Below, piece by piece: positions 1 through 64,000 of a stretch of DNA of 64,000 bases. Made by a program: the position numbers and the translations under genes. Origin of the DNA: a virus (lineage: Duplodnaviria; Caudoviricetes). Where the stretch lies: positions 1-64,000 of the IMG/VR virus record IMGVR_UViG_3300037692_000137; one strand, 5' to 3'. The notes below the pieces were generated by a model that searched no databases, was not told the origin of the DNA, and saw only the letters and a list, made by a program, of their open reading frames with translations. Within the stretch, counting starts at the first letter, position 1. Every line of letters begins with the position of its first letter.

Positions 1-177
1 GACGAGCAATCGGATGATCCAGTTCCTGCCCCGAAAGGGGTGGGTTACATGGTAAATGTAGCATCGAATAAAAATGGAGTAGGCTATCAACCGTGGATAC
101 ACATTGACGGTTGGAGTGAAGCTGTTGTGGCATGGCTACGTGAGTATGAATCATGTGGCTTTACCAAAGAAACATAG
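1..177 (+). CDS. 3' end of a hypothetical protein (truncated by window start)
   Basis: Frame 1 is open from base 1 (DEQSDDPVPAPKGVGYMV...FTKET) to TAG at 175-177, followed by TAA. Confidence 0.6.
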   Translation, partial: DEQSDDPVPAPKGVGYMVNVASNKNGVGYQPWIHIDGWSEAVVAWLREYESCGFTKET

Positions 178-184
178 TAAAGGT

Positions 185-450
185 CTTCGTTCCTTTACTA
201 GTTCTCGCACACTAGGCAGATAATAAAGGGTCAATCGCGATCCTCGATTTATCTATAGTGAGAACAAAAGCAAACAAACGAGTGGGATGGTGTGGTGGGA
301 TTACGTGATTAGGATAGTACCTGGCCTGCGTGCCAGGTCAATCTTGGTTACTACGCCGGGTAGTAGTTGCTTTGTGTACAAATTATGGACAGTGTATACT
401 TCCCATAGTACTCTGCACATCTCTAATTACTACCTGGCATTTTTTATTTT
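185..450 (+). ncRNA. candidate structured RNA or long 3' UTR (three long hairpins ending in a U-tract)
   Basis: Stems are 201-208/258-265, 319-325/332-338 and 355-369/424-438. The G-U wobbles work only on the + strand. A T-run follows at 440-450. Confidence 0.4.
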
Positions 451-464
451 AAATTAAATTTTTA

Positions 465-492
465 TTGACAATAAAATATATCTGAGTAGAAT
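465..492 (+). promoter_or_regulatory. sigma70-type promoter
   Basis: TTGACA (465-470), 16 nt spacer, TAGAAT (487-492), with an AT-rich UP-like region upstream. Confidence 0.7.
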
Positions 493-579
493 ATTACGTA
501 TCATTAATATGCAAAGCACACCTTACTTCACATATAAACGGTACAATAACAAGTTACTACGTAAGTCGTAGCTCAGATT

Positions 580-685
580 GGGGAATTCACGGTTTATTCG
601 CAATTAACGGGAATGAAGTAATCCTTCGCCTTATGGAGGCGGGCCTGGCCGTGTCCGTTATAGAATTCCCCGCTTTTCTTTTTTT
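580..685 (+). ncRNA. candidate structured leader or small RNA (multi-stem junction) with terminator-like U-tract
   Basis: GGGGAATTC (580-588) pairs with GAATTCCCC (663-671) and encloses two hairpins. GCTTTTCTTTTTTT follows. A 20-codon uORF at 509-571 precedes it. Confidence 0.4.
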
Positions 686-712
686 AAAAAACAACCCTGG
701 AGATAATTACTT

Positions 713-1033
713 ATGAGTGTGGGCAACGACTTTGATGCTGAATCTTTTATGTTTGGGCTGGGTTTTGGCTACGAGCTATCTCGCGGAGAAGACGAGTTAG
801 ACCTCGATGCCTATGACCCAGAAACTGATGATGTTCTTGAAATGTCTACTGCTGATAGAGAAGCTTATGTAGAAGATCTTGTTGAAATGACAGCTAACAT
901 GGGGGCAGGTATCTCAAGTGCATCAACAGAGCCAGAAAAAATACGGTTTTCAGATAACTTAATAGATCGAAAAAAACCTTTTGAAAGTTTTGTAGATCGC
1001 TACATTCAGGACCTTAATGATGGCAGAAGATAA
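713..1033 (+). CDS. acidic hypothetical protein
   Basis: 106 aa ORF with upstream GGAG RBS; overlaps the next gene. Confidence 0.7.
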   Translation: MSVGNDFDAESFMFGLGFGYELSRGEDELDLDAYDPETDDVLEMSTADREAYVEDLVEMTANMGAGISSASTEPEKIRFSDNLIDRKKPFESFVDRYIQDLNDGRR

Positions 1034-1799
1034 CAGAAAAATGCTTAGGCTGGTTGCTAAACCTGGCTCAAAAGCAAGAAGAGACATTACTGAAGCAACT
1101 GGTATAAGCAGATACACCGGTAATAAAAATAATACTGTTGCGGCTATCATAAACTACGGCCTATGCGGTGATCATCTAAGCGCTTTTCTAAAAAAGTATC
1201 CAGCGGCGGCAGGGTTGCCCATGTTAAACAAAAACATAGGTTGTCCTAAATATACAGCAGTTAAAGCTGCGGAGACAAAGGGTATTATCGTACCTGAAAC
1301 ACGTTTAAGCCTTTCAAAAGAACATAAGCTTGAAGAGTGGATAATCAAAAAACAACACTCTATCGGCGGTATTGGTATAAAGTATGCCCCAAGCAAAGAT
1401 CAGCATGCGGGCCATTACTACCAAAGATTTGTAAAAAATAGAAAATATGAACTACGCGTTCACGCATTCACTTGGACAAATTGCACAGTTCAAAAACGTC
1501 TAGGAAAATCAGACGTTATAGCGTGGAACTTCAAAAACGGTGGGCATTTTATAAGTGTACAGGCGCCTGAGAAGTATAAAATATTCAGAGAGGCTATACA
1601 AGTAGCATTAAAAGTTCTTGAAATAAGAGCCATGGCTTTTGGTGCCGTGGATTTTATTGTGGATGCTGAGGGTAAGTTATATTTTATTGAGGTGAATTCG
1701 TCACCCGGTTTTACTGACTTTAGCAAGCACATATATGTTGATGCTTTTATAGCATTGGCAAAATGTAGTAAAGCACAGATACTCGGTCTGTGCAAATAA
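1017..1799 (+). CDS. ATP-grasp (RimK-like) ligase
   Basis: Motifs IIKK..S.GG.GI, YYQRFV...ELRVH, WNF.NGG and FGAVDFIVD...YFIEVNSSPG. Confidence 0.85.
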   Translation: MMAEDNRKMLRLVAKPGSKARRDITEATGISRYTGNKNNTVAAIINYGLCGDHLSAFLKKYPAAAGLPMLNKNIGCPKYTAVKAAETKGIIVPETRLSLSKEHKLEEWIIKKQHSIGGIGIKYAPSKDQHAGHYYQRFVKNRKYELRVHAFTWTNCTVQKRLGKSDVIAWNFKNGGHFISVQAPEKYKIFREAIQVALKVLEIRAMAFGAVDFIVDAEGKLYFIEVNSSPGFTDFSKHIYVDAFIALAKCSKAQILGLCK

Positions 1800-2049
1800 A
1801 TGTGTGCTTTGGTACGCATTGGTAAAAGACTTGCTGCATCGTATGTTTATACTTATAACTTAGGTCTAGAAACATTGATTACATATATAGATACTTATTA
1901 ATTTCTAAAACTTGGGTATTTGTTAGGTGTAAACATTAGCAGAGAGTTGTTTTACTGAGGACGAGTGGGAAGATGGGTGGGTTGTCACCCTGGATAAGCA
2001 TGGCAGGTATTGGTCAGCTCTTAGCAAAGTAGTCTATACGAAACACTAA
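1800..2049 (+). pseudogene. possible degraded small gene
   Basis: ATG at 1800, in-frame TAA at 1899-1901, then a one-base frameshift in the T-run 1950-1953 that would restore a plausible tail (ELFTEDEWEDGWVVTLDKHGRYW). Confidence 0.3.
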
Positions 2050-2121
2050 GACCACCAGTAACCCCCATATTTGAAAGGGTGGCTGTTTTTTCTCACAAAA
2101 GTTAAGACAATAGGAAATAAA

Positions 2122-2649
2122 ATGAACAAAGCTTTAATTATAATTGACATGCTTAATGACTTCATCATGGAAAACGGCGCTTTATACTGTGGCAAGGCAG
2201 CTTCGGATATAGTAGCACGGATACAGGATAAATTGGAGTTGGCAAGAAAGAATAACGAAGTAGTCGTCTTTCTGTGCGATGCCCATAAACCGTATGACAA
2301 AGAATTTCAACGTTTTCCAAAACATGCTGTAATAAATACAGTGGGCGCCCAAATAATTGATAGCCTTTCCCCGGTGGAAAGAGGCCGCGAGTATGTTATT
2401 AAGAAAACGCGTTATAGTGGTTTCTATAATACCAATTTGAATATGGTATTAAAATTAAATAATATAACACATGCGGAAGTTGTTGGTGTTTGTACTAACA
2501 TCTGTGTTATGGAAACGGTAGGAGGACTATCCAACCGTGACATTACTACTTTTATTGATAGGTCGGCTGTTGCTGATTTTGACAAGGTTGCTGCAGACGC
2601 CGCTCTCCTGCGTATGCAGTGTATATACGGAACAGTCGTGGTTCCGTAG
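2122..2649 (+). CDS. pncA: nicotinamidase (isochorismatase-like cysteine hydrolase)
   Basis: Motifs IIIDMLNDF, DAH, PKHAV, KKTRYSGF and GVCTNICV (catalytic Asp-Lys-Cys). The start is set at ATG 2122 after AGGAAA. NAD operon context. Confidence 0.85.
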   Translation: MNKALIIIDMLNDFIMENGALYCGKAASDIVARIQDKLELARKNNEVVVFLCDAHKPYDKEFQRFPKHAVINTVGAQIIDSLSPVERGREYVIKKTRYSGFYNTNLNMVLKLNNITHAEVVGVCTNICVMETVGGLSNRDITTFIDRSAVADFDKVAADAALLRMQCIYGTVVVP

Positions 2650-2662
2650 TTGTTTCTCCAAT

Positions 2663-2694
2663 GATGGGCGGGGTGGGAGACTGCCCTGCTCATC
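2663..2694 (+). promoter_or_regulatory. GC-rich intercistronic hairpin (attenuator or mRNA stability element)
   Basis: GATGGGCGGG pairs with CCTGCTCATC between pncA and the radical SAM gene; no long U-tract. Confidence 0.45.
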
Positions 2695-2710
2695 TATTAC
2701 GAGGACCATA

Positions 2711-3571
2711 ATGAAAAAGATAAGCACTTTATCTGTTGTAGCTGGGACTAATAACTGTAACGCAAAGTGCCCATTTTGCGTAGCCAAAATGACTCCGGTT
2801 CAAGGACTTATAGACAATATAAATCAACGTAACTTGGACATCGCCTGTCGCTTGGCTGAAAAATCCGGCGCTGTAACCGCACTAATAACTGGTAAAGGTG
2901 AACCTACCTTATACCCAGATACCATCTCGTTCTACCTCACACACCTCTCCAAGTACTTTCCAATCCTTGAATTACAAACCAACGGTTTGATACTCCCAGA
3001 CGATAAATATAATGAGTTTTTAAAAAGTTGGTATGATCTTGGCCTTACGACAATATCCTTGTCAGTTGTACACTATGAGGATGTGCGTAATAAAGAGGTT
3101 TATACTGGTAATAAAGACTACATTAATTTATCAGCATTAATAAATAAGTTGCATAAATATGGTTTTAGTGTTAGACTACGCGTTATAGCCATAAAAGGTT
3201 ATGTAGATTCTCCACTTGAAATAGCACGTATGATTAAGTTTGCTAAGGATAATAATGTCGCACAATTAACCATAAGGCCCATGGTGGCTTATAGGTCTAC
3301 CAGTAACAACAAAGTTCTAACCTGGGTTTTAATCCACGAGATTGGGCCTAACTGGGAACCTATTGTTACCAACACACTAAGTAAAATAAAAAATACATTC
3401 TTAATGGACCTTGTTCACGGCGGTAAAGTGTATGACATCTCTGGCCAGAATGTGTGTTTTAGCAACTGTTTAACTTTGCACCCTAACGACGTAGAATTAC
3501 GTCAATTAATATATTTCCCTGACGGCAAGCTAACCTACGATTGGAGATACAAAGGAGCACGAATACTATGA
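2711..3571 (+). CDS. radical SAM protein of unknown specificity
   Basis: CNAKCPFC (CxxxCxxC), ITGKGEPTLY and ELQTNG. The start is reassigned to ATG 2711 after a GAGG RBS. The stop overlaps the pncB start (ATGA). Confidence 0.85.
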   Translation: MKKISTLSVVAGTNNCNAKCPFCVAKMTPVQGLIDNINQRNLDIACRLAEKSGAVTALITGKGEPTLYPDTISFYLTHLSKYFPILELQTNGLILPDDKYNEFLKSWYDLGLTTISLSVVHYEDVRNKEVYTGNKDYINLSALINKLHKYGFSVRLRVIAIKGYVDSPLEIARMIKFAKDNNVAQLTIRPMVAYRSTSNNKVLTWVLIHEIGPNWEPIVTNTLSKIKNTFLMDLVHGGKVYDISGQNVCFSNCLTLHPNDVELRQLIYFPDGKLTYDWRYKGARIL

Positions 3572-4872
3572 ATATGAAGCCGATAATAGTAAGTCTATTA
3601 GATAATGATGCGTATACCTTTTATATGTGTCAATTTATACTTAGTAGATTTAAAGGCACTATTGCTAAGTATAAATATAAATGTCGTAATGGTAATGGTT
3701 TTCCGGCAGGCCTTACAGACGAGAAAAAATACTTGTTTGTGTCAATGATGAATAGCCAGATAGACTCTTTATGTGAATTAAAGTTCAACGAGGCTGAAAT
3801 CGCATTTTTACGTGGCACGGGCAAATTTAAGGAGGAATTCTTAGACTTTCTAAGGACGCTTACTTTGGACAGATCACATATCAAATGTACTTGTAGGGGT
3901 GGCGGCTTATACATTGAAATAGAAGGACCCATTGAGAAAGTAATATGGTATGAAACACCGATACTTGCTATAAATAGTGAATTGTATTATCGTTATTATG
4001 ATGTCGCAATAGAAAAGTATGTTGGAAGCTATCAGGATAACTTTAAACTAGAACACAGATTTACATTAACAAATAGTGAGCGGCACACAAATAGTTTAAA
4101 CGTGGCTAGGGAAAAGCTACAGGTTAAAATTAATGAGATACGCGAAGCATCGCTACCAGGTTTTAATATTGTAGACTTTGGTACAAGAAGACGGGCTACT
4201 TTAGGATGGCAAGACGAGGTACTAACCACCCTTAAAAAGGAAGTACCGTCTGTTTTAAAAGGTACCTCTAATTGTTACTTAGCTATGAAGCATGACTTAC
4301 CAATTGTAGGGACGATGGCACATCAGCTGTTTCAAATGTATCAACAAATGGCCGGCGCTACTGATTGTCAAACCGTACTACTATCAGAATGGCAGAGAGA
4401 GTACGGCGACCAACTTCTTATTGCTTTAAGTGATATATTTGGTTTTGAGGCATTTCTAGCAGACTTTGTCAGCTTTGCTCAAGCTTACACTGGTACTAGA
4501 CATGATAGTGCAAACCCATACATTTGGTGCGAAAAGCTGCTTGCTTTTTACAAAAAGTTAAATATTGTTGCAGGTAAAAAGACGGCCGTATTTAGTGATG
4601 GTTTAACTGTGACTACAGCTTTACAACTTTACGCTACATTCTATAAAAGAATAAACGTGGCCATTGCTATAGGCACTAATCTAACAAACGATACAGACGT
4701 CGGAGCACTACAAATTGTAATTAAACTTGTGGAGTTTAACCACGGCCCTGTAGCAAAGGTAAGTGACTCTCCAGGAAAAGGTATGTGTGAAAGTTACGAT
4801 TATGAAGAATACATAAACTACATTGTAGCTCAAAAAGAAAGGAGATACAAACAATGGCTAGAAAACAAATAG
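3568..4872 (+). CDS. pncB: nicotinate phosphoribosyltransferase
   Basis: Motifs SLLDNDAY, DFGTRRR, GTSN, GTMAH, RHDS, FSDGL, IGTNLTND and KVSDSPGK. Confidence 0.93.
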   Translation: MNMKPIIVSLLDNDAYTFYMCQFILSRFKGTIAKYKYKCRNGNGFPAGLTDEKKYLFVSMMNSQIDSLCELKFNEAEIAFLRGTGKFKEEFLDFLRTLTLDRSHIKCTCRGGGLYIEIEGPIEKVIWYETPILAINSELYYRYYDVAIEKYVGSYQDNFKLEHRFTLTNSERHTNSLNVAREKLQVKINEIREASLPGFNIVDFGTRRRATLGWQDEVLTTLKKEVPSVLKGTSNCYLAMKHDLPIVGTMAHQLFQMYQQMAGATDCQTVLLSEWQREYGDQLLIALSDIFGFEAFLADFVSFAQAYTGTRHDSANPYIWCEKLLAFYKKLNIVAGKKTAVFSDGLTVTTALQLYATFYKRINVAIAIGTNLTNDTDVGALQIVIKLVEFNHGPVAKVSDSPGKGMCESYDYEEYINYIVAQKERRYKQWLENK

Positions 4873-5477
4873 CCCTCTTAGGCGGCGCGTTCGATCCTGT
4901 AACATTAGGCCATGTATTAGTGGCTAAAATGTTATTGCGTGTAGCAAACTTTGACAATGTGTGGTTTCTGCCGAGCTATCATTCATGGAATGATAAAAAT
5001 ATGCAGAGCCCTGAGCATCGTTTAAACATGTTGAAGTTAACCTGCGAAGACATCCATGATAGACGGCTAAATGTATGTTCTTATGAAATTAAAAACAAGA
5101 TAGTAGCCCCAACAGCCACCGTCTTGGATCGTTTAACACCTTATCTGGAGGCCGATTTTTCATTTTGTATAGGCACAGATCAAGCAGATGATATTCAAAC
5201 CTGGCATGAATGGGAGCGCTTAATAAGCCAGTACTCATTTGTAGTCATAGAGCGTCCTGGTAATCCATATGTGCCTGGTAGTTGGTATACTTCCTCACGA
5301 CACCAGTTTATTAATAATACCTCATGTATTAGCAGTGTTTCCTCTACAGATGTTAGGAGATCAATTGCTGCCGACGGGGTATCCTATGATGTAACACAGT
5401 CAGTAATGAACTATATTAAAGATAATAAACTTTATATCTCTAATGAAGGAGCTAAGAAAATAAATGTTGGAAATTAA
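4854..5477 (+). CDS. nadD: nicotinate-nucleotide adenylyltransferase
   Basis: Motifs GGAFDPVTLGH, R..ML, IGTDQ and SSTDVR. Confidence 0.92.
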   Translation: MARKQIALLGGAFDPVTLGHVLVAKMLLRVANFDNVWFLPSYHSWNDKNMQSPEHRLNMLKLTCEDIHDRRLNVCSYEIKNKIVAPTATVLDRLTPYLEADFSFCIGTDQADDIQTWHEWERLISQYSFVVIERPGNPYVPGSWYTSSRHQFINNTSCISSVSSTDVRRSIAADGVSYDVTQSVMNYIKDNKLYISNEGAKKINVGN

Positions 5478-6297
5478 TCAAAATTACCCTGTTATGTATA
5501 CTAACATTCTGGCCGAAAGTATGGAATATGTACGTCGAAGTCGGCTGGAATCTTTAGTCGTAGGTGTATCAGGTGGGATAGATAGTGCGCTGGTTGCCGC
5601 ATTGGCGAGAATCGTTTGTGATGAGACCGGTACCACGCTTATCGGGCGTAGTATACCCATTGTCACAAACAGAAGAAGTGAAGTGCTACGCGCCAGGGCT
5701 ATTGGCAAATGCTTCTGTGATGAGTTTAAAGAAACCCACATGGATGACGCATATAATAACTTATATAAGAGTATAGCGGACGAGGACAGACATGATGTTA
5801 ACACAAAAGCTGAGAAAATACGCCGCGGCAATATAAAAGCACGTATGCGGATGATACAGCTTTATGACTTGGCACACCTTAACAACGGCCTTGTCCTCTC
5901 AACCGATAACTACACAGAACTTTTACTTGGTTTTTGGACCATGCATGGTGATGTGGGTGACTATGGGATGATACAGAGTCTGTGGAAAACTGAGGTGTAC
6001 GGCTTGTCTGATTGGCTCTGTAAAAAGTATACCATGAATGGTTATACAGACAAAGCAGAGGCCCTAAATGCCTGTATTTCCGCAGTGCCCACCGACGGGT
6101 TGGGGGTAACTGAGAGTGACTTTGATCAACTTGGGTTACGTCACTACACTGACATCGATAATGTGCTACTCAAGTACATTACAGAAGGTGTGGGTGGTGA
6201 CGATGAGAACCCAGTCGTGCTTCGTTATGAGGGCACACATCACAAGAGAAACTCCCCTGTAAATATTCCACGTAATAGGATTCTGGGGATAATGTAA
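5464..6297 (+). CDS. nadE: NH3-dependent NAD+ synthetase
   Basis: Motifs GVSGGIDSA, GNIKARMRM, TDNYTE..LGFWTMHGD, KTEVY and PTDGL. No glutaminase domain. Confidence 0.93.
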   Translation: MLEINQNYPVMYTNILAESMEYVRRSRLESLVVGVSGGIDSALVAALARIVCDETGTTLIGRSIPIVTNRRSEVLRARAIGKCFCDEFKETHMDDAYNNLYKSIADEDRHDVNTKAEKIRRGNIKARMRMIQLYDLAHLNNGLVLSTDNYTELLLGFWTMHGDVGDYGMIQSLWKTEVYGLSDWLCKKYTMNGYTDKAEALNACISAVPTDGLGVTESDFDQLGLRHYTDIDNVLLKYITEGVGGDDENPVVLRYEGTHHKRNSPVNIPRNRILGIM

Positions 6298-6325
6298 AGC
6301 AAGTTAACAGTCAAGAGGAGTTACT

Positions 6326-7576
6326 ATGGGTTCTTTCAATGTTGCATGTTCAATTAGTAATGTAAGCATTGGCGCTGGCCAACGTGTAGCATTTATTCCG
6401 TTGGTAGCAAAGCGTTATTTGTCTAAAGATGATAAGCTACCAATACCCAATCAGATGCTCATTGAGCCCGACTCATTATTAACTCCTTTTTGTCTGCCAA
6501 TCTTTGGTAAATACAATGACTATGGTTCAGTAGAACACATAGAAAAGGACGCAAATACCGCGGCCATTGAAGCATACATAGGTATGCCCATAGACTCCTT
6601 TGTTGACTGTGTTACTTGTGGTAGAGAGCCCCATGATTATTTCGGCGATTTATTTAAACATTTTGTCATCAATGGGACTCGTTGGGTAGTAAGAGACTAC
6701 CGAGTTCATTTTGATGGTAAGTACCTGGAACAAGTGGGTTTTAAACGACTTGACATACCGGGAGAAGCCTGGTATGATTATATTTATGAGGACTTTCCTT
6801 ACCTGGTTAAACTCATAGCTGGCTATGATCAACGACCTATTTATCCTAATAACGGACATCGTATTATGGGTATAGGCTTTGAAATATACGATCATACTGG
6901 AAGTGTGGTTTATACGGGCAGTCATTACGACGCAAAGTCGGCACTACCCAAAGCATTCTTAGCGCTTACTGGCTACTTTATTTATGTTAATAAAGAAGAC
7001 CAAGAAAAAGTTAAGTTACTTAAAAATATGTCTGGTATGTTTATACATAGCGACATCTGGGACTATATGATAAACGTACAAGCACATCAGCATGAACAAA
7101 TTAGTACATCTTTTGATGAGCTTAGTCAAAAGATAACAGCTTATGATAAAGGTGAGTATGATTACTATATGCATACTATGCCTTCTGTTGAAAAACAACT
7201 CAAAGAACATAACCTGTTGTGCGCAATACTTGAAAAGGATGAAGAATTTATACCACGCCAACCTGGAAGCGCACTTAAAATATCTCAACCATTCTTTGGA
7301 GATCCTATAACGTCGGTTATTACTGAAAACTATTTTCATAGATTCTTTAACAATTGGCCGTACTTTGCTCCAGTCTATCGCGCGGCAATAAAGGATGGCA
7401 GTATAAAGGAGCACTTCATGAATTATTGTAGCTTTTATTGGGAGATGTATTCCACCAATAGGTTTTTCTTTCCCGGCATGCATGGTGAGCAGTGTGGTAA
7501 CACAGAAGCGTCGTTGCGTCTTGCAAGACAAACAGTTAAACTTTTAGAAGAAAGACAAACGGAGGAAAATGAATAA
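6326..7576 (+). CDS. hypothetical protein
   Basis: 416 aa ORF with GAGGAG RBS; no recognised domain. Confidence 0.8.
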   Translation: MGSFNVACSISNVSIGAGQRVAFIPLVAKRYLSKDDKLPIPNQMLIEPDSLLTPFCLPIFGKYNDYGSVEHIEKDANTAAIEAYIGMPIDSFVDCVTCGREPHDYFGDLFKHFVINGTRWVVRDYRVHFDGKYLEQVGFKRLDIPGEAWYDYIYEDFPYLVKLIAGYDQRPIYPNNGHRIMGIGFEIYDHTGSVVYTGSHYDAKSALPKAFLALTGYFIYVNKEDQEKVKLLKNMSGMFIHSDIWDYMINVQAHQHEQISTSFDELSQKITAYDKGEYDYYMHTMPSVEKQLKEHNLLCAILEKDEEFIPRQPGSALKISQPFFGDPITSVITENYFHRFFNNWPYFAPVYRAAIKDGSIKEHFMNYCSFYWEMYSTNRFFFPGMHGEQCGNTEASLRLARQTVKLLEERQTEENE

Positions 7577-7733
7577 ATCAAATAAGCCGTCTAACTGGAC
7601 TAATTGTAAAAAATGCACCTGCCCAAAGTGCTCCAGCAGTAGAACCCAGAATAGAGAAAACGACGCTGGTGATTTTGAACACAGGTGCTTAGAGTGTAAA
7701 AATACCTGGGTAGTTGACGGGGTTGATTATTAA
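7569..7733 (+). CDS. small zinc-ribbon protein
   Basis: Own translation, 54 aa: MNKSNK...CKKCTCPKCSS...HRCLECKNTW. GGAGG RBS. Confidence 0.6.
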   Translation: MNKSNKPSNWTNCKKCTCPKCSSSRTQNRENDAGDFEHRCLECKNTWVVDGVDY

Positions 7734-7739
7734 TGTTTC

Positions 7740-8222
7740 TTGCTAAGGGTGGGGGTTTTATTTATGACAACATTTAAAAGTATTAAACTGAAAGTCCTGC
7801 CCTTACCAACATTCTTTTTATTTTATAAAAAATTGTTGGGTGAGCAAACCACACTAACTGAATGTGTTGAGCAGTTTTTCGGTTATGTACACGAGATCAG
7901 ACCCATAATCGGGAGAGAAGGCCATTATTATGATAGAGTAAATAACTTTGCTTGGGTCGAGTTTGATAAAAAGGCCTTTGTGGATTTAACCCCAGAAAGC
8001 TTTGTCTACGAATTGAAGATGTTAAACCACACACCGTTGCCGGCAAAAGTAAAACAGGCAATTAAAGTATTGAAACATTACAACGCATGCCCTACTGATC
8101 TTAAAGAGCTTATCTACACAGATGAGTGTTTCTTAATGGGACAACAGGCGCATAAACATGCTATACTGGCCAGCATAAGGGTACAAAAACGTTTTAGAGA
8201 GGAGTTGACAAACGAGCTATGA
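7740..8222 (+). CDS. hypothetical protein
   Basis: ORF coupled to the next gene by an ATGA overlap. The true start may be ATG 7764. Confidence 0.7.
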   Translation: MLRVGVLFMTTFKSIKLKVLPLPTFFLFYKKLLGEQTTLTECVEQFFGYVHEIRPIIGREGHYYDRVNNFAWVEFDKKAFVDLTPESFVYELKMLNHTPLPAKVKQAIKVLKHYNACPTDLKELIYTDECFLMGQQAHKHAILASIRVQKRFREELTNEL

Positions 8223-8854
8223 AGTATTATAAGTATCCAAGAACGCCACATCTCCCTTGGAGCCCCGGCAAAACAAATGACGACAAAGTATTAAAAGATA
8301 CCTCCCATTTTCTTGGAAAAGAAATAGTCATGTCATTGAAGATGGATGGCGAGGCAACAACTTTATATAGTAATCACATGCATGCCAGATCTATTGATTC
8401 TAAGGACCATCCATCAAGACACTGGTTAAAAGCCCTTCATAGTGCCATTAGAGGCTTAATACCCGCCTGCCATAGGGTATGTGGTGAGAACCTCTACGCA
8501 CGTCACAGCATATCTTACAATGTGTTATTGAGCTATTTCCAGGTGTACTCCATATGGGATGAGAAGAATGAATGTCTACCTTGGGATATAACCACTGAGA
8601 AATGCAATCATATGGGTTTAATTACAGTGCCTGTTGTTTGGAGAGGTACAATAAATGATGATCTTAGCTCCATTTTACAGGCACTATTTGAACCTTACGA
8701 AAAAGAGCATGAAGGGTACGTAATACGTACTGCCGACTCTTTTCCATATGATGAATTTGGTACACACATTGCTAAGTATGTAAGAAAAAATCATGTACAG
8801 ACCGACGAACACTGGTTGAATCAATCAGTAGTTAAGAACAAACTTAAACTGTGA
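8219..8854 (+). CDS. ATP-dependent RNA ligase family protein
   Basis: Motifs KYPRTPHLPWSPG, KMDG (motif I), GENLYARHSI, EGYVIR and AKYVR. Confidence 0.85.
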   Translation: MKYYKYPRTPHLPWSPGKTNDDKVLKDTSHFLGKEIVMSLKMDGEATTLYSNHMHARSIDSKDHPSRHWLKALHSAIRGLIPACHRVCGENLYARHSISYNVLLSYFQVYSIWDEKNECLPWDITTEKCNHMGLITVPVVWRGTINDDLSSILQALFEPYEKEHEGYVIRTADSFPYDEFGTHIAKYVRKNHVQTDEHWLNQSVVKNKLKL

Positions 8855-8866
8855 GGCACTGCTAAC

Positions 8867-9064
8867 ATGTCCAGCAAAAAGCTTAATGTGGTTGTGTACA
8901 CACTACTATACGGTGACTTACATGAGGCACCACTCAGTGTACTTGGTGAACACTGTCCAAGCGACGAAGTATACCGATCTTTAGATGAGGAGCAGAAGCT
9001 ACGACTACATGCCGCGGCGACGCTACAAAAACGTTTTGATGAAGTAATAACAAAAAATTATTAA
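8867..9064 (+). CDS. hypothetical protein
   Basis: 65 aa ORF in a co-oriented run. Confidence 0.55.
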   Translation: MSSKKLNVVVYTLLYGDLHEAPLSVLGEHCPSDEVYRSLDEEQKLRLHAAATLQKRFDEVITKNY

Positions 9065-9084
9065 AATAGGAAAGAAACATTAAT

Positions 9085-9243
9085 ATGAGGCCAAGAAAAG
9101 GAAGCCCGGCTGAAAAGTTAGGTATAAAATTTACTGGTAATCCAGATGCATTAGATCGGCCGAAGAGAAGGGTTACATATGACATACTTGAAAGGCCCGG
9201 AAAATATATTGTAGGACCGTTGTCCGATAAAGGAGATAAGTAG
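9085..9243 (+). CDS. small hypothetical protein
   Basis: Own translation, 52 aa (MRPRKGSPAEKLG...), filling the gap, with an upstream AGGAAAG. Confidence 0.5.
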   Translation: MRPRKGSPAEKLGIKFTGNPDALDRPKRRVTYDILERPGKYIVGPLSDKGDK

Positions 9244-9245
9244 CC

Positions 9246-9458
9246 ATGCCAATTTATGAGTACCTATGTGAATCTTGTGGCAAAAGATTCGAAGCAACAA
9301 GAAGTATTAAAGAGTCCAGTACTATGATAGGTTGTCCTAGCTGTGATGGTATAGGTAAAAAGATACCTTCTTTATCAACGTTTCACCTTAAGGGTGGAGG
9401 CTGGTATAAGGATTCTTATTCTGGGAAGAGTTGTAGTCTTGATAAAAAGAAAGGGTGA
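9246..9458 (+). CDS. FmdB-family zinc-ribbon putative regulator
   Basis: MPIYEYLCESCG...CPSC...STFHLKGGGWY..Y signature. Confidence 0.85.
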   Translation: MPIYEYLCESCGKRFEATRSIKESSTMIGCPSCDGIGKKIPSLSTFHLKGGGWYKDSYSGKSCSLDKKKG

Positions 9459-9499
9459 GGTTAATTTCTATTCAAGAGTTGCTTGAAAGGAGGCGGTGT

Positions 9500-9628
9500 A
9501 TGTGTACAGTAATAGTAGCTTGGATCAATGCCAAGTACAACGCAGGTTACAACTATTTGTTTATTGGTACGGTGATTATAGATATCAGTATATCTCAAGT
9601 CATCATAGCCGTTTTAGATAATCTATAA
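9500..9628 (+). CDS. small hydrophobic protein
   Basis: Own translation, 42 aa, with a strong AAAGGAGG RBS. Confidence 0.45.
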   Translation: MCTVIVAWINAKYNAGYNYLFIGTVIIDISISQVIIAVLDNL

Positions 9629-9663
9629 GAATTAAAAGTATTATACCCTCATTTTATAAAGAG

Positions 9664-9693
9664 TAACTAGGGGGGCCGCAAACTCCCTAGTTA
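9664..9693. terminator. hairpin at the convergence of the + and - transcription units
   Basis: TAACTAGGGGG pairs with CTCCCTAGTTA between convergent genes. Confidence 0.6.
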
Positions 9694-9701
9694 TCCATCC
9701 T

Positions 9702-9890
9702 CTAATTAGCTAGTAGCCTAGCTTTCTTATGTCTACAATTCTTCTTTACGTAATCAATAGAACACAATTGATACAAAGAACACTCTGTTGACTGTGTGTC
9801 CAACCGGTTTTCACAGTTCTGGCAAACTTCTTCCCGGATTTTCCGCAGGTCATCCACTAGCTTACTAGAGCCTCTGAAGCTTGTGGCCAA
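9702..9890 (-). CDS. small Cys-rich hypothetical protein
   Basis: CQNC...C.LYQLC...C. The true start is probably the internal GTG (VDDLRK). Confidence 0.5.
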   Translation of the reverse strand: MATSFRGSSKLVDDLRKIREEVCQNCENRLDTQSTECSLYQLCSIDYVKKNCRHKKARLLAN

Positions 9891-10122
9891 TTCCTACCAC
9901 ACTCAATCCTAGTCCCGCATCCATCACCGCCTTGGCTGCCGTATGGCTACCCATCAAGTCAACTACTACACTTCCGATAATCAAGAAACCGCCTGTTATT
10001 GTTTTCCAGTTTGTTCCAAGTAGTTTTTCCAACCAAGTTGTTACATTCACTTTAACTTCATTTAGGTCATTAAGTACCATAATACTTGTACCTCCATAGT
10101 AATTAGTATTAGTTGTAATCAT
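9865..10122 (-). CDS. holin-like small membrane protein
   Basis: NWKTITGG motif followed by two hydrophobic segments, at the end of the late module. The likely start is MVLND after GGAGG. Confidence 0.5.
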   Translation of the reverse strand: MITTNTNYYGGTSIMVLNDLNEVKVNVTTWLEKLLGTNWKTITGGFLIIGSVVVDLMGSHTAAKAVMDAGLGLSVVGIGHKLQRL

Positions 10123-10219
10123 TAGTTGTACTACCTTTTACATATTACATATTTTTTTATTTGCCCGCCGCCGCCTCTAATGAACCGGCCTAAATAAGTG
10201 TCATGGGGATCGCCCGTAT

Positions 10220-10972
10220 TTACGATATACAACTTAAAATGTTCGGTGTTCCTTCTGTTATTTCTATTGTATGTTCAAAGTGGGCAGAGTAGTTTCCTGA
10301 AGTGGCAGATATTGTCCAGCCATTAGCCTCTCTAAATACCCTACAATCAGGACCTTCTATGAGCATAGGTTCTATGGCTAGCACCATACCTGCTTTTAGT
10401 ATAGCACCTTTATTGCTTTTTCCATAATTTGGAATCTGTGGGCGTTCATGAAGCTCTTTACCTACTGCGTGGCCAACGAATTCACGCACCACTGAGTAGC
10501 CTTTACTTTCAGCATGCGTTTGTATGGCATTCGATATATCTCCTACACGATTACCAGCTAGTGCTTTTTCAATCCCTTTGTATAGGCATTCTTTGGTTGT
10601 GTCTATTAACCGTTGATTTTGTTTTGTTACAGCACCAACAGGCAGTGTAACTGCAGCATCACCATAAAAGTAGTCTTTAAGTATACCAAAATCTACACTA
10701 AGTATGTCACCGTCTTTAAGTATGTTCTTAGACGGAAAACCGTGCACCACATGGTTATTGACAGAGGCACAAATGGCGTATGGGTAGCCTTTGTAGTTTT
10801 TAAATCCGGCAAGGGCGTTACTGGTAGTAGCTAGCTCATTAGCCACCTGCTCTAAATAATCTGTTGTTATACCAGGAACCACCAAAGTTTTTAAATTACT
10901 TAGGAAATTGGCTACTATTTTACAACTAATTTTTATTTTCTCTATTTGTGTAGGTGTTTTTAATATTATCAT
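10220..10972 (-). CDS. map: type I methionine aminopeptidase
   Basis: Motifs CASVN..VVHGFP, GDILSVDFG, GDAAVT, GHAVG..LHE, AIEPML and SAHFEHT. Confidence 0.95.
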   Translation of the reverse strand: MIILKTPTQIEKIKISCKIVANFLSNLKTLVVPGITTDYLEQVANELATTSNALAGFKNYKGYPYAICASVNNHVVHGFPSKNILKDGDILSVDFGILKDYFYGDAAVTLPVGAVTKQNQRLIDTTKECLYKGIEKALAGNRVGDISNAIQTHAESKGYSVVREFVGHAVGKELHERPQIPNYGKSNKGAILKAGMVLAIEPMLIEGPDCRVFREANGWTISATSGNYSAHFEHTIEITEGTPNILSCIS

Positions 10973-11184
10973 AACGTATCAGTAACTTCAACTAATCTCG
11001 GTATAGCAGAAAGTAACACGCTAGAACCTATATAAAGTACGCCATCGATAGTACTTGAATACATCGACTCGCCCAAACCTAGCTGAGTACCAACTGTGCT
11101 GTTAAGTTCCTCGTTGGATAACTCACCCTCATAACTATACACATAGGGGATACCCCCAAAATAATCTTGCTTAATTGTTGCCAT
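10969..11184 (-). CDS. hypothetical protein (late module)
   Basis: ORF with AGGAG RBS and an ATGA overlap with map. Confidence 0.65.
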   Translation of the reverse strand: MATIKQDYFGGIPYVYSYEGELSNEELNSTVGTQLGLGESMYSSTIDGVLYIGSSVLLSAIPRLVEVTDTL

Positions 11185-11204
11185 CTTTATTTCTCCTTTG
11201 TTAA

Positions 11205-11786
11205 TTAACTCCAGTATTGCACTACAGCAGTAGTTGCACCATCATTAGGAAAGGTGTATATTAAAGTAGCCGAGATGGGTTGAATATCTACTTCTTTTGC
11301 TACACTACCACACTCAAATGTTGGATAAACTGCTAGATTACTTTCTATCGGTACCCCTACAAGAGCAACGGCTCTATTGTAAAGTAGTACACCAGCACCT
11401 TCCTCATTGTAGTAAGATACTTCTGACTCAGCGGTGATAGAACAAGTAAGGTAGTCTGTAGGTGTCATAGTTTCTGCACATGCGACTCTTTCTGTTTTAG
11501 CATTAGTACTGGGTAAACTAATAGACTTAATTTCTACACCATTCTTATATAAGACTGCTGTTATTGTTGAAGTAGACGTTTCGCCCACAACAAGCATAAC
11601 ATCTATGATATCGATATCATCTGCGGGGTACCATTGTGAAGTACCAACTAAAGATTGGAGGTCTCCAGGCTGACTCACAATCGCTTGGAGTACAGGTCTT
11701 CCAAATGACACTGCATCCTCGTCCTCCACCGCTTTAATGTTAGCAGTCAATACTTGACTATTAAATAATGAGGAATAGCTAACCAT
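11205..11786 (-). CDS. putative virion structural protein
   Basis: Beta-rich, Ser/Thr/Val-rich composition, in the late module, with an AGGAG RBS. Confidence 0.5.
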   Translation of the reverse strand: MVSYSSLFNSQVLTANIKAVEDEDAVSFGRPVLQAIVSQPGDLQSLVGTSQWYPADDIDIIDVMLVVGETSTSTITAVLYKNGVEIKSISLPSTNAKTERVACAETMTPTDYLTCSITAESEVSYYNEEGAGVLLYNRAVALVGVPIESNLAVYPTFECGSVAKEVDIQPISATLIYTFPNDGATTAVVQYWS

Positions 11787-11833
11787 CAGACTTGTCTCCT
11801 TAAGTATATTTTAACTAAAAGTAATAAAACAAA

Positions 11834-11852
11834 GGGGGCAAAGCGCCCCCTC
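11834..11852 (-). terminator. intrinsic terminator
   Basis: AGGGGGC/GCCCCCT stem with a T-rich tail on the - strand, after the 11869 gene. Confidence 0.6.
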
Positions 11853-11868
11853 TTATTTTACTATTTAC

Positions 11869-13131
11869 TTATTCTACAATTCGCCAACCATAGGTGTCAT
11901 TATAGTAAACCAACTCAAACGAAGCATTGTCAACATCTATTAATAGATCTTGAGCAAGGCCCATAATCGGTTTACCATTCCTATCGATTGTTACATTAAC
12001 GGTACTACAGTTTCCGCCGCCGTCAAAAATAGATACGGTTTCTCCAAATACTGGGGAGGCGGGTAGTTTAATAGCATAAGCAGCAACCGCTTGGGTATTT
12101 ACAACAATTCTATCATACGGTAATGCTGTATAATTAGCCAGCTTTTCAACCCAAACTTTAAGTCCACCTGTAGCCGCATAAGTTGAATTCCACTCTACAT
12201 TGACCCAATCATCTGAGTAAGTATCAAAAGTAAAAGTAACTTGTAGTACACCAGCAGTTACAGCAGCTGTGTAGTAATCTACTGAGTCTTTACTCTTAAC
12301 ACCATTGTAGTAAACTTCAATATCGGCCGGAACGGTAGCAAAGTCACCGTCATATTCCCACACACCGCTGTTATAAGTCATATCAACATCGGCATGCTGA
12401 ATACTGGCAGCACCGCTGATTGTAACTATTTTACCGACACTATCAACTGTAACGTTAAGACCACCAGCCGCTTGGAAAGTTAAAGTATCACCAGAACTTT
12501 CAGCTTCAGCAATGTTAACACCATCAGTCATGTAAAGAAAAGACTTACCACCACCAGAAACTGTGGTATCAATCTTGTCTGATAAAAATTCACCTGTGTA
12601 CTTGTAAATCTCGCCCCAAAGAGGTCCTGTATAACCTAAACCGGTAGGGTCTGCATCAAAATATACTGTACCAGCTGAAGCATCGTATTCCCAGTTAAAA
12701 GCTGTCTCTGAAGCTAAAATCTCAGAAGAGTAATTAGGCCCTGTACCAGCCCCGTTATCAGCGAATACACGGAGTTTATACTGAGTTTCCGCATAACGCA
12801 TCCACATATCTATACGGATGGCACCTCTTGCTGAGTGGCCTGTTTCAATACAGTCACTTTCGTAACCTACCCAAGCCTTATTACCATTTACAGTAGGATC
12901 TGCTGTAAGTTTTATTGTGTGTTTCTCAACTAAACCAGCTGCGATACCATCGGCCACCAAAGGTCCATAAGTGGCAACAACATCTATAGCTGGAATCTGA
13001 TTAGCGAGTATCTGATGAGGGTTCTTTAAAGCAAATGATTCGTTAGACGCACCTTTGGCGGTTGACGTGAACCCTACATTACTCAGATGCTTGCTTTGAA
13101 TACTTTCTCTATAAGTATCTGAAAAAGCCAT
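11869..13131 (-). CDS. putative virion or tail protein
   Basis: The C-terminal module (IKLPASP..GE.V.I.D......NVTIDRNG..IMG...DL.ID......LVY....GWR) resembles those of phage structural and fibre proteins. Confidence 0.6.
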   Translation of the reverse strand: MAFSDTYRESIQSKHLSNVGFTSTAKGASNESFALKNPHQILANQIPAIDVVATYGPLVADGIAAGLVEKHTIKLTADPTVNGNKAWVGYESDCIETGHSARGAIRIDMWMRYAETQYKLRVFADNGAGTGPNYSSEILASETAFNWEYDASAGTVYFDADPTGLGYTGPLWGEIYKYTGEFLSDKIDTTVSGGGKSFLYMTDGVNIAEAESSGDTLTFQAAGGLNVTVDSVGKIVTISGAASIQHADVDMTYNSGVWEYDGDFATVPADIEVYYNGVKSKDSVDYYTAAVTAGVLQVTFTFDTYSDDWVNVEWNSTYAATGGLKVWVEKLANYTALPYDRIVVNTQAVAAYAIKLPASPVFGETVSIFDGGGNCSTVNVTIDRNGKPIMGLAQDLLIDVDNASFELVYYNDTYGWRIVE

Positions 13132-13143
13132 AATTAATCTCCT

Positions 13144-15135
13144 TTATAATGTAGGATTAAAAGTAATCTGAGTCAATGCCGCAGGATTGCCGTTAGCAAA
13201 TTTAATACGCATAACGATCCTATTACCATAACTAGAAGAGCTGGTGGTACCAAAACTAAAGGCCACTGTGCTTCCAGAAGAGCCCGCACCTAAACAGCCA
13301 TTACCAGCGTATGTCTGCTGATCAATAGCTAAGTCCTGCCAAACACTAGTATTTCCATTACCGTAGTCTGTACAATTAGGCAGCCGCAACTGAACTTCAA
13401 CATCGGCGCCCTGAATTGTTGTTAACGCGTTAGCCCAACCAGCGAATGTAATTGTACCTTGATTAAAAGCACCAGTAGAAATAAAAACTCTGTAGTAATA
13501 ACAATCCCCAGCCACAGCTGAATAGTTAGGACCAGCCGGTAAGAATAGTGAGTGGTTTATAGATGGGTAATCTAATGTACCATTGTAAGTCTCTAAATGA
13601 CCACCAGCACTTATATCGGTAGCCTCTACCCAAGCACTATCTGTTGCCGGAGTGTCTCCCAAGGTTATGTCAGTAAAGTCCTCTGTACCAAGGAATCGTT
13701 TATCTTCGTCATCAAAGTACTCGATAGTATTTGTGCTTGTAGTACCGTAGGTGTCAATTCTAAATGTACCAGCAGCAGAACTAGCTGAGGTAGCACTAGT
13801 AAACACGTTCCAATAAGTAGCAGTAGCACGTGCATCTAAATCTCTAAAATTACCTGCGCCTACTGTTATTGATGAGTTATAGGTTCCTATTGTGTCTGTT
13901 ATAGCCAAAGGTTCCGTTAAGCTCAAATTGGTAAGTGTAGGTGTCTGACTTGACGCATTAAACTCACTCAGATTAAGTCTAAGGGGGCTTGTAACATACC
14001 CTCTGTCAAATAAATCTTCAGAGTCTGTAACACTGATATTAAACGTAGATCCTGTGTTGTAATAAGGCACACCACTTAAATACTTATTTGATGGTGTATT
14101 TGCTGTTACTGTTGGTGCTGGCGCTGCTATAACTTGGTCAGTTGTATCAACCCAAAAACTGGCGTAAGTATATGAGGCCGTACCACCTACAGTGTGTTGA
14201 ACTATTATTTGTCCTACATAACCAACGGCCAACGTAAGTGTAGCACTCATGCTAGCCATCTGGTAAGGCGGCCAAAAACTAGAATAGCCATCTACAGTGG
14301 TGTTCATACAACGTCTATTTGTAAGGTTAATTATATTTGTGCCAACATTTGTAGCTGTGTGATTAGGGTTCGATCCCACATCTGCTTCAGTTTCTTCTAA
14401 AACACAACCGTCTGCCACGAAAGCAGCAGCAAGATCCAACGTACCAACAACAGCGCCATCTTTAACTATTTGAAGTGTACCAGTATCGGCAGGGTAAAAT
14501 CCTCCGGCTATACTAATAACCATGGTGTTATCATCAGTAAATCTTACTGTAGTTCCAGCTGTTACTGTAGCTGTATTATCAGTATACTCATCACTAGGAG
14601 CGCCGCTACTAACTTTCGCTGTTTGATCTATATCAGCTATAGCAAAAGCCACTGTACCGGGCCTTGTTGTATACTGTGAGGTCTCTCCAACATAATTAGG
14701 TCTCTTGGGAATTAAAAAAGACATATTCCGAAGGTCTGTGTTAGGAGTGTCATTCCAATTATCTTCGCCAACAACTAAATTCATCATTCTACGAAGGTAA
14801 TTCAAGTCATCCTCTAAGTTTTCATGGTTGTGTCTTCTACCGGAAACACCGGCAACTGTAGCACTTGGGGTTGGGCTTACTGTAGCGTTGGTACCAGATA
14901 CCGCAGTAATCTCATAAACACCGGCGGCATCGCCGGAGTCAATAACCAAGTAGTTACCTACCTCATTTCCTGTAAAAGAAGATACATCCGCAATTGTAGG
15001 CGAACCTGATGTAACCGTAAAGGTAGCTGATGCATAGTCACGGCCGCAACTTTCAGCGTACTGCTGAAGCATTGCGTCGTGAAATGTACGAGTACCTCTA
15101 ATTTTGTCAAACTGTTCCATTAGGCTGCGTGACAT
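13144..15135 (-). CDS. putative virion structural protein
   Basis: 663 aa, Thr/Ser/Gly/Ala-rich and beta-type, downstream of a putative late promoter motif. Confidence 0.6.
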   Translation of the reverse strand: MSRSLMEQFDKIRGTRTFHDAMLQQYAESCGRDYASATFTVTSGSPTIADVSSFTGNEVGNYLVIDSGDAAGVYEITAVSGTNATVSPTPSATVAGVSGRRHNHENLEDDLNYLRRMMNLVVGEDNWNDTPNTDLRNMSFLIPKRPNYVGETSQYTTRPGTVAFAIADIDQTAKVSSGAPSDEYTDNTATVTAGTTVRFTDDNTMVISIAGGFYPADTGTLQIVKDGAVVGTLDLAAAFVADGCVLEETEADVGSNPNHTATNVGTNIINLTNRRCMNTTVDGYSSFWPPYQMASMSATLTLAVGYVGQIIVQHTVGGTASYTYASFWVDTTDQVIAAPAPTVTANTPSNKYLSGVPYYNTGSTFNISVTDSEDLFDRGYVTSPLRLNLSEFNASSQTPTLTNLSLTEPLAITDTIGTYNSSITVGAGNFRDLDARATATYWNVFTSATSASSAAGTFRIDTYGTTSTNTIEYFDDEDKRFLGTEDFTDITLGDTPATDSAWVEATDISAGGHLETYNGTLDYPSINHSLFLPAGPNYSAVAGDCYYYRVFISTGAFNQGTITFAGWANALTTIQGADVEVQLRLPNCTDYGNGNTSVWQDLAIDQQTYAGNGCLGAGSSGSTVAFSFGTTSSSSYGNRIVMRIKFANGNPAALTQITFNPTL

Positions 15136-15258
15136 TATTAATCTCCTTTATTAAATTATTAACACGTTAAAAAACTAAAAGCTTGTAGCTAGAAAAACTT
15201 TAACTCCATGACATCGTGCCCGGATGTCGATAAATAGAACTAAACTTAATTCTATCAC

Positions 15259-15287
15259 TCTATATATATAGATAGGATAGTTAATTA
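15259..15287 (-). promoter_or_regulatory. putative phage late promoter motif
   Basis: TAATTAACTATCCTAT occurs exactly here (15272-15287) and at 51230-51245, with a degenerate copy at 44803-44822. Confidence 0.45.
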
Positions 15288-15293
15288 TGCAAT

Positions 15294-15330
15294 AAAAAAC
15301 CCCACTTAATAGTTAATTAAGTAGGGTTTT
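15294..15330 (-). terminator. intrinsic terminator
   Basis: On the - strand, AAAACCCTACTTAAT pairs with ATTAAGTGGGGTTTT and is followed by TTATT. Confidence 0.7.
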
Positions 15331-15333
15331 AAT

Positions 15334-15732
15334 CTAGGCTCTTGTAAGAATACAGCCTGTATCATCTATCCTAAAGGACTCAAAGTAAACTTTACCTGAT
15401 TTTACTAAGTTCCTTACATTTTTTTGTGCTCTACTCAATTTAGATTTACCTGTTTTTATTTCAATAAAAATAATTTCATTATCGTTAATAAGTAAACCGT
15501 CTATCTCTCTTCCGATAAAAATAAAATTTTCTGCCGCATAGGGCCAGGCGTTCGTAAAAGGGGCTAGGTTTTCACCTATTTTTCCCAGGCGCACTTCAGA
15601 GCTTTTCTTTTGACTTAACACAACATCATACTTATTACGCCAATCCTTAGTTTCTTTTTTAGCAACCAAATACTTTTTTAGACACAGCACCATTGCAACT
15701 GTACATATAACAATTATAAGTATGTCTGGCAT
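15334..15732 (-). CDS. Holliday-junction-resolvase-like PD-(D/E)xK endonuclease with an N-terminal TM anchor
   Basis: KSSEVRLGKIGENLAPF...IG..IDG......IIFIEIKTGKSKLS..Q, resembling the Endonuc_Holl family. Confidence 0.75.
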   Translation of the reverse strand: MPDILIIVICTVAMVLCLKKYLVAKKETKDWRNKYDVVLSQKKSSEVRLGKIGENLAPFTNAWPYAAENFIFIGREIDGLLINDNEIIFIEIKTGKSKLSRAQKNVRNLVKSGKVYFESFRIDDTGCILTRA

Positions 15733-15733
15733 A

Positions 15734-16480
15734 TTAATCCTTAATATCCTCTGCAGGGGGTTTATAGTCTACGCGCTTTTGGTATACTCCTTCAAGTTCC
15801 CGTGCTAAAGCTTCCCTTATTTTCTTTAAATTCCCCAATTTTGTATTTACATTATCTAGTTGACTTCTATCCAACAAGCCATTTATAGTTTGTTCCAACA
15901 CAACGGCGGGCTCAAAATGCCCTGACTGGACCAGAGACCTACTGGTAGCTTCTACCCTGTCACATATAAGTAGTACGGCCGCCTCTATGGACTTAGGTTT
16001 ACTACATGGATACCTAAAATCATTTGGATCAGCATCTTTACCTGCCCTATCATAAAAGTAAGTAGCCACGTCATTGCCATGATGTTGACTTATAACCTCT
16101 ATGATACTCCTTGTGAACTTTGGATCTCCTATAAGTATGTTTACTGAGTCCGCAACATGCCTTGTTATAATCTGTGTACTTATCCATGGGTCTAAGCTAT
16201 CATGGGGATTCTCATTATCCAACTGATTTTCTGAGAACATTGTTGGATTAACGCATTTACCTATATCGTGATAAACAGCACATACCTTCATAAATTGTAT
16301 GTCTAATCCTAATTCAGCACTTACTGCTTCTACCATAGAAGCCACTGCTTGACTGTGCTTAAAAGTACCGGGGCACTTAGTCTTAAACCACTTGGCTAGT
16401 GGATAGGAAGAATCTAGTAGTTCAGCTAGCTCAGTTTCTTGACTTGGGATAGCTATGTTATTACTACTTTCGTCGTTCAT
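15734..16480 (-). CDS. stand-alone HD (HDIG) phosphohydrolase, similar to the PgpH/7TM-HD catalytic domain
   Basis: Motifs PGTF.HS, YHDIGK..NP.MF.ENQ, HV, QHHG, FRYP..KP.S.EAA...ICD.VEA.SRSL. Confidence 0.85.
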   Translation of the reverse strand: MNDESSNNIAIPSQETELAELLDSSYPLAKWFKTKCPGTFKHSQAVASMVEAVSAELGLDIQFMKVCAVYHDIGKCVNPTMFSENQLDNENPHDSLDPWISTQIITRHVADSVNILIGDPKFTRSIIEVISQHHGNDVATYFYDRAGKDADPNDFRYPCSKPKSIEAAVLLICDRVEATSRSLVQSGHFEPAVVLEQTINGLLDRSQLDNVNTKLGNLKKIREALARELEGVYQKRVDYKPPAEDIKD

Positions 16481-16482
16481 TA

Positions 16483-16797
16483 TTAAACTCCTTGAATGTC
16501 ATTACCAAAAAGTTGCTTTCTAGCGTCTACTTTAGACAGGCGTAGCTTCTCAACACTATCAATTTTATTTTGATCTATCGTACCGTCTCCAAAGGCCATA
16601 CCTTCAGGGTCATCCCTATAATCCCAAATACCTCCTAAAGTCACCTCGCCAGTTTTATCATTGATAATAACTTCTAATGCTAAACCTAAGGGATGGAAGA
16701 ATAATCTATTGGCTTCTTGTAAAAACCCCAACTCTCTAAATTCTTTTATACTAATACGTTTAATTTCCATAATGTATCTCCAATATTTTATACACAA
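16483..16797 (-). CDS. hypothetical protein
   Basis: ORF in a co-oriented run; the likely start is MEIKRI. Confidence 0.7.
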   Translation of the reverse strand: MCIKYWRYIMEIKRISIKEFRELGFLQEANRLFFHPLGLALEVIINDKTGEVTLGGIWDYRDDPEGMAFGDGTIDQNKIDSVEKLRLSKVDARKQLFGNDIQGV

Positions 16798-16848
16798 AGT
16801 CAGTGTAAGTCTTTATTAAAATTGTTTCTAGTAAAAATTTATTTTACA

Positions 16849-16971
16849 TCAGGGCACGCTAATAATTAAACATCCTAGTACAGTTATCCCCGTACCAATA
16901 AAAACACGGTTGCTTATTATTAGCACTTGACCCACTAAAATAAGTAATAGGCCAATTTTTATTTTTAGCAT
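16849..16971 (-). CDS. small membrane protein
   Basis: Own translation, 40 aa, with two hydrophobic segments. Confidence 0.4.
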   Translation of the reverse strand: MLKIKIGLLLILVGQVLIISNRVFIGTGITVLGCLIISVP

Positions 16972-16977
16972 TTAACC

Positions 16978-17358
16978 CTATTTTTTATAATTACCTTTAC
17001 CTGGTATTACATTTCTAACCCCACCGATTGGGTCGTCTACATCACCTGCCCGGCGTGGTATCAGGTGGCAGTGCGCGTGCATTATCGTCTGGCCGGCAGA
17101 CTCACCACAATTCCAGCCAACATTAAACCCTGTTATAGTAGGGTCTTCACGTAGCATGTCATCTTTTAATATAGTACAGACACTGTATATGTCATCCAAC
17201 TCTTCACGACTTAAATCCCAATAAGTTTTTTTATGTGTAAAAGGGATGATTAGTTTATGTCCTTTTGTTACGGCATAAGCATCGTCTATGGCGTAGGCTG
17301 TTATTAATTCAAAGACAACTCTTCCTTCAAAAAACTTCTGGTCACAAAATAAACACAT
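16978..17358 (-). CDS. HIT-family hydrolase
   Basis: C.FC, GH.LIIP, GFNVGWNCGESAGQTIMHAHCHLIPR (HxHxH triad). Confidence 0.93.
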   Translation of the reverse strand: MCLFCDQKFFEGRVVFELITAYAIDDAYAVTKGHKLIIPFTHKKTYWDLSREELDDIYSVCTILKDDMLREDPTITGFNVGWNCGESAGQTIMHAHCHLIPRRAGDVDDPIGGVRNVIPGKGNYKK

Positions 17359-17360
17359 AA

Positions 17361-17855
17361 TTAAACCTCCAAACTTTTTATGGGTTCCCCTAAGGTTACC
17401 TCTTCATACAAATTACTCAAAATCTTTCTAGGTATTTTATAACCCAGCGTTATGTAGCCATCATTGGGGACCTCTATTAAAGGGGTCTCCCTTTCTGCTG
17501 TGTAGTCCTCTACAAGAACTATGAGGGCCTGTAAATTTTTAAAAACAAACAATTTTCTATCATTAATAAAGAAGTATATAAATATTCTACTCCCCTTTTC
17601 CCAAGCCTGCCATGGTCCTCCCGGAGAACGGTCATAGTACTTACTGTATCTCTCTATAAAAAAATTGGGTGTTTTATTTATACTATACGTATCTGTCTTA
17701 ACCTCAGTTGGGGTATTACTCTTTTTATATATAAAGTCTGAAGCGTAGCTTTTAACAAACCAATCAAAGTCATTTGGGTAGGTGTCTTTAATAAGTTGCT
17801 CACCTTTATTACCAACCGCTAGTTGTTTATTCCATTGATACATTTTATCCTCCAA
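17361..17855 (-). CDS. PD-(D/E)xK nuclease-like protein
   Basis: G..GE, SDF and EVKTD...NFFIE motifs; overlaps the dam gene end. Confidence 0.55.
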   Translation of the reverse strand: MEDKMYQWNKQLAVGNKGEQLIKDTYPNDFDWFVKSYASDFIYKKSNTPTEVKTDTYSINKTPNFFIERYSKYYDRSPGGPWQAWEKGSRIFIYFFINDRKLFVFKNLQALIVLVEDYTAERETPLIEVPNDGYITLGYKIPRKILSNLYEEVTLGEPIKSLEV

Positions 17856-18696
17856 ATAAATCCACTGTTAGTTTTTTTATTGGGTAGTTGGTTATTAAAA
17901 CTTCTTCTACTTTCCCCCTTTTTGCAGCGTCACTATTAATACATCTACTAACATCTATAGTATTAACAGTATACTCTTTATACAAATCCTGTATAAAGGA
18001 GGTGCTTGCATTAGACAGTAGCCACTTAATCTCGCGTCTATTTAATTCATCACACAAGTTCTTTACAAACTGTTGGTCCTTCTGATTAAAGTCATCCTTA
18101 TTGTAGCCTGTGAATGAGTTACTATCTAGTATATCATACGGAGGGTCCATATAAACAAAGTCACCACTCTTAACATAGTCTAATATTTTACTGAAATGTG
18201 CACGTTCAATGTGTGTATCTTTAAGACTTTCAGCACACTCCATTAATAAAAACTTATCATTGATAGTAGGGCCATTTCTAAAACCAAAGGGAACATTAAA
18301 GTAGCCCTTGGAGTTTACCCTATGTAAACCATTAAAGCAAGTTTTATTTAAGAATAAAAATCTAGACGCACGTTCTACGTCACTTGTATCCTTGTATTCC
18401 TTACACTGATCTTGTTCTCTAATATAGTAAAAGTACTCTTCATGATTTATATGCTGCTCTAATGAGTCCAGTAGCTCATCTGTGTGGTCTCTTAGTACTG
18501 TATAGAAATTAATTAGTTCTTCATTACAGTCTATAAGTATAGCGTTTTTTGGTCGTAAATGAAAAAAGAGGGAGGCCCCTCCTGCAAAATTCTCTATGTA
18601 TCTATTATAAGCGGTGGGCATATAGCTAGTTAAATCTTTTAATAACTTACCTTTCCCGCCAGCCCACCTTAATGGGGACTTAGCCATACTAATCAC
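17845..18696 (-). CDS. dam: Dam-family (D12 class) DNA adenine methyltransferase
   Basis: Motifs SPLRWAGGK, ENFAGGASL, NKTCFNGL.RVN..G.FNVPFG, YMDPPY and LSN. Confidence 0.9.
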   Translation of the reverse strand: MISMAKSPLRWAGGKGKLLKDLTSYMPTAYNRYIENFAGGASLFFHLRPKNAILIDCNEELINFYTVLRDHTDELLDSLEQHINHEEYFYYIREQDQCKEYKDTSDVERASRFLFLNKTCFNGLHRVNSKGYFNVPFGFRNGPTINDKFLLMECAESLKDTHIERAHFSKILDYVKSGDFVYMDPPYDILDSNSFTGYNKDDFNQKDQQFVKNLCDELNRREIKWLLSNASTSFIQDLYKEYTVNTIDVSRCINSDAAKRGKVEEVLITNYPIKKLTVDLFGG

Positions 18697-18698
18697 CT

Positions 18699-19676
18699 TT
18701 AAACCGATTTAGTTTTATTAAAGTGCTTTTCTTCTAAGTCAAAAACGTTTTTAATCCTAAACTTAGCTACATCTACCCAGTGTGGGTCTTTATCGTACCC
18801 TATAAAGGCCCTATTGTTTTTTCTACATGCCATACCCGTACTTCCCGAGCCACAGTAGATGTCTAAAACCACTTGTTCTGGACTATTAGTTACTAACTTT
18901 ATTAAAAAGCACATCAACGACACTGGTTTAAGTGTTTCATGTTCATTCTCTATTTTACCATTAATAGTTCTCTCGTCTCTTGTTGGGCGAGGACAATAAA
19001 TAACGTTGGTAGCAATACTGCCCCTAGCATCAGGTACCCAGCCTTTCTGTTTCATACCACCAAAAGTATTACTTTTAATGTCTGACTGTACATGTTTTTT
19101 ACCAGTGTCTTCAAATTTCTTTATAATGGATGTGTGGTCTCCTTTATAAACCATGCGTGTATCATTTATATTAAACAAGTTGGTTCTATAGTTTTTCCAG
19201 TTTTGTTCTTCTGTGCCTTCAAGCTTTTTTCTATACACAAAAACTGGGTTGTATACATTACGTATACGACTTCTGAATGCCTCGTCATCAGTTTTAAAAC
19301 CCTTCGGATGGGTCCCCTGATAGCACCATATGATAATGTCTCTAAAATCAAAATCTGTTTTTGACATTATATCAAAAGTGTTTGCCATCATGGATGGTTG
19401 TCCAAAAAACAGTAGATAACCTCCTGGCTTTAATACACGATAGCACTCCGCCCACACCTCCTTTGTAGGAAGCAGACTATCCCAGTCTTTATTTATATTA
19501 ACACCAAAGGGCGGGTCACACACGATAGCGTGAATGGAATTAGCTGCTTGTCCTTTTATTAGCTCCTCACAGGCGCCCTCTAATACAGAGTACTGTGCCC
19601 CTGTTCCTGTATATATGTTAGACCTTGGACGTCCTTTTTCCGGCCTAACCTTACAATCAAAAATGTCATAAATCAT
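18699..19676 (-). CDS. N4/N6 DNA methyltransferase (beta class)
   Basis: Motifs CDPPF, ECYRVLKPGG, HETLKP..L and VLDIYCGSGSTG. Confidence 0.88.
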   Translation of the reverse strand: MIYDIFDCKVRPEKGRPRSNIYTGTGAQYSVLEGACEELIKGQAANSIHAIVCDPPFGVNINKDWDSLLPTKEVWAECYRVLKPGGYLLFFGQPSMMANTFDIMSKTDFDFRDIIIWCYQGTHPKGFKTDDEAFRSRIRNVYNPVFVYRKKLEGTEEQNWKNYRTNLFNINDTRMVYKGDHTSIIKKFEDTGKKHVQSDIKSNTFGGMKQKGWVPDARGSIATNVIYCPRPTRDERTINGKIENEHETLKPVSLMCFLIKLVTNSPEQVVLDIYCGSGSTGMACRKNNRAFIGYDKDPHWVDVAKFRIKNVFDLEEKHFNKTKSV

Positions 19677-19682
19677 TGCAAA

Positions 19683-22600
19683 TCACCTATCTAATGTATG
19701 TCTTATTAATGCCGATAAATCAGTTAATGTAAAGGGTTTATTTAAGTATCCTAAAGCACCCATAGCCTTTGTTTCACCTATAGGCCCAGCGGCAGAGTAG
19801 CCACTAGCAATTATTACTTTAGCTTTAGGATCGTAGGCCAGCAGCTTTTTTAAACAGACGATACCACCCATACCGGGCATATTAAGATCTAATACTACCA
19901 GGTCTACTTTAGTTCCTTTGGTGTAGACAGCTAAAGCCTCCTCACCATTTTTAGCTACTATAACATTATAACCTTGTACTGTCAAGTAGTTTTCAGTTAA
20001 GCTTGTTAAAGACTCTTCGTCATCGACTACAAGTATAGTCTCATTACCCCCAGTCTCTTCTGTTACAACAATTACTGGTGGTACGTGTTTTATAACCGCG
20101 GTACTATCTGCAGGCAGATAGATACAAAAAGTTGTTCCCTGCCCAACCACACTATCACATGTTATGTAGCCGTCATGATTTTTTACAATGCCGTATACTA
20201 CATATAAGCCTAAACCAGAACCACCCGTAGTTTGTTTTTTAGTGGTAAAGAACGGATTAAAAATCTTGCTTATATTTTCTTGAGGGATACCACAACCAGT
20301 ATCACGCATTTTAAGTACAACATAATCCCCCTCTTTAAACTCTATGTGACCGGCACCTACGTACTTATTACAAGTGCTTATGTCAAGCTCACCGCCATTG
20401 GGCATGGCATGCATAGCATTTAATGCTAGGTTCATTATTACTTGTTCCATCTGCCCAATATCCGCTCTAATAGGGGCCAAGTCTTTAGCTAAAAAGTAGG
20501 TGATATTTATCATCTTAGGCATAGTCCTTTGCATAAGACTTACGGTACTCTCTATCGAATTATTTAAGCTAATTGGCTCTTTAAAACTCTTTTCTTTTTC
20601 AGAAAAGTACTTAAGCTGCCCTGTTAACCTGGCACCCTTATTAGCAGCCTCTACTACAGCCTGCATGTACTCTTTTTTTGGTACTATTTCCTTTTGTAAG
20701 TCTAACATAATTAAATCAGAGTACCCTAAGATAATCTGTAATATGTTATTAAAGTCGTGTGATAGCCCACCAGACAGTGTGCCTATGGCCTCCATCTTCT
20801 GGGCCTCACGTAATTGCTTTTCTAAACGCAATGTTTTAACTACATTACGCTTTCGCTGTATTATACGCCAAACATTGTCTGCTAGTGTAGTTAACTGGTC
20901 AACATCTTTACTACTGTACTCCCCCTGATGCTTATTGCCTACACCAAATATGGCCACTATCTTATTACCATCGAAAACTGGTACATTCATATGATTAGTC
21001 ACAGGTACATGACCTTCAGGCAACCCACGCTTATGTGTGTAATTTGGATAGTCATTTATAAAAACAGCTTCTCGTTGTCTTAAGCAATCCGCCCATACAC
21101 CACACTTGTCTAAATTATAAGTAACGTTTAGTTTCTCTGACTGAGCGCACCCCTTCATGGCCACACCATTATACGCCACTTGGGTTATTTTATCTTCATC
21201 TTTATTAACTAAACTAACGTAACTTATGGAACTGTCACACAGCTTTGAGATACTATCAGCTACAAACGCAAATATGGTTGATTCATCACGTTCTTCCATT
21301 TGACTAAGTTCTAATAATATTTCTTTACGTTGGTTCGATAGTTTAATTTCCTCTTCAGCATGTTTACGTTCAGATATATCAGTGATAACACAGTGTGTCT
21401 GTTTAAAATTACCCACATCGTCGTAACCAACTCTGCCACTTACACTAACGCATACTAACGCACCATCAGATTTTTTTAATACAAGCTCTATACCAGAAAG
21501 ATAGCCAAGCTCTTTAAGTTTAGGTAAAAGGGCGTGTAACTGCTCATGATACCGTTCGTCAACAAAAGAGCACACACCACGCCCTTGTATCTCTTCTTTT
21601 TTGTAGCCTAATAGTTCCAGCCAAGCTTTATTAACATCTAGTATTTTACCCTGCATATCTAATGACTGATAAGCTAGTGGAGCGTTCATAAACAAGTCTT
21701 TATACTTTTTCTCATTCTCTAAAAGACGGGATGAGGACTGTCGTAATTCCACCTGCCTTAACTCGTTAGACCGTAGTGCTAAAAAAATACCTAATAAACC
21801 AACTACATAAACTATGGCATGGCTATAAACATCAGTTACAGTTTTAGAATCCGCCAGCTCATGTATACGATCCATAGGGATACTTATACTTAAAATACCT
21901 ACTAGATCGCCGGATTTAAAGCTGGTATGGCAGTTTTTACACCCGTCTACAGCGTAAATTGTATGCATATAATTAAAGGTATTCTCATCTGTAAAGTAAC
22001 TTTCTGTTTTTGATTTTTCCTGTATATCTTTTAGTAGTGTTTCTTCCCAAGGTTCTAGTAGGCCTCTGCCTATATCTGTATTAAAACCTATAACACGCGA
22101 TTTACTAGCAACCATACGTGTGTCTACTGCTCTACTCACTGACTCTAGATTCTTCACAGTACTATATGAGTAACGCATAAGGGTGTTTGAATTAAGAAGC
22201 GCTGTATCAGCGTCTAGACACTTTTTTACGTAAGTATGGTCTTTATTGCTATTATCTTTAGCAAAAGCGCCGAGCAGACTACCGTAGTTTGTTACCCAAG
22301 ATCTAAGTAATAAATCTTTTTCAAAGATGTTTTGTGCCTCTACCAGCGCTGTGCGTTCTACTATACCGTGTATTCTAGCATGATTATAAATTAATGAGGT
22401 TGATATTAAAGCAGTCCAGGTAAAAAATATTACGGAGTATGCTGTTGTGTTAAGTTTACCACCAAATTTGGTTATAAACAGAAGTATCGTTGCTATAATA
22501 ATAATAAAAAGTATACTATAAGGAACAACAGTTTTTAGATTATAAATATTTATTGTTTCTGTTTGTTTAGCTGCTTTTAAAAACCAATTACGTAATGAAC

Positions 22601-23306
22601 TATTGTATGGTGATGTTTCTACATCCACCCATTGTTGCATATAACTATCTATGGTAGTAAGGACATCAAGATTAGTATCTTTAAGTGTTGTAAATGATGT
22701 GACAGAGGGCGCAAAAAATAAACTAGTTCTTTTTATATCACGTGTATTTAGTACAGGGCTAATAATTAGATTATTTGCAACTATAAAGTCTACAGCATGT
22801 GTAGCCATAGCTTTAAATAATTCAGCATTATTTGGATACTCCACTAGTAATGGTGATATACCATAGCTGTGGCAGTAGTCTAAAAAGGCCTGTGTGATAA
22901 CAGCTCCTTTTATAGAGCCTACTTTTCTGCCTTTTATATCAGCAAAAGTGTCTATGTTTATATTATTATGTGTATAAATTGTGCCCCAAAAGGATAGCAC
23001 AGGCACTTTTGAAAAAGAAAATTCTTGCTCAAGAGCGGCTGTTTTAACTACGGAAGGTAAAAGTTGTATCTTACCTACTCTTAATTCGTCTAAACACTCT
23101 GAAAAATTACATTCTTTGTATAGTATAGTCCAATTTTCTAATTTAGCCACAGAATTAAGTACATCTATATATAATCCCTGCGCTTTACCATCCTCATAAA
23201 ATGTGATTGGTTTGTTATCAAAAACACCAACTACTAATTCTTTAGCTGGTACTAATTGGGCTAACAAAATAAATATAATAGTGAGTGTAAGGACTTTTAT
23301 CTTCAT
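19683..23306 (-). CDS. hybrid sensor histidine kinase (SBP, heme-c sensor, PAS, GAF, HisKA, HATPase, REC)
   Basis: Signal peptide, family 3 solute-binding domain, TM segments, CKNCH, PAS, GAF, HDFNN, N/G1/F/G2 boxes, and a receiver domain (VVDDE, VLDLNMPG, KPF). Confidence 0.93.
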   Translation of the reverse strand: MKIKVLTLTIIFILLAQLVPAKELVVGVFDNKPITFYEDGKAQGLYIDVLNSVAKLENWTILYKECNFSECLDELRVGKIQLLPSVVKTAALEQEFSFSKVPVLSFWGTIYTHNNINIDTFADIKGRKVGSIKGAVITQAFLDYCHSYGISPLLVEYPNNAELFKAMATHAVDFIVANNLIISPVLNTRDIKRTSLFFAPSVTSFTTLKDTNLDVLTTIDSYMQQWVDVETSPYNSSLRNWFLKAAKQTETINIYNLKTVVPYSILFIIIIATILLFITKFGGKLNTTAYSVIFFTWTALISTSLIYNHARIHGIVERTALVEAQNIFEKDLLLRSWVTNYGSLLGAFAKDNSNKDHTYVKKCLDADTALLNSNTLMRYSYSTVKNLESVSRAVDTRMVASKSRVIGFNTDIGRGLLEPWEETLLKDIQEKSKTESYFTDENTFNYMHTIYAVDGCKNCHTSFKSGDLVGILSISIPMDRIHELADSKTVTDVYSHAIVYVVGLLGIFLALRSNELRQVELRQSSSRLLENEKKYKDLFMNAPLAYQSLDMQGKILDVNKAWLELLGYKKEEIQGRGVCSFVDERYHEQLHALLPKLKELGYLSGIELVLKKSDGALVCVSVSGRVGYDDVGNFKQTHCVITDISERKHAEEEIKLSNQRKEILLELSQMEERDESTIFAFVADSISKLCDSSISYVSLVNKDEDKITQVAYNGVAMKGCAQSEKLNVTYNLDKCGVWADCLRQREAVFINDYPNYTHKRGLPEGHVPVTNHMNVPVFDGNKIVAIFGVGNKHQGEYSSKDVDQLTTLADNVWRIIQRKRNVVKTLRLEKQLREAQKMEAIGTLSGGLSHDFNNILQIILGYSDLIMLDLQKEIVPKKEYMQAVVEAANKGARLTGQLKYFSEKEKSFKEPISLNNSIESTVSLMQRTMPKMINITYFLAKDLAPIRADIGQMEQVIMNLALNAMHAMPNGGELDISTCNKYVGAGHIEFKEGDYVVLKMRDTGCGIPQENISKIFNPFFTTKKQTTGGSGLGLYVVYGIVKNHDGYITCDSVVGQGTTFCIYLPADSTAVIKHVPPVIVVTEETGGNETILVVDDEESLTSLTENYLTVQGYNVIVAKNGEEALAVYTKGTKVDLVVLDLNMPGMGGIVCLKKLLAYDPKAKVIIASGYSAAGPIGETKAMGALGYLNKPFTLTDLSALIRHTLDR

Positions 23307-23323
23307 AGTAGTACCTCTGTACT

Positions 23324-23358
23324 GTGGGGGCTATTGCCTTATAGACGCAAGCCCCCAC
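23324..23358. promoter_or_regulatory. GC-rich hairpin upstream of the kinase RBS
   Basis: GTGGGGGCT/AGCCCCCAC outer stem with an inner TTGC/GCAA stem. Confidence 0.45.
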
Positions 23359-23418
23359 GATAAACCAATTAGTTTTTACAGGTATTAAATATTCTTTTTA
23401 ATAGACAAAGCAGTTTAC

Positions 23419-23727
23419 TTAACCAGCTTGTACTATCTCCAGTGCGCCGGGGGCATTTGGCGCAATAAAATCTAAAGGGACTGCAGTCACAACGCTCATG
23501 TCACTCTCGTTGCCGACCGCATCATAAGCAGTTACACCAAGATTAAAGATACCTTCTTCTCCCGCAGCCACTGTAGATAAGTCTACCTCCATCTTCATAT
23601 TAAGATTAATTGAAGGTGAGTCATAAGTTAATTCTGCTGGTGCTTCTATAAAGTATAGTTTGTAACCAGCCACGTCCACACTACTAGAACCTGGGAATTT
23701 TAAAGTTTTACTTACAATTTTTGCCAT
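23419..23727 (-). CDS. FN3-like small protein
   Basis: DVAGYKLYF...LGVTAYDAVGNESDMS pattern. Confidence 0.65.
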   Translation of the reverse strand: MAKIVSKTLKFPGSSSVDVAGYKLYFIEAPAELTYDSPSINLNMKMEVDLSTVAAGEEGIFNLGVTAYDAVGNESDMSVVTAVPLDFIAPNAPGALEIVQAG

Positions 23728-23745
23728 TTTAGTTTCCTCCTAAGT

Positions 23746-24438
23746 TTATTGGATTGTTATTGCTCCAGCGCCAGCTATCCAGCCGGAGAGTAGTTTTGGT
23801 GCAGAGACCCAATCTACCATGTTATCTGCTTTTAAATCTACTCTATATAGACCTGTGACAGGTAATAGTATAGTTACTGTATTTATAGCTACTGTAGATG
23901 TTACACGATAAACCTTTTTATTAATGTCATACAGTCTATATGTATATGACGTAGCACCAGTCACTGGGGGCCAAGATATCACTATGGCTTTATCTGTTGT
24001 GCCTACATATAGGTTACCTCCTAAAAGTTGAGCATCTGGGAAATTTATTGTTATAGTATTAGGGTCTATTGCACCACTAAGTACAGGTGGTTCTATTACA
24101 GGTACAGCTGCGGCCGCAATAGACACAACAAGCTCATTGGAATAGTCGCTCTCAAAATTATCGGCATCATAGGCAGTTGCCGCAAAATATTTTGTGACAC
24201 CATCAGGTAAATCAGTTACTGTGTAAGTTACCTTACCATCTACGGTTGCTGGTAAACCAACATCTATGACCACGTTGTAAGTACGAGACTCACTACCATA
24301 ATGGATTTTATATCCGGCCAGCTTATCGTCAGTATTAGGTGTCCAAGTAAAAGTTAGATCTGCCGCATACAAGGTACTGCTTATACTGAGTAAACATAAA
24401 AATAAAATTAATGCGGTGCTTTTAATAAAACAGCTCAT
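23746..24438 (-). CDS. secreted fibronectin type III domain protein
   Basis: Signal peptide, then LTFTW.PN....LAGYKIHYG...Y....DVG...YFAATAYD....ESDYSNE. Confidence 0.8.
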   Translation of the reverse strand: MSCFIKSTALILFLCLLSISSTLYAADLTFTWTPNTDDKLAGYKIHYGSESRTYNVVIDVGLPATVDGKVTYTVTDLPDGVTKYFAATAYDADNFESDYSNELVVSIAAAAVPVIEPPVLSGAIDPNTITINFPDAQLLGGNLYVGTTDKAIVISWPPVTGATSYTYRLYDINKKVYRVTSTVAINTVTILLPVTGLYRVDLKADNMVDWVSAPKLLSGWIAGAGAITIQ

Positions 24439-24441
24439 TAT

Positions 24442-26016
24442 TTATAACCCCAAGTCATTGTATATGTCATCTATATTATGAATTATTTTATAAGGTATAT
24501 TTAGTTTATTATATGTATTTAGTATATTAGTATTTACCTCACTTCTAAATTTAGGGTCCAAATCACGTACACCATCAGCTAACTGAAAGTTAAACATATC
24601 CATATTTGGTATATAAATAGTCTTATATAAATTTAGTATATGGTCCTTTATTACACCTTCATAGGCTGACATTGTAGAATTGCTGCCATGTATAGTAAGA
24701 TCGTAACAATAAGCGTCCATTACAGACCTATCAGCAATAACAAAATCAACCTTATCTTGTAATTCTAATTCCTCAGTTATTTGTTTACATGTTAACCATC
24801 TTGGAGTATGGGAACCTGCCCCCTTATTTATAATAAAGGGGCATTTCCGAGCTAACTCGTCGAGGACCACAGCATTTTTACCGGCCAATTTCATTTTAGT
24901 ACAAAGACTATACGCTATGGTGCTTTTTCCAGAGTTTTTTAATACTGTACCATCTGCATGGAGAAATAAATTATTACCGTCAAGAGTAAATCCATAATAA
25001 GTGCCAATACCAAGAGGGGTTACATTACGTATGCCCACTCTTGATGTTGTTCTTTGAGGATTTTTTACCTGTACCGCCTTTTTATGTGCAAGTTTACATG
25101 GTATTATATCTATACCTCTTGTTAAATTTACCCTATAATAATATCCCTCTTTACCATTATTTGTGCAAACACATTTTACTTTTTTTATTGTTGTGTGTAT
25201 ACCGCAACTTCTAGAAATATAAAATAAATCATAGGCTAGTTGTTTAGACTTTAATTTTACTTCATATCTACCTTTACTACGTTGATCTAAGTGTCCATCG
25301 GCATCCAGTATACCGGCTATAATGGATAAACGTTGTTCTATACTTGCATTAAAATAATCTAAGGGTATATGTTTATTATTAATTAAATTATATTTCTGTA
25401 AATCAACTAAAAAACTATTCCCTTTACCTCTAACATTAGTTATTCCATAAGTATACTTAGTATTACCAACGTGTTTAAAAAACAAATTTCTGCTTTCAGC
25501 GAAACACTTAAATGTATTTAATATAATTTCATCTGTATTAGTTAATCTTGTTCCTGCTGAATGCCCATCACCAAGCCAAACACCCAGTATATATGGCGGT
25601 ATTGCTAAGGTACTACTTACTGCTCTTTTAATAACAGCATTAAACTTACAAAGAATTCTTTGTTTTTGTTTACCTAATTTTAAATAATTTTTTACTGTTA
25701 TTATACGTATATCACCTAATTGTTGCTTTTTTAGTGATCTTTTTGTAGCCCCACTTTTACGAGATTGTGAGTATTGTAATACTAACTCGTGACTTGTATT
25801 ATAAATATGTTTTATTCCATCAATATATTCAAATTCATAAAGATCTTCCCTACCGTCTTTAAGTTCCAACACTCTTCTTGGGGTAGAGTCATCCCCCATT
25901 AAAACATCACCAACTACTATAAGTTCGACTGGTTTTATGGTACCATCATACATTCTAACTAAGGTGCCTTTACCAAAACAACCATGCGTGCCGCTAATAG
26001 CTATAATTTTCTTCAT
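24442..26016 (-). CDS. P-loop kinase/ATPase (AAA_28/NadR-like) interrupted by an intein
   Basis: The spliced Walker A reads GTHG+SGKST. Also E.AR, ADRSVMD.Y.Y and DGVRD motifs. Confidence 0.85.
   Translation of the reverse strand: MKKIIAISGTHGCFGKGTLVRMYDGTIKPVELIVVGDVLMGDDSTPRRVLELKDGREDLYEFEYIDGIKHIYNTSHELVLQYSQSRKSGATKRSLKKQQLGDIRIITVKNYLKLGKQKQRILCKFNAVIKRAVSSTLAIPPYILGVWLGDGHSAGTRLTNTDEIILNTFKCFAESRNLFFKHVGNTKYTYGITNVRGKGNSFLVDLQKYNLINNKHIPLDYFNASIEQRLSIIAGILDADGHLDQRSKGRYEVKLKSKQLAYDLFYISRSCGIHTTIKKVKCVCTNNGKEGYYYRVNLTRGIDIIPCKLAHKKAVQVKNPQRTTSRVGIRNVTPLGIGTYYGFTLDGNNLFLHADGTVLKNSGKSTIAYSLCTKMKLAGKNAVVLDELARKCPFIINKGAGSHTPRWLTCKQITEELELQDKVDFVIADRSVMDAYCYDLTIHGSNSTMSAYEGVIKDHILNLYKTIYIPNMDMFNFQLADGVRDLDPKFRSEVNTNILNTYNKLNIPYKIIHNIDDIYNDLGL
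24934..25980 (-). mobile_element. intein with LAGLIDADG homing endonuclease (349 aa)
   Basis: Runs CFGKGT...ADGTVLKN with Ser at +1. Endonuclease motifs LGVWLGDG and AGILDADG. Confidence 0.88.
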
Positions 26017-26017
26017 A

Positions 26018-26788
26018 CTACATCCATACCCCAGACATATCCAAAGAGCGGCCTACCGGATTAGCAATCTGAATAAGCTTTCTTAAATTACAAGAAAAGG
26101 AGTTGCCGTAACTTCCATTTTGAAGCTTTGTAATAAAATGTGTAGATTCTGGATAGCGTTCAATATATAGTGCTAGCAAATCACCCATAAATTCTTCGCT
26201 ATTTAAATTAGTAAACATTTCATTACAGGCTGTAAAATCCTCATCTTCAAATCCCCAAAAGCTGCCGTCAACAATGGCGTAGTCATGTACAATATCATCT
26301 TGTGTACGTCTTACACATACTACTAGAACATCTAAAGTAAGGTCTTCTGAAATGGCCGCTTTCATTCTACGAGGTAGAATATTCACAGCTTTAACGTGTT
26401 CCGGATAGATGGAGGCGTTTGACAGCAATTTCTTATTATTACCTTTAACTGACTTAATTTCAATTGCCATTTTAGCATCCAAAGATACTATATCAAAAGC
26501 ACACTGTGAGGGCATAAGCTGCCATGTAAATTCTGGGAACATTGCTGCAATATACTTTCTAAGCCTCTCAGAATTTTTGTCAACACTACCATTAAAGGCC
26601 CATGACCTATCAGCAGCGGATAACCACTCAGCGCAGACTCTAGCTACTGCCAATTTAATGGGGTTACTGCTAGCAGCAATTCTAATATTATTTTTAGGCT
26701 CCTTATATACCTTACTACGCGTCGTTTCCAATCCAGTTGCTGAATTAATTACTACAAAACTACTTCCTTTTCCTTGTACCTGTTGCAT
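26018..26788 (-). CDS. PD-(D/E)xK restriction-endonuclease-like protein
   Basis: FDIV......IEIKS motif; specificity not assignable. Confidence 0.5.
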   Translation of the reverse strand: MQQVQGKGSSFVVINSATGLETTRSKVYKEPKNNIRIAASSNPIKLAVARVCAEWLSAADRSWAFNGSVDKNSERLRKYIAAMFPEFTWQLMPSQCAFDIVSLDAKMAIEIKSVKGNNKKLLSNASIYPEHVKAVNILPRRMKAAISEDLTLDVLVVCVRRTQDDIVHDYAIVDGSFWGFEDEDFTACNEMFTNLNSEEFMGDLLALYIERYPESTHFITKLQNGSYGNSFSCNLRKLIQIANPVGRSLDMSGVWM

Positions 26789-26801
26789 AATAACACGCTC
26801 C

Positions 26802-26990
26802 TTAGTTTAAGTCTAATCCCGATGCTACTGCTGCCAATTCCCCACCGCAGTCGCACAACATCTGTCGGCCAAAAACTTTTGTATCAAGTACTTTTTTGGC
26901 GCCGCAGCTTTTACACACATACTGAAATAACCTTAAATTAGATAGTTCTTTTTTATTTGCTGGTTTTTCTCTACCATTTTCTTTATACAT
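26802..26990 (-). CDS. small zinc-ribbon protein
   Basis: CKSCG...CDCGG. Confidence 0.6.
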   Translation of the reverse strand: MYKENGREKPANKKELSNLRLFQYVCKSCGAKKVLDTKVFGRQMLCDCGGELAAVASGLDLN

Positions 26991-27500
26991 TTACTCTTCC
27001 TCCGGCATCATGTCATAGAACGCTGGGTCTACAGACAGTATGTAGGTTGCTGACATAGCCAGCGCCTCTTTATTTTCATTTATTAACCAAGTATATTTAG
27101 GTTTATCTGCCCAAAGTCTAAGACGCTCTGTAACTATTTGTCTGGCAAAATCTTGCCCAATAATTAATGATTTAAATTGTGTACTATACTTACTTCTAAT
27201 GTATCTAAGATAGCCACTGCGCATAAGAGCCCATACCAAAGATACTTTCCATTCATGTAGTAGATCTTCAGTAGTCACATAAACTACCCTGTAGTTCTTA
27301 AATTTAGTATCTATAATATCATTGGTTAGTTTATAGTTTAAACTATAAACCCCATTAATAACTGTACCAAACATTGGTATAGTAATATAAAAAGAGTTTT
27401 TATCTGATGTAAAGTCTAGTCTATAAGTTAAAAGCAGTGCTCTTAATATAACTTCAATTTCTGTAGCTAATGCTTCAATGTCCATAAAAGTTACCTGCAA
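26991..27500 (-). CDS. hypothetical protein
   Basis: 169 aa ORF abutting the next gene. Confidence 0.65.
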   Translation of the reverse strand: MQVTFMDIEALATEIEVILRALLLTYRLDFTSDKNSFYITIPMFGTVINGVYSLNYKLTNDIIDTKFKNYRVVYVTTEDLLHEWKVSLVWALMRSGYLRYIRSKYSTQFKSLIIGQDFARQIVTERLRLWADKPKYTWLINENKEALAMSATYILSVDPAFYDMMPEEE

Positions 27501-27538
27501 TTAGATAGGGGCCTAAGCCCCCACCCATTTAAATTTAT

Positions 27539-29485
27539 TTAGCGACCGTCAGAACACGGCTCAGCACAAGAGCAACCATCGCCACAAGTAGCCACTTGAC
27601 TGACTTCTTCCTTTTCGGCAGCAGTAAAGGATACCTTGCCTTTTTTGGCACTTACTTTAATAGTGATATCCTTTTGTACATCATCTTCAGCCAGTAGCTT
27701 TTTTGCCAGTGGTGTAGCAACCTCACGCTCTATAGCCCGCTTTAACGGTCTTGCTCCGTAGTCAGAATCTATACCTTTTTCATAAACGAACTCTTTTATT
27801 TTCTCGTCAAATTCGAGCCAGAGTTCTTTATAGTCTGTGTCGTTAGCCCTTAAGTTGTCATTCAATTTGTATAACTCAATATCTATAATACGCATAAAAT
27901 CTTTCTTATTTAAAGACTTAAAGTGTATGATAGAGTCAATACGGTTAAGAAACTCAGGTTTAAACTTGTTCTTTAACGCTTTGTCTAAAGCAGCTTCTTT
28001 TTTGTTCTCAGTAATTTCAGCTACACTACCGAAGCCAATCGTCTTTCTAATACGTTCTACTTCATCTACACCAACATTAGATGTCATAACTATAATAGTC
28101 TGATTAAAATCAACTGTTTTACCTTTACCATCAGTTAGTCTGCCTTCCTCAAGAATTTGAAGAAGTAGCTCATGCACTTTCCTAGAAGCCTTTTCAACCT
28201 CATCAAATACGATAACGCTAAAAGGGTTTTTCATGACCGCGTTAGTAAGAAATCCACCGGCTTCATGACCAACATAACCTGACGGAGAACCGATTAGCTT
28301 AGCATATTCATGGTCTGCTGAATATTCAGAGCAATCAATATTTATCAGGTTATCTCGTCCTTTAATAAGCTCATCTGCCAAAACTTTAGTAGCTTGTGTC
28401 TTACCTACACCAGTACGGCCAGCAAATAAGAACGAACCGATAGGCTTATTTGGCGCTTTGAGTCCGACACTAGCACGTTGAATGGCCTCTGAAAGCTTAT
28501 CCACAGCGTCGTCTTGACCAACCAGCATAATTTTCATGTTGTCTGCTAGTTTTAGTAAGTCCTCTTTAGGTAAATCTCTAAAAGACTTTTTCTTCTTTTT
28601 GTTGCCGCCAGCATACTGCCCCATAGTACCAGATGTAGCTGACTTCTTTTTACTTCCACAAGAACCGCCACAAGAGTCATCCTCTTCATCTGGTTCATCT
28701 GAAAGGGCATGAGCATTTTCATACGTTAAAAACTCGTTACACGATCTACACAACTCATAAAGTTCATGCATAAGTAACGGCGGTGCTACACGCTTTGGTA
28801 TTCCCAGGTCATCCAAAAGTGTGAACAGCCCCTCAAAACCATCCACGCAAAATGAAACAACAAACGTAGCGAAGCTGGTTCTATTATGAAAATACCTATT
28901 CTTTAAAATAGCCTCAGTGTCTTCCGGTGAGAAGCGTTTGATCTGAATATATTGTCCAATACGTTTCCACCACTTTTGTACTACAGTGTATGTAAGTTTA
29001 TTTAAATCTGTATTATTTTTATTGGTATCCACAGTGGCTACGTCTGAAATCGCTGGCGGAATGTCCTTAAAAGAATCTCTTTCTGCTTTTTGACTCCAGA
29101 ATTTAGTGTCTGTAAGTGCTTTAATATCATCTGACACATTGTCAGTTTTAAGTTTTATAACATGGTTTTTATTGATTACTAAATTATCTGGATCTAGCTT
29201 AGGGTTGTGTGCTATAATGGCAGCCATAACCTCTAATCTAACCACCAGTAAATCATCTACCTCAAGCTTTTCTCCAGCTAATTGAAATAATAGTTGATTT
29301 ATATTAGCCACACATGTAGCAATAACATAGTCCTCATACAACCCTTTTGAAATCTGCCCTTTTTCCTTAGTTAGGTAGGCCAGCTTATCTTCAACCTCGA
29401 TTTCTGGTAATTGAAGAACAAGAATTTCAAAGTCATTAGCTTTTTTAATTTTAACTCTAAATACTTGGTAGTCATTTTTAGACAT
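27539..29485 (-). CDS. ClpA/ClpB-like AAA+ ATPase with only the D2-type module
   Basis: Motifs GQDDAV, GSFLFAGRTGVGKT, IDCSEY, KLIGSPSGYVG, FDEVEKA, KPEFLNRID and YGARPLKR. The start is reassigned to ATG 29485 (AAAGGAG RBS). Confidence 0.9.
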   Translation of the reverse strand: MSKNDYQVFRVKIKKANDFEILVLQLPEIEVEDKLAYLTKEKGQISKGLYEDYVIATCVANINQLLFQLAGEKLEVDDLLVVRLEVMAAIIAHNPKLDPDNLVINKNHVIKLKTDNVSDDIKALTDTKFWSQKAERDSFKDIPPAISDVATVDTNKNNTDLNKLTYTVVQKWWKRIGQYIQIKRFSPEDTEAILKNRYFHNRTSFATFVVSFCVDGFEGLFTLLDDLGIPKRVAPPLLMHELYELCRSCNEFLTYENAHALSDEPDEEDDSCGGSCGSKKKSATSGTMGQYAGGNKKKKKSFRDLPKEDLLKLADNMKIMLVGQDDAVDKLSEAIQRASVGLKAPNKPIGSFLFAGRTGVGKTQATKVLADELIKGRDNLINIDCSEYSADHEYAKLIGSPSGYVGHEAGGFLTNAVMKNPFSVIVFDEVEKASRKVHELLLQILEEGRLTDGKGKTVDFNQTIIVMTSNVGVDEVERIRKTIGFGSVAEITENKKEAALDKALKNKFKPEFLNRIDSIIHFKSLNKKDFMRIIDIELYKLNDNLRANDTDYKELWLEFDEKIKEFVYEKGIDSDYGARPLKRAIEREVATPLAKKLLAEDDVQKDITIKVSAKKGKVSFTAAEKEEVSQVATCGDGCSCAEPCSDGR

Positions 29486-29498
29486 TAAGTTGTCTCCT

Positions 29499-30488
29499 TT
29501 ACTGTTTACGATATAAATGATTTCCATAACTGATAACAGCCACGGCTTGTTTATAAGTAAGTTGATCCATGGCTGGAACATTAGCAGTATCCATAGTGTT
29601 AGCCTCAAAAGCTGCTAGAGCTAAATCCTCATATTTAACACCCCTTAAGTTTAGAAGTGCGTCTAAAGCAGCCAGCTGAACATCCGTAATACCCCCTACT
29701 GGTCCTCCATAAGAAGGCTTAGTGCTGCTCATAGGAGGTGTAGTAGAATTACCGTTAGCAGGTGAAGGTATTTTAGGCATAACATTTTTAACTTTTTCAA
29801 CTGTAACAGGAGGCTCTTCTTTTAACTCTACCACTGGTGTCATAGATGCAGTAGGCGGAGGAGACATTTTTTTACTTTTAGTCTCTGACAAGGGTAACTG
29901 CACCGTGGGTGGTGTCATTTCTTGTTCATCAACCACTACTGGCTCAGAGGCTGGGCTACTTGCCGTCGGTATGGTAAAAGTGGGCTCTGTAATCGAAGGA
30001 CTTACCTCTGTCCTAGATAAACTAGGCGGCGCAAAGGTAGGTGGCATCACATCTGAATCTCCGTCATCGGATGACTCATACTCACCATCAGTCCAATGGT
30101 CACCTTCTAGATATAGCCCTACGCCATACCTTGTACAAGCGTTTCTAATGGCTGTTGATAAAGCACCTTTGTATGAATTGCCTATATCAATAATCTTACC
30201 TTCTTTAGGGCCGCTTCCAAAACGGGCTATAGCTGAGCTACCATACCCTTCGTGACAAAAACTTTCTCTGTCATTAGGTGCTACTTGCACCATAACACGT
30301 ACAACAATGAAGTCTTCAATTATCTCACTGGATAAAACCTTAGTACTCCAACGACCTTTAAATACCTTGTTCATTCTATCAATAACGTCAGTGCTAGGTA
30401 CGTACTTAAACTGTTGATTGCCGACACCTTTACGCGTCCTAAGTTCAAAACGCTCATACAGCTGTTTTAAAACATTATCATCTACCAT
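29499..30488 (-). CDS. Rad52/Rad22-family (Sak-like) single-strand annealing protein
   Basis: R.G.G...F.YV....VI.RMN.VF...W, EGYG, K.A.S.A...A...GVGLYL, followed by a Pro/Thr-rich linker. Confidence 0.85.
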   Translation of the reverse strand: MVDDNVLKQLYERFELRTRKGVGNQQFKYVPSTDVIDRMNKVFKGRWSTKVLSSEIIEDFIVVRVMVQVAPNDRESFCHEGYGSSAIARFGSGPKEGKIIDIGNSYKGALSTAIRNACTRYGVGLYLEGDHWTDGEYESSDDGDSDVMPPTFAPPSLSRTEVSPSITEPTFTIPTASSPASEPVVVDEQEMTPPTVQLPLSETKSKKMSPPPTASMTPVVELKEEPPVTVEKVKNVMPKIPSPANGNSTTPPMSSTKPSYGGPVGGITDVQLAALDALLNLRGVKYEDLALAAFEANTMDTANVPAMDQLTYKQAVAVISYGNHLYRKQ

Positions 30489-30535
30489 TACAAATTCTCC
30501 TTTATTATATAATCACTTTTAGTAAACATGTATAT

Positions 30536-30564
30536 AGTATATAACATTAATTAGTTTTCGTCAA
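30536..30564 (-). promoter_or_regulatory. sigma70-type promoter
   Basis: TTGACG, 17 nt, TATACT on the - strand. Confidence 0.65.
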
Positions 30565-30715
30565 TAACTTTTATAGTATGTACACATTTTTTATCACAGG
30601 TACATTCTTTAATATAGGGTACTTTACCAGCTTCCCCCGGTATGACTTCAACACCTCCGTACTCCCCTGAAATATGACAGGTACACTCTTCACTACATTT
30701 ACACTCATCAGACAT
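30551..30715 (-). CDS. small Cys/His-rich protein
   Basis: Own translation, 54 aa: MSDECKCSEECTCH...KECTCDKKCVH. Confidence 0.55.
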   Translation of the reverse strand: MSDECKCSEECTCHISGEYGGVEVIPGEAGKVPYIKECTCDKKCVHTIKVIDEN

Positions 30716-30799
30716 AATGCTACCCCCATAGTTTTGTCCCGTATATGAATTGCTAATTTAGGTACAGGTGGTAAGCCTACCTGACAACGGGACTTTAGG

Positions 30800-31393
30800 T
30801 CATAACTTTTTATTTATTTCACTGTAATGATTCCAAACCTCCAAATCAAGTTCCGCAATAGTTTTATTGTATGTACATGCTAGTTTAACAAATTCTTGTT
30901 CTAATTGCAAGTATTTTCTTTTGGGTGGTGTAGATTTTGGCGCATCGAAACCCATGAGCCTCAAAAATTTAAGCACATGAGTATCCAGGCCAGCACAAGT
31001 TGCATTTCTTCTACTATGAATTATAAAACATCTGGCTGTTTTCATCCCTATTCCGTGTATTTTTTCTAAATCTTCTACGGAACAGGTTTCTAAGTCTAAA
31101 CCACAACAAGCCAGGGCTATAAAAGTCTTAGCTTTATTGGTATAGCAACCTATGCCACAATATTTTAGTAGGCTATCCATTCCATGTAGTGGGGTACCTA
31201 CATTATTTGCAGCGTAATTAAGTAGGGCTTTAAATGGTGCTTCATTACCATGTGTTATTTTATTAAGTAATAATTCTAGACAACGAGCGGCGGTTTTACC
31301 GTTCTTACCGGCCGCGCAGACCCAGAACAATAAGCTCTCTTGTAACTGAGCAATAGTTTGATTATAGTTTGTCATGTTGGTTGGATCAATCAT
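30800..31393 (-). CDS. helix-hairpin-helix (endonuclease III/HhH-GPD-like) DNA glycosylase family protein
   Basis: LEKIHGIGMKTAR...LDTHV. The start is set at MIDPT. Confidence 0.75.
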   Translation of the reverse strand: MIDPTNMTNYNQTIAQLQESLLFWVCAAGKNGKTAARCLELLLNKITHGNEAPFKALLNYAANNVGTPLHGMDSLLKYCGIGCYTNKAKTFIALACCGLDLETCSVEDLEKIHGIGMKTARCFIIHSRRNATCAGLDTHVLKFLRLMGFDAPKSTPPKRKYLQLEQEFVKLACTYNKTIAELDLEVWNHYSEINKKL

Positions 31394-31400
31394 AGTAAGT

Positions 31401-31664
31401 TTAGTTCCCTTTAAATTGTACCAGCTGATACCCATGCATCTCTAAAGATCCAACACAAGAAAGTAGATGTGCTCTCCCTTTGTCATCACACATTCCATAG
31501 TAATAGTCGTCGTCACCGTAAACTACCCCATAAAAAGTGTACTCAACCCCATCTTCATCTTGGAACCGTTTGCCTAAAAGGAACTGACTTTCCGCTATTA
31601 TTTTCCGCCAATTACCATGACAAATACAGCCTTTATCGGGCTCAATGAGTGCTTGTTTTTTCAT
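31401..31664 (-). CDS. hypothetical protein
   Basis: The start is set at MKKQAL after GGAGGAG. Confidence 0.65.
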   Translation of the reverse strand: MKKQALIEPDKGCICHGNWRKIIAESQFLLGKRFQDEDGVEYTFYGVVYGDDDYYYGMCDDKGRAHLLSCVGSLEMHGYQLVQFKGN

Positions 31665-31702
31665 TAGGTGCTCCTCCCATAGATTGATAAAAATAGTTAG
31701 GC

Positions 31703-33493
31703 TCATACACGTATGTTAATAGCCCAACCCTTGTAGTGTTCAGCAGTCATCCTAGCACCCAGGTCTGGGTTTCTTATGTAATTACGCCAAGTGGCATCAA
31801 CAACACCATTTTTGGTAACGTACCAAAAGTCCTCGACATAGTTATAATTATCTTTCAATGGAACTCTTTCATCAATTGCTAAATCGGTAGCGTAGTAAGA
31901 CCCTTCTATAGGTACCCATTCACCATCATCTCTCTTAAATGCACCCCATCCATGGCCGGCTACGGAACTTCTTGACATAGCCCCTGTGCCTGCTTTAACT
32001 AAACCACCATACATTCTTAAACGTGAGGGGTCTACACCAGCGTGTAGGGCCAAACTTGTTATAAGGAAAGCCATGTCTTCACAATTATGACATATATGAC
32101 CAAACTTACTTACGAACGTATGAGTATCAGCCACCATAAAGTCACGAGTATTGGTGCTGCCCATAGGTTTAACACTGTGTATGGACACTTCGCTTATACC
32201 GTCGTACCCGTAGTCCTTTGCAAAATAGCTATTAGAGTTATAACTAAGTCGCCATATGGGTTTGTTGCCTAGCCCTTTATGGTCTTTTTGTAACCACATA
32301 TGAATAGGTATGCCCAACTGCATTTGCAGTCTCTGTAGGTCGTAAGCTAACTTGTACGAGCTAGTTGAATAGGTCTTTTCTTTGTTAGAGTTTTCAGCAT
32401 ATTTTGAGTAATGCCCATCCCCAAGAAAGTGTCCATTTATTATAGCATATAGTTTATTCGCTGGCAAGTAAAATAGTTCTTCCGGTATATTAATATCAAA
32501 ACTATTGACTTTACAAAGCCTTAAATACTGCTTCAACTTTGAGCTCAAAAAATTAAGGTAGGGCACACCACTGTTATTAGTAGTAATACTATATGGTATG
32601 TTATATTTATCCAAAATAGGTACTATACTTGTGGGTACATCATAACCACTTGTTCTAACGTGACTACGGTCTGTATCACCTTCAGCTAAAAAATGCCCTA
32701 TAACAAAACATAAATCTTCGGTAAGCCAGGCAATGTCTTTAATTACATACGGTAGTTTTTTAACACAAGGTATTTTACGTTTCCACCACCTGCTAAGGTC
32801 TATATCACATAGCTTAGTTTTCTCATAATCAGAATACTTTTGTACACGCCTAGTCCAGAAAGGGTGGTCCTCTGTCACGTCTATCCAGGTACCATTAGTA
32901 AATTTCACCCTAAAAATAGGTAGATTTCCCTTCTCCCATATTTTAAGCACAGGTTTATAACAATAACTTTTTTTGTCAAAGTCATAAGATAGAACTATGT
33001 CCCCTACTTGTAAAGCACCTACTTCTTTGAGGCCATCCTTTGTCCAAATTTCCTCATAGTTAGCAATACAATCCCCGTCCTTATGTAAAAGCGTTTCAGT
33101 AGGATAGGCCCAGTACTCATTTTGGCCATAATTTAAGTCGTCAGTTTGATAAGTAATATTTTCATTTACCCATTGTTCTACCTTATACATCTTTTCTGTG
33201 TCATCGTAGGAACCCTTTGTTATTTCAGCCGCTAATTTGAACAACCTTGTGTTGGGGTACTCAAAATATTTATTGTAGTCCAAGTCTTGTTCAGCAGCTT
33301 TACCACTTACTGCACCATTAAAACGCAAAAGTGCCACATCAAGAGCTGATTTTGTGTTCATCAGGTTTTGTATAAAGGCACTCGCTGAGTTGGGATCTGT
33401 TTTAAAACTATCCCAAATGGTGGCGGATTTCCAATCATTGATTTGAGGTAGTAATTCAGATATAAAATTAGATACGCTACTGATTGAAGACAT
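31703..33493 (-). CDS. transglutaminase-like/BTLCP-like cysteine protein interrupted by an intein
   Basis: ITYQTDDLNYGQNEYWAYPTETL...GD+CEDMAFL...GHGW, giving a Cys/His catalytic pattern after splicing. Confidence 0.85.
   Translation of the reverse strand: MSSISSVSNFISELLPQINDWKSATIWDSFKTDPNSASAFIQNLMNTKSALDVALLRFNGAVSGKAAEQDLDYNKYFEYPNTRLFKLAAEITKGSYDDTEKMYKVEQWVNENITYQTDDLNYGQNEYWAYPTETLLHKDGDCIANYEEIWTKDGLKEVGALQVGDIVLSYDFDKKSYCYKPVLKIWEKGNLPIFRVKFTNGTWIDVTEDHPFWTRRVQKYSDYEKTKLCDIDLSRWWKRKIPCVKKLPYVIKDIAWLTEDLCFVIGHFLAEGDTDRSHVRTSGYDVPTSIVPILDKYNIPYSITTNNSGVPYLNFLSSKLKQYLRLCKVNSFDINIPEELFYLPANKLYAIINGHFLGDGHYSKYAENSNKEKTYSTSSYKLAYDLQRLQMQLGIPIHMWLQKDHKGLGNKPIWRLSYNSNSYFAKDYGYDGISEVSIHSVKPMGSTNTRDFMVADTHTFVSKFGHICHNCEDMAFLITSLALHAGVDPSRLRMYGGLVKAGTGAMSRSSVAGHGWGAFKRDDGEWVPIEGSYYATDLAIDERVPLKDNYNYVEDFWYVTKNGVVDATWRNYIRNPDLGARMTAEHYKGWAINIRV
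32084..33070 (-). mobile_element. intein with LAGLIDADG-type endonuclease (329 aa)
   Basis: Runs CIANYE...GHICHN with Cys at +1. Endonuclease motifs IGHFLAEG and NGHFLGDG. Confidence 0.9.
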
Positions 33494-33494
33494 A

Positions 33495-33662
33495 TTAAAT
33501 CCTTACGTCTAAGATAGTTCCTTTGTTTGTAGCAGTGGAGCAGGCTTCTTTGGGGTCTTTCGAAAAAATTTTCTTAAGCTTCTTCTTATTCTTCTTCTCA
33601 GTTTTTTTAAGGTCATCTACCATCATTAAGGATGTTTTTTGCATTACCGGTGGTATGGGCAT
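33495..33662 (-). CDS. small Lys-rich hypothetical protein
   Basis: Own translation, 55 aa (MPIPPVMQ...NKGTILDVRI), with a GGAGG RBS. It is preferred over the + strand ORF 33523-33726. Confidence 0.6.
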   Translation of the reverse strand: MPIPPVMQKTSLMMVDDLKKTEKKNKKKLKKIFSKDPKEACSTATNKGTILDVRI

Positions 33663-33806
33663 TGTACATCCTCCCTTTAATAAGACAAGTACGCATGGCT
33701 ATTTGAAAGGCGGACCAGTCTTTTAACATAAAAATAGTGTGTTTACAATACGAAATTTCTTTATCTATAATCATTTACCTGCCTTGTAATTAAGTAAAAT
33801 CTATAC

Positions 33807-34466
33807 TTATTTAATTTTTCGTCCTCTAACCCAACCCAAATTTTCCAACGTGTTGAGATCTTCTTTATTTATAGATCTACTCTCATGCGTATAAGGGCAG
33901 TAAACCCACACAGTGCCATAACGAGAATTAAACTGCCCTGCTTGTCCTATTGAATTTTTTCTACCAATTGTGTGCTTGGTCTCTTGTGTGTGCTTCTTAC
34001 CATAAAAACTATTTTTAGCTCCTTTATGCTTACCGGTATGGGATTTACTCATTTTATTTTTATACTTTTCCCATCTGCCCGAAGCTATTAAAATTGTCTT
34101 TAATTTATTACCACACACTAAATTTTCTTGGCCATAACCTTTTTGGCCATTTTTACCATATAAATTTAATTTTAATTCATTTATAGCGGCAATGTTTTTA
34201 TAACCACCCTCAATTAAATTATATGTAAATGGGTTTTTAACAAAGTCTTTGTTTACTAAAATTTCTTCAAGTTCTGACATATCCTCATGGTTATCAAATA
34301 CAGCTAGGATATCTTTTGTAAAATTTTGTATACCATATTTTCGTTGAGCAGCTATAAGATGCCGCCCTGAACCCATATATGTGTCATCAATATGTGTAGT
34401 TCTATGACAACCTACATAAATTTTATTATTAATGGTGTTTGTTATTTTATATACAACATAAAACAT
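33807..34466 (-). mobile_element. free-standing GIY-YIG homing endonuclease (Seg-like, NUMOD3-type repeats)
   Basis: VVYKITN...KIYVG.H, YMGSG, YNL..GG and NSFYGKKHT.ETK. The start is reassigned to ATG 34466 because the longer ORF runs through a tRNA. Confidence 0.85.
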
Positions 34467-34525
34467 ATAATAATTCCTGACACTTAAATAAAAGATTATT
34501 GTATTTGTATAAACATAATAATAAG

Positions 34526-34611
34526 TGGAGCCTAGAGAGGGATTCGAACCCCCGATGTGTTTTACCACGACAGCTTACAAAACTGCTGCTATACCCCTTA
34601 GCGATCTAGGC
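34526..34611 (-). tRNA. tRNA-Thr(UGU) with an atypically long variable arm
   Basis: Acceptor GCCTAGA/TCTAGGC, loop TT-TGT-AA, 16-nt variable region, GGTTCGAAT, encoded CCA. Confidence 0.8.
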
Positions 34612-34639
34612 CTATATATATATTAAAGTTAGTTAAAGC

Positions 34640-34714
34640 TGGGAGCAGCGGCAGGACTCGAACCTGCATAACCAGGGATATGAGCCCTGTGAGAAGCCAT
34701 TTCTCAACGCTGCG
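34640..34714 (-). tRNA. initiator tRNA-fMet(CAU)
   Basis: Anticodon CAT, GGG/CCC in the anticodon stem, unpaired C1:U72, A11:U24, encoded CCA. C73 is atypical. Confidence 0.88.
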
Positions 34715-34725
34715 TCACATTTTTA

Positions 34726-35028
34726 TTAGCCGTTCCTCAAAAAGAACAAATGATTAAAAAATTCAAAATTTATTTTTTGAAGATACTCAGAGGGTGATTC
34801 AATGTCAAGACCCAGCTGGTCAGCTATTACCTGAGTCATTACTTCATCCTGTAAGTACTGCTGATTAAAATTGTAAAATTCATACAAGTCTTCATCAGAT
34901 AGACTCTCCATGTGTGCCTTCCATGCCCCTTGACAGGTAACACAGACATAAGCAGAGTTGTCGTTGTTATTAATACAATTAGGGTCTGAACATTCAGGGC
35001 GAAAATCTAAATAATCTGGTGCTATCAT
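34726..35028 (-). CDS. hypothetical protein with a Cys cluster
   Basis: CSDPNC...CVTC; GAGGA RBS. Confidence 0.65.
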   Translation of the reverse strand: MIAPDYLDFRPECSDPNCINNNDNSAYVCVTCQGAWKAHMESLSDEDLYEFYNFNQQYLQDEVMTQVIADQLGLDIESPSEYLQKINFEFFNHLFFLRNG

Positions 35029-35068
35029 GTGTTAGTCCTCGGTAAGGTTATGTTTAATGCTATTAAGC

Positions 35069-35323
35069 TTATTTACCATAAGTTAACATGTTTGGTAGTA
35101 TTTCATCGTTATTAGACATTGAAACCAGTTCATCTTCTAAAACCTGTGTCCAATATGGTTTACTTCGTAAATAAGATATAGCTGCTGCATAGTCACGCCC
35201 TACCCCCAATTCTTGTGCTACTTCTTGAACTCTACCACAAAATACTCTGTGGTTATTAACAGCTGCTGCGTCTAATGTTACCAAGGACTCATTTATCGTA
35301 GGCATACTTTTAAACTCCTTCAC
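35069..35323 (-). CDS. hypothetical protein
   Basis: ORF downstream of a sigma70 promoter. Confidence 0.65.
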   Translation of the reverse strand: MKEFKSMPTINESLVTLDAAAVNNHRVFCGRVQEVAQELGVGRDYAAAISYLRSKPYWTQVLEDELVSMSNNDEILPNMLTYGK

Positions 35324-35367
35324 TTAGTTTTTAATAATTCTTAGCCTTAATTACCAAACTGGTTAAT

Positions 35368-35396
35368 AGTATAACATACATTAACTGAGTTGTCAA
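35368..35396 (-). promoter_or_regulatory. sigma70-type promoter
   Basis: TTGACA, 17 nt, TATACT with a TG extended -10. Confidence 0.8.
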
Positions 35397-35399
35397 TAG

Positions 35400-35837
35400 C
35401 TACTTTATATTTAATTCAATGTCAATAGTGTTTAAATAAGATGTATACTCATCTAAACTATTTAAATTATTTAATAACTCATTATGCTTTTTACATTCTT
35501 TTATGTGTTTGTAAGTACCATCACAGCGGCAGGTTCTACCACATAGCTTACAATCGCAATAATCCACCGGATAATTACCTTCAATACCCCAGCTACCTCC
35601 GTTATAATATTCATATCTGGTTTCAGTATTTTCAAAAAGTAGCACGCGTAATCTTCTAAAAGCTACATTCTCAGGGTAATTATTAAATAGCTCATGTGAC
35701 CAGTGCGGGACTAACTCTTCTATAATAGCATTTTGTATATGGTCAGGTAAAGAGTCAAACATTTTTACTACTATATCTTTAAGCGTTGCTTGTGCAAACA
35801 ATGTTTCTTTTGTGGGTATAGCCATGATTAACCTCAA
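35400..35837 (-). CDS. hypothetical protein
   Basis: ORF with a CDCKLCG.TCRC cluster. Confidence 0.65.
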   Translation of the reverse strand: MRLIMAIPTKETLFAQATLKDIVVKMFDSLPDHIQNAIIEELVPHWSHELFNNYPENVAFRRLRVLLFENTETRYEYYNGGSWGIEGNYPVDYCDCKLCGRTCRCDGTYKHIKECKKHNELLNNLNSLDEYTSYLNTIDIELNIK

Positions 35838-35841
35838 GTGT

Positions 35842-36093
35842 TTAGTAATCTACTGTGTAGCTTTCAACAAATAATATGGACCTAATTGGTATTAACATAG
35901 TATCTACTTCTATAAAAGTATTATCATTATTATGATCCGCTATTACTTCTAATGGGTTACAATTTTGATTCCTGGATCTACCTGAATTACGTGAAATAGA
36001 TAAATAAGTACATGTAGTGCCTAGTAAATCTACTTTTAACCCATTAAGTAATACTAATCTATAAGCGTACATTCCATAACTCCTTATTATCAA
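35842..36093 (-). CDS. hypothetical protein
   Basis: ORF overlapping the upstream gene by 4 nt. Confidence 0.55.
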   Translation of the reverse strand: MIIRSYGMYAYRLVLLNGLKVDLLGTTCTYLSISRNSGRSRNQNCNPLEVIADHNNDNTFIEVDTMLIPIRSILFVESYTVDY

Positions 36094-36302
36094 ACTTTAA
36101 TTGGATCTGGCTCTTTTAAACCCCAACATTCTAATTCGTACTCATATAAATAGCCTATCACTTCTTCTGGCTCGTTAGGATGCTCTAATTTAATTTCTTC
36201 TAATGTTTTAGGACGGTATTCTCCAGGCTTATCCCCGTAAGCTTGTTTCATTAATGTCTCATCTCGTGCTTCACATAAACGCATAAACCAGTTTTTAATC
36301 AT
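36090..36302 (-). CDS. hypothetical protein
   Basis: ORF with a GAGG RBS. Confidence 0.6.
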   Translation of the reverse strand: MIKNWFMRLCEARDETLMKQAYGDKPGEYRPKTLEEIKLEHPNEPEEVIGYLYEYELECWGLKEPDPIKV

Positions 36303-36320
36303 ATTAGCCTCTTTAAATCA

Positions 36321-36410
36321 CCCCCTCCTCCAAAGTCTGCCGTAGTCACTCGACTTCGCTCTGATATGTAATCAGAACCGGGATGTTTATCCCGCTAAGG
36401 AGAAGGGTTA
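36321..36410 (-). ncRNA. unassigned multi-hairpin structured RNA directly 3' of tRNA-Tyr
   Basis: The closing stem CCCTTCTCC/GGAGGAGGG encloses CGGGAT/ATCCCG, TTCTGAT/ATCAGAG and AAGTC/GACTT helices. The wobbles are consistent with the - strand only. Confidence 0.5.
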
Positions 36411-36426
36411 AGTAAGGGGGTTGTTG

Positions 36427-36513
36427 TGGAGAGAGGAGGATTCGAACCTCCGGGTTCAGCACAACGGCGGTGGTTTTACAGACCACTCCCTTCAACCGCT
36501 CGGGCATCTCTCC
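36427..36513 (-). tRNA. tRNA-Tyr(GUA)
   Basis: Acceptor GGAGAGA/TCTCTCC, stem-loop GTGGT-CTGTAAA-ACCAC, long variable arm, A73; CCA not encoded. Confidence 0.93.
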
Positions 36514-36546
36514 ATTTTTATGTTTAGTAGCATAGCATAAAATTAC

Positions 36547-36834
36547 TTAGCCGTCAATAGTTTCTTTTAATATTAAAGTTTCTAATAATGGCGGCAATTG
36601 ATTAAAAGAATTTAAAACTACCTCCCCAGTAGCTACATTTTTTGTTTCTATATACGTAGAATACGTAGTACCTCTATTAGAGCCTGCGTGTTTAATTGGA
36701 ACAGAAAATGTTATTTTATCTCCAATTTTTAGATCTTTAAATAAACGGGCCTTAGTTTTACGTAGAATTTTTGCTACTACTAATATGTTGCTTTTTAATA
36801 GTATATCATTCATTTTATACTCCTTAATAAACAT
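36547..36834 (-). CDS. hypothetical protein
   Basis: ORF downstream of a sigma70 promoter. Confidence 0.65.
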   Translation of the reverse strand: MFIKEYKMNDILLKSNILVVAKILRKTKARLFKDLKIGDKITFSVPIKHAGSNRGTTYSTYIETKNVATGEVVLNSFNQLPPLLETLILKETIDG

Positions 36835-36861
36835 ATTACTTTATTGTGGTATATGTTTATT

Positions 36862-36890
36862 AGTATACCATACGCTGTAATCATTGTCAA
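36862..36890 (-). promoter_or_regulatory. sigma70-type promoter
   Basis: TTGACA, 17 nt, TATACT with a TG extended -10. Confidence 0.8.
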
Positions 36891-36891
36891 C

Positions 36892-37395
36892 CTAAAATCT
36901 TTTTGGTATTAAATTAGGGTTGTCCGGTCTATTAGCCATTATCTCCGTAAGCTTGGTAAAAGATACGGGATAAAAATTATTGTTATCTACACCAACATCC
37001 CAACTCTTACCAATAGGCGGTAGTTTGCCATGACTGTGCCCGTAAAGATTCCAACTATTATAGTGACTCGCATTCCATACTCGTAAACTATAATGAGAAC
37101 AAACTATCTTCTGTCCTTCAATAGTACGTTCCCAAATATCACCATAGAATTTATCCTTTTTATGGTCGTGATTACCGCGAAGAAAGACGTGGCTACCATT
37201 AAGTTGTCGCACATATTTCTCACGTGGCTGAAAGCTAAAATCACCGACGTGGATAACCACATCCCCATCCTTAACTACTTCATTGTGTCTACGTATAATT
37301 TCATCATTCATTTCTTGCACATCTTTGAAAGGCCTATTTAAGTACCTAATTATGTTACTATGCCCGTAGTGGCAGTCACCGCTAAAAAAATACAT
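36892..37395 (-). CDS. calcineurin-like metallophosphoesterase
   Basis: Motifs GDCHYGH, VGDFS, GNHD, SHY and GHSHG. Confidence 0.9.
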   Translation of the reverse strand: MYFFSGDCHYGHSNIIRYLNRPFKDVQEMNDEIIRRHNEVVKDGDVVIHVGDFSFQPREKYVRQLNGSHVFLRGNHDHKKDKFYGDIWERTIEGQKIVCSHYSLRVWNASHYNSWNLYGHSHGKLPPIGKSWDVGVDNNNFYPVSFTKLTEIMANRPDNPNLIPKRF

Positions 37396-37398
37396 AGC

Positions 37399-38034
37399 TT
37401 AATACCTCATCCATTGTTTCTTTTTTTTAGTACAATCTTTCCAACAAGTAGTATGAGAGTCACCTCTATGCATATCATCCCACGAGTTTGGTAAGTTCTT
37501 TACATTCCTACAAGCTCGCACATAGGGGTTACACCCACAACTTAGCCGGCGTTCTTGTGTTGTTTTGGGGCGCTTATAGTATTGATTAAAATGCCACCTT
37601 CTTTTTCTTGTATAAGGAACAGGCCCATTACGAAAACCTAACCATTCATACTCTTTAAACCTGTTACGTTTAGTATACTTTTTAGGCACATAATTGTCAA
37701 GATCTTTTTTTATTTTTTCTGTGTTTATTACCCTAAAATTAGCATCTAATAAGATAAGCTCTATCTTATCTTTGACATCTTTACCTAACCAACCACCAGG
37801 CTTCTCAGGAACAAAGTGGATGTAGGTGTCATTCCAGTTGTTGCCAATGTTTTGTGATAACACCGTAGCAATACTTTTTGGGCGAAAATATTCACGTAAT
37901 GTTTTTCTGTTAGGATCAAGCCATTGGCGTTTGCGGTATCTAGCTAATAAAAAGTCTGCGTAAGATTTGAACTCCTCATAGTTGTTATCCCTATCAACCA
38001 AATAAACTCTTACATCTTTATTAATTGTGTGCAT
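37399..38034 (-). CDS. basic hypothetical protein
   Basis: 211 aa Arg/Lys/Trp-rich ORF with a GGAG RBS. Confidence 0.7.
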   Translation of the reverse strand: MHTINKDVRVYLVDRDNNYEEFKSYADFLLARYRKRQWLDPNRKTLREYFRPKSIATVLSQNIGNNWNDTYIHFVPEKPGGWLGKDVKDKIELILLDANFRVINTEKIKKDLDNYVPKKYTKRNRFKEYEWLGFRNGPVPYTRKRRWHFNQYYKRPKTTQERRLSCGCNPYVRACRNVKNLPNSWDDMHRGDSHTTCWKDCTKKKKQWMRY

Positions 38035-38115
38035 TTAGACTCTCCTTTAAGTTAAAGTTAATAAACTTAAAGGATGTCTTGTACGTAATAGTATAGTATT
38101 TTATGTTTCATAATA

Positions 38116-38352
38116 TTAATCTGTCTCTAATAGTAAATTTGTATAGTAAACTAATTCTTTTTTTACTCCGGCCATATAACAACCCTTACCATGTCTACCA
38201 TCTATACTTATTTGTACATTTGTTTTGTCACACCCTTTACAAAAAGGATATGGATTAGGGGGTTTGGTGTACCATGAGTCATACAATTTACTTTCTAATT
38301 TACGCACCCTATCTTGTAGCCTCTCGCGTGTACTCATATGGTTGGCCTTCAT
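38116..38352 (-). CDS. hypothetical protein
   Basis: ORF with C..C and H...C; AAAGGAG RBS. Confidence 0.6.
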   Translation of the reverse strand: MKANHMSTRERLQDRVRKLESKLYDSWYTKPPNPYPFCKGCDKTNVQISIDGRHGKGCYMAGVKKELVYYTNLLLETD

Positions 38353-38407
38353 GTTAACTCCTTTAGCGCAGTTTATTTAACTCAAAGACAGTGTGCTTAT
38401 GAATCAA

Positions 38408-38493
38408 TGGCGGAGGAAGTAGGATTCGAACCCACGGAACTTTCGTTCAACGGTTTTCAAGACCGCCGCCTTCAACCACTCGGCCATTCCTCC
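38408..38493 (-). tRNA. tRNA-Ser(UGA)
   Basis: Acceptor GGAGGAA/TTCCTCC, loop CT-TGA-AA, long variable arm, G73, encoded CCA. Confidence 0.95.
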
Positions 38494-38500
38494 TGCTCAG

Positions 38501-38548
38501 TATAATATAGGCTACTAGAGTCTAACCCCTCTAGTAGCCTATATTATA
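38501..38548. repeat. perfect 20-bp inverted repeat
   Basis: TATAATATAGGCTACTAGAG, 8-nt loop, CTCTAGTAGCCTATATTATA, between the cytochrome gene and tRNA-Ser. Confidence 0.9.
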
Positions 38549-38575
38549 TACTTAATTACCTATTAACTTACATAA

Positions 38576-39370
38576 TTACTTTGTTGTATGGCATCTGGTA
38601 CAAGTGATATTACGTTTTGCATGTGTATCATGAAGTCCGCTATTCCAAGTTTTCCTACTGTGGCAGGTGCTACATAAGTTTTGCCACGGAGTCATAATAA
38701 AACCAGTAGGGTCAACGGTACCTGTATCCGGAGTAGGGGTAGTGCCTGTGTCCTCGTCAACTCCATCTTTTACTTCACCCGAGCCCACTTTAACGTGACA
38801 GTCCAAGCAGCCCTGATGTATAAGGTATTTCTCTTTCTTAAAACCAGGCGTTGCATGTGGATAATGACACATTTTACATGTTATAATATCCCCCTTTAGC
38901 AGTACAGCGATACCTCCTCCAGACACAATATCGTCACCACTCATTGGGTCTTTAACAAACCCCCCATTTCCGTCAGCTACTTTTCTACCATTAAATAAGA
39001 AGTCGTATTGAGCACAGATAAACTTGTCGAATGCAACCACCGAATCCTTCCCATTATGACAGCCTCTGCATACACCAACACCCTCACGCTTTACTCTCTC
39101 ACCATGATTTACTCCGTGTGCGTTGCCGGGTGATGGTAAAAACTCAGTAACAGTTGAACCTGAGTCTGGACATTCTGGACAAACGGGGTCCGGACATTCT
39201 GGACAAACTAGATCTTTGCATTCCTCGCACGGAGGACACTCCTTAACTTTCTTTTCTTGTTTATAAGACTCTCTATCGCGTTTATGCTCATCATCCTTAG
39301 CAATAGACGTACCCACCACCATAAAACTAAAACAGATTAAGATTGTTATGATACTTAACAATTTATTCAT
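38576..39370 (-). CDS. secreted multiheme (penta-heme) c-type cytochrome
   Basis: Sec signal peptide, five CxxCH motifs (CRGCH, CKMCH, CLDCH, CSTCH, CTRCH), extra His ligands, and a CPECPD repeat linker. Confidence 0.85.
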   Translation of the reverse strand: MNKLLSIITILICFSFMVVGTSIAKDDEHKRDRESYKQEKKVKECPPCEECKDLVCPECPDPVCPECPDSGSTVTEFLPSPGNAHGVNHGERVKREGVGVCRGCHNGKDSVVAFDKFICAQYDFLFNGRKVADGNGGFVKDPMSGDDIVSGGGIAVLLKGDIITCKMCHYPHATPGFKKEKYLIHQGCLDCHVKVGSGEVKDGVDEDTGTTPTPDTGTVDPTGFIMTPWQNLCSTCHSRKTWNSGLHDTHAKRNITCTRCHTTK

Positions 39371-39510
39371 GCGTTCCTCCTTTGTTTTGTAATTATTTAA
39401 ATAGAGTTTATGTTGTTCCTATCCATACCAACGGTTAGTTTGTTATGAATAAGCATTAAATCCTGCTTCTAACTATAGGTAGCTTACTTAAAACGTTAAG
39501 TTACAGGTTA

Positions 39511-39538
39511 AGTATAACACATTTAAAAATATTGTCAA
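39511..39538 (-). promoter_or_regulatory. sigma70-type promoter upstream of the cytochrome gene
   Basis: TTGACA, 16 nt, TATACT. Confidence 0.7.
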
Positions 39539-40482
39539 TTGCTTTTAAGCTTTTTAAGTAAAAATTGTCCACATGCTGCTTTTATCTCTGATCCAGTAGA
39601 CACCTGATATTTTAATTTATTAACACTTTTTGAAAGTGTATCTACTATAATATTAAATTTCTCCGACTCTTTAAAAGCAGAGCCCCCACAAGAATTAAAA
39701 CGTAAAATACGCAATTCCTTATTATGATTAATTGGACTAGTCATAAAAGTAATAAGCCCTTTAATCTCTTCTAAGTAGTCATTACGTAGGTGTAAAAAAA
39801 CCTGGTGATATATTATGTCTACACCAGCTAATGCTGAAAGAGTACTTAAATCAGCCACAGCATTTATTATAGGTACGGTACCAGGTATCAAATTATTACG
39901 TGTTTTTTGAAAAGTAGAATGTAATGAATAGAATAACCTAAAAGGGCTTCTACCATCAACGTGTTCTGGATTAACATCATACACTTTTAAAGCTGAGTTC
40001 AAGTCTATAAATTTATTAAAATAAATATTTTTTACATTAGGGTATACAGTAGATAAGTCTACTCCATCCAAACCTTTTGCATAACCATTAGCAAAAATCC
40101 AGTTAAGTACGTTTATAGAAACCTGGTATACAATATCCCCATGAGGTAAAGCGTCGCCCATACCCATCCAGGAAAATTTTATATACTTATCTTTAAGTTC
40201 AGGTTTATGTGCTACTTCTGCCGTTATTGCATCTTTAACATTTTGCTCTATTTGTTTAGCAGTTAATTTTGTATAACCACATTTCTTTAATGTTAGGTAA
40301 CAAAAAGCACAATTCATAGCACACCCTGCTGATATAGAAACAAACACAGAGTACTTATTCCTAGCTGTTGCTGTTACACCAACTATGTTATTACAAGAAC
40401 TTACGGTTTTTATAGCGGTTTCTGAGCCGTCGTTATGTATGTACTTAGTCACTTGATTGTCCTTTGTTCTATAAACTTCCAT
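39535..40482 (-). CDS. RlmN/Cfr-like radical SAM enzyme, N-terminally shortened, lacking the C118-equivalent
   Basis: GCAMNCAFC, MGMGD, LST, SLHS, ND, FN and G.EIKAACGQ match the RlmN layout. FVSISAGC aligns with RlmN CVSSQVGC. Confidence 0.82.
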   Translation of the reverse strand: MEVYRTKDNQVTKYIHNDGSETAIKTVSSCNNIVGVTATARNKYSVFVSISAGCAMNCAFCYLTLKKCGYTKLTAKQIEQNVKDAITAEVAHKPELKDKYIKFSWMGMGDALPHGDIVYQVSINVLNWIFANGYAKGLDGVDLSTVYPNVKNIYFNKFIDLNSALKVYDVNPEHVDGRSPFRLFYSLHSTFQKTRNNLIPGTVPIINAVADLSTLSALAGVDIIYHQVFLHLRNDYLEEIKGLITFMTSPINHNKELRILRFNSCGGSAFKESEKFNIIVDTLSKSVNKLKYQVSTGSEIKAACGQFLLKKLKSN

Positions 40483-40609
40483 AAGTAAACACCCCCGCCC
40501 TAACTATGGTTATTAATAAAAAAACGGCAGAGAAAAGTGGCTAAACTATTTTTTGATTTCTGATTAATAGTCAGAATGAAGTAAGTATAGCCTACACTAC
40601 TGTCGTTTG

Positions 40610-40684
40610 CGCTGTGTACAGGATTCGAACCTGCGAGTTGCCGACTAGAAAGGCCGGTGTCTTAAACCACTTGACTAACACAGC
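40610..40684 (-). tRNA. tRNA-Glu(UUC) with U at position 37
   Basis: Acceptor GCTGTGT/ACACAGC, stem-loop CCGGC-CTTTCTA-GTCGG, GGTTCGAAT, G73; CCA not encoded. Confidence 0.88.
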
Positions 40685-40697
40685 GTAAAGTATAAAC

Positions 40698-41084
40698 TTA
40701 AACTTTTAACTTTGTCTTAGTTAATCCATAGTTTGTCATAAAACTTATTACAAGCTCATTAATATTTATTGGTGTATTGTATGCTGAATCTAGCGCATAT
40801 AATGTTGCGTTGTATCTACCATAAATCTTAGGATCTTTTGACGTTTGTACATACAAAGAGTCTTTGTACTTGTCTAAAAGTTCTGTTAAATAACTAGAAA
40901 CCTTTTTACCAGCAGCTAATTCTGCCTCGTTGGATGGGCGCCAGGTTTCCGGTGCGTCAAAACCAGCTAAACGGTGCTTAGATGTGTGGTATGTATTATG
41001 CCCTAAGTCTATACATAATTCTACAGTATCACCATCTAAAACTCTTCTAACTTCTGCAACTTTTCTTATATAAGCGTCAATCAT
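40698..41084 (-). CDS. thermonuclease (SNase-like)
   Basis: V.RVLDGDT.....DLG......RLAGFDAPE...YGRY. The start is reassigned to ATG 41084. Confidence 0.85.
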   Translation of the reverse strand: MIDAYIRKVAEVRRVLDGDTVELCIDLGHNTYHTSKHRLAGFDAPETWRPSNEAELAAGKKVSSYLTELLDKYKDSLYVQTSKDPKIYGRYNATLYALDSAYNTPININELVISFMTNYGLTKTKLKV

Positions 41085-41086
41085 AG

Positions 41087-41248
41087 TCACCTTCCAATAA
41101 AAAAGTTTGGCCACAGTAAAGAAAATAGGAGCAACTCTCTTAGAGTTACACGCTCGCCAGCAAACCAAGTGGCTGCTAAGCCAAACCCCATACCTATAAT
41201 AATATAAAATAGCGCAAGCATCAGCAATACTGTAAGCATTTTAATCAT
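41087..41248 (-). CDS. small membrane protein
   Basis: Own translation, 53 aa, hydrophobic, with a GAGG RBS. Confidence 0.55.
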   Translation of the reverse strand: MIKMLTVLLMLALFYIIIGMGFGLAATWFAGERVTLRELLLFSLLWPNFFIGR

Positions 41249-41277
41249 ATGTATATACCTCACACGATTATATTTAT

Positions 41278-41847
41278 TTATCCCTTTAAAATTAACTCTT
41301 TTGCATATTCAAAGTGTTTTAATACATCTTTGAATTTGGGGCTCTTTTCTCCACCTGTTCTTAACAGATATGACGGGTGATACGTGGGTACAGCATAAAT
41401 ACCTTTGGCATACTCGTACAAGCACCCCTGCATTGAACTTAAGGTTTGCTTTGCATCTAAATTTAGCATAGTGCCAGCAGCATCTTTACCAAGAAGCAAT
41501 ATTACTTTTGGCTTAAGTATGTTTACCTGCATTATTATATATGGTAAACAAGCATCTATCCAGTCCTTTTGTAGTGGCTGGCCAGCAGCCAAGTAGCACT
41601 TAACTAAATTAGTGATGTATACATCTTCATAAGTTAAAGATGTTCTAGCTAAAATTACATCAAGTAGTTTACCGGCTCTACCAACAAAAGGTATACCGAC
41701 TTTGTTCTCTTCGTCTGCTGGCACCATACCACATATAAGCAGTTTAGCAGTAGGATTTCCTTTATCAAAGACGGGAAGCAAGCGCCCTTCATGTAGTGAA
41801 CAAGCAGTACATTCCGCTGCCATATAGTATAAGGTAATTAAATCCAT
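41278..41847 (-). CDS. uracil-DNA glycosylase, family 4-like (Fe-S)
   Basis: C..C.L, G.P.A, PFVGRAGKLL, YITNLVKC, C..Y and YHPSYLLR. Motif A is GMVP rather than GEAP. Confidence 0.88.
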   Translation of the reverse strand: MDLITLYYMAAECTACSLHEGRLLPVFDKGNPTAKLLICGMVPADEENKVGIPFVGRAGKLLDVILARTSLTYEDVYITNLVKCYLAAGQPLQKDWIDACLPYIIMQVNILKPKVILLLGKDAAGTMLNLDAKQTLSSMQGCLYEYAKGIYAVPTYHPSYLLRTGGEKSPKFKDVLKHFEYAKELILKG

Positions 41848-41870
41848 TTAGTTACTTCCTTAATGTTTTA

Positions 41871-42284
41871 TTAAACACACTTTTTAGCTAAAATCAATTC
41901 CAGGCCAGGGTTTTTAATAGACTGTTCCACTAGTGCCCTAGTCTCATTAAAAATTTCTAAACTGATTATATCATTTATTTCAGTCTCTGTCAAGTCAATA
42001 TCTGACTTTTCTTTCTTAATGCAGCCCAATGTTTTACCTCTTCTGGTGATACAAGAATGAATACCCTTCTTAGTACTGTCAGAAAATTTACTTCTATTAA
42101 GTAGACGTAATGCTGCTGTGTAATGAGCGCAATCATTAACTGGAAAACTTGATCCAGGTCCGCAAAAAGTTGATTTCTTTAACTTTTTTCTTTCCTTGGT
42201 AGTTAATTTAGCTGCGTCTTCTTTACCAAGAGCGGCGCGTGCTCTTTTTAGTAGTTGATCTAATGCATCTAAAAACTCACTCAT
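41871..42284 (-). CDS. hypothetical phage protein
   Basis: KLT.KERKKL..S.FC.P...FPV.D.AH..AA, a pattern I recall from small phage domains (unverified). Confidence 0.7.
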   Translation of the reverse strand: MSEFLDALDQLLKRARAALGKEDAAKLTTKERKKLKKSTFCGPGSSFPVNDCAHYTAALRLLNRSKFSDSTKKGIHSCITRRGKTLGCIKKEKSDIDLTETEINDIISLEIFNETRALVEQSIKNPGLELILAKKCV

Positions 42285-42295
42285 GACAGTTCTCC

Positions 42296-42922
42296 TTATC
42301 TGGATAAATAAACTAATTTATCATTTTGTATATACTCGTTAAATAGAGCAAAAAATTTATTTGCATATTCTATTGGAGTATATTTATCAAACCAGCACAA
42401 AATTGTGCCATCTTTAGCTAGTACTTTTTTAGCTGCCTGTACCATATCCTCTATAGCCGGCAATGTTTCTTCATCTATATGTGAGTAAAAGTCAATAAAT
42501 ATAAAATCATATTTCCTGCTTGTTTGATACATATAAACAAGACCGTCGCTGTTTATAATCCTATGTTTACTTTCATCGTAACGTAACCATCTATTATCCC
42601 TAGAACCATTATCTAGTAAAGCACTAACTTTTCTTTGTACATTTATTACGTCTGGGTTTTTTTCAATAGTAGTTAGAGACATAACCTCTGGTTTAGTTAA
42701 AATACATCTGGAGGCTATACCAAGCCCTAAACCTATTTCTAAGCAATTACCTTTTGGAAAGCCCCATAATTGCTCTATGTAATCGCTGACCTCACTTTCT
42801 AACGCCCAAAGATTGTGGCCAGTGCCTATTTCTAGGTATAGCTCATTATTCATATTGTAAACTCTTGCGGTGTTGTGCTCCGCTACGAGCTCGCCGTCGT
42901 TGAAATAAAGTAGTCCATCCAT
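42296..42922 (-). CDS. class I SAM-dependent methyltransferase (spermidine-synthase-like fold)
   Basis: Motifs CLEIGLGLG, TIEKN, DG..YM and YDFIFIDFY. Confidence 0.8.
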   Translation of the reverse strand: MDGLLYFNDGELVAEHNTARVYNMNNELYLEIGTGHNLWALESEVSDYIEQLWGFPKGNCLEIGLGLGIASRCILTKPEVMSLTTIEKNPDVINVQRKVSALLDNGSRDNRWLRYDESKHRIINSDGLVYMYQTSRKYDFIFIDFYSHIDEETLPAIEDMVQAAKKVLAKDGTILCWFDKYTPIEYANKFFALFNEYIQNDKLVYLSR

Positions 42923-42988
42923 TTTGGCAGCTCCCGTATGTATGGTTATAGTACAAAAACATATTTTAGCCTATCTAGTGCTTAATTA

Positions 42989-43243
42989 TTATTTAGGTAT
43001 ATCGATGACCCTATCAAATTCAAACACTAAATTTATACTCACTGCTTCTGCTTTTGTATTATCAAAAGCTACTGGGGCACCGCCCTCATCTGTTGATATA
43101 ATGGGCTTTTTATAACGTATACCCACATTACCATTTTTAGCCACAGGTAGATAAATATCTAATAATGCGGCTATTTCAGCCCTAACATAATTGGGCCAAT
43201 CAGTAGTTGTTTCTTTTTCTAGGAGTGCTTCATTAGTTTCCAT
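42989..43243 (-). CDS. hypothetical protein
   Basis: 84 aa ORF in a co-oriented run. Confidence 0.6.
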   Translation of the reverse strand: METNEALLEKETTTDWPNYVRAEIAALLDIYLPVAKNGNVGIRYKKPIISTDEGGAPVAFDNTKAEAVSINLVFEFDRVIDIPK

Positions 43244-43247
43244 AAAC

Positions 43248-43730
43248 TTAATTCTCCACTAATTGTTTCTTATCTTTAGCCGCATCTTTTTCTTGATCAT
43301 ATACAGCACTTACTAAAGAAACAAGATTACGGCCCCATTCAGGATCATCCGCATTTAGTTCAAGCTCCATATAGAAGTCACTAATCTCATGATCAACTAT
43401 TTTAGGAGTTCCTTTCTCGTCGATAAACACGTGACGCATTTCATGTGACATTAATCTCTTTTTATCTGCCGCGGATGACAGTTCCCAGGCTTTATGATCA
43501 ACAATTATGATGTAATCGTAACCCTCCAACGCCTTATCGTCCTGTGTGAAGAATCTAATTTTAGGGGATGCAAGTTCGATGCTAGCCAAACAAACCTTAC
43601 CTTTACTGATACGTTTTTTTGTATCATATATTAGCCTAAAGTTCAAATTAGCTAAATTAGGAAAACGTTCTTCAACAACATTAAGAAAAACCTCAACCAA
43701 GCTTTCGTCACAATCAATATACCTACTCAT
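43248..43730 (-). CDS. putative phage metallopeptidase
   Basis: YDYIIIVD...W......K.RLMSHEMRH...IVDHEISDF (HExxH). Confidence 0.75.
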   Translation of the reverse strand: MSRYIDCDESLVEVFLNVVEERFPNLANLNFRLIYDTKKRISKGKVCLASIELASPKIRFFTQDDKALEGYDYIIIVDHKAWELSSAADKKRLMSHEMRHVFIDEKGTPKIVDHEISDFYMELELNADDPEWGRNLVSLVSAVYDQEKDAAKDKKQLVEN

Positions 43731-43795
43731 ATTTTTTCCTTTAGTCCTTTAATAAAATGTTAAAAATCCTGAATCTACCTTGCTATAATACATAA

Positions 43796-43912
43796 TTACT
43801 TTCTACCATACTTTTTATCGTAGTACTCTTTTAAAGCAGCTATGTCTTTATTAGTTGGTTTATTGTTACCCCTTACCACGCTTTGTTCTTTCGCTGTACT
43901 AACTTCTTGCAT
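43796..43912 (-). CDS. small hypothetical protein
   Basis: Own translation, 38 aa, with an AAGGAG RBS, below a sigma70 promoter. Confidence 0.45.
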   Translation of the reverse strand: MQEVSTAKEQSVVRGNNKPTNKDIAALKEYYDKKYGRK

Positions 43913-43960
43913 TTTACTTTTTCTCCTTATAGATGATTAACTCATATATAATCTATAATC

Positions 43961-43989
43961 AGTATAACCCTTAGTAGTTTATTAGTCAA
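43961..43989 (-). promoter_or_regulatory. sigma70-type promoter
   Basis: TTGACT, 17 nt, TATACT. Confidence 0.7.
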
Positions 43990-43992
43990 CAG

Positions 43993-44253
43993 TTAATTTA
44001 TTTTATCTTGTAATTTTTTGCCACAGATTGGACAGTAGTGTATATTTATGCCGTAGGTATAAACTCGTGTATGACTAATCTCATTAGTCATTTCTTTCCA
44101 AGAAAGGACCCAACCGTATGGTTCTATCCATTGAAAAACTGAAGGATTTTTTTCAGCAATGCTTCTGCCATCCTCACAACTACAAAAAATCATAGAACAC
44201 CTTGAGTGTGTTTGGTTTGAAAAAGAATATTGCGGGGCTTTTAATGGCCCCAC
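43993..44253 (-). CDS. small zinc-finger hypothetical protein
   Basis: CSC...CPICGKKL; the true start is probably internal. Confidence 0.55.
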   Translation of the reverse strand: MGPLKAPQYSFSNQTHSRCSMIFCSCEDGRSIAEKNPSVFQWIEPYGWVLSWKEMTNEISHTRVYTYGINIHYCPICGKKLQDKIN

Positions 44254-44272
44254 AAATTAGCCACTTGTTACA

Positions 44273-44782
44273 TTACGCTCGAGTACCAGGGGCTACGTAA
44301 CCGGCTGGCCCAGCAGTACGTGAACCAAAGTAATGCCAACCTTCTGACGGATAAATACGCGGAGCAGCAAAATCAGAAGCGTCCGCTTCGTTAGTATCCA
44401 TAACGTCCATTGAAGGGATATTAGCGCCGATGCCACGTCTACTACCAAGACCCATTACAGTAAACTCATCATTACGTACACGTTTTACAGTGGAACCCCA
44501 AACAAAAGGATTAAGGTTATACTCACCGTCCTGAGCAAAAGAAGGAACAACCGGGTTCATAAGCTCATCTTTTGCTTGATACGTAAGTGCAGTCTTGGTA
44601 TAATCGTCTGCGTTCCTAAGACCGTAGTTTAAAGCACCAAAATTAGACATCTTAATATTAAACTGTCTGTACATCTGAGATCCAGCGCCGCCTGGTGTTA
44701 CAGCGTCAGATTCTTCAGGGCCTGTAGCTGCTACTTGAAAAAAGTCAAAATTAAATGTATCTGCCATGATAATATCCTCCAA
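44273..44782 (-). CDS. hypothetical protein, possibly late/virion
   Basis: GGAGG RBS before MADTF, with a putative late motif at 44803-44822 upstream. Confidence 0.7.
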   Translation of the reverse strand: MEDIIMADTFNFDFFQVAATGPEESDAVTPGGAGSQMYRQFNIKMSNFGALNYGLRNADDYTKTALTYQAKDELMNPVVPSFAQDGEYNLNPFVWGSTVKRVRNDEFTVMGLGSRRGIGANIPSMDVMDTNEADASDFAAPRIYPSEGWHYFGSRTAGPAGYVAPGTRA

Positions 44783-44802
44783 AAGTATTGTTGATTTCCT
44801 TT

Positions 44803-44822
44803 CTATATATAAGAAAGGTTAG
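44803..44822 (-). promoter_or_regulatory. degenerate copy of the putative late promoter motif
   Basis: CTAACCTTTCTTATATATAG here versus CTATCCTATCTATATATATAG at 15259-15280. Confidence 0.35.
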
Positions 44823-44877
44823 ATTATTTAACTCTTACTTACTATATAGGACAAGAAATCAATTCTATACTATTAAA

Positions 44878-45753
44878 TTATTTTTTATTTTCCATAAAGT
44901 CATAAACTCTAATAGAAACGGTACTATTATCAAACAGATATTGTGCCATATCGTCATACTGCTGTAAACTTGAAACTATAACCTCTTGAATACCAGAGTT
45001 TATAATTTTAATAGCGCACTTACTACAAGGGGTACCACACGTAAGGTAAAGAGAGGCGTCTTTTGTGGCTATACCCATACGGGCGCAATTAACTATGGCA
45101 GATTCTTCTGCGTGGCTAGCGGGACAAAGCTCCATACCCTCACCAGATCTATACCCAAGCACTTTTCTGGGGCATTTACCTACCAAGTATTTAAAATTAC
45201 GCTCGGGGCGGGTATTCAATGACTTGTCTAATAGCCATCTATGGTCGCAAGTAGGCACCCCTCTTGGGGGACTGTTGTAACCAGTGCCTAAAATACTATT
45301 ATCTCTTACTAATACAGCGCCAATTCTTCTAGAAAAGCATTTAGAGTTTCTAGCCGCTTGGGCAGCAACACCGTAAAAATACTCATCCCAGCTTTTAACA
45401 GGGTCTTCAATAGATAGTGAGTAATTACAAGTAGACTCTGTAGGCTCTTTCTTAAATTCACCACAGTGGGTTAACCATTTATGAACTAGGGCTACCACAC
45501 CTGAGTCATCTATACATTTACGCGCAACAGAGGAATCTAACATGTCTAAAAAAGCGTTATAAGAGTAACCAAGGGTGTACGAAACACTTATAACGTTGTA
45601 TATTTGTACAACTTCAGAGGCAACGACAGTGTCGGAATTTGCATGTAGTTCAATATTTTCATAAGCCTCTTGCGCTTTTTTAAGATTATTACCGAAATTA
45701 ATTTTAGCTGCTTTTCTAAAATCAGCGTCATTTAAATTAGACATATTATTCAT
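44878..45753 (-). CDS. dCMP deaminase with an N-terminal extension
   Basis: SWDEYF..VA...A.NSKC.SR.IGAV, GYN, HAEESAI and PCSKC. Confidence 0.92.
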   Translation of the reverse strand: MNNMSNLNDADFRKAAKINFGNNLKKAQEAYENIELHANSDTVVASEVVQIYNVISVSYTLGYSYNAFLDMLDSSVARKCIDDSGVVALVHKWLTHCGEFKKEPTESTCNYSLSIEDPVKSWDEYFYGVAAQAARNSKCFSRRIGAVLVRDNSILGTGYNSPPRGVPTCDHRWLLDKSLNTRPERNFKYLVGKCPRKVLGYRSGEGMELCPASHAEESAIVNCARMGIATKDASLYLTCGTPCSKCAIKIINSGIQEVIVSSLQQYDDMAQYLFDNSTVSIRVYDFMENKK

Positions 45754-46003
45754 CCTCTTTTAAATTGGCCAACATATCCTCGACACCGAAGAATGGGTTA
45801 CTCTTCTTTAATTCCTCTCTTTTATTCATGTAAAGAGCAAGAATATCTTCAAGATACAATAAAACGGTTTCTTCTAAATCTGGGTTTATTTCCATATCTA
45901 TTAAATGTCTATTTATATCTACCTCGTATACCTTGCCGCCGAGCCTTTCAATAAAGTCTACTATCTCAGCAAGCATTTCTTTTTCAGAATATAATTTACG
46001 CAT
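45746..46003 (-). CDS. hypothetical protein
   Basis: ORF overlapping the next gene. Confidence 0.65.
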   Translation of the reverse strand: MRKLYSEKEMLAEIVDFIERLGGKVYEVDINRHLIDMEINPDLEETVLLYLEDILALYMNKREELKKSNPFFGVEDMLANLKEDE

Positions 46004-46012
46004 TTACCCTCC

Positions 46013-46777
46013 TTACTTTAAGTGTGCCTTTACTACTTCCATAACAATGGCTTCAGCTTTAGTATAATCAGGTTTAAGAGGAAGTTTGTTATGTTTAAAA
46101 CTTTCTTCTGTTTTTTTAAATAACCTTTCCGCCTCATTTTTAACCTGTGTCAATGACCATTGGCCAAGCTTTATTTCAAGAAGCTCTTTGGCGTCCTCTC
46201 TATAAACGTTTAGTTCACCAGAGTTAAGATACTCATCGCCCATTCTTAGTAAGCGAATACAGTGAGCAGCATTTTTAGGGTCATAACCATACTTTTTTAC
46301 CAGCTCTTTTCTTTTGGCACCCATATAACCTGATTTAGTATCGCTTTCCATGTGCTTAAGCTGACCAAAAGCATAGCCATTAAAAGCTTGGAAGGCCAGC
46401 TGAGAAATAAAAATATCTCTGTTGTCTATTAATAGCTGACCGGCCTCTGTTTTACTTAAATAGTGCTCATCCTTTAACCAGAGCATCCCCAAAACGTTAG
46501 GATTGGATTTTAATAACAGCCTAACAAATTTTCTAAATTCGTAGGATACTACGTCATACTTACCTATAAAATGTTCTATGGCCCGTTCATGTTTACGTTC
46601 TAACCCTAAACCTATATAGTACTCTTTGGGGGCCAGATAGACTCCCATCAAGTCTATATCATCTATAGAGTTTGGATCTGTATTAGGTACATACATATTA
46701 TGGGCTATTGACCCTCTGTATGCTATTAATACAGCGTTGGCAGGAAACAACTCTTTATGTAATTCTGGTGTTAACAT
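46013..46777 (-). CDS. DNA polymerase beta-like nucleotidyltransferase (RlaP/YcgL-type)
   Basis: GS.AH........D.DL.GV, YE.RKF..LL.KSNPN.L..L, GYA..QL and YDPKNAAHCIRLL..G. Confidence 0.85.
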   Translation of the reverse strand: MLTPELHKELFPANAVLIAYRGSIAHNMYVPNTDPNSIDDIDLMGVYLAPKEYYIGLGLERKHERAIEHFIGKYDVVSYEFRKFVRLLLKSNPNVLGMLWLKDEHYLSKTEAGQLLIDNRDIFISQLAFQAFNGYAFGQLKHMESDTKSGYMGAKRKELVKKYGYDPKNAAHCIRLLRMGDEYLNSGELNVYREDAKELLEIKLGQWSLTQVKNEAERLFKKTEESFKHNKLPLKPDYTKAEAIVMEVVKAHLK

Positions 46778-46834
46778 TGCTGTATGATCCTTATTATTAG
46801 ATAGATAAATGTTATTAATTAACGTTTATTTTAT

Positions 46835-47227
46835 TCACCAACTTACTTCAAAATAAGTAGAATAAAGCTCCATACCGTCAAAACAAGCAGACCCTGATCT
46901 ACAAATACTCTTTGTATCTACTATTTTTACCTTGTACCCAGCAGCTTTCAATTTATTAGTGAAGGGTATAAAAGCCCCATCATTTAAGTAACCAGACAAT
47001 TTCCAGTTCTCCATAGGTTGTATCTTTACACTATTTTCACCTTCACTTGCTGCCTTAGATATAATAGAAGCTGCAGTTTCATTTAATATTTTAAGTGCTT
47101 CGGCTACAACTTCCGATTGTCTTTTATTTTTTGCTATTTGTTCTTGTTCTGCTTTAATACGGTGGCGGCGGGCGTTTGCTTTGAGTCTGGACTCAGTAAT
47201 TTTTTTAGCTTCTTGCGCACTTATCAT
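46835..47227 (-). CDS. hypothetical protein
   Basis: 130 aa ORF with a GGAGG RBS. Confidence 0.7.
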   Translation of the reverse strand: MISAQEAKKITESRLKANARRHRIKAEQEQIAKNKRQSEVVAEALKILNETAASIISKAASEGENSVKIQPMENWKLSGYLNDGAFIPFTNKLKAAGYKVKIVDTKSICRSGSACFDGMELYSTYFEVSW

Positions 47228-47231
47228 GTCA

Positions 47232-47465
47232 TTATCCTCCTAAGATTACCATGTCTGCTATGTAATTGTGACGAAAATCAAAAATCAGTGTATGATGTCT
47301 TATCTTAAAATGTATTATCCGGCCACCCCAGAATCTTTGCACGTTTACCCACTGCTTCCAACAACCCTTCCCGGCATTCGGATAAGACTTCCTGAAATTC
47401 ACGTAACGAACAGGAGGAATTAGTCGCCAGAAACTGACAAAATGTGCAACGATTGCTTTATTCAT
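47232..47465 (-). CDS. hypothetical protein
   Basis: ORF with an ATGA overlap. Confidence 0.55.
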   Translation of the reverse strand: MNKAIVAHFVSFWRLIPPVRYVNFRKSYPNAGKGCWKQWVNVQRFWGGRIIHFKIRHHTLIFDFRHNYIADMVILGG

Positions 47466-47731
47466 ACACGGTCCTCTGATAAAAACACTAAATACTTATT
47501 TAAATGATCTCGTAGCTTGGTTACCTGATCAACCCACTCAGCCATAGACATTTCATAGGTCCTATGCAATCTCGCTCTCTCATGACAACTTGATACTTCA
47601 ACAAAATAAAGATCTTCTTCTGAATCTTGCTTTGAACTCCATTTAATTTTTCCAGCGAATGAAACCACAGTACTAGTAGAGGGCTCATTTTCTGGAGTAA
47701 GAAACTCCTTTTTACACCAAATGTCTTTCAT
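47462..47731 (-). CDS. hypothetical protein
   Basis: ORF with a GGAGG RBS. Confidence 0.65.
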   Translation of the reverse strand: MKDIWCKKEFLTPENEPSTSTVVSFAGKIKWSSKQDSEEDLYFVEVSSCHERARLHRTYEMSMAEWVDQVTKLRDHLNKYLVFLSEDRV

Positions 47732-48057
47732 TGACTATCTCCTATAAAATTCCGCGGCGGGTCTAGTGCTCGCTTGCACAGACGTGTGTGCTTAAATATT
47801 AAATACGCCAAAAATGATGGCTAGTAAAACGGCATGGAATTATCCCATGACTAACGTGTAAAATAGCCAACAACAGTTGTCTACCAGCTTCTCTAAGAGC
47901 ACGGCCAGACACCATTATGTTCATATACATATGTTTTAAATACTCTGTCACTTGCTATAACCTCATCATCGTCAAAATACCTGGTCACGCCAAGAATCCT
48001 GCCATACAGCTTACATTGATTATCCCCACGCGTGTTTTTATTAAAGCTTTATATTGC

Positions 48058-48225
48058 TTATTCATCACTAAATGGGGAACCACCGCCAAAGTAGATTGCA
48101 GCAGTGCCTTGTATCCGGCCCAGGTGACTTATGTTATCCCATGTCTCATTGTCATCGGCACATACAACAACTTCGTCATCGTCAAAGAGTCTATCTAACT
48201 CTTCTTTCAACTCTTTTTTGGTCAC
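48058..48225 (-). CDS. small acidic hypothetical protein
   Basis: Own translation, 55 aa, with a GTG start after GGAGAG. Confidence 0.5.
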   Translation of the reverse strand: MTKKELKEELDRLFDDDEVVVCADDNETWDNISHLGRIQGTAAIYFGGGSPFSDE

Positions 48226-48316
48226 TTTATTTGTCTCTCCAAAAATTTAGTTATTAAATTTTATTTAGCAAATTACCAAGAACATACGGAGCCTTTTATT
48301 AAAAACAACATAAACT

Positions 48317-49900
48317 CTACAACAAGATCGGCCTTTCGGCAATAAGCCCGCCTGTGCCAAATGCTCTGCACTTTAATGACTTACACACCTTGCCTTTTTT
48401 TAAATACTCTTTTATACAAAATGATGGTTTTGTTGTTTTAAAAGTTAGTATGTCATCATCCAATAAGTGTGCAAATAAATCCTCTGCACCTTTATTAATG
48501 GGCTCCGATTCTAAAACCCATGTGTATGCTACAGGTTTTACATGGTAACTTGTTAATTTTGCTTCAACATCGCCATTATTTCTTAGTAAATTCATATGTA
48601 CAGGTTGATATATATTACACTCAAGTTCTATATCAGTGGCAGTTTTTAGTTCTACGGTTATTTTCCCTTTGGATAGGCGTTCTATGTCGGCTGCAACTGC
48701 CTGAGCTGTATTATCTCCGCCAGAAGTATAGCCCATAGAACTTATAAACCTAATTGTGCAATTTTCCCAACCATACTGCTGCATCTTCTGTAAGGCCACA
48801 TGATGCATACTTCTGATATCAGGCCCTCCTATTCTAGAACTATATTTTTTTGCTTGATACACCAATCTACGATTTAAACAAGTACCGTCCGTGCCGCCAT
48901 CGGCCCGTTGTTTTTTATTTGGTGTACCACCATCCATACGTATATAGTATGTTTCCCAAGAGAATGCGTCTAATAAATCGGGGTTCTTATTTATAAAACT
49001 TTTTTCTACTTCTTCATTCTTTGAAAATGGTATATTGGCTTTTTCTAATCGAAAAACAGTTCTATTAAATGCATTTATGTCGAAATCCATACCTATGGCA
49101 TGTCTGTCCATTTCCGCGGCGGCCAATACGGTGGTGCCTCCACCCATATAAGGGTCTACTATGATGTCCCCAGGATTGGTAAAGGTATGTATTATTTTTT
49201 TATATAAACCTAAGGGCTTCTCGGTGTTAGCTTTTTGTTCCATTTGTTGCCAGCCAGCGGGCACAGGGGCTATAGATCCATAATCAGGTTCATATAAAAA
49301 GGGCCAGTTTTCTTTTTCAGCTAAGTACCTCTCATAGGCTTCGGTTCTTACATCCCAAACCCAAGTAAATGGTGTGCCTTTACTCTCGGTGTCAATCTTA
49401 ACCATTGCTGAGGTGCAACCTACACTTTTTGTTCCTAAAGAATAAGGTCTAAAAGTTGGGTTGTAAACCCACCCGTGGTTACTCTTACAGAAAACCAAAA
49501 TGGTGTCATGTTTACTTGGTACATCTTTTTTAGATATACCACCCCCAGAGTAAGACCATATAATTGTACCTCTATAGTGCATGTTAAGCGATCTTAAAGA
49601 CTGCTCGATATAAAATCTCATAGTATCATCACAATGACAAATTATATTACCCGTTTTTTTGAGGGCGCGATACATTTCAGCGAATCGTTGCTCCATGTTT
49701 AACATGTATGTGGATTTGCCACCTTTCCATATGTCAGCCATAATCTGTATCGTACCCTCGTCATCAGGGGAACTTGTGTACACTCTATTAGAATTGTACA
49801 ATGGATCAAATATAAAATGATCTATACTGCAATCATCTAATTTTCTTAATTCATCTATATTATCCTTTGTCTGTATTATTCTAATTGACATTGATAGCAC
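48317..49900 (-). CDS. N4/N6 DNA methyltransferase fused to an Mrr-like PD-(D/E)xK domain
   Basis: IFDPLYN, EKP..L...II, VDPYMGGGTT, then ADGGTDG...YQAKKY. Confidence 0.8.
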   Translation of the reverse strand: MLSMSIRIIQTKDNIDELRKLDDCSIDHFIFDPLYNSNRVYTSSPDDEGTIQIMADIWKGGKSTYMLNMEQRFAEMYRALKKTGNIICHCDDTMRFYIEQSLRSLNMHYRGTIIWSYSGGGISKKDVPSKHDTILVFCKSNHGWVYNPTFRPYSLGTKSVGCTSAMVKIDTESKGTPFTWVWDVRTEAYERYLAEKENWPFLYEPDYGSIAPVPAGWQQMEQKANTEKPLGLYKKIIHTFTNPGDIIVDPYMGGGTTVLAAAEMDRHAIGMDFDINAFNRTVFRLEKANIPFSKNEEVEKSFINKNPDLLDAFSWETYYIRMDGGTPNKKQRADGGTDGTCLNRRLVYQAKKYSSRIGGPDIRSMHHVALQKMQQYGWENCTIRFISSMGYTSGGDNTAQAVAADIERLSKGKITVELKTATDIELECNIYQPVHMNLLRNNGDVEAKLTSYHVKPVAYTWVLESEPINKGAEDLFAHLLDDDILTFKTTKPSFCIKEYLKKGKVCKSLKCRAFGTGGLIAERPILL

Positions 49901-49931
49901 CGCCTCTTAAATATATTTGATGTTTTAAGCA

Positions 49932-50252
49932 TCAAGTTTTATTAATTTTATGTACTTTTTTATGACAATTACTACATAGTGTAGTCAAATTAGCCATAGG
50001 TTCATTCCAAGGATACCTTTTAGTGTACTGTAAATGATGTACATGCAGTTCTGTTTCAGGGTCCTTACATCTTGTACAACGCCAGTTATCTCTTTGAAAA
50101 ACCTTTAAACGTTTCTTCTGCCACTTAGGATGTTTAAGGGCTTTATGATACTCTTCTTTTGAAAGCCTGTCAACATTTTTTGGTTGTTTAGCTACAACTT
50201 TTTTCTTCGGAACTACCTTGTTTAAATTCTTTTTCTTTCTTAATTTTTTCAT
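49932..50252 (-). CDS. HNH endonuclease
   Basis: W.KKRL.VF.RDNWRC..C.....LHVHH...NL.TLC.NCH. Confidence 0.88.
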   Translation of the reverse strand: MKKLRKKKNLNKVVPKKKVVAKQPKNVDRLSKEEYHKALKHPKWQKKRLKVFQRDNWRCTRCKDPETELHVHHLQYTKRYPWNEPMANLTTLCSNCHKKVHKINKT

Positions 50253-51192
50253 TGTCTACCCTTCCACAACTTAGATCATTATAATCACAATTTGGTAGTT
50301 TATGTACTTTTTTATGGCATTTTTTACAGAGCGTTATACAATTATCAATATCTGCTGACTCTATTGGATTCTGTCCTACACCCGTAATATGATGACAGTG
50401 TAGCTCACCGTGTTCTTTATCACAAATCTGACAAGTCCATTCGTCCCGTCCTAAGACCATTTTACGTAGGGCTGGCTGCACCTCACGTGATGTAGCCGAT
50501 TTAAATCCTTTAGGATACTTAACTTGCCTGTATATACTACACGCTGATTTACAACCAGAAGAACAATAAAATCTGTTCTCCGAGGTAGTCTTATTATTAA
50601 GCGAAAGTAGTCTATTTTTTACCTCTGTCCTAGTTGGTCTAAATATCTTACCACAATAAGTACACTCAACCCCTAGTAACTTTAATCCTCTTTCAACTAT
50701 TATTTCCGTATGCTCACAGTATAACATAGAAGCGTAGGTCTTGTACAGAGGCAAATCGTTTTTTATAACCCCTCTATCGTCTTTTATCTTTTTCCTACTA
50801 TTACTAGCTAAACAACCACAGCTTTTGACACTGCCGTTTTTTAAATGTGTGCCAGCAACCAATTTCTCCTTACCACAATCACACAAACATAACCATCTAT
50901 ACCTACCATCTTTAGTTTTTGTATCAGTAACTTCTTTCACTACCAATTTACCAAAACGCCTTCCTGTTATATCTAGTTTTGGGCCACAGATACGTTTGAC
51001 CAGACCTTCCAAATGTAAACAACCACAACTCTTAGTGTTGCTGTGTGTGAGAGCTGAAGCTCTAACGTTTATATAATTACCACAAGAACATAAACACTTC
51101 CATAACACATCCCCCTGAGGTGACCTACCATTTTCTTTTACTACTGTTAGTCTCCCAAAAACTTTATCTTTTAAATTAGTATTTTTTCTCAT
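50188..51192 (-). mobile_element. HNH homing endonuclease with two FG.L.V/C.CG DNA-binding repeats
   Basis: Two FGRLTV...WKCLCSCG...SCGC-type repeats and a C-terminal RD.WTCQIC...LHCHH...NCITLC..CH. Confidence 0.85.
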
Positions 51193-51199
51193 ATAACCT

Positions 51200-51234
51200 C
51201 CTATGTATTAATGTAAATTACATTAATACATAGG
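51200..51234. repeat. perfect 35-bp palindrome abutting the HNH ribosome-binding site
   Basis: CCTATGTATTAATGTAA-A-TTACATTAATACATAGG. On the - strand the 3' arm includes the first GG of GGAGG. Confidence 0.9.
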
Positions 51235-51242
51235 ATAGTTAA

Positions 51243-51896
51243 TTAAATATACTCTTTAACGCCCCTAAATGTAAGTCTGTGATACTCGCATGGGCCATAT
51301 AGCCTAATAGCCTCCAGGTGCTGTTTGGTTCCATAAGCTTTGTTAGTTTTCCAACCATAGATAGGAAAAATTTTGTCCAGCTCGTACATGATACGGTCTC
51401 TTATTACTTTAGCCACAACACTTGCCGCGGCTATGGATAATACCTTAGAGTCGCCTTTAATAATTGGGCACTGTGTAGTTGCTATACTTTTAAGTTTTAT
51501 TGGGCCGTCTATAAAAAGGTAGTCGTAAGGAATATCCAAATCATACAGGGCCATTTTCATGGCTAATTTGGTGGCTTCTAGTATATTGATAGCGTCTATT
51601 ATTTTTTGATCTATAACACCTATACCTATATCACAAGTAGTGCTTAGTTCCCTGGCTAATTCTACTCGCTTAGCCTCCATTAGTTGTTTAGAGTCAGTGA
51701 CTCTACCAATGAACTGGGACATAGTATTAGGAGGCATGTAAACAGCAGCAGCCACTACTGGCCCGGCGCAGGCGCCCCTTCCAACTTCGTCTATACCAAC
51801 CGGATGAGTAAAGCCGAGACTTAGCGCCTCGGCTTCATAGGTGTAATCAGGAAACAACTTCATCAGGGTCCGCCGCGGTAGATCTAATTTTAGCAA
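51243..51896 (-). CDS. rnhB: ribonuclease HII
   Basis: Motifs GIDEVGRGACAGPVVAAAV, DSKQL, FIDG, IIKGD, SIAAAS..AKV.RD and KAYGT..H. Confidence 0.95.
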   Translation of the reverse strand: MLKLDLPRRTLMKLFPDYTYEAEALSLGFTHPVGIDEVGRGACAGPVVAAAVYMPPNTMSQFIGRVTDSKQLMEAKRVELARELSTTCDIGIGVIDQKIIDAINILEATKLAMKMALYDLDIPYDYLFIDGPIKLKSIATTQCPIIKGDSKVLSIAAASVVAKVIRDRIMYELDKIFPIYGWKTNKAYGTKQHLEAIRLYGPCEYHRLTFRGVKEYI

Positions 51897-52221
51897 GACA
51901 ATCCGGAGTAGTAACAGTCGTATCTTCTAAATAAGAATATTTAGGTGTGGTTACTTCTGCGGTGGCTAACTGGGCTTCACGTAACTTGGTTAAAGCCTTG
52001 AGTCTTTTTCTACGTGCGGCGCCGTCTACTTCCCAAATCGGGGCATATCTACTGACAGGTTTAGATCTAACAACAAGCTTAGTTACATCCAACTGGTAGT
52101 GTAGACAGAATCTACGTTTGTTACCTCTAACCTTATCTTTTTTAATTAGACACCTAGTGGTATCTTCATTACGATTTTTACAATTACCACATCTAACCTT
52201 TTTAACATTGTCTTCTTGCAT
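51847..52221 (-). CDS. hypothetical protein with Cys motifs
   Basis: C.NC......C......FC; AAGGAG RBS. Confidence 0.65.
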   Translation of the reverse strand: MQEDNVKKVRCGNCKNRNEDTTRCLIKKDKVRGNKRRFCLHYQLDVTKLVVRSKPVSRYAPIWEVDGAARRKRLKALTKLREAQLATAEVTTPKYSYLEDTTVTTPDCLAKIRSTAADPDEVVS

Positions 52222-52231
52222 GTAAGTCTCC

Positions 52232-52378
52232 TTATAAACCTAATTCATCTTCGTCGTCTTCGTCGTCCTTGATTTTTAAATAGTCACTTAGTTCATCGAT
52301 GTTATTAAAAAACTTATCAGTATCCATGTCTATATCCACTAAACCCTCAATAAACGCATCTACGTCATCATCGGCCAT
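52232..52378 (-). CDS. small highly acidic protein
   Basis: Own translation, 48 aa: MADDDVDAFIEGLVDIDMDTDKFFNNIDELSDYLKIKDDEDDEDELGL. AGGAGG RBS. Confidence 0.7.
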   Translation of the reverse strand: MADDDVDAFIEGLVDIDMDTDKFFNNIDELSDYLKIKDDEDDEDELGL

Positions 52379-52401
52379 AATAATCCTCCTAGTAGTGTTA
52401 T

Positions 52402-52989
52402 CTAAGCACACTTATTTTTATTAATATATTTTTGTATATCTTGTAGTTTATCTATTCGTATGACCTTATTGTTAGTATACCATCTATTATAAGGCCTGTC
52501 AATTAAAAAGTTTAATGCTTTAGTGTTGGCTAGCACTGTCTCTATATTAACTACATGGTCATCAACGTAAATATCCAACTTTAATTCTCTTCCTAAAATA
52601 CCCTTACTAGTATTATGCCCTATAACATGTAGTGACGTATAAGGTATACCGTGTGTAGCAAACCATTTCTGTGTTGATAACAAAGTGGTTTCAGGGCGCG
52701 CTGTTATAAAATGAACCGAATGACCAGAAGCTAATAAATTTTTTATTACTTTGTCTACCCCAGAGTAGGGTTGTGCTTTATATAAGTAATCCGCGTCATT
52801 AACCCAGGATATAATATCATCTGCAATACTTTTATTCGTTTTATCACAGTCCGTATATTGGTTAGAGAAAAAGTTATACTCAGCAAATGTAGCCATAGTT
52901 TGTTTAACTCCCCATTTCAAATGAACGGAGTCTAATAGTGCAGTCAGTAAATTACATACAACCTCGTCAACATCTACACCTATATTCAT
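52402..52989 (-). CDS. 5'(3')-deoxyribonucleotidase (NT5C-like HAD)
   Basis: Motifs IGVDVDEV, P..G, FITAR, WF and YVDD. Confidence 0.85.
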   Translation of the reverse strand: MNIGVDVDEVVCNLLTALLDSVHLKWGVKQTMATFAEYNFFSNQYTDCDKTNKSIADDIISWVNDADYLYKAQPYSGVDKVIKNLLASGHSVHFITARPETTLLSTQKWFATHGIPYTSLHVIGHNTSKGILGRELKLDIYVDDHVVNIETVLANTKALNFLIDRPYNRWYTNNKVIRIDKLQDIQKYINKNKCA

Positions 52990-53198
52990 TTTGTATGTCT
53001 CAAATAATAGTTTAATGCCTCTATAGCTAGCACTAATTCATATTCAGTAAGACACACGGAATACGGTTTATCTGTGCCACTTATAGCCCCAAGGACTGTC
53101 CTCATTTTATTTTCTGCTAAACTGGCTGTACTTAAACGTTTTTCATGAAATCCGTCACAGTATTGTTTGTAGCCTTCAACTGTTGTTGTGTCCGCCAT
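52986..53198 (-). CDS. hypothetical protein
   Basis: ORF below a sigma70 promoter, with an ATGA-type overlap. Confidence 0.6.
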   Translation of the reverse strand: MADTTTVEGYKQYCDGFHEKRLSTASLAENKMRTVLGAISGTDKPYSVCLTEYELVLAIEALNYYLRHTK

Positions 53199-53257
53199 GT
53201 CTACACCTACTATTAAACGTTAATTAAAATACTACTAAACGAGATATTATGTTTTAT

Positions 53258-53286
53258 ATCATAACACATAATATCTCGCTTGTCAA
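53258..53286 (-). promoter_or_regulatory. sigma70-type promoter embedded in an inverted repeat
   Basis: TTGACA, 17 nt, TATGAT. The inverted repeat is 53240-53252/53266-53278. Confidence 0.65.
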
Positions 53287-53306
53287 CAGTTAATTGCCTT
53301 ATATGT

Positions 53307-55823
53307 CTAGTCACAACGAGAGTATGAACAACTTACACACTTAATACAGCTCTCTGATCTTACTAGGCCGTCTTCTCCACATACTGGACATACATTGGAA
53401 CTCTTTTCATATCTATACTGTTTTATGTATGAACTTAAAACTCTTGCTACTACCGCACTAAAATCAGTTATCTCACCATTAGCTTTACGTAGTTGTTGTT
53501 GAATAAACTCAAGTGGCGTACCATGTCGCAGTGCCAAACTAATTAAACGTGTTAAAGCACGTTGGTTAGATGTCATTAAAACATGTGCTAGATCTTTATA
53601 TTCTACCTCAGCCTGTCTAATGGTTATTTCTAAAGAGTACTTACCTCCGCCCTTTTTAACTATTTTACCTGATTTACATGTCTTTGGTACATACAAGCCT
53701 TCTTCTACCTCGCCCGCGAAAATTTCGTAAGGATCACCTTCCATAAGCCCAATAATAACAAGCCATGGAATACCTCTAACAGAGCAGTGGTGGATACTAC
53801 ATTCCAACGAGTCAGGCCTTTTAGGTGCACAAACAGGCATTATACGAGCGGGCCTGTTTTCTGGACTACATAATGGTTGCACTGGTTTATTATCAAACTT
53901 AGCTTTGTTTGTTATTGGATCTTCAAATATAAGAATACCTTCTCTAGAACCATCAACGTACACGGCTACAGCCCTAACGTCATTATCATAAGCGGCCATA
54001 TAAATATCTTCTACATCTTTTATAGTGGCTGTACTTGGTAAATTATATGTACAGCTAATAGAAGCATCCAGCCATTTATACACAGCAGACATAAGCTGTA
54101 TTTTTCGTTGTGGATCAATCTCATGCGCTGGTTTAAAAAACCCCTCTGGAACATATTTTTTAATTATGCTTATAATCTCTAAACCATATTTACCATCTTC
54201 ATCTAAAGTAGCGCCGCCAAAAGACACAAACCTTTCGTAGTCATTAGACTCTGGGTCCATTTTAGACATAACATACTCTCTTAACCTATCTGGCATCATA
54301 AAGTAATGTGTGTAGTTACCTTTATCAATAGCCCTTGTACGTCTCCAATAATACAACCCCATTACAGGCTCGATACCTGAAGAAATACATGGGGATGGGA
54401 AGGTACTAGAAAGTGATCCAGCAGGCGCTATACTCATATGTGCCATGTTACGCATGTACTTTACCTTAGTAGCGTCACCATCAAAGAACTCATTAACGAT
54501 ATTTCTAAAATATGTTGTATTCATATAAAGAGTTTTATCTTCAATGAGTCTAAATGCGAGTGCGTCTCCCTTCTCCTCACCTAAAGCCATAGAAGCCTTA
54601 AAAACTTGATGTGCGTAGCACTTCATAAACTTCTCTACAGCTACCGCAGCCTCCTCTGAATCATAAGCCAGATTTTGTTTTAATAGCCAGCCATGTAAAT
54701 TTGTTATACCCATACCAATTTCACGTAGTTGCTCTACAATCCATCGTTGTTGTGGTACTGGGCTTAAATTATTGCATAGCTCATAGTCAATAACATTGTC
54801 CGCCAGACGTACCATTAACGGCACTATGGCCTCCAATTCTTTTGTATACTCTTCTTCTAAAGTAGAAAAATTTTCCATATTACTAGAAGAAAGATTACAG
54901 ACAGAGTAAGGGGCCATAAACTTTTCAGAACAAGCATTACTACTATGTGGTAAGAACCTAATATCACCAGTATAGTCATAAATAGCCTTATACATAATAC
55001 TATTCTGTAAAAGATTTCTATACTGTATGCCGGGTTCAGCAGTTTTCCACGCACGTGCTGCTATGTTACTAAACAGTTTTTTAGCATCTACCGACTTGGT
55101 TATTACCTCACCAGTACCTTTTACTTCAAAGTGCAGTTCCCATTCAGTTTCAGCTTTAACAGCGTCCATAAAGTCATTAGTAATCTGAACAGATATGTTG
55201 GCATTATTTATTTTTGTAAGGTCATCTTTACAAGAAATAAATTCTTCTATATCTGGATGACTTACAATAAGTGATTCCAAGAGGGCAGGCTTACGACCTT
55301 GTTGACCGACATAATCTCCGACCCTGTTTATTTTATCCATCCATGGTACTACACCGGTAGACTCGCAAGCAGCATTACTGAGCTTACTACCACGAGGACG
55401 CAAATTTGAAAAGTCAATGCCTATACCTTGCCTATAGGCAGCGCACTTCATAACGTCGTACTCACATTGAGATATAGACTCTAGTGTATCTTCGTATAAG
55501 GGTATGGTAGTACAATTTTGTGTAGAGCTTTTTCTATTAGAACCTATACTTGACATAATACTACCGCCAGGCCGGAACCAGCCTTCCCACATTAGGGAAA
55601 ACCAAACAGCCCTGTAGTAAGAAATTTTAACTAAATCTTTTTCCATATTAGCTAAACCATCAGCTATGCGCCAAAAAACCTCGGCAGGAGTCTCCTTTGT
55701 ACCGTCTGCTTTGGTCATTGCATACTTGGCTTTAAAAATGTCAATGGAATAAGAATTATTAGAGAAGTATTCTTCTGTAGAGATATTTTTTACTTTTTCA
55801 AATTGAACATTAGGTTTGTACAT
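53307..55823 (-). CDS. nrdJ: class II (adenosylcobalamin-dependent) ribonucleotide reductase
   Basis: QNC, GIG.DFS.LRP.G, NACSE, R.IGMG, SIAPAG, SGIEP, Y.DGSR, a TSCPD-like KRP...LRHG domain and a C-terminal Cys cluster. No beta subunit nearby. Confidence 0.9.
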   Translation of the reverse strand: MYKPNVQFEKVKNISTEEYFSNNSYSIDIFKAKYAMTKADGTKETPAEVFWRIADGLANMEKDLVKISYYRAVWFSLMWEGWFRPGGSIMSSIGSNRKSSTQNCTTIPLYEDTLESISQCEYDVMKCAAYRQGIGIDFSNLRPRGSKLSNAACESTGVVPWMDKINRVGDYVGQQGRKPALLESLIVSHPDIEEFISCKDDLTKINNANISVQITNDFMDAVKAETEWELHFEVKGTGEVITKSVDAKKLFSNIAARAWKTAEPGIQYRNLLQNSIMYKAIYDYTGDIRFLPHSSNACSEKFMAPYSVCNLSSSNMENFSTLEEEYTKELEAIVPLMVRLADNVIDYELCNNLSPVPQQRWIVEQLREIGMGITNLHGWLLKQNLAYDSEEAAVAVEKFMKCYAHQVFKASMALGEEKGDALAFRLIEDKTLYMNTTYFRNIVNEFFDGDATKVKYMRNMAHMSIAPAGSLSSTFPSPCISSGIEPVMGLYYWRRTRAIDKGNYTHYFMMPDRLREYVMSKMDPESNDYERFVSFGGATLDEDGKYGLEIISIIKKYVPEGFFKPAHEIDPQRKIQLMSAVYKWLDASISCTYNLPSTATIKDVEDIYMAAYDNDVRAVAVYVDGSREGILIFEDPITNKAKFDNKPVQPLCSPENRPARIMPVCAPKRPDSLECSIHHCSVRGIPWLVIIGLMEGDPYEIFAGEVEEGLYVPKTCKSGKIVKKGGGKYSLEITIRQAEVEYKDLAHVLMTSNQRALTRLISLALRHGTPLEFIQQQLRKANGEITDFSAVVARVLSSYIKQYRYEKSSNVCPVCGEDGLVRSESCIKCVSCSYSRCD

Positions 55824-55831
55824 AGTTATTA

Positions 55832-56317
55832 TTACCCCTTGACAATGGTAGTATTAAAAGCAGATTTACCGGTAGATCCGAAGCCACCTCTTGCATCACC
55901 ATCTAGTACGTCTACTACTTCAAACGTTAGTTTGGGTTGGATCTTATTTAACCTAAATTGACAAATTCTATCATTCATTTTTATAGTGGTACCCCTTATA
56001 GCATAGGCCATAAAACGCCAAATATCTTGATCTCCGGAATATGAATTATCAACAACACCGTAGTGGTTTGCCTGTAGTATACCAAACTTAACGGCTGTGG
56101 AACTTCTTGGTACAATGTTAGCCTCATAACCGGCCGGTAGTTTCATACTCACACCTAAAGAAATTAGTTTTAAATCCCCTTGTTCAAGTGTTATATCCTC
56201 AGCTGCGCGTAAATCAATCCAATCCCCAATGCTAATTTTTTCCATACGTATTAAATCCTCAACGTGATACTTAATTTTAATTACTAATTCCTTATCACCA
56301 CATTTACAAGTTGCCAT
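55832..56317 (-). CDS. dut: trimeric dUTPase
   Basis: Motifs IDL, PRSS, GVVD.SYSG, RICQ and RGGFGSTG. Confidence 0.93.
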   Translation of the reverse strand: MATCKCGDKELVIKIKYHVEDLIRMEKISIGDWIDLRAAEDITLEQGDLKLISLGVSMKLPAGYEANIVPRSSTAVKFGILQANHYGVVDNSYSGDQDIWRFMAYAIRGTTIKMNDRICQFRLNKIQPKLTFEVVDVLDGDARGGFGSTGKSAFNTTIVKG

Positions 56318-56525
56318 TACATACCTCCGTGTTATTAATTAATTCTTCTTCTAAGACATCATGTCCGATGCCTGTAGATAAGTCTATTACTTTATAAATT
56401 ATTGAATCATTTATATATTTACCAGTAACAGTAAATACTGGTAGTATCTTGCTAGCTTTAGCTATAAGTTTAGAACAACAGAGTGTGCTTATAGCGGCCA
56501 TTACTATGCGTTTTTTATTAAGCAT
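56304..56525 (-). CDS. hypothetical protein
   Basis: ORF between polA and dut. Confidence 0.5.
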   Translation of the reverse strand: MLNKKRIVMAAISTLCCSKLIAKASKILPVFTVTGKYINDSIIYKVIDLSTGIGHDVLEEELINNTEVCNGNL

Positions 56526-56528
56526 ATA

Positions 56529-59500
56529 TTATTGTTCCTTACCACAAGTAGCACACACTAAATTTTGTCCATACTTGCCGCCGGCATCAAACTTAAATTC
56601 CTGACCACCACAACCACCCTTATCTTTATCACAGGTGCCTTTCATCCAACAGGCTGATATAAGCGCATCAGTTTCCATTGGAATAATTTTAAAGTACATA
56701 TTAAAACCATCCTTTATTGCTTGCTCTACTATCTTTGCAACTTCATATCTATATTCGTAGTCGCACTCAACAATTAGCTCATCGTGTACAGTTAAAAGTA
56801 ATTTAGCATAGTAGGGTAACACTTCTAAACGTTCTACAAGAAAAATCATGGCCTGTTTAATAGTGTCGGCATTCGAGTTATGTACCACCACACCATTGGC
56901 TGTAAAATAATGTATTTTATCACACATTAAATCATACGTATCTTCTACACCTCTATAAGTTAAAGAGGTAGCTTTACAAAAGTCAAAGTTTAAAAATTGT
57001 TCTAAATATTTTTTTTCTCTGCCTTCTGGTAATCTAATATAAAAGTGACGCCAACTGTAAAAAGAGCATTTACCTAATTTAAAGCGCCGCAAGTGTGCCT
57101 TTTCGGTAGAGGTAAATTCTGATAAGTAATTATCTGCTTTTCTTAAAGTTGCTTCTATTAATTTAGGTATAAATTCAGGCACCATACTGCCGTCACCGCA
57201 TCTTGGTGTATTTAATGCCATATTTAAAAGTTTACTTTTATCTAAAACCGAAAAACCTATCAACTCTTTAAATTGTTTATTAAATCTTTTAGGTATTTGA
57301 ATTCTATAAACCAACTCTCCGTTTTCACTATACTCCTTAAGATTAGAGTTTATGCCTAAGGAAAACAAAAGTTGCTGAATAGACTCCGCAAGCGCTTTTG
57401 AACTTGTTGTGTAGTTTGGACCACTGTTTTTCGTCATACCACCATCAGTAGAAAACAGTCCATTTAATAAAGCACCCTTGTTTTTTAAAGTCTCTGTATA
57501 AAAATAATCGGGGATGCTCTTATATCTCGCTGTAACATAATCCAAACCTACATACTTTAAGAAACCCCTTATAACAACGGAACTAGCTTGTGCCGTATAT
57601 AAAGGAGTAGTTCTATTTTTATATACAGTTCTTACAATAGGTTTGTAATTAAACACATTAAATACATAAGAATTGAATTTGTCGAATAGTTCTTTTTGGT
57701 ATTCTGGACAAATAAAACGTATATGATTATGTTCAGTATAATTACCATCACCAATTAAGCAGCCAATAATAAAAGCAAGCTCTTTTGACATCTCTTTAGG
57801 TGTAGTCTGTTCTTTATAGGTTTCTCGCCAGTGCTTTTTTTCATAAGTATACCCTGATAAATCGGACACCTTACCATCAATGGTATTCAACGGGATTAAA
57901 AAGTAGTCTTCATTTAATTTTATATTTTCTACTGCTTTTTCCTCAACACCATTTTCCGTAATCACAGGAATTTTGTGTTCTAATGTTATACCTAAATTAC
58001 TACCATTGGAAAGTTTTAAATCATACACTTTTTTCTTGCCTGAGTAAACACCTACAGCCGTATCCTTACCAAAACCAGTTTCCAAGGGTACTTGAGTGTT
58101 CACATAATTACCAATACTTCCTAACCCATTTATCTGACTGTCAAATACTAAACAACCCTGAATAGGCGCGTTCTTTGCCTGCCTTTTAACACCATTAATG
58201 ATAAATTTTCTATCTGGTGAGTCATACTTAGGTATGTCATAGAATCGTTTACGTCCTATAATAGTCTCACTATATCCTTTCCTTACGGCCTCATTAGATA
58301 AGTCTTCTAACCACTGCTTAATTTTAGGAAACATAGTAAAGTAATTAAGCATTAAGCGCTCGGCCTTCTTTTCTGATATCTTTAATCTACGACTCAAACC
58401 AAACTTGGAAAGACCATAGGCTAAACCGAAAGTAATCGCCTTTGAAGCTTTACGTTGTTCTTTAGATACCTTTTCATACTCTACATTAAAAACACCTGCT
58501 GCGGATTTAGTATGTAAATCAATACCGTCCAAGTAACAAGAAACAAACACGGGATCTTGTGACATATTACCTATGATACGTAGTTCGGCGCCGGACATAT
58601 CTGCGGTTATTAAAGCACAGCCTGGTTTAGCTATGAAGCAGCTTCTATAAATTTGTTTACCTGGTATATTTTGTAGGTTTGGGTTAGAGCTGCTTAGCCT
58701 ACCAGTTTGCATTAGTTGCTTAAAATCTGTGTGCAGTCTACCTGTAGTTGGGTGAATTTTATCCAGCAACGGTTGTCCATAAGTAGAAATAAGTTTTTCC
58801 GCTTTTCTATAAGCTAATATATTATCAATTACATTGACACCAGCGTACTTCTCAAGCTCCTCAACTGCCGTACCTTCAACCTCGATACCGTATTTTTTAA
58901 GTGCCTCCTTAAGCTGCTTAGGACTATCTATATTTATTAAAGATACACCAAATAACGTTGTTTGGTTTTCAGTAGCATCTAGTGTTTTTGTAATTTGAGC
59001 ATGGAGTTCATCTTTCTTTTTAGCTACTTCCTGCATAATCAAAAGCCAGCGCTCCGTATTAATTGTAATGCCGTTTAATTCCATCTCAGCCATGGGCTTG
59101 ACGAAATCAAATTCTAACTGACATACCTTCTCTAACGAGTGTTTAGCCACAGACAGTAATTGAGCATCACGTATTACACCTAAAGTACAAACGTCTAATG
59201 CCGCATACTCAAGTTGATAGTTTTGAAAATCCTGCTCATAGTCTGAGAAAGTACCACGAGGCTCTTTGTCCATAGCAAGCCCTAAATACCTTTGCACTAA
59301 TACGGATAATGCCGCTTTAACATAGGGTCTGCCGAGGTTTATCAGTTGTTCGGCTAACATTGTATCATATATATTGTTTATATAAAAGTTATAATGATGT
59401 TTAATCATTTTAACATCGTACAAAGCATTTTGAAGTAGTTTTAATTTAGTCCTATCTTCTAAAAGGTCCTTAAACAGCGATATATCAAATTCACTTTTAC

Positions 59501-59723
59501 CTATATCCTTTCTAATATCAAAAACAAAGGGCTGCCCTTGTACACCTAACTGTAATAAAACGAGCTTACCGTCAAAAGGAGATAAAGAGGTACCTTCTGT
59601 ATCTACCTCTATCATCTCAAATTGATTGATGTAGTCCAACGCGGCCAAGGCATCATCAAGTTTATTAATGTAAGTATACTTAGGAGCCGGCAATTTAGCA
59701 ACACTTTTATCAAAAACACCCAT
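56529..59723 (-). CDS. polA: family A DNA polymerase (3'-5' exonuclease plus polymerase) with an intein
   Basis: Motifs DTE, QN..YD, YAALD, TGRLSS.NPNLQNIP, D.S..ELR, K...FG..YG, NAPIQG+SNAD and VHDEL. Confidence 0.95.
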   Translation of the reverse strand: MGVFDKSVAKLPAPKYTYINKLDDALAALDYINQFEMIEVDTEGTSLSPFDGKLVLLQLGVQGQPFVFDIRKDIGKSEFDISLFKDLLEDRTKLKLLQNALYDVKMIKHHYNFYINNIYDTMLAEQLINLGRPYVKAALSVLVQRYLGLAMDKEPRGTFSDYEQDFQNYQLEYAALDVCTLGVIRDAQLLSVAKHSLEKVCQLEFDFVKPMAEMELNGITINTERWLLIMQEVAKKKDELHAQITKTLDATENQTTLFGVSLINIDSPKQLKEALKKYGIEVEGTAVEELEKYAGVNVIDNILAYRKAEKLISTYGQPLLDKIHPTTGRLHTDFKQLMQTGRLSSSNPNLQNIPGKQIYRSCFIAKPGCALITADMSGAELRIIGNMSQDPVFVSCYLDGIDLHTKSAAGVFNVEYEKVSKEQRKASKAITFGLAYGLSKFGLSRRLKISEKKAERLMLNYFTMFPKIKQWLEDLSNEAVRKGYSETIIGRKRFYDIPKYDSPDRKFIINGVKRQAKNAPIQGCLVFDSQINGLGSIGNYVNTQVPLETGFGKDTAVGVYSGKKKVYDLKLSNGSNLGITLEHKIPVITENGVEEKAVENIKLNEDYFLIPLNTIDGKVSDLSGYTYEKKHWRETYKEQTTPKEMSKELAFIIGCLIGDGNYTEHNHIRFICPEYQKELFDKFNSYVFNVFNYKPIVRTVYKNRTTPLYTAQASSVVIRGFLKYVGLDYVTARYKSIPDYFYTETLKNKGALLNGLFSTDGGMTKNSGPNYTTSSKALAESIQQLLFSLGINSNLKEYSENGELVYRIQIPKRFNKQFKELIGFSVLDKSKLLNMALNTPRCGDGSMVPEFIPKLIEATLRKADNYLSEFTSTEKAHLRRFKLGKCSFYSWRHFYIRLPEGREKKYLEQFLNFDFCKATSLTYRGVEDTYDLMCDKIHYFTANGVVVHNSNADTIKQAMIFLVERLEVLPYYAKLLLTVHDELIVECDYEYRYEVAKIVEQAIKDGFNMYFKIIPMETDALISACWMKGTCDKDKGGCGGQEFKFDAGGKYGQNLVCATCGKEQ
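56877..58154 (-). mobile_element. intein with LAGLIDADG endonuclease (426 aa)
   Basis: Runs CLVFDS...NGVVVHN with Ser at +1. Endonuclease motifs IGCLIGDG and NGLFSTDG. Confidence 0.92.
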
Positions 59724-59728
59724 AATTT

Positions 59729-60799
59729 TTATCCTTTAACTAGATTAACTATCTTAAACATTTTATGATAAAATATCTGCTCACCTGGTTTTCCCGTTGT
59801 ATATATCGGGTCTATAATTATATCCAGCATCATAGAAAATTTGCGAGCTTCCGCAAATTTAGTACTGCGTTTAAGACAACCAACAAAGTACCCGCATATC
59901 GCTATGCGTATACCCTCAATAGATACAGTTTTAGCTAGAACTTCATAGTGTTTACAAGACTCTAACCATTTACCTGCCATAAGAGACTTACTTAAATCAA
60001 TTATAGCTGGTGTATTCTCTGCGGCTATGCCGCCTAAAATAGTATTAGCTGAGTCTATTGTCCAGGACCCCTCATTAATAACAGAGTCTAGCGCTACAAG
60101 AGCGTCTCTAGGTATACCCTTTGTTTCAGATACAATTAAGTTTAAAACCTCCTCATTATAGACTGTGCCCTCAAACTCTAAAACATTTGTTAGAATAGAA
60201 TGTAGCTGATCTTGAGGTAAAGCATCAAAAGTTACTTTTGTACATCTACTTAAAAACGCGTTACCTCCATCTTTTTTACTCTGTAGTTCTTCTGGCCTGT
60301 TTGTACAAAATATAAAGTAGATATAAGAATACCCATCTTCAGCATCCTTTAATAGTAGATCTTTAGCTGCAGCTGTGAGCATATGAGCCTCATCAAAAAT
60401 GATGACTTTGTTTCTAGAATTAAACGGCGCAAATGGTAGGGTATCCACAATGTCGCTCATATCAGACTTACCGCCATCCTTACCTACATTATGCTCTGTA
60501 ACATCCATACTACTACCACTTAGTATGGAAAGGCATGACGCACATTTTAAACAAGGTTGTGATGTAGACGTAGCTACAGATTCACAGTTTAGCCCCATGG
60601 CTACTATGCGTGCTGCAGTCGTTTTACCTGTACCGGCCGGACCACTAAATAATAACGTATGCGGTAGCTTATTACCATCTAAATAATTTTTTAACGTGGT
60701 TTTACTTACATTATTACCTACAAGCTCATCTACAGTACATGGCCTGTAAGCTGTCTGTAAACTATTACTTCTATTCTTTGATAATCTTTTTATTAGCAT
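59729..60799 (-). CDS. dnaX: DNA polymerase III gamma/tau-like clamp loader subunit
   Basis: Motifs YRP...ELVG, GPAGTGKTT.AR..A..LNC, PC..C..C, DEAHML, SRC and G..RDA. Confidence 0.88.
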   Translation of the reverse strand: MLIKRLSKNRSNSLQTAYRPCTVDELVGNNVSKTTLKNYLDGNKLPHTLLFSGPAGTGKTTAARIVAMGLNCESVATSTSQPCLKCASCLSILSGSSMDVTEHNVGKDGGKSDMSDIVDTLPFAPFNSRNKVIIFDEAHMLTAAAKDLLLKDAEDGYSYIYFIFCTNRPEELQSKKDGGNAFLSRCTKVTFDALPQDQLHSILTNVLEFEGTVYNEEVLNLIVSETKGIPRDALVALDSVINEGSWTIDSANTILGGIAAENTPAIIDLSKSLMAGKWLESCKHYEVLAKTVSIEGIRIAICGYFVGCLKRSTKFAEARKFSMMLDIIIDPIYTTGKPGEQIFYHKMFKIVNLVKG

Positions 60800-61293
60800 A
60801 GATGTCTCCGATCAATCTCACTCTTAAGTAATTCGTAAATTTCATATAGAACACCACCGCCAGAGGGGGTATTTAAACATAAGGCCACTTTACTTTTTAT
60901 ATTTTTATTAGCATTGCTTGGACACACTGAGAATGGTACCCTATTTATGCATGGCAGGTCACTTCTGCCAAAACCTACATAAAGCATCTCATCTAATGTT
61001 ATCTCATAGCGCTGTAATATTTTAGTAATAAAGTCTAATTTATCTTTCTCTGCCCAGTAAAAAGGTATATTTTTACGTCTAAATAAGTTGTAATTTATAT
61101 ACTGATCTTTAGCTAAAAAAATAAATTTAAATGTCTTTTTTAATTCATTTACAATATCCAGATCCTGGGAGTTAAAAGTTTTAAATGGTACATTACCAAG
61201 CTCATCGTAAGTAATTAACCCATCTGTTACTATGCCATCAACTTCACTTACTATAACTTTTAGTTTAGTTAAATACTCATCAATGTTAATCAT
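60793..61293 (-). CDS. KdsC-like HAD-family protein
   Basis: EVDGIVTDG, K, YVG....DLP, CP.NA and GGG...E. The first catalytic Asp is replaced by Glu. Confidence 0.75.
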   Translation of the reverse strand: MINIDEYLTKLKVIVSEVDGIVTDGLITYDELGNVPFKTFNSQDLDIVNELKKTFKFIFLAKDQYINYNLFRRKNIPFYWAEKDKLDFITKILQRYEITLDEMLYVGFGRSDLPCINRVPFSVCPSNANKNIKSKVALCLNTPSGGGVLYEIYELLKSEIDRRHLC

Positions 61294-61304
61294 ATTTAAT
61301 CCTA

Positions 61305-61964
61305 TTAATTATAAGAAAACTTTAATTTAATCATTGTGTCCTCTGCTCGGCCCCAAAAGTACTCTAAATCTTTCTGTCCGAAAACCAAGCGCCACACACC
61401 CACGTCTTTAAATAAGGGTTTATATAAAGTTAAATCCTCCAAAGGTTCTATAAGCTTATTACGAGGTTCCAATTTAAAGTAGTCACCTATGTGCATTAAC
61501 ATGGCGGTACCATCTATAAGCATCATGTCGTAGTTAACAAAATACATTTTATCTAAATTGCTATTAATAAACCCCTGAACATGATCTACCCAATACTGCA
61601 CTGGTTCCGAAAACATCCTTGGATCTAGAGGATTTTTAGTTTCTGCGGTCTTTTCAAACAAATCTTTATCGCTGTAAGCTTCTATATAGCCCATAATGTA
61701 CTGCCTAAAAGTCTTTCCTTCAAAGTGTTTTTTGGTTCCGGGCTGTTGTTTCCAATATTCATAGCAGTCGTACAATACATCTCTACCGTCCCGTACAACA
61801 TATAGAGTTAAATCACTATCAGTGATAGCTTTAACCATACTATCAGAGAAATGCCAGTGATTCTTGTCAAAATCATTACAATAATAGTTAGCCATTATGC
61901 TCCTAACAACATAAGAAGCGCCGGATTTTCTATGACAAAAAACTCTATTTATGTTCTTGCTCAT
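61305..61964 (-). CDS. PAPS-dependent sulfotransferase family protein
   Basis: RKSG (5'-PSB-like), VVRDGRDV (3'-PB-like), YW..H and G.WR..F. Confidence 0.75.
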   Translation of the reverse strand: MSKNINRVFCHRKSGASYVVRSIMANYYCNDFDKNHWHFSDSMVKAITDSDLTLYVVRDGRDVLYDCYEYWKQQPGTKKHFEGKTFRQYIMGYIEAYSDKDLFEKTAETKNPLDPRMFSEPVQYWVDHVQGFINSNLDKMYFVNYDMMLIDGTAMLMHIGDYFKLEPRNKLIEPLEDLTLYKPLFKDVGVWRLVFGQKDLEYFWGRAEDTMIKLKFSYN

Positions 61965-63129
61965 TTTTATGCCCCCATAGTATCTTTGGCATAACTACAG
62001 ACTTCAGTTCTTGCGGTATCGTGTTTTTAATAACCGACATTGTGTACTCTATTTCTTGTTTTATACTTCTTGTTGGATTATACCCTAAACTTGGTAAAAT
62101 GTCAACTACATAATTATAGTAATGTGCTCCTGTGTACTCACTTCGTGGTGAAGGTATGTGTTGTTTGGAGCTGGGTACTCCTAGCTTAATAGCAACTTCT
62201 TCAACCAATTTAGTTATCTCCATGATTGAGTGCCATTCAGACAGCTGATTCCACACCTGTACCTTACCTGGGTTAGGTGGATTATTAACAGCTATTTCCA
62301 ATGCTTGAATACTGTCATTCAAAGATATAAAGCCTCTTTGGTGTAGACCCTCCCCATAAATTGTCATTGGCACACCAAGTAGTGTTTGTACAATAAAACG
62401 ATTAATAACAGTACCTCCAGCCTCATCACTATCAAGTCTACTATATACTTTGGTCTCGTCTATTTCGTCTGTATAGGAACCAAAAACAACAGACTGTTGT
62501 ACATCTGTACATTTTAAGTTCCAGGTGCGAGATAAAAAATCTATTAAGTAGGTAGACGCTGTTTTAGAACAGTGATAGATACTACCAGGCCTTCTTGGGT
62601 AAATCATCTCATTAGAAGTACGGCCTTTGTGATTAATCTTAATATAGCCTTCCTCAATATCTATGTTACTATAATGATCATACTCGCCCGTTGTGCCTAT
62701 TGTAATATAGTGTGCATTGGGGATATGTTTTTTTATTGCCCACAATAAATTATTTGTGGGTATAATATTGTTTACTAAAGTAAATTCAGCCTTCTCTTGT
62801 GAGATTTGGCTAAAAGGTGCTGAAGGTATATGGGCTAAGTTAATGACGGTGTCTGGTTTATATGTTGCAATTAAGTTCTCTACCTTAGTACTATCTGTTA
62901 ATAAATCAAAAGAATAGAATGTAAATTCACCTAGCTCATTAAGCCTACTAATCTTTTCTACCATTGGTAGTATGGGTGTAGCAGATTTAGATCCCATTAA
63001 ATCTTTTACCCAGAATCTACGTAAAAAGTTATCTACACCAACTACTTTAAACCCTTTGTTTAGTAAACGTTGAGTTAAGGCATTGCCAATGTAACCATCA
63101 CATCCTAACAATAATACTGTCTTATTCAT
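61945..63129 (-). CDS. sqdB: UDP-sulfoquinovose synthase-like SDR (SqdB/SQD1/Agl3 family)
   Basis: Motifs G.DGYIG, VDN..RR, HIPSAPFS, GT.GEY, PGSIYH.SK, GTVINRF and YG.G...RGF. Confidence 0.8.
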   Translation of the reverse strand: MNKTVLLLGCDGYIGNALTQRLLNKGFKVVGVDNFLRRFWVKDLMGSKSATPILPMVEKISRLNELGEFTFYSFDLLTDSTKVENLIATYKPDTVINLAHIPSAPFSQISQEKAEFTLVNNIIPTNNLLWAIKKHIPNAHYITIGTTGEYDHYSNIDIEEGYIKINHKGRTSNEMIYPRRPGSIYHCSKTASTYLIDFLSRTWNLKCTDVQQSVVFGSYTDEIDETKVYSRLDSDEAGGTVINRFIVQTLLGVPMTIYGEGLHQRGFISLNDSIQALEIAVNNPPNPGKVQVWNQLSEWHSIMEITKLVEEVAIKLGVPSSKQHIPSPRSEYTGAHYYNYVVDILPSLGYNPTRSIKQEIEYTMSVIKNTIPQELKSVVMPKILWGHKNEQEHK

Positions 63130-63138
63130 TAGTGCTCC

Positions 63139-63906
63139 TTATTTTATGTCGAGCGCAGCTCTAAAAAGTTTTGATATTAAGAGATCACTTTGCAAAATCC
63201 CTTCTAGGTCATGTTCTAAAATAGAGTAGTCCTTGTGTTTACTAAACAATGAGTTGAACAATGTGATGGCTATCGGTCTAGAATCCATAATAAAGTCAGA
63301 CCCCTTGTTACTAAAAAATACTTGCCAATCTTCCCAAATGACCGGGTGAAACTTGGATTCTGGTAGCAATGCATAATGGTTAATATTATTGAACACGATA
63401 GGGCTCAAAAGTCTTAGGCCCAATTCTCCCCAGTAAAATGAAGTTTTGCTATCTATTAAGGTTTCTTGGGCTTTTAGATACTTAGTTATTATGTGCCCAC
63501 CTTCTACTGAAGCCATAAAACCATTACTTATACCATCAATTGTTCTAGTTTTATGGCAAGCCATAAATCCTTTTTCATTTATAACTTCCAGTAATGGTGT
63601 AAAGTCTTCGAGCACGATAGTGTCGGCGTCAAGCCACACCCCGCCATACTTATGAAGTAGAGCTGTTCTTATATATGCAGTACGTATAGCTATGTTCTTT
63701 GGCGAGTCTACTGAACTGCTGTCATGATGCAGCTCTTTGTACCTAGGATTTATTTCGGGTAAATAAGCCTCAACATTAGAGGGGTTTACAAGCATTATGA
63801 CACACTGGCTACCGCAGTTGGCTTGCATCGACTCAATGCATAGTTTTATATAGGCTGGCATGTCTTTTCCGGGCAGGTTTTCCCAATATACCCATATCAT
63901 ACACAT
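63139..63906 (-). CDS. glycosyltransferase, GT32/capsular polysaccharide synthesis type
   Basis: IWVYW, C..S, IR..LL.KYGGVWLDAD (DxD), N.FM and G..LL. Confidence 0.85.
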   Translation of the reverse strand: MCMIWVYWENLPGKDMPAYIKLCIESMQANCGSQCVIMLVNPSNVEAYLPEINPRYKELHHDSSSVDSPKNIAIRTAYIRTALLHKYGGVWLDADTIVLEDFTPLLEVINEKGFMACHKTRTIDGISNGFMASVEGGHIITKYLKAQETLIDSKTSFYWGELGLRLLSPIVFNNINHYALLPESKFHPVIWEDWQVFFSNKGSDFIMDSRPIAITLFNSLFSKHKDYSILEHDLEGILQSDLLISKLFRAALDIK

Positions 63907-63908
63907 AA

Positions 63909-63998
63909 TTAAATCTCCAACAAATATTGATTATTAATCCCGCCCTTTACAACACGCAACCTTCCATATGGATTAAGGTCTGACGGTGACCAGTTGGA
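63909..63998 (-). CDS. 3' end of a gene truncated by the window end
   Basis: Open frame SNWSPSDLNPYGRLRVVKGGINNQYLLEI, ending in TAA at 63909-63911. Confidence 0.5.
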   Translation of the reverse strand, partial: SNWSPSDLNPYGRLRVVKGGINNQYLLEI

Positions 63999-64000
63999 GA

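Follow-up and report, generated by a model that had tools for sequence, protein, structure and literature searches.

Why does a phage genome code for a complete set of enzymes leading from nicotinamide to NAD+, and what would the infecting virus gain from them? The question is raised by positions 2122 to 6297 of a DNA stretch of 64,000 nucleotides (hereafter the window), which corresponds to positions 1 to 64,000 of the 234,228 bp (~234 kb) IMG/VR virus record IMGVR_UViG_3300037692_000137, of sediment origin. The phage nature of the DNA is borne out by this record and by its PHROG matches to DNA polymerase, ribonucleotide reductase and tail-fibre. The GC content of the operon is similar to that of the surrounding phage DNA in the window. 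No RNA run carrying the operon locus was identified in the search of sequencing runs; groundwater runs were the source of low-share matches. The phage also encodes multihaem cytochromes and a nucleotide-sugar epimerase (an NAD(P)-using enzyme class), and a macrodomain protein is found elsewhere in the 234 kb record.

The genes pncA, pncB, nadD and nadE, which the first-pass annotation had recognized, are all located on the + strand and have intact catalytic motifs, whose conservation was judged on five or six aligned phage orthologues per gene. The 175 amino acid product of pncA (2122..2649) belongs to the isochorismatase superfamily (Pfam Isochorismatase, E 1e-32) and is assigned as a nicotinamidase, which converts nicotinamide to nicotinate and NH3. 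Among solved structures it is closest to B. subtilis PncA (5ZN8; E 2.5e-25), with further solved nicotinamidases matching too, and six phage orthologues keep both the D9/K95/C124 triad and the residues D53, H55 and H68 that bind the metal. PncA reaches the cut-off of none of the NCBIfam models, so that its substrate assignment is based on these motifs and on the nearest solved relatives. The nicotinate phosphoribosyltransferase gene pncB (3568..4872), whose product would form NaMN from nicotinate and PRPP, scores above the cut-offs of NCBIfam NF003704 (405.5 bits; cut-off 379) and TIGR01514 (323.9 bits; cut-off 269.55). PncB matches P. aeruginosa PncB (1YIR; E 1.8e-65) with the GTMAH and DFGTRRR motifs aligned. 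NaMN would be adenylated to NaAD, at the expense of ATP, by the nicotinate-mononucleotide adenylyltransferase NadD (4854..5477; TIGR00482, 141.3 bits, cut-off 112.45), related to B. anthracis NadD (3HFJ; E 8e-19). Its GGAFDPvTlGH and SSTxVR motifs are both kept in the aligned phage orthologues; in every one of the five clade members the first His of H-x-G-H is a Thr, giving T-x-G-H. The last enzyme, the 277 amino acid NAD+ synthetase NadE (5464..6297; TIGR00552, 119.9 bits, cut-off 63.65), would make NAD+ from NaAD, ATP and NH3. The domain search found an NAD_synthase domain only, without a CN_hydrolase domain, which assigns NadE to the NH3-dependent type; it matches the NH3-dependent synthetases 3P52 and 2E18, and its SGGIDS P-loop is kept in phage orthologues. 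The four enzymes compose the complete deamidating route proposed at the outset, from nicotinamide through nicotinate, NaMN and NaAD to NAD+.

The genes had been described as a tightly coupled four-gene operon. The coupling is supported by overlaps of 19 nt between pncB and nadD and of 14 nt between nadD and nadE, but the number of genes has to be revised because two others lie inside the unit. A gene for a 286 amino acid radical SAM protein (2711..3571, + strand; Pfam Radical_SAM, E 1e-12; CX3CX2C motif CNAKCPFC) is embedded between pncA and pncB. It starts 61 nt past pncA and overlaps pncB by 4 nt (ATGA), an arrangement kept in four of five lineages (the window phage, L006, L098 and L099). 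Its AlphaFold model (pLDDT 87.8) has a predicted fold resembling those of MoaA (TM-score 0.72) and of a viperin-like enzyme (0.68). The family counts 946 homologues; in 9 out of 45 viral loci, representing seven distinct phages, a member lies no further than 10 kb from pncB or nadE. The sixth gene (6326..7576, + strand), 28 nt after nadE, codes for a 416 amino acid protein with DUF8385 relatives. It lies directly 3′ of nadE in all five lineages and overlaps it by 14 nt in L006 and L098. The 50 homologues of its product are all unnamed, and comparison of its model (pLDDT 84.5) with pdb, pdb_via_wide and afdb_clusters yielded no informative fold.

Upstream from pncA, positions 1938..2095 of the + strand code for a conserved leader RNA of ~160 nt. 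A near-invariant G-rich core (GACGAGTGGGAAGATGGGTGGGTTG) is followed by an 8-bp long-range helix that closes a variable domain of ~95 nt, and then by a U-run ending ~30 nt 5′ of the pncA start. Four phages with just 53–68% identity in the flanking proteins share an identical core, and compensatory changes are found in four of the eight pairs of the long helix (RNAalifold). The L098 leader has an additional hairpin within the loop of its 5′ stem. Folded as a single sequence, the window leader has an unremarkable energy (z 0.10). A single copy is present in the 234 kb record; no Rfam family was matched, and a covariance model retrieved its four training copies and nothing else. The leader could regulate in cis, as an attenuator or a riboswitch-like element, could be a small RNA, or could serve as terminator for the gene upstream of it. 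It separates pncA from a gene for a RimK/DdlA-like ATP-grasp protein (1017..1799, + strand; Pfam ATP-grasp families, E 5e-8 to 8e-7) that is syntenic in all five lineages. This gene is a conserved neighbour, for which we claim no membership of the pathway. The transcription unit itself includes, as conserved components, the leader and the genes for the radical SAM and DUF8385 proteins. An RNA ligase gene is found beside the operon in the window phage and all its relatives, and genes for a CCA-adding enzyme and a Ro/TROVE protein in L006 and L098.

The block is found in the same gene order in five diverged phage lineages (the window phage, L002, L006, L098 and L099) that come from different samples, share the same phage context and have protein identities of 38–91%. 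Its dN/dS values of 0.06–0.19 show that the operon genes are under purifying selection, including those for the radical SAM and DUF8385 proteins (dN/dS 0.17 for the latter). L099 has apparently lost the 3′ part of nadE together with the start of the gene that follows. The pncB clade of the window phage is monophyletic (support 100/99), with at most 45% identity to any homologue outside it, cellular ones included. Given this low identity, the dN/dS values and the sharing of the block by five lineages, the operon is not the recent, non-conserved insertion of host chromosome that the first-pass annotation had named as fatal to its proposal. More generally, host DNA could have reached the contig by mis-assembly, as a prophage flank or by recent capture, and would then be of no adaptive value to the phage. 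Among GenBank "phage" records with pncB, some do resemble bacterial flanks or MAG bins (e.g., Moraxella phage Mcat17 and Acinetobacter phage MD-2021a). For the window this origin is contradicted by the five-lineage synteny, the dN/dS values, the distant cellular homologues and the matching GC content, and is most improbable. The order pncA, pncB, nadD, nadE is shared by the five lineages and Bacillus phage G. Comparable clusters arose in phages unrelated to these lineages, as pncA-x-x-pncB-nadD-nadE (L087), as pncA-pncB-nadE (L100), and in phage G and Sinorhizobium phage Phosso.

The operon is the phage's only NAD pathway, since no other route was found in the record. The lack of a PRPP synthetase (Prs) gene, noted initially for the window, holds for the whole 234,228 bp, and neither a second NAPRTase nor a Nampt gene was identified in the record, whose sole NAPRTase-family gene scores as PncB. 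A PnuC-like ORF of 83 amino acids at the far end is sub-threshold, and of the ORFs scanned, nadD alone is cytidylyltransferase-like according to Pfam.

We consider it probable (roughly 70%) that this is a functional, phage-maintained operon for full deamidating salvage of nicotinamide, which most likely helps the phage to withstand NAD+ depletion in the course of infection. According to the established enzymology of the four families, PncA would hydrolyse nicotinamide to nicotinate and NH3, PncB would join nicotinate to host PRPP, NadD would adenylate the resulting NaMN and NadE would amidate NaAD with NH3. Expression of the operon in the infected cell would then maintain or replenish NAD+ with nicotinamide, which NAD+-cleaving enzymes release, as the starting material, and the benefit would include resisting depletion by SIR2- or TIR-type defence effectors. 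Two-enzyme phage pathways are known to overcome NAD-depleting defences (10.1101/2024.02.11.579819; PMC13464706). Our literature search found no paper testing the deamidating route against such defences, or the escape of NaMN and NaAD from NADases, and the counter-defence role is hence plausible and putative. Against it stand the four steps, the use of host PRPP and of at least two ATP, which make the route slower and costlier than NARP1-3, the exposure of the NAD+ made to a still active NADase, and the ADP-ribose half of cleaved NAD+, which is not recycled. The PncA scores below NCBIfam cut-offs, the Thr of the NadD HxGH motif and the loss in L099 nadE were also counted on this side.

The module could instead serve metabolism in general, supplying NAD+ for a long and costly replication or complementing a host deficient in nicotinamide salvage or NAD+ synthesis, with no specific part for immune NADases. 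This has a substantial, if less than even, chance of being correct. Mutually complementing phage and host NAD pathways were reported in the NAD-jumbo study (PMC11662467). The cluster consists of ordinary housekeeping enzymes in an ordinary bacterial order, and NAD(P)-using enzymes such as the epimerase are encoded by this sediment phage, for which low-share matches come from groundwater. In NCBI, the contig of a close relative carries a Patescibacteria MAG label, and these bacteria are poor in cofactor synthesis; however, the label may stem from erroneous binning, as a phage of 234 kb that encodes multihaem cytochromes is an unlikely one for Patescibacteria. Against a purely metabolic role, the route begins with nicotinamide and not with nicotinate, which points to the recycling of an NAD+ cleavage product, and the macrodomain protein and the RNA-repair genes beside the operon suggest a conflict-related neighbourhood. 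It is also conceivable, although unlikely, that the four salvage enzymes feed a longer pathway in which the radical SAM and/or DUF8385 protein acts on a pyridine or adenine nucleotide (NaMN, NaAD, NAD+, ATP or ADP-ribose), yielding a modified nucleotide or processing an NAD-derived immune signal. The gene overlaps with pncB and nadE and the purifying selection on both genes are consistent with this, as is the position of the radical SAM family next to pncB or nadE in L037, L043, L053 and L052, where pncB belongs to different clades. Nucleoside triphosphates are the substrates of both MoaA and viperin, whose folds are the nearest to that of the radical SAM protein. Yet 36 of the 45 viral loci of the family lack any NAD gene within 10 kb, the NAD genes of L087, L100, phage G and Phosso come without a member of this family, no substrate can be inferred for the enzyme, and the adjacent RNA-repair genes offer RNA or tRNA modification as another context.

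Rebuilding of NAD+ from nicotinamide, as favoured here, had been presented as a candidate new, third phage pathway. This novelty does not hold: NARP3 (PnuC and NadR) is already published (PMC13464706), the four enzymes are also annotated in both Bacillus phage G and Sinorhizobium phage Phosso, and "NAD-jumbo phages" with pncB-nadD-nadE Preiss-Handler clusters, as well as phage pncA, were described in 2024 (PMC11662467). A close cultured parallel is the jumbo phage G (NC_023719), with a Gram-positive host, in which the co-directional genes gp273-gp283 (~6 kb) have the four enzymes in the order pncA, pncB, nadD, nadE. Its annotation includes a NUDIX gene, an isochorismatase hydrolase (gp275), nicotinate phosphoribosyltransferase (gp277), a KptA-like RNA 2′-phosphotransferase (gp280), nicotinate-nucleotide adenylyltransferase (gp281) and NAD synthetase (gp283). 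The window PncA and NadE are 36% and 30% identical to their phage G counterparts; the window pncB as query did not retrieve that of phage G. The phage G genes differ in being non-overlapping and interleaved with small ORFs and the NUDIX and KptA/Tpt1 genes, without a DUF8385 gene or a radical SAM gene of the window family. NAD-jumbo phages (e.g., Kuafu_71), with genomes above 200 kb, also cluster a full route to NAD+ via NaMN and NaAD, but it has three genes, starts from nicotinate and belongs to gut phages of Bacteroidota hosts. Their study was purely bioinformatic; its authors propose NAD+ supply for phage needs and counter-defence, and its text mentions neither "radical SAM" (0 times) nor a leader RNA (PMC11662467). 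NARP2 (Nampt and Nmnat, e.g., Vibrio phage KVP40), shown experimentally to overcome an NAD-depleting defence (10.1101/2024.02.11.579819), likewise converts nicotinamide and host PRPP to NAD+ by classical salvage chemistry, but in two steps via NMN, without deamidation or re-amidation, and the window has no Nampt. NARP1 (Adps and Namat) and NARP3 are also phage operons making NAD+, with a proven role in defeating SIR2- or TIR-type depletion; NARP1 recycles ADP-ribose through ADPR-PP, whereas the window record has no Prs-like gene, and NARP3 depends on nicotinamide riboside import, for which only the sub-threshold PnuC-like ORF is present. [quoted passage not shown] The operon is thus an NAD-salvage module of an ordinary kind for phages, but its architecture is undescribed and is set apart by a radical SAM gene, a DUF8385 gene and a conserved leader RNA.

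The source record is a linear sequence of 234,228 bp with a CheckV completeness of 89%, and the window is its first 64 kb. Its large ORFs have PHROG matches to DNA polymerase, ribonucleotide reductase, DNA methyltransferase, ATP-dependent protease and tail-fibre-like proteins. The GC content between 2 and 6 kb (0.38–0.40) is inside the range found elsewhere in the window (0.33–0.42). Nearly the whole locus is contained in one sediment metagenome run, which is probably its source; about 20 further runs, mainly from groundwater metagenomes, each contain a small share of it (~0.06). There were no RNA runs among the sequencing runs matched to the locus, and no near-identical DNA was found in GenBank phages.

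The genes pncA (2122–2649; 175 aa), pncB (3568–4872; 434 aa), nadD (4854–5477; 207 aa) and nadE (5464–6297; 277 aa) are present where the first-pass annotation had located them, all on the + strand, which also carries the radical SAM, DUF8385, ATP-grasp and RNA ligase genes and the leader described below. nadD overlaps pncB by 19 nt and nadE by 14 nt. A radical SAM gene (2711–3571; 286 aa, MoaA/viperin-like) sits between pncA and pncB. This gene is spaced by 61 nt from pncA and overlaps pncB by 4 nt (ATGA). A gap of 28 nt separates nadE from a gene coding for a 416-aa protein with DUF8385 relatives (6326–7576). This makes an operon of at least five genes, probably six. A hairpin of 8 bp followed by a T-rich tail (2626–2648) overlaps the pncA stop codon and may partly uncouple pncA from the genes 3′ of it; terminator-like sites are not clearly more numerous in this region than in shuffled sequences. 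An ATP-grasp gene (1017–1799; 260 aa, RimK/DdlA-like) is always found directly 5′ of the leader, a conserved RNA element of about 160 nt that precedes pncA (1938–2095), and has the same place in the phage relatives L006, L098 and L099. Farther upstream of the ATP-grasp gene, L006 and L098 encode a CCA-adding enzyme and a Ro/TROVE protein, and in L006 this region also carries a sigma factor and a RuvB-like gene. With these genes on its 5′ side in relatives and an RNA ligase gene (8219–8854 in the window; 211 aa) on its 3′ side, the NAD operon lies inside an RNA-repair-like neighbourhood.

The assignment of the four enzymes is supported by family models, by solved structures and by alignment of their motifs. 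PncA matches PF00857 (Isochorismatase; E 1e-32, 114 bits for a cut-off of 27) and its best solved relative is the B. subtilis PncA 5ZN8 (E 2.5e-25; PMC13398362), with further solved nicotinamidases also matching. Its residues D9, K95 and C124 align with 5ZN8 as the Asp-Lys-Cys catalytic triad of nicotinamidases (PMC13398362) and are kept in six phage orthologues. The metal ligands D53, H55 and H68, equivalent to Asp52, His54 and His73 of the B. burgdorferi enzyme (PMC13398362), are conserved in 6/6 phage orthologues. Such Asp-x-His...His ligands separate nicotinamidases from other isochorismatase-fold amidases, and the predicted phage enzyme carries them. No NCBIfam model was passed by PncA: the E. 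coli-type PRK11609 gave 29.8 bits for a cut-off of 174, the best matches (RutB and BiuH) were likewise far under their cut-offs, and no passing model was found for the short Bacillus-type form. PncB passes NF003704 (405.5 for a cut-off of 379) and TIGR01514 (323.9 for 269.55) and matches the solved 1YIR (E 1.8e-65). Its GTMAH (H252) and DFGTRRR (203–209) motifs align with 1YIR and are kept across phage orthologues; the His of the GTxAH motif is the autophosphorylated His of PncB. NadD passes TIGR00482 (141.3 for 112.45) and matches 3HFJ (E 8e-19). Its GGAFDPVTLGH sequence is a Thr variant of the HxGH motif that is fixed in 5/5 members of the clade. Solved bacterial NadD enzymes have His at the first position of HxGH, whilst eukaryotic NMNAT and PPAT have the Thr form of (H/T)xGH. 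The ISSTxxR-type nucleotidyltransferase motif is also kept (VSSTDVR in the window, SSTxVR across the clade). NadE passes TIGR00552 (119.9 for 63.65), matches 3P52 (E 6e-18) and retains the PP-loop SGGIDS (residues 36–41), which aligns with that structure. PF02540 is the only domain found in its 277 residues, without a CN_hydrolase (glutaminase) domain, and this identifies NadE as the NH3-dependent type. The alignments bear out the earlier statement that the catalytic motifs are intact in all four enzymes, with the Thr variant in NadD.

The block composed of the ATP-grasp gene, pncA, the radical SAM gene, pncB, nadD, nadE, the 416-aa protein gene and, farther 3′, the RNA ligase gene is also found in four diverged phage relatives (L002, L006, L098 and L099). 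L002 was recovered from several samples, on contigs of up to 236,830 bp, and its proteins are 73–91% identical to those of the window; L006 lies on a 157-kb contig and L098 on contigs of up to 307,814 bp. The dN/dS ratio between the window and L002 is 0.06–0.19 for each gene with estimable dS. PncB identity is 53–74% inside the clade and at most 45% for all others among 4297 homologues, the named bacterial proteins (Variovorax and others) being ~41% identical to the window PncB. The window's PncB clade is monophyletic in a maximum-likelihood tree (support 100/99). A recent, non-conserved insertion of host chromosomal DNA, which would have undermined the phage reading of the operon, is removed by the block shared among five lineages, the low dN/dS and the depth of the PncB clade. 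Judged by these comparisons, the NAD block is a stable phage feature. In L099 (5865–7700) nadE matches residues 1–244 only and the next gene matches from residue 94 only, which points to a deletion spanning the nadE/DUF8385 junction that truncated both genes; the last step of the route may have been lost in this lineage.

The record encodes a complete predicted route from the NADase product nicotinamide to NAD+, with all four steps on the virus sequence. Family scans across the whole 234,228 bp found no PRPP synthetase, extending what had been stated for the window, so PRPP has to come from the host, which likewise supplies ATP. Scans of the whole record also gave no second NAPRTase/Nampt, NAD-dependent ligase (LigA), NUDIX, Tpt1/KptA or SIR2 protein. 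As for the described phage NAD+ reconstitution pathways, NARP1 (Adps plus Namat) would call for a Prs-like ADPR pyrophosphokinase beside a Nampt-like transferase, whereas the record has no Pribosyltran_N match and its lone NAPRTase-family gene is of the PncB type; the sole PF04095 gene passes the PncB equivalog models, leaving no Nampt for NARP2 (Nampt plus Nmnat). For NARP3 (PnuC plus NadR), the PF04973 (PnuC) scan yielded just an 83-aa ORF (23.4 bits for a cut-off of 27.3) with no NadR-like gene adjacent. This membrane ORF (positions 232219–232470 of the whole record, G000:C1; 1465–1716 of its slice L111) resembles the first third of PnuC and also YgjV; the resemblance may be due to chance, or the ORF may encode a vitamin transporter of half size. 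Towards the far end of the record, about 0.8 kb 3′ of this ORF, is a gene for a divergent 155-aa macrodomain protein (G000:C1:233245–233712; L111:2491–2958) whose matches among solved macrodomains have E values of 1.8e-10 to 4e-3. The protein scores under the Pfam cut-off and was missed by the PF01661 (Macro) scan of the record, and negative family scans of the record are therefore to be read with care. The record thus encodes at least one predicted ADP-ribose-handling protein, whose gene would be near the NAD operon if the genome were circularly permuted. The operon is the phage's only NAD route recognisable in its predicted gene content.

Three elements of the locus fall outside the four-enzyme pathway. 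The radical SAM protein belongs to a well conserved family of ~290 residues (946 homologues) whose names are uninformative (“radical SAM protein”, or automatic MoaA or PFL-activase labels). Its model (pLDDT 87.8) has as nearest folds MoaA (TM 0.72) and viperin-like enzymes (TM 0.68), both of which use nucleoside triphosphates as substrates. Most viral members of the family have no NAD gene neighbour. Full-length members with pncB or nadE at most 10 kb away were found in 9 of 45 viral loci (seven distinct phages); pncB is rare in phages, so this co-location is well above chance, although the loci are not fully independent. In three of these viral loci (L037, L043, L053) the radical SAM gene adjoins NAD genes, and their pncB belongs to clades other than that of the window. 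Together with L052, L061 and L027, where the family also lies by pncB or nadE, these loci represent several large phages that are unrelated. A 218-kb contig of another large phage (L010/L011) encodes the same radical SAM family and pncB without pncA; its NadE is a glutamine-dependent protein of 687 aa (CN_hydrolase plus NAD_synthase), whereas that of the window is NH3-dependent. This contig has in addition a cytidylyltransferase-like gene, a 307-aa NUDIX protein and a PP2C phosphatase.

The 416-aa protein has 50 homologues, many of them under DUF8385 in the precomputed Pfam column of the database; our own Pfam search gave no match for it. Its gene comes directly after nadE in every case, with a 14-nt overlap between the two in L006 and L098, and the N-terminus of the protein is conserved, with M1, G2, C8, S11 and S14 invariant. 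The structural model is confident, yet Foldseek found no PDB match and only unnamed AFDB clusters; the best VIA-align Z was 4.8, for one small subdomain, and the ESM Atlas gave a score of 0.76 only.

Copies of the leader are found in the window, L002 (4350–4506), L098 (6324–6508) and L099 (2328–2493). A G-rich core of 25 nt is identical in these four phages, whose neighbouring proteins are 53–68% identical. An 8-bp long-range helix displays compensatory changes at four pairs, and a U-run follows shortly before pncA. The L098 copy has an additional hairpin within the loop of the 5′ stem. The folding energy of the single sequence is no better than that of shuffles (z 0.10), and Rfam searches of the leader and of positions 1–10,500 gave a best E of 0.7, with all scores far under the gathering scores. 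A repeated phage promoter motif was ruled out, as the leader is present in a single copy in 234 kb with up to three mismatches allowed. Scanning of the viral collection found the L002-type phage alone; the metagenome scan gave the same phage together with L107 and L108, unrelated GC-rich chance matches. When L006 and 25 other phage loci were searched with the covariance model R1, built from the four copies, none of them yielded a copy. Four sequences are compatible with three readings of the leader: an attenuator of the riboswitch type, a small RNA, or an operator together with a terminator that serves the ATP-grasp gene.

Depletion of NAD+ is among the commonest bacterial anti-phage strategies. 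In the deamidating route, PncA hydrolyses nicotinamide to nicotinate and NH3, PncB combines nicotinate with PRPP to give NaMN, NadD forms NaAD from NaMN and ATP, and NadE produces NAD+ from NaAD, ATP and NH3. The phage enzymes would act in this order: nicotinate and NH3 freed by PncA, nicotinate converted to NaMN by PncB with host PRPP, NaMN turned into NaAD by NadD at the cost of ATP, and NaAD amidated by NadE with ATP and NH3. As much NH3 would be set free by PncA as NadE consumes; this is a stoichiometric balance and not a sign of channelling. We consider that the locus is probably (about 0.7) a working NAD+ salvage operon sustaining NAD+ in infected cells. Given such an operon, it would be about as likely to serve counter-defence specifically as to have a general metabolic function. 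The route begins at nicotinamide, which fits recycling of NAD+ cleavage products; the NAD+ made by the operon can be cleaved again by an active NADase. That NaMN and NaAD escape NADases, as previously proposed, is speculation. A more elaborate scheme, in which the radical SAM protein, the DUF8385 protein or both modify a pathway nucleotide (a phage-specific branch or a protection step) and the leader is a new metabolite-sensing attenuator, seems improbable to us; the leader would then turn the operon on when NAD+, nicotinamide, ADP-ribose or NaMN signals depletion. These are the more original parts of the locus: a radical SAM family recurring beside phage pncB/nadE, a DUF8385 protein coupled to nadE and a leader with covariation, each of which could reveal new nucleotide chemistry or a new regulatory RNA linked to NAD metabolism. 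If they are unrelated passengers, the operon simply adds an ordinary example to a known class.

That class is documented in other phages. Although GenBank phages rarely have pncB (14 of 50,697 records), Bacillus phage G encodes within 6 kb an isochorismatase hydrolase (gp275), a nicotinate phosphoribosyltransferase (gp277), a nicotinate-nucleotide adenylyltransferase (gp281) and a NAD synthetase (gp283), with a NUDIX gene and a KptA-like gene interspersed among the NAD genes. Sinorhizobium phage Phosso groups NAD synthetase, NAPRTase, a MutT-like hydrolase, an adenylyltransferase and an isochorismatase-like hydrolase. Among uncultured contigs, L087 carries pncA, two unknown ORFs, pncB, nadD and nadE, and L100 carries pncA-pncB-nadE. 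The full gene set was thus already public in phage G and Phosso, and the two uncultured contigs have independent versions of the cluster. Phage pncB is found in at least four separate places of the tree, indicating that phages acquired the route several times. NAD-jumbo phages were defined in 2024 in Microbiome, in a purely bioinformatic study, as phages with genomes >200 kb in which at least one NAD+ salvage or Preiss-Handler pathway is encoded in full (PMC11662467). That study presents pncB-nadD-nadE clusters as a complete Preiss-Handler pathway, mentions phage pncA and ties NAD synthesis to counter-defence. The window's phage, with 234,228 bp (CheckV 89%), pncB, nadD, nadE and also pncA, belongs to this group. 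The cluster is a further example of phage NAD salvage of a known kind and not the new pathway initially proposed; new here is the fixed architecture of the clade, with its embedded radical SAM gene, coupled DUF8385 gene and conserved leader RNA, not yet described. Two comparative surveys of phage NAD systems are restricted to the NadV/NadM/NadR route, and we found no paper in which the deamidating route was tested against an NAD-depleting defence. Three phage pathways rebuilding NAD+ have been proven since 2024: NARP1 and NARP2 (10.1101/2024.02.11.579819), whose chemistry is as the first-pass annotation described, and NARP3 (PnuC plus NadR), published in August 2026 (PMC13464706), which already takes the place of the “third route” claimed for this operon. 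Compared with NARP1–3, the deamidating route takes more steps, uses more ATP and does not reuse ADP-ribose. Of the classical ways of making NAD+ from nicotinamide it is the one that remains, predicted from sequence in many large phages, and the window's clade offers a compact, strongly conserved four-enzyme version of it that could be cloned whole.

Follow-up and report, generated by a model that had tools for sequence, protein, structure and literature searches.

Large uncultured phages encode a soluble, sensor-less PgpH-type HD protein that probably erases a cyclic-nucleotide signal

We describe a phage-encoded HD protein that is unambiguously a PgpH-subtype HD domain over its full length, and that probably lets phages erase a cyclic-nucleotide signal. 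As far as sequence allows such a judgement, what is new here is a phage-restricted, soluble and sensor-less clade of the PgpH family of HD phosphodiesterases. The gene lies in a stretch of 64,000 nucleotides (hereafter, the window) that forms the first part of a 234,228-bp virus record in IMG/VR, with a completeness of 89% as estimated by CheckV. The window carries phage hallmark genes and genes in the style of jumbo phages, including those for an intein-bearing family A DNA polymerase, a ribonucleotide reductase and a ClpB-like ATPase, together with Dam and N6/N4 methyltransferases and five tRNAs. Three minus-strand genes, at 24442-26016, 31703-33493 and 56529-59723, are broken by inteins (Hint and LAGLIDADG); they code for an AAA_28 protein, a protein resembling transglutaminases and the family A DNA polymerase. 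Another intein sits within the ClpB-like gene of a relative (locus L015). The phage also encodes a nicotinate phosphoribosyltransferase (NAD salvage; 3541-4872, plus strand) and an M24 metallopeptidase (10220-10972, minus strand).

The HD gene and its immediate surroundings have the following layout, in window coordinates:

15734..16480, minus strand: gene for the PgpH-like, soluble HD (HDIG) phosphodiesterase, predicted as such; open reading frame of 248 aa with an ATG start
15764..16408, minus strand: catalytic core (residues 25-239), the part that aligns with the PgpH HD domain of the crystal structure
16488..16493, minus strand: Shine-Dalgarno sequence AAGGAG, 7 nt 5' of the ATG, read from the sequence
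16483-16485, minus strand: stop codon of the upstream gene, between the ribosome-binding site and the ATG of the HD gene
15334..15732, minus strand: PF10107 (Endonuc_Holl) nuclease-like gene, 132 aa (Pfam 3.2e-16)

The open reading frame had been called beforehand in a sequence-only reading of the window; it is real and has exactly the limits given there, with its own ATG and ribosome-binding site. Since the stop codon of the upstream gene falls inside the interval between the ribosome-binding site and the ATG, the genes are tightly packed, and the HD gene and its neighbours form a co-directional block and a single transcription unit. The PF10107 gene begins 1 nt after the HD stop codon and is probably part of the same transcript. 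A promoter scan was uninformative (43 sites against 36.6 expected). Comparison of the HD gene with its orthologue in a sister phage (locus L007; 87% amino acid identity) gave a dN of 0.077 against a dS of 1.94 (dN/dS ~0.04), which indicates strong purifying selection.

The HD protein matches the Pfam HD model (1.8e-10) and the NCBIfam HDIG model TIGR00277 (1e-14), and it has weak NCBIfam matches to the RNase Y and Cas3 HD domains. It has no Pfam match to the HD-GYP type (HD_5/PF13487), and no family in PHROGs matches it. A phmmer search against all PDB sequences returned a single strong match, the HD domain of Listeria monocytogenes PgpH (4S1B/4S1C; E = 5.3e-36), which is the one PgpH HD domain with a solved structure. 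Residues 25-239 of the query align with chain residues 4-220 of 4S1B, covering 217 of the 222 residues in the chain. An AlphaFold2 model, built with 30 family members (pLDDT 85.6, pTM 0.82), shows predicted disorder only at residues 1-12 and 237-248. Using Foldseek, this model superposes on 4S1C and 4S1B with target-normalised TM-scores of 0.88-0.92 and rmsd values of 1.7-2.8 Å, the best superposition being that on 4S1C (TM 0.92, rmsd 1.7 Å); the next-best folds are HD-GYP structures, at TM 0.34-0.54. The full-length fold is thus the one found in PgpH (Lmo1466) of L. monocytogenes and YqfF of Bacillus subtilis, to which the HD protein is 33-36% identical. This structural match, together with the complete motif set H..HD..K..H..HH..D, bears out the PgpH-like identity that had been assigned from the sequence.

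Residue-by-residue alignment predicts H42, H71, D72, H108, H133, H134 and D174 as the metal ligands of the HD protein, and alignment to PgpH predicts K75 as the catalytic lysine. D174 and K75 align with D648 and K547 of PgpH. The six remaining ligands, from H42 to H134 in the order given, align with what we take to be their PgpH counterparts, H514, H543, D544, H580, H604 and H605. The metal ligands, the catalytic lysine and aspartate, and the signature motifs of the family are therefore the same in the phage protein as in PgpH and YqfF. In the mechanism described for PgpH, Asp648 activates a metal-bridged water and Lys547 stabilises the oxyanion (PMC12072042).

We aligned the HD regions of 137 stand-alone and 233 full-length 7TM-HD proteins. 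Each of the eight catalytic positions holds the same residue in every one of the 137 stand-alone proteins, and in no fewer than 232 of the 233 full-length HD regions. About 20 further positions hold the same residue in at least 85% of the proteins in both groups; these conserved non-ligand positions include P37-G38, G74, F82, E84-N85-Q86, H93, P98, S101, G135, R156-Y157, P162, E177-A178, Q207, R236 and Y239. The signature residues of the PgpH family (ENQ, NPH, RY, DxxEA, Q and R..Y) are kept in the HD protein. Of the positions conserved among the 7TM-HD proteins, those altered in the phage clade show mainly conservative exchanges (A to V/S/C, G to S/T/C, L to F), and no known catalytic residue is among the positions that differ between the two groups of this alignment. 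The retention of ~20 non-ligand positions despite ~1.4 substitutions per site between the clades argues for a substrate pocket common to both, and we infer that the substrate pocket of the stand-alone clade is largely retained. Because the signature residues of PgpH are kept besides the metal ligands, a 3'-5' cyclic adenylate, the same kind of substrate as that of PgpH, is the most economical guess.

Cellular PgpH and YqfF carry a 7TMR-HDED domain and a 7TM region, whereas the phage protein has neither. Its maximum 19-residue Kyte-Doolittle hydropathy is 1.09, compared with 2.16-3.22 in 120 full-length 7TM-HD proteins. In an HMM search, the 7TM region (PF07698) had no match in the HD protein or in any of the six frames of the 234-kb record. 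The same record holds no match to 7TMR-HDED (PF07697) above threshold; the sole match (11.7 bits, E = 0.02) lies 212 kb away and is due to chance. These observations uphold the description of the protein as stand-alone and soluble. A word-indexed search yielded 891 matches to relatives of near-equal length. Among the matches listed, these relatives form at least 120 clusters at 90% identity, all of 236-282 aa, with 54-100% identity to the HD protein and scores of 294-558 bits. The Pfam domains of the listed relatives belong to the HD superfamily only (PF01966, joined in a few cases by PF13487 or PF08668), and none is a membrane-region domain. By comparison, the top-ranking full-length 7TM-HD proteins are 33-40% identical and score no higher than 155 bits.

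A trivial explanation would be that the HD open reading frame is a functionless remnant of a broken 7TM-HD gene, or misassembled host DNA. Such sequences do occur among the database matches: four short proteins (P0270, P0274, P0299 and P0383) are truly fragments, and the matches in GenBank 'phage' records are UNVERIFIED contigs, with long-form genes in the three whose frames were read. For the gene studied here, the 234-kb record contains no remnant of a 7TM or 7TMR-HDED region, the gene has its own ribosome-binding site and ATG and is packed tightly among phage genes, and its dN/dS is ~0.04. Moreover, 137 relatives of the same length keep invariant catalytic residues, and the gene is present in complete phage genomes of 312 and 315 kb with terminal repeats. 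Taken with the at least 120 clusters of near-length relatives, this check shows that the gene is not a broken one; the remnant explanation is effectively refuted, and we leave it almost no chance.

When IMG/VR was scanned with a profile as guide, the stand-alone gene turned up on 41 viral contigs, at 40-87% identity. Fifteen of these contigs are at least 100 kb long, seven are at least 200 kb, and two are the complete genomes of 312 and 315 kb, which have direct terminal repeats. Among prokaryotes, a motif-guided scan of one genome per species (185,579 species) gave only four matches, all on short MAG contigs; the scan used two family-specific peptide patterns, which are specific to the near family, so that distant cellular members may escape it. 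The taxon labels of the four matches are mutually inconsistent (Saccharibacteria, Desulfobacteraceae, Muribaculaceae and Woesearchaeota), and we rejected them as evidence for a host. We read these matches as mis-binned phage DNA, because three of the four loci contain genes that are recurrent neighbours of HD on viral contigs.

The GenBank phage collection gave only eight matches, 29-37% identical and all in records without annotation. The four records that we fetched (H1, H5, H7 and H8) are titled UNVERIFIED, and the three of them whose frames were read (H5, H7 and H8) hold long-form pgpH genes of 490-734 aa. We discarded the 'phage' records OR848126.1, MT835511.1 and MT837542.1 (loci L059, L061 and L062) as apparent bacterial contamination of phage assemblies, carrying long-form pgpH; in one of them, the next gene 3' of pgpH is a 157-aa open reading frame. 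The stand-alone family was not found in verified cultured phages. In BFVD, which holds predicted structures of UniProt viral proteins, the best match is a generic HD protein (TM 0.43, E = 6e-3). In the collections scanned, the family is therefore apparently phage-only and restricted to uncultured, mostly very large phages.

An HMMER search of 1.84 billion representative sequences returned 5,940 matches, 1,711 of them below 1e-30, in a ranking with the stand-alone proteins on top that grades into full-length proteins. To relate the two forms, we inferred an unrooted tree from the HD regions of 43 stand-alone and 55 full-length proteins (IQ-TREE, LG+C20+F+G4, quick search), from which proteins shorter than 225 aa or with incomplete HMM coverage were left out and for which the full-length matches were randomly subsampled. 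In this tree, 39 of the 43 stand-alone proteins form one clade (SH-aLRT 100), apart from all full-length 7TM-HD proteins, and the branch between the two groups has lengths of 0.66 and 0.71 to the two sides of the midpoint. Four entries scored as stand-alone (P0270, P0274, P0299 and P0383) fall outside this clade and adjoin near-identical full-length proteins; from this position they are evidently truncated gene calls, and we rejected them as genuine stand-alone members. Because the 39 proteins lie together on one side of a long, fully supported branch, the soluble form is a single, old and well-separated lineage, and not the product of repeated recent trimming of host genes. The sequence-only reading had pictured a 7TM-HD protein trimmed to its catalytic domain, which is too simple in view of the separate clade, the long branch and the 34-40% identity to any 7TM-HD protein. 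As the tree is unrooted (usable outgroups are ~15% identical), the clade may have lost the sensor or may retain an ancestral soluble form, and both fit.

The surroundings of the HD gene were compared across related loci. In ~10 related phages, the gene order is Rad52-like, ClpB-like AAA+, 165-aa protein, (70-aa protein), HD and PF10107 nuclease-like. Of 45 related loci, 11 include a PF10107 homologue within the stretch examined; in nine it lies no more than 4 kb from the HD gene, mostly directly downstream, which makes the PF10107 gene a recurrent neighbour. Its product has an N-terminal transmembrane helix (hydropathy 2.35 at residues 4-22) and would be a membrane-anchored nuclease encoded within a replication module. 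In a more distant lineage, the HD gene is followed by (small ORFs), an NAD-dependent DNA ligase, a 90-aa protein, an HNH protein and a glycosyltransferase, or, in an alternative order, by a calcineurin-like phosphoesterase further along. In 11 loci of another lineage, an NAD-dependent DNA ligase lies one to three genes 3' of HD. The context of the HD gene is thus a replication and recombination module. Neither the HD locus nor the related loci show a recognisable anti-defence island or a c-di-AMP-related context.

In the present phage, the Rad52-like, ClpB-like and 169-aa genes lie at 26991-30488. Unlike in 10 related phages, where the trio adjoins the HD gene, the two are here kept apart by an island of ~10.5 kb that is specific to the lineage (window 16483-27500, minus strand) and contains the hybrid kinase listed below, the Dam and N6/N4 methyltransferases, a 164-aa protein, a HIT hydrolase, a phrog_3954 protein and small ORFs. 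The HIT hydrolase matches the ThsC HIT model of PADLOC weakly (7e-8). Three candidate partnerships of the HD gene were rejected: that with the HIT gene as a general one, since it is a neighbour in the three closest loci only; that with the ligase, since the genome of the present phage has no NAD-ligase; and that with PhoH. In bacteria, pgpH is found in the operon phoH-pgpH-ybeY. The PhoH homologue of the phage (C1:186349-186918, minus strand) lies ~170 kb from the HD gene. Three further genes bear on the discussion of function:

16978-17358, minus strand (window): HIT-family hydrolase, 126 aa (Pfam HIT 3.8e-12), 0.5 kb upstream of the HD gene
19683-23306, minus strand (window): hybrid sensor histidine kinase, 1,207 aa (SBP_bac_3, PAS, GAF, HATPase_c and REC), 3 kb from the HD gene
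C1:190494-191570, minus strand (genome): REC-HD_5 (HD-GYP-type) protein (HD_5 4.6e-41), ~170 kb from the HD gene

The REC-HD_5 gene adjoins the gene of a second REC protein, and its product is 30% identical to the HD protein over 120 residues (E = 4e-5). The hybrid kinase has only one full-length relative (60% identity), on a 236.8-kb contig labelled 'Patescibacteria group bacterium' that is probably a mis-binned sister phage, and it has no close cellular relative. Because the same genome carries the REC-HD-GYP protein and the hybrid sensor kinase, the phage clearly devotes genes to sensing and altering the nucleotide messengers of its host, and second-messenger manipulation is a theme of the genome. 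The 234-kb record encodes no diadenylate cyclase (DAC domain), and neither this record nor five large relatives contain a c-di-AMP riboswitch (RF00379). In control genomes, 7TM-HD proteins occur almost only where a diadenylate cyclase is present, and Escherichia coli and Caulobacter have neither, a co-occurrence that fits a family dedicated to c-di-AMP.

We propose, with slightly better than even confidence, that the HD protein is an unregulated di-metal phosphodiesterase, opening c-di-AMP or related cyclic adenylates into linear molecules. Such an enzyme would work in the cytoplasm without a sensor, would have a PgpH-type HD site occupied by two metals (Fe/Mn), and would bind a 3'-5'-linked cyclic adenylate, with c-di-AMP as the prime candidate. 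A metal-bridged hydroxide would attack one phosphodiester while K75 would stabilise the leaving oxyanion, and the product would be linear and 5'-phosphorylated, that is, 5'-pApA from c-di-AMP. Because the 7TM region and the extracellular sensor of cellular PgpH are missing, the enzyme is presumably unregulated and would be active once made, from a gene that would be transcribed together with replication and recombination genes. PgpH itself is c-di-AMP-specific (PMC5575661) and is inhibited by (p)ppGpp (PMC5575661; PMC10117814). The substrate specificity of the stand-alone clade may have drifted, given its long branch and its distance from every 7TM-HD protein. Also weighing against the proposal are the DNA-metabolism genes that make up the conserved neighbourhood, and the negative searches for a c-di-AMP riboswitch and a cyclase described above.

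As to which signal is erased, we slightly favour the host's own c-di-AMP pool over immune signals, a tentative view that we hold well short of even confidence and to which the second-messenger theme of the genome adds a slight lean. With this pool collapsed, the uptake of potassium and osmolytes would be released from repression, and (p)ppGpp would rise. When c-di-AMP accumulates in Listeria, prophage gene expression and phage production are suppressed, whereas ppGpp promotes phage production (bioRxiv 10.64898/2026.05.13.725036).

The sequence-only reading had instead put forward the HD protein as a candidate eraser of cyclic-nucleotide immune signals. If it acted specifically in counter-defence, it would destroy the signals of CBASS, Pycsar or type III CRISPR systems, and the effector would never be activated. 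A phage-restricted and unregulated family would suit this role, and jumbo phages are predicted to use several phosphodiesterase families against nucleotide immune signals, according to a 2021 survey (PMC7824862). The survey also cites an analogy, in that DHH-type enzymes of the c-di-AMP class also degrade cA4 (PMC7824862). The phage protein, however, shows no homology or fold likeness to Acb1, Apyc1 or ring nucleases among its PDB or BFVD matches, and PADLOC yields only generic Cas3-HD matches for it (E = 3e-6 or weaker). There is no defence or anti-defence neighbourhood in view: the gene keeps its position with replication and recombination genes in two phage lineages, and PgpH has been reported as specific for c-di-AMP (PMC5575661). 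Specific counter-defence is still plausible, and we judge it unlikely. A wider version, in which the stand-alone clade comprises widespread, phage-only and broad-spectrum erasers of cyclic adenylates, is likewise unlikely; such enzymes would convert c-di-AMP-like CBASS signals, the cA3-cA6 of type III CRISPR systems and related messengers to 5'-phosphate products, and would make up a new counter-defence class derived from a housekeeping second-messenger phosphodiesterase.

The gene order also raises the question of whether the PgpH-like fold was recruited to another phosphoester substrate, serving the DNA/RNA metabolism module in which it is encoded. Candidate substrates would be 5'-pApA or nanoRNA, (p)ppGpp, 2',3'-cyclic or 3'-phosphate nucleic-acid ends (end-healing, ligation/recombination) or a nucleotide precursor. 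Pointing in this direction are the order from the Rad52-like gene to PF10107 in ~10 loci and the ligase one to three genes downstream in the 11 loci of another lineage, although the ligase link is not general, the present genome having no NAD-ligase, and although the synteny of phage replication modules is often inherited and not functional, with only two to three independent lineages represented. The HIT hydrolase 0.5 kb upstream would fit as well, but this neighbour is confined to the three closest loci. HD domains are chemically versatile, as the weak RNase Y and Cas3 HD matches illustrate, and a long branch lies between the stand-alone clade and the 7TM-HD proteins. Nevertheless, PgpH-specific non-ligand residues are kept almost without exception, which would be unexpected if the substrate class had changed. 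We find a different substrate improbable, to the same degree as specific counter-defence, and return to a cyclic adenylate, c-di-AMP foremost, as the preferred substrate.

The proposed job, degradation of c-di-AMP by a soluble enzyme, has counterparts in cells. Both the DHH-DHHA1 protein DhhP/Pde2 (PMC10117814) and AtaC (PMC7132281) break down c-di-AMP as soluble cytoplasmic proteins that stand alone; their folds are unrelated to that of the HD protein, so that the likeness is confined to function. HD-GYP enzymes, which act on c-di-GMP or cGAMP, are likewise members of the HD superfamily, with two or three metals at the active centre and, as proposed for the phage protein, a cyclic dinucleotide as substrate; they belong to a different subfamily. 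Acb1 (anti-CBASS), Apyc1 (anti-Pycsar) and the ring nuclease AcrIII-1 embody the same idea, hydrolysis of a cyclic-nucleotide messenger by a small, soluble protein of phage origin, and none of them is among the PDB or BFVD fold matches of the HD protein. Six families of counter-nucleotide phosphodiesterases have been predicted in jumbo phages by the 2021 survey, five of them being HD-GYP, HD-alarmone, DHH, calcineurin-like and 2H (PMC7824862); the PgpH type is not among these five. Full-text literature searches found no paper on a phage PgpH-like enzyme, and literature searches and BFVD gave no virus-encoded c-di-AMP phosphodiesterase. The phage proteins are set apart from cellular PgpH and YqfF by their separate clade and by the loss or lack of both accessory regions.

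The family is large and strongly conserved, with at least 120 clusters at 90% identity, 41 IMG/VR contigs and complete phages of more than 300 kb. If its members degrade c-di-AMP, these phages would take over the one essential bacterial second messenger, which governs potassium and osmolytes as well as the cell wall and (p)ppGpp; this would fit the suppression of phage production by c-di-AMP in Listeria (bioRxiv 10.64898/2026.05.13.725036). If immune cyclic adenylates are the target instead, the known anti-CBASS and anti-CRISPR enzymes would be joined by a new class. In both cases, an unregulated catalytic domain of the PgpH type, in a protein that is small, soluble and easily assayed, would be of use as a research tool.

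Follow-up and report, generated by a model that had tools for sequence, protein, structure and literature searches.

A small phage-carried family of multihaem c-type cytochromes and its putative five-haem electron carrier in a sediment phage

The gene at positions 38576-39370 (minus strand) of the window, the 64,000-nucleotide stretch of the virus record IMGVR_UViG_3300037692_000137 analyzed here, is predicted to encode a Sec-exported, soluble cytochrome with five haems. A likely role is that of a periplasmic electron carrier belonging to a phage-carried family with no detectable cellular counterpart, a reading that we hold with slightly better than even confidence. The family seems to be a small group of multihaem cytochromes, found so far in phages only and carried by unrelated phages, and because of this restriction phages seem to hold a cytochrome lineage of their own. 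Judged from these comparisons, the gene is not a host-like acquisition, a point missed by the first-pass annotation, which had read the locus as a secreted pentahaem cytochrome c that rewires host respiration or redox during infection.

The cytochrome gene and its transcription unit

The source record is a 234,228-bp IMG/VR virus (a sediment phage; CheckV 89%) that also encodes phage DNA polymerase, RNR and terminase-like genes. The cytochrome gene is accompanied by the following elements.

38408-38493, minus strand: tRNA-Ser (UGA), downstream neighbor (ARAGORN; Rfam tRNA, 59.9 bits)
38501-38548, minus strand: perfect 20-bp hairpin with an 8-nt loop, between the cytochrome stop codon and tRNA-Ser (repeat search)
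38576-39370, minus strand: cytochrome gene, 264 codons plus stop, ATG start (ORF list, Pfam, dN/dS)
39511-39538, minus strand: sigma-70-type promoter, TTGACA-16-TATACT with TG before the -10 hexamer (11 of 12 positions match)
39535-40482, minus strand: radical SAM RNA methyltransferase, distant RlmN/Cfr-like, upstream neighbor (TIGR00048, phrog_27142)
40609-40684, minus strand: tRNA-Glu (UUC), upstream of the neighboring radical SAM gene (ARAGORN; Rfam, 56.7 bits)

The cytochrome gene is intact, strongly conserved and under purifying selection, with dN 0.030, dS 0.396 and dN/dS 0.075 relative to its closest relative (L001). It is preceded by the Shine-Dalgarno sequence GGAGG (39376-39380, minus strand), which lies 5 nt before the ATG and is kept in relatives. 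At least 24 contigs from different samples carry the same gene in the same synteny, groundwater samples contain relatives as well, and an independent 17.6-kb Logan contig covers the gene, the promoter and the upstream genes with 0 differences. No RNA data set carrying the gene was listed. The locus is attributable neither to host contamination nor to misassembly. The first-pass annotation had argued against the former from the flanking tRNAs, which ARAGORN and Rfam place on both sides of the gene, and had named the latter as a possible refutation. Protein and DNA searches of the GenBank phage collection returned no match, and the phage's DNA polymerase shares at most 34% identity with those of cultured phages, with matches from many hosts.

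The promoter proposed earlier for this gene stands as a sequence element, and its reading as an early promoter as a possibility. It is near consensus, and both of its hexamers are kept in L001 and L004 with a spacer that varies. The window has 7 promoters of this class where 0.26 would be expected, and the upstream gene's TGA stop codon shares bases with the -35 hexamer. The downstream hairpin (RNA fold -35.1 kcal/mol, z -6.1) is a probable terminator or processing barrier. Given the host-type promoter upstream and the strong hairpin that closes the unit, the cytochrome gene is probably transcribed alone. The radical SAM gene is outside this unit. It matches NCBIfam TIGR00048 with an E-value of 1.2e-13, far under the family cut-off, is not located beside the cytochrome in the L005 lineage, and recovers nothing beyond the same close lineage when used to scan viral contigs. 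For the 134-nt leader, the idea of a riboswitch or another known RNA was rejected, since Rfam gave no match and shuffled sequences fold equally well.

Protein architecture and evidence for haem binding

The encoded protein (approximately 26 kDa plus haems) can be divided into the following segments.

39299-39370, minus strand: signal peptide, residues 1-24, predicted cleavage after S-I-A (read from the sequence)
39242-39298, minus strand: charged Lys/Glu/Asp-rich segment, residues 25-43 (sequence)
39164-39238, minus strand: Cys/Pro-rich hinge, residues 45-69, with seven non-haem Cys (sequence)
39157-39204, no strand assigned: 24-nt tandem direct repeat, 2 copies, encoding VCPECPDx twice (repeat search)
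38777-39142, minus strand: three-haem core, residues 77-198 (invariant or near-invariant columns in 21 sequences)
38690-38776, minus strand: linker, Gly/Asp-rich then Thr/Pro-rich, residues 199-227 (alignment)
38579-38689, minus strand: two-haem C-terminal module, residues 228-264 (C233xxCH, H247, H250, C257xxCH)

The N-terminus reads as a Sec-type signal with n/h/c layout (K3, hydrophobic residues 4-21, S-I-A at residues 22-24), and the same pattern is kept in 15 of 15 full-length family members, in agreement with the signal peptide first noted. The predicted model has a helix at residues 2-19. The charged segment that follows is particular to the lineage of the window protein and P0001, and other members have a short beta-like segment there. 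A C...CP segment occupies the hinge position in almost every family member; the copy number of the hinge differs in P0001 and the hinge is missing in P0003. The Cys-Pro-rich tandem repeat noticed earlier was located within the hinge DNA as two copies (39157-39180 and 39181-39204) that are 83% identical, and it is not listed by TRF at a minimum score of 30 because there are only two copies. The linker varies in length across populations, and contigs of relatives carry an extra 18 or 24 nt of (TP)n at 38732/38741. The two-haem module is duplicated in P0005 and missing in three-haem members, and it is repeated three times in P0020, a cellular-type cytochrome that resembles the phage protein in this module only.

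Conservation was assessed with 21 sequences for the core and with the four closest homologues for the two-haem module, which is invariant among them. The five CxxCH motifs begin at residues 101, 165, 188, 233 and 257 and are all invariant in homologues. When the same residues are shuffled, 0 of 200,000 sequences reach 4 motifs and the maximum of 3 is obtained once, so that the motifs that the first-pass annotation had counted exceed what chance would give. Its spare His residues can likewise be specified: the protein has 12 His, 5 of them within motifs, and all four closest homologues keep the six non-motif residues H85, H89, H172, H185, H247 and H250. The core reads H85, H89, C101xxCH, C119, C165xxCH-P-H172, H185, C188xxCH. 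Across the 21 core sequences, H85 and H89 never change and H172 and H185 hardly do. These residues could supply the distal ligands of three haems (H85, H89, H172 and H185) and two haems (H247 and H250), and the family alignment contains no conserved Met. C119 was considered as the Cys ligand of a His/Cys haem of the DsrJ/TsdA type since it is nearly invariant, and was rejected because of the mini-member P0019, which lacks the segment but retains three CxxCH, and of P0014, in which C119 is Leu. A disulfide between C119 and the hinge is more likely.

The window protein matches Pfam Paired_CXXCH_1 (PF09699) with 27.5 bits against a cut-off of 20.6. Among solved structures, the family profile places the decahaem MtrA first (6r2q_A, E 2e-5) and NrfH next (2j7a_C, E 0.0079). 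In the ESM Atlas, the best language-model neighbors (10 of 10) are c7, c3 or paired-CXXCH clusters. As judged from motifs and profiles, the protein is a genuine multihaem c-type cytochrome composed of a three-haem core and a two-haem C-terminal module. It is extremely improbable that the gene instead represents host DNA misassembled into a phage contig, given that many independent phage contigs hold the same locus, or a Cys-rich zinc or iron binder with coincidental CxxCH motifs. The CxxC pairs of the hinge could bind metal, and the match to NCBIfam TIGR01905 is below threshold (17.7 bits against 25.2), which would suit a protein that is not a cytochrome. Against this, the hinge Cys differ in count and spacing and do not occur in P0003, the five CxxCH and the distal His are invariant, an export signal is predicted, and both the shuffle test and PF09699 favor a cytochrome. 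The zinc-binding outcome raised in the first-pass annotation is thus unlikely given PF09699 and the MtrA match. Structure prediction, also suggested there, yielded AlphaFold2 models of the whole protein (pLDDT 55.8) and the core (pLDDT 74.6), and searches with both models by Foldseek (PDB), VIA-align wide (PDB) and against AlphaFold DB clusters gave no significant match. The fold search says little because the models are apo forms modeled without haem, and at this modest pLDDT the models lend the cytochrome assignment no structural support.

Distribution among phages and comparison with known cytochromes

The viral search for such reading frames proposed earlier delivers a small family in which every readable context is phage. 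An exhaustive search of 1.84 billion representative proteins returned 21 matches, of which approximately 18 are related clusters. Two of the 21 match through generic or C-terminal-module similarity only, and one, a 5,830-aa Enterovibrio protein with 27 matched stretches (P0006), is a Cys-free Ig-like adhesin and thus a repeat artefact. Among the 1.84 billion representatives, the search detected no cellular protein homologous to the three-haem core. A pattern scan of 185,579 species genomes likewise gave no cellular core homologue among the matches listed, the one match listed being L024 on a Flavobacteriaceae chromosome, an unrelated, generic cytochrome c554/TPR protein that was set aside as lying outside the family. 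The metagenome-scan loci L040 to L045, which match over approximately 40 residues only, were left out of the counts. A second scan of viral contigs with a subfamily profile found nothing new.

All members with readable context (approximately 10 arrangements) are located in phages. The contexts comprise three jumbo-phage lineages, two head modules with the order portal, cytochrome, scaffold (in two phages), and four arrangements in which the gene lies within a lysis cassette or next to one. When nine loci were compared all against all, the cytochrome alone was common to the phage types and no co-conserved partner gene emerged.

Several known cytochrome types resemble the phage protein in part. 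Like MtrA/DmsE (Shewanella MtrA, PDB 6R2Q chain A; TIGR03508), it appears to be an exported, all-His-ligated multihaem carrier, and the two share paired units of the form CxxCH-x-P-H ... H-x-G-C-x-x-CH. In contrast to the 10 haems of MtrA, phage family members have 3 to 7, with five in the window protein; the phage core has a Cys/Pro hinge and a beta-rich insert that includes a conserved Cys, both missing in MtrA, and the phage loci contain no porin partner gene. The family lies outside MtrA/DmsE as defined by ten haems and more than 192 bits, since P0007 and P0005 match TIGR03508 weakly (23-40 bits against a cut-off of 192) and the window protein has no match. The cytochrome c7/PpcA type (PF14522) likewise comprises small, soluble, three-haem, bis-His periplasmic carriers, but the score of 19.3 bits (E 0.001) falls below the 24.8 cut-off, the phage core has approximately 120 residues with its insert versus approximately 70 in c7, the haem spacing is different and there is no fold match. 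The NrfB pentahaem type (PF22678, TIGR03146) also consists of exported proteins with five bis-His haems dedicated to electron transfer. It forms one compact pentahaem domain, whereas the window protein has 3+2 modules with linkers, and the match is sub-threshold (19.6 bits against 27) and covers the C-terminal module only. Placement in NapC/NirT/NrfH is not indicated by the weak local NrfH match, and the N-terminus resembles a cleavable signal with a charged segment behind it, unlike the retained anchor of those tetrahaem quinol dehydrogenases.

The genetic arrangement can be compared with morons of the lambda bor type, which are likewise self-contained promoter-gene-terminator units encoding an exported protein; several family phages also place the gene near lysis genes or an integrase. 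Bor is a lipoprotein without a cofactor, whereas the cargo here would be a redox protein that in some phages sits between the lysis genes and not after them. The first viral multihaem cytochromes were reported in 2023, in Methanoperedens viruses (doi 10.1101/2023.08.02.551345), and bacteriophage examples followed in 2026, as NapC/NirT proteins in amoC-phages (doi 10.64898/2026.06.18.733297), so that the earlier remark that few such viral genes are known was fair. Both cases concern multihaem c-type genes in viral genomes that are read as augmenting host electron transfer, and they look recently acquired because they group with their hosts' homologues. The present family differs in having no detectable cellular core homologue and in being spread over unrelated phage types.

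Proposed function and competing explanations

As a periplasmic electron carrier, the protein would be produced from a gene transcribed singly from the host-type (sigma-70-like) phage promoter, with the hairpin ending the unit. By analogy with c-type cytochrome biology, the signal peptide would take the pre-protein through the inner membrane, the host Ccm or CcsBA system would place haem on the five CxxCH motifs, and the non-haem Cys of the hinge would probably form disulfides. Haem attachment must be a host function in this scheme because the phage has no cytochrome c maturation gene; the 234-kb record contains no match to the CcmF/CcsA, ResB, CcmE or DsbA families and no other cytochrome. The mature protein would consist of the three-haem core and the two-haem module carried on a flexible Thr/Pro linker. 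The conserved His suffice for bis-His ligation of five haems, and such an all-bis-His pattern would be the signature of low-potential electron transfer as opposed to catalysis. The protein would most likely act as a periplasmic carrier or wire made during infection that joins the respiratory network of the infected cell, encoded by a self-contained cargo gene ('moron' or auxiliary gene).

Some features of the family sit less easily with this role. Classical auxiliary metabolic genes resemble host genes, whereas this cytochrome core is without a cellular homologue; a viral location is evident from the 234-kb virus record and its phage hallmark genes, and a recognizable host homologue as origin was not found. 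In the absence of such a homologue, a phage-specific role fits at least as well as the boosting of respiration. The four lysis-cassette arrangements may point to another function. For two of the phages that carry the family, relatives infect Alphaproteobacteria that are aerobic and are not the classic metal or sulfate reducers, which also speaks against a respiratory carrier.

A serious alternative, although we consider it unlikely, is that the protein is a lysis-linked periplasmic redox protein and that the primary role of the family lies in the lysis program. It might act as an antiholin-like timer through which the envelope's redox or energy state sets when the holin triggers, or be a late product meant to be released when the cell lyses, and the jumbo-phage copy would then be a relocated version. 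Placement in lysis cassettes recurs in four arrangements on three different branches of the family tree. In L037 the order is a 3-TM DUF5658 protein, a 1-TM coiled-coil protein, the cytochrome, a DUF7940 membrane protein and an Rz-like spanin (phrog_312); in L019 and L039 it is a phrog_24782 membrane protein, a GH108 endolysin, the cytochrome, a 2-TM protein and an integrase; in L028 it is DUF5675, a 123-aa protein (Rz-like by eye, with no TM window and no family match) and the cytochrome; and on the P0018 contig a GH19 endolysin is encoded four genes upstream. A phage-specific job would also be in keeping with the lack of cellular homologues. The flank of the lysis cassette is, however, a classic insertion site for cargo genes such as lambda bor and stx, and cassette position is therefore weak evidence. 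In addition, the gene of the window phage adjoins no recognized lysis gene, the cytochrome lies between portal and scaffold in two phages, and we know of no lysis regulator that contains haem. A broader version, which we regard as similarly doubtful, holds that this is an exported multihaem lineage of the phages' own, without a cellular counterpart and moving among unrelated phages, whose ancestral job is phage-specific and not metabolic. It could possibly have served as a haem-based periplasmic sensor or timer in the lysis cassette, with the moment of lysis set by the redox or energy state of the envelope, and the five-haem form of jumbo phages would be a derived, independently transcribed version.

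Quite improbable is a role in superinfection exclusion, in which an MtrA-like cytochrome acts as a decoy that docks in an outer-membrane porin-cytochrome conduit or another envelope receptor of the host and blocks competing phages, with no part in metabolic electron transport. The protein is predicted to be exported and has its own host-type promoter, as with many exclusion genes, its best solved and NCBIfam similarity is to MtrA/DmsE, a cytochrome seated inside a porin, and the position of L019 near an integrase suggests a cargo gene expressed in lysogens. The likeness to MtrA is nevertheless at the level of the paired CxxCH motif only, with scores far below family cut-offs, and the strict conservation of all haem ligands suggests that selection acts on electron transfer as such. 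We assign still less probability to a haem or iron sink, or a buffer of periplasmic redox or oxidative stress, that has no specific partner in electron transfer. The protein would be densely packed with haem for its small size and no partner gene is co-conserved, but the two-domain, wire-like build with conserved bis-His and flexible linkers is typical of electron carriers, and there is no sign that the phage alters haem supply.

The conservation of the family, its phage-only range and its occurrence in jumbo-phage, head-module and lysis contexts suggest that electron-transfer proteins may be a long-standing part of phage biology. Should the protein supply host respiration, anaerobic electron flow in sediments and aquifers may be under direct phage influence. 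Were it part of the lysis program instead, it would be the first redox cofactor protein of a lysis pathway and a new means of timing lysis. This small modular protein (hinge, three-haem unit, linker and two-haem unit) would also be an attractive and easily expressed model for the design of haem wires.

The cytochrome gene and its surroundings

The cytochrome gene is preceded by a promoter that is of host type in its sequence and is kept in relatives, its -35 hexamer overlapping the upstream gene's stop codon. The first-pass annotation had called this an early promoter; the promoter stands, and the word 'early' is unsupported. The flanking tRNAs that it reported are confirmed, with tRNA-Ser(UGA) downstream and tRNA-Glu upstream of the neighbouring gene.

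Features of the cytochrome region
38576..39370, minus strand: cytochrome ORF, 264 codons, ATG start
5 nt 5' of the cytochrome ATG, minus strand: GGAGG ribosome-binding site, from the sequence
39538..39511, minus strand: promoter TTGACA-16-TATACT with TG extension, from a scan
38501-38548: perfect 20-bp hairpin between the cytochrome gene and tRNA-Ser(UGA), -35 kcal/mol, z -6.1
39157-39204: 24-nt tandem repeat in the DNA of the protein's hinge, two copies, 83% identical
35368-35396, 36862-36890, 37672-37700, 39511-39538, 41965-41993, 52474-52502 and 62077-62105, all minus strand: promoters of the class TTGACA-N15-18-TATA(A/C)T

The seven copies of this promoter class in the window, which include the cytochrome promoter, compare with 0.26 expected, a strong enrichment. 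Most have TG before the -10 hexamer. The whole 234-kb genome holds 12 copies, most of them at 35-62 kb, and the class is probably the phage's set depending on host RNA polymerase.

A distant RlmN/Cfr-like radical SAM RNA methyltransferase (39535-40482, minus strand) carries CxxxCxxC and MGMGD motifs and matches TIGR00048 with an E of 1e-13, far under the cut-off; sited within the tRNA region, it may modify phage or host tRNA or rRNA. Comparison of the related contig L001 (3731-4917) with window positions 40482-41168 reveals in L001 a Thg1-like gene (tRNA-His guanylyltransferase family) that separates tRNA-Glu from the radical SAM gene and that the window phage lacks at that place; on the opposite side of tRNA-Glu the window has a 156-aa endonuclease gene (40698-41168). 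Just 3' of tRNA-Ser lies a 78-aa ORF (38116-38352, minus strand) with a zinc-ribbon-like CxxC ... C pattern and no family matches. A 524-aa ORF (24442-26016, minus strand) gives terminase-large-subunit-like matches in residues 7-288 and a thymidylate-kinase-like match in residues 361-512, an unusual pairing.

The window makes up the opening 64 kb of an IMG/VR virus record (234,228 bp, CheckV 89%), with genes for a phage DNA polymerase, ribonucleotide reductase and a Lon-like protease, terminase-like and methyltransferase genes, homing endonucleases and five tRNAs. The run from which the contig probably came is a sediment metagenome, and diverged copies are present in metagenomes of groundwater and soil that belong to four other studies. 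Positions 38464-40800 are matched with 0 differences by an independent Logan contig of 17.6 kb, and the close homologue P0001 keeps this synteny on 24 or more contigs, the longest of 237 kb. Host contamination, against which the first-pass annotation had argued, and misassembly, which it had named as fatal to its reading, are therefore excluded for practical purposes.

Protein architecture and haem ligands

The window protein is, on its motifs and profile matches, very probably a multihaem cytochrome. It matches Pfam Paired_CXXCH_1 at 27.5 bits (cut-off 20.6), and its ten nearest ESM Atlas clusters all belong to c7/c3/paired-CXXCH families. The best solved match of the family profile is the decahaem MtrA (6r2q_A), carried by the unit CxxCH-x-P-H ... 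H-x-G-C-x-x-CH, followed by NrfH; relatives give weak DmsE/MtrA matches in NCBIfam. Selection on the gene is strongly purifying (dN 0.030, dS 0.396, ratio 0.075).

The signal peptide, five CxxCH motifs, spare His residues and Cys-Pro-rich tandem repeat noticed at first pass are all borne out. The N-terminus, with Lys3, about 18 hydrophobic residues and S-I-A at 22-24, reads as a typical export signal. A start at M17, used in one public gene call, would delete it; M1 is retained because M17 has no ribosome-binding site and residues 1-16 are conserved in relatives. A charged segment follows, then a Cys/Pro-rich hinge (residues 45-69, seven Cys). The CxxCH motifs lie at residues 101, 165, 188, 233 and 257, and none of 200,000 shuffles of the same residues reaches even four.

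Aligning 21 sequences brings out a three-haem core in which H85, H89 and three CxxCH motifs are invariant and C119, H172 and H185 nearly so. Beyond the core, the window protein and its nearest relatives carry a Thr/Pro linker and a two-haem module in which H247 and H250 are invariant; P0005 has two copies of this module and most family members have none. A conserved His is on hand as sixth ligand for every haem and no Met is conserved, a pattern typical of low-potential electron carriers and not of enzymes. C119 was rejected as a haem ligand, since the mini-member P0019 retains three haem sites although the beta-rich middle segment with this residue is missing from it; we infer that C119 is paired with a hinge Cys.

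Hinge and linker vary in length: additional CPSCEEC units occur in P0001, P0003 lacks hinge Cys altogether, and relatives from three studies show (TP)n insertions, 18 or 24 nt long, as well as a deletion of 9 nt. In the metagenome proteins P0014 and P0015 (295 and 445 aa, ended by the contig edge) a long N-terminal array of V-E-V-P-G-P-E-V-I-V-like repeats replaces the hinge, which suggests that the segment preceding the haem core is a length-variable stalk. The cellular-type multihaem cytochrome P0020 (L025 1-1570, MAG GCA_030695585.1), with Cytochrome_cB and c7 repeats, ends in three tandem copies of the two-haem module with Thr/Pro linkers between them; the module seems to be a mobile building block.

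A family found in phages

A phmmer search of 1.84 billion representative proteins returned 21 matches. One, a Cys-free repeat adhesin, was discarded as an artefact, and P0020 and P0022 were rejected as other cytochromes matching by generic motifs or the C-terminal module. About 18 clusters are left, none from a named isolate. The family was found in phages only: all members with readable surroundings lie in phages. In a pattern scan covering 185,579 species genomes, the matches listed comprised only an unrelated Flavobacteriaceae cytochrome-TPR protein.

Genomic contexts of the family
a: window jumbo phage and P0001
b: P0002, 264-kb contig, second jumbo lineage
c: L018, 228-kb contig, third jumbo lineage; three-haem form at the syntenic place
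d: P0005, adjoining tail-like and SbcCD-like genes
e, f: P0007 and P0008, with portal on one side and scaffold on the other
g: P0018, 69-kb contig, between a GH19 endolysin block and a P22-type portal
h: L019 and L039, with a GH108 endolysin on one side and a 2-TM protein on the other; integrase adjacent
i: L035 to L038, neighbours are membrane proteins and an Rz-like spanin
j: L028, preceded by a DUF5675 protein and a putative Rz-like protein of 123 aa
k: L023, adjoining ribonucleotide reductase and an HNH endonuclease

In P0008 the cytochrome start and the portal stop share 4 nt. The 123-aa protein of context j is Rz-like by eye, with no TM window detected and no family match. All-against-all comparison of nine loci leaves the cytochrome as the sole gene common to different phage types, so the gene travels alone. 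In the tree, the jumbo-phage sequences group in a clade with support of 99/97, whose sister is P0005 plus L018 (86/87). For two family-bearing phages, the nearest relatives in culture infect Alphaproteobacteria such as Roseobacter, Pelagibacter and Caulobacter; the family therefore extends beyond phages of classic metal reducers.

L018 carries at 12421-12497 an amber-suppressor tRNA with anticodon CUA (ARAGORN label Pyl), which may point to TAG reassignment in this phage. In the 264-kb phage a caspase-family (Peptidase_C14) gene (L005 5052-5933) lies directly upstream of the cytochrome and is absent from the syntenic place in L018.

Possible role during infection

Multihaem cytochromes were reported in Methanoperedens viruses in 2023, with the statement that they had never previously been found in viruses or phages (doi 10.1101/2023.08.02.551345), and a NapC/NirT cytochrome in amoC-phages in 2026 (doi 10.64898/2026.06.18.733297). 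A phage-borne multihaem cytochrome is thus already known as a kind. Those cytochromes group with host genes, whereas the present family is phage-restricted; the new element is this distinct family, which has an architecture of its own and is repeatedly linked to lysis cassettes.

That link, together with the failure to find cellular relatives of the family, makes a phage-specific, lysis-linked redox role worth considering as the main rival explanation. The cytochrome sits inside or directly beside a lysis cassette in four arrangements that come from three branches of the family's tree; the L037 genes run in the order of a three-TM DUF5658 protein, a single-TM coiled-coil protein, the cytochrome, a DUF7940 membrane protein and an Rz-like spanin. 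Cargo genes are well known for settling beside lysis genes, however, and the position could merely reflect this. No endolysin was recognisable among the scanned genes of the L037-type contigs (4.7- to 8.2-kb), and no lysis gene was recognised near the cytochrome in the window phage. A lysis-linked role is considered a serious but less likely alternative.

The interpretation offered at first pass holds in part: the phage very probably carries a multihaem cytochrome, and this cytochrome may affect host respiration. A search of the phage record for CcmF/CcsA, ResB, CcmE and DsbA family genes and a second cytochrome found none, so haem attachment must come from the host. Following established c-type cytochrome biology, the pre-protein would be exported by Sec and its signal cleaved, haem would be attached by the host Ccm or CcsBA system, and disulfides would form in the hinge. 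Once mature, the flexibly linked 3+2-haem protein could then serve as a periplasmic electron carrier from inner-membrane quinol dehydrogenases to periplasmic or outer-membrane acceptors. Such a carrier, a reading with about even odds, would sustain respiration and energy supply through a long jumbo-phage infection.

Follow-up and report, generated by a model that had tools for sequence, protein, structure and literature searches.

An open reading frame of a large phage (39535-40482, minus strand; all window coordinates given below refer to this strand) encodes a protein of 315 aa, P0001, which is, judged by its sequence, an RlmN/Cfr-like class A radical SAM protein with Phe in place of one of the two catalytic cysteines. 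The window analysed here comprises the first 64 kb (64,000 nucleotides) of a 234,228-bp IMG/VR phage record, which is 89% complete and derives from sediment. A pair of conserved cysteines is the defining feature of class A radical SAM methylases; the one lost here, C118 in RlmN and C105 in Cfr, is situated on β1, seven residues ahead of the cluster motif, and is regarded as indispensable. P0001 belongs to a viral family of several hundred proteins that is under purifying selection and has lost the canonical C118/C105 residue. Altogether, a functional RNA methylase that represents a new variant is more likely than a suicide RNA trap. Because a second Cys or His is found at alternative sites, the family constitutes a natural experiment on which residue deprotonates the protein-RNA adduct, and from where.

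The P0001 gene and its surroundings

The P0001 translation is free of stops, and the intact reading frame is preceded by a G-rich ribosome-binding site. The protein is composed of a beta-prime extension, the radical SAM core and a C-terminal Cys loop, and has no HhH2 domain. C54, C58 and C61 of the CxxxCxxC motif (40300..40323) are the ligands of the radical SAM [4Fe-4S] cluster, and Phe47 (40342..40344) aligns with RlmN C118 and Cfr C105. In the motif SWMGMGDA (residues 104-111; 40150..40173), S104 corresponds to Cfr Ser153 and M106 to RlmN M176, and D110 stands for the Glu of the GGE-type SAM motif. The methyl-carrier Cys, C304 (RlmN C355, Cfr C338), lies in AACGQ (residues 302-306; 39565..39579). 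Two further residues are candidates for the missing function: His226 (39805..39807), at the position of RlmN Glu278 and Cfr Ala254, as a general base, and Cys265 (39688..39690), in the loop after β6 at the position of RlmN Phe314 and Cfr Thr295, as a relocated second Cys.

All five tRNA genes of the phage are located within 34526-40684, thus the P0001 gene lies inside its only tRNA region. A tRNA-Glu(UUC) gene with U37 (40609..40684) is found 126 nt upstream of the P0001 ATG on the same strand, and a tRNA-Ser(UGA) gene (38408..38493) about 1 kb downstream of the P0001 gene. The genes around P0001 are typical early or nucleotide-metabolism genes of phages, among them those for an RlaP-type RNA-repair nucleotidyltransferase (46013-46777), a dCMP deaminase-like protein with an N-terminal extension (44878-45753), a family-4-type UDG (41278-41847) and a metallophosphoesterase. 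The ORF of a GIY-YIG/NUMOD3 homing endonuclease (33807-34568) overlaps the end of the tRNA-Thr gene. Directly downstream of P0001, at 38576-39370, a signal-peptide protein with five CxxCH haem-binding motifs is encoded (Paired_CXXCH_1, cytochrome c7-like); all five closest phage contigs have kept this five-haem cytochrome c gene.

Similarity to RlmN and Cfr

The only Pfam match of P0001 was Radical_SAM, below threshold. The NCBIfam model of RlmN (TIGR00048) matched with E 1.2e-13 and 50.7 bits, not reaching its curated cut-off of 290 bits, and the Cfr models gave 43-45 bits against cut-offs of 468-550. In PHROGs, P0001 matches phrog_27142 (E 4.6e-11; residues 41-308 on positions 39-299 of the 300 in the profile). 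A family profile of 57 sequences compared with E. coli RlmN by hhalign gave a probability of 98.3 and E 1.2e-14, and a profile of 63 sequences searched against the PDB retrieved RlmN with E 5e-24 and Cfr with E 1.4e-22.

The AF2 model of P0001 (pLDDT 89.2, pTM 0.89) is uncertain only at residues 34-38 and in the C304 loop. It has an RlmN-like fold consisting of a partial TIM barrel, the beta-prime extension and a C-terminal tail. According to this model, C304 is on a low-confidence and presumably mobile C-terminal loop, as C355 is in RlmN. When the model was compared with the PDB by Foldseek, RlmN and Cfr ranked at the top (6FZ6, E 2.2e-13; TM 0.65-0.68 for RlmN; E 1.8e-8 for Cfr). RlmN-like clusters were likewise at the top in AFDB, and in BFVD two phage 'COG0820' proteins, one of which is 201phi2-1 gp434.

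Residues were mapped by three independent alignments, HMMER against the PDB chains of RlmN, hhalign, and MAFFT with E. coli RlmN. All three agree that F47 corresponds to C118, C54/C58/C61 to C125/C129/C132, and C304 to C355. The description in the earlier note, which had been made from the sequence by eye, of an intact CxxxCxxC cluster and AACGQ loop with Phe at the C118 position is thereby confirmed. Its reading of MGMGEP as having become MGMGDA likewise agrees with the alignment (residues 106-111), and so does its observation that the N-terminal domain is missing. The alignment of P0001 to RlmN starts only at about E. coli residue 70-89, with the beta-prime extension kept, and family members share the start Met of P0001. 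Since the alignment starts this late and the tRNA gene lies only 126 nt upstream, the absence of HhH2 is real and no annotation artefact. A separately encoded HhH2 domain was not found at the family loci, as judged from the neighbour clusters of 45 lineages. Docking of the tRNA acceptor arm or of H91/H92 is the role of the missing N-terminal domain.

The best structural and profile match to P0001 is E. coli RlmN (PDB 3RFA, 5HR7), the methyl synthase for 23S rRNA m2A2503 and tRNA m2A37. Both proteins have the radical SAM core with beta-prime extension, CxxxCxxC, MGMG(E/D), the M176 equivalent and the AACGQ loop; P0001 differs by an identity of only about 20%, by the lack of the HhH2 domain and by the replacement of C118 by Phe, R206 by Asp, E278 by His, N307 by Arg and F314 by Cys. 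Cfr (PDB 9P0P, and a cryo-EM structure of the C105A-rRNA adduct), the methyl synthase for 23S rRNA m8A2503, has the same fold, and the two-SAM logic of Cfr is also assigned to P0001. Positions were related to Cfr numbering by a HMMER alignment and contacts were taken from the Cfr-rRNA cryo-EM preprint. [quoted passage not shown] As P0001 lacks C118 and the N-terminal domain and scores under the family cut-off, it is to be considered a new variant within the class A radical SAM methylases and not RlmN. An auxiliary Fe-S cluster was considered and rejected: besides CxxxCxxC only C265 and C304 are consistently conserved, too few to act as ligands.

Loss of C118 and candidate replacement residues

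The distribution of cysteines was analysed in a family alignment of 108 sequences, 107 cluster representatives and the protein of a Klebsiella phage. At position 47, Phe is found in 77 sequences, Val in 15, Ile in 4, Met in 3 and Leu in 2, and Cys in two basal members only. In the 120 closest homologues Phe47, the three cluster cysteines and C304 are invariant, and Cys never occurs at position 47. CxxxCxxC is invariant across the family, and C304 is present in 107 of the 108 representatives. Thus the loss of the canonical resolving Cys is a property of the family.

Other positions repeatedly carry Cys. Position 265 is Cys in 62 and His in 11 of the 108 sequences, and Cys in 115 of the 120 close homologues (96%); Cys is also found at position 104 in 45 sequences and at position 50 in 16. 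Taken together, 100 of 108 members (93%) have Cys104 or Cys/His265, and 8 have neither. The Cys in SSCNN (C30), which had been suggested earlier as a possible stand-in for C118, did not prove a suitable replacement, as it is kept in only 58/108 (~54%) and maps to an outer beta-prime strand. His226 is present in 104/108 members.

With E. coli RlmN as the root, the two Cys47 members branch off at the base of the family tree; both are truncated, are encoded on phage-like contigs, and lack C104 as well as C265. The remaining tree consists of two clades, one combining Cys104 with a small aliphatic residue at position 47 (Val/Ile/Met47) and including the Klebsiella phage protein, the other combining Cys265 or His265 with Phe47 and including P0001. 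Few evolutionary events underlie the complementarity of Cys47 with C104/C265. As the basal members have H226 together with Cys47, H226 did not arise as a replacement.

Position 104 is Cfr Ser153, on the strand adjoining C105, and a thiol there would sit at the target nucleotide, as Cfr Ser153 hydrogen-bonds the 2'-OH of the target. C265 maps five residues past the end of β6, to Cfr Thr295 and RlmN Phe314, and may plausibly lie at the active-site rim; Thr295 is not described as an active-site residue in the Cfr-rRNA preprint. The alternation of Cys and His at position 265 is as expected of an acid-base residue. His226 is on the same face of β5 as Cfr Tyr252.

The P0001 gene is under strong purifying selection: in comparison with an orthologue of 84% identity, dN was 0.084, dS 0.816 and dN/dS 0.10.

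A more distant group of truncated RlmN-like proteins of about 300 aa, annotated as 'Fe-S-cluster redox domain' in phrog_27142, occurs in phiKZ-like and in Caulobacter/Brevundimonas jumbo phages (e.g. 201phi2-1 gp434), in many cases with tRNA or RNA-repair genes close by. These proteins are 21-26% identical to P0001 and form a separate clade. Like P0001, they keep the C355 and His226 equivalents (His226 in all four phiKZ-like clade proteins examined) and have no Cys at the C118 position; unlike P0001, they have Tyr there, neither Cys104 nor Cys265, and keep NP(P/F/Y) after β6.

tRNA genes at family loci

The family gene occurs in tRNA-rich large phages. tRNA genes were found within 5 kb of it in 11/31 lineages, with at least three tRNA genes in 7 lineages, and all five tested genomes without nearby tRNAs carry arrays of 5-67 tRNAs elsewhere. 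Depending on the background fraction assumed (15-25%), the binomial p for this proximity ranges from 0.004 to 0.13. The enrichment of the family gene near tRNA genes is therefore modest, and a strong linkage to tRNA arrays was rejected in view of the 11/31 lineages and the five genomes with arrays elsewhere. A conserved partner gene was likewise rejected, as each cluster of neighbouring proteins is shared by at most 3 of 45 lineages. Among cultured phages, distant relatives adjoin tRNAs and RtcB in Pseudomonas phage D6, and a 6.8-kb segment of Caulobacter phage CcrPW holds both a distant relative and a tRNA nucleotidyltransferase gene.

The tRNA-Glu(UUC) gene at 40609-40684 has U37 in the loop CUUUCUA and a good cloverleaf, and is conserved in the orthologous phages. 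A tRNA-Glu of unrelated sequence with the same loop is encoded near another family member (L039). In the family loci a pyrimidine at position 37 was found in 5/36 tRNAs of the E. coli RlmN substrate classes vs 1/166 others (Fisher p 7e-4), and among other tRNAs in loci L113-L232 position 37 is A or G in 643/660 (~98%). When IMG/VR was scanned with a pattern combining the CUUUCUA loop and a T-loop, at least 50 distinct U37 tRNA-Glu(UUC) and at least 15 distinct U37 tRNA-Asp(GUC), the latter often alongside U37 tRNA-Glu, were detected with no family gene in the flanks; only 1/10 whole records with U37 tRNAs holds even a distant family member. A self-immunity pair of enzyme and U37 tRNA-Glu was thus rejected, since such a tRNA is common in phages without a P0001-type gene. 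The occurrence of U37 in tRNA-Glu and tRNA-Asp of phages seems to be a peculiarity of these tRNA classes that is widespread and unconnected with the RlmN-like gene.

Several family loci contain further unusual RNA genes. tRNA(CUA) genes of the amber-suppressor type (tRNA-Pyl by ARAGORN) are located at L010:16299-16374 and, in L039, downstream of the family gene at a distance of about 300 nt; stop codons may be reassigned in those phages. A tmRNA-like gene is found at L010:10534-10929, inside the phage tRNA array in which the family member is embedded.

Proposed reaction and substrate

The reading we prefer, to which we assign about an even chance, is that this phage protein would be a catalytic enzyme of the RlmN/Cfr type, an RNA-adenine C-methylase with a relocated general base. 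Its substrate would be an adenosine in an RNA (tRNA or rRNA), which would become C-methylated at C2 or C8. A first SAM would methylate C304, as in RlmN and Cfr; a second would be cleaved to give the 5'-dA radical, which would abstract H from methyl-C304, and the methylene radical so formed would add to an sp2 carbon of the base, resulting in a protein-RNA adduct. Release of the product in RlmN follows deprotonation of that carbon by the C118 thiolate; C118, which points at C2, serves as a general base, not necessarily via a disulfide, and RlmN C118A as well as Cfr C105A remain cross-linked to RNA (PMC9692996; preprint 10.64898/2026.02.27.707579). Phe47 cannot take this role. The base is proposed to have moved to Cys265 in the clade of P0001, to Cys104 in the sister clade, or to His226, so that turnover would be kept. 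Against this reading, C265 and C104 are each missing from part of the family, and proteins of the phiKZ-like clade have Tyr47 without an extra Cys.

In Cfr, Ser153 hydrogen-bonds the 2'-OH of the target A2503, S103 contacts the ribose 3'-O and the next phosphate, N288 contacts the target phosphate and Tyr252 stacks on the nucleotide beside the target, and in both RlmN and Cfr backbone atoms of the C-terminal tail read N1 and N6 of the adenine (10.64898/2026.02.27.707579). The target-nucleotide contacts S45 (Cfr S103) and S104 (Cfr S153) are kept in P0001, R258 is found at Cfr N288, and the G297-x6-C304 tail has the length and the [D/E]-[I/V]-x-A-A-C-G motif of RlmN and Cfr (G331-C338 in the latter). 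The kept target-nucleotide contacts therefore argue for adenosine in a polynucleotide as the substrate.

Other parts of the binding surface have changed. RlmN R206, which binds G29 of tRNA (PMC5130265), is replaced in the family by an invariant Asp139, a reversal of charge at a tRNA contact, and family-specific invariant charged or polar residues are D142, R182, R261, E272, K291 and Q293. The loss of HhH2 together with the change from R206 to Asp139 points to an RNA target or binding mode different from that of RlmN. As Asp139 and Asp142 replace RNA-touching residues of RlmN, the substrate may even not be an RNA of known type.

Alternative readings

The radical SAM scaffold and C304 could instead have been reused for a reaction beyond the adenine C2/C8 methylation of tRNA or rRNA, e.g. 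the methylation of another base, of DNA or of a nucleotide, a methylene or other adduct that is resolved differently, or a role of C304 as H-atom donor or thiyl radical, cf. spore photoproduct lyase. We consider this the main rival, though a rather unlikely one. The invariant polar residues of the barrel (D139, D142, R182, H226, R258, R261, E272, K291 and Q293) would suit it, as would the missing RNA-docking HhH2 domain with Asp at RlmN R206, scores far under the family cut-offs of RlmN and Cfr, and the phiKZ-like sister clade, which has Tyr47 and no spare Cys. However, the ribose- and phosphate-binding serines and the geometry of the adenine-reading tail of Cfr/RlmN are conserved, the AACGQ loop is invariant, and 93% of members have a second Cys/His, as expected for chemistry of the RlmN type. 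In a natural covalent RNA trap, by comparison, the resolving base would be missing altogether and a C304-CH2-adenine cross-link to host tRNA or rRNA would block translation stoichiometrically. Phe at the C118 position and the persistent cross-links of RlmN C118A and Cfr C105A (PMC9692996; 10.64898/2026.02.27.707579) are what such a trap would build on, and the adjacent phage tRNA-Glu(UUC), having U37, could not be attacked. Yet the trap would need one protein per target RNA and two SAM each, compensating Cys/His are present in 100/108 members including C265 in P0001, and phage tRNAs of the RlmN substrate classes beside family genes mostly keep A37. The tRNA argument is further weakened by the at least 50 distinct phage U37 tRNA-Glu without a family gene in their flanks and by the finding that just one among 10 whole U37-tRNA records holds a family member. 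The protein has no match to known defence or toxin models; of the PADLOC models, none matched P0001 or its homologue on contig L026 (see below). We therefore regard the trap as quite improbable.

The earlier note had inferred directly from the absence of C118 that the protein is a covalent trap or performs new chemistry. Part of this holds: the canonical resolving Cys is absent, the carrier Cys is kept and the recognition surface has changed. The step itself is weakened because the loss of C118 is family-wide and old with a dN/dS of 0.10, because 100/108 members have Cys104 or Cys/His265 and the Cys47 members have neither, because P0001 itself has C265 (96% in close relatives) and His226, and because U37 tRNA-Glu is common in phages without the family gene. 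Taken as one statement, that proteins of the family naturally cross-link RNA in a single turnover or carry out a new radical reaction resolving the methyl-C304 chemistry without an RlmN-type base, the proposal is unlikely; if it were true, phages would disable or re-mark adenines of host tRNA or rRNA during takeover. The loss of one catalytic Cys and one domain could also be taken as a sign that an acquired rlmN gene is decaying or survives as a non-catalytic relic, but dN/dS is 0.10, more than 400 homologues have invariant cluster cysteines, SAM motif and C304, and the ORF is intact with a G-rich ribosome-binding site. Such a relic is hardly credible.

Distribution of the family

A word-indexed search yielded 461 relatives of P0001; when 1.84 billion cluster representatives were searched exhaustively with HMMER, 407 had E <= 1e-3, including 105 with E <= 1e-30. 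Scans for family loci found 22 in viral contigs and 118 in metagenome contigs. The family is found almost only on phage contigs; a cellular origin was rejected, since one-genome-per-species prokaryote data covering 185,579 species contained 2 family loci only, both on MAG contigs with phage-like content. Close to the first of these a NinX-like phage gene, tRNAs and a Shango system are located, and close to the second a T4-type RNA ligase and a PRPP synthetase. No paper describing this viral family was found in the searchable literature, and its members thus represent a previously undescribed candidate RNA-modifying enzyme of large phages, encoded beside their tRNAs and RNA-repair genes.

One cultured phage carries a clear member and thereby makes the family experimentally tractable. 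Gene_104 of Klebsiella phage 05F01, annotated as 'radical SAM protein' (BBK09218.1), belongs to the same family (36% identity over 96% length, E 2e-58). Unlike P0001, it falls into the Val47 clade with Cys104/Cys50, has Gly at position 265, and adjoins genes for anaerobic NrdD/NrdG and an ADP-ribosyltransferase and not tRNAs.

On the Agitococcus MAG contig JAUSLJ010000022.1 (L026), a complete-looking Shango system (SngA, SngB, SngC; L026:11945-16998) lies 3 kb downstream of the family member; the region also contains a P22 NinX-like gene and three tRNAs, among them a tRNA-Asp(GUC) with C37. Some family members are located on contigs of 1.1-1.5 Mb, such as L040 (Ga0265780_10000003, 1.12 Mb) and L044 (Ga0308158_10000004, 1.46 Mb), a size that to our knowledge exceeds known phage genomes. 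Neighbours on contigs of this type include an actin-like ALP protein and a DFP flavoprotein, and at L028, a locus on an 810-kb contig with the same family protein as L040, SRP54 and PTH2 are among the neighbours. The contigs L040 and L044 could be derived from very large phages or from cells with small genomes.
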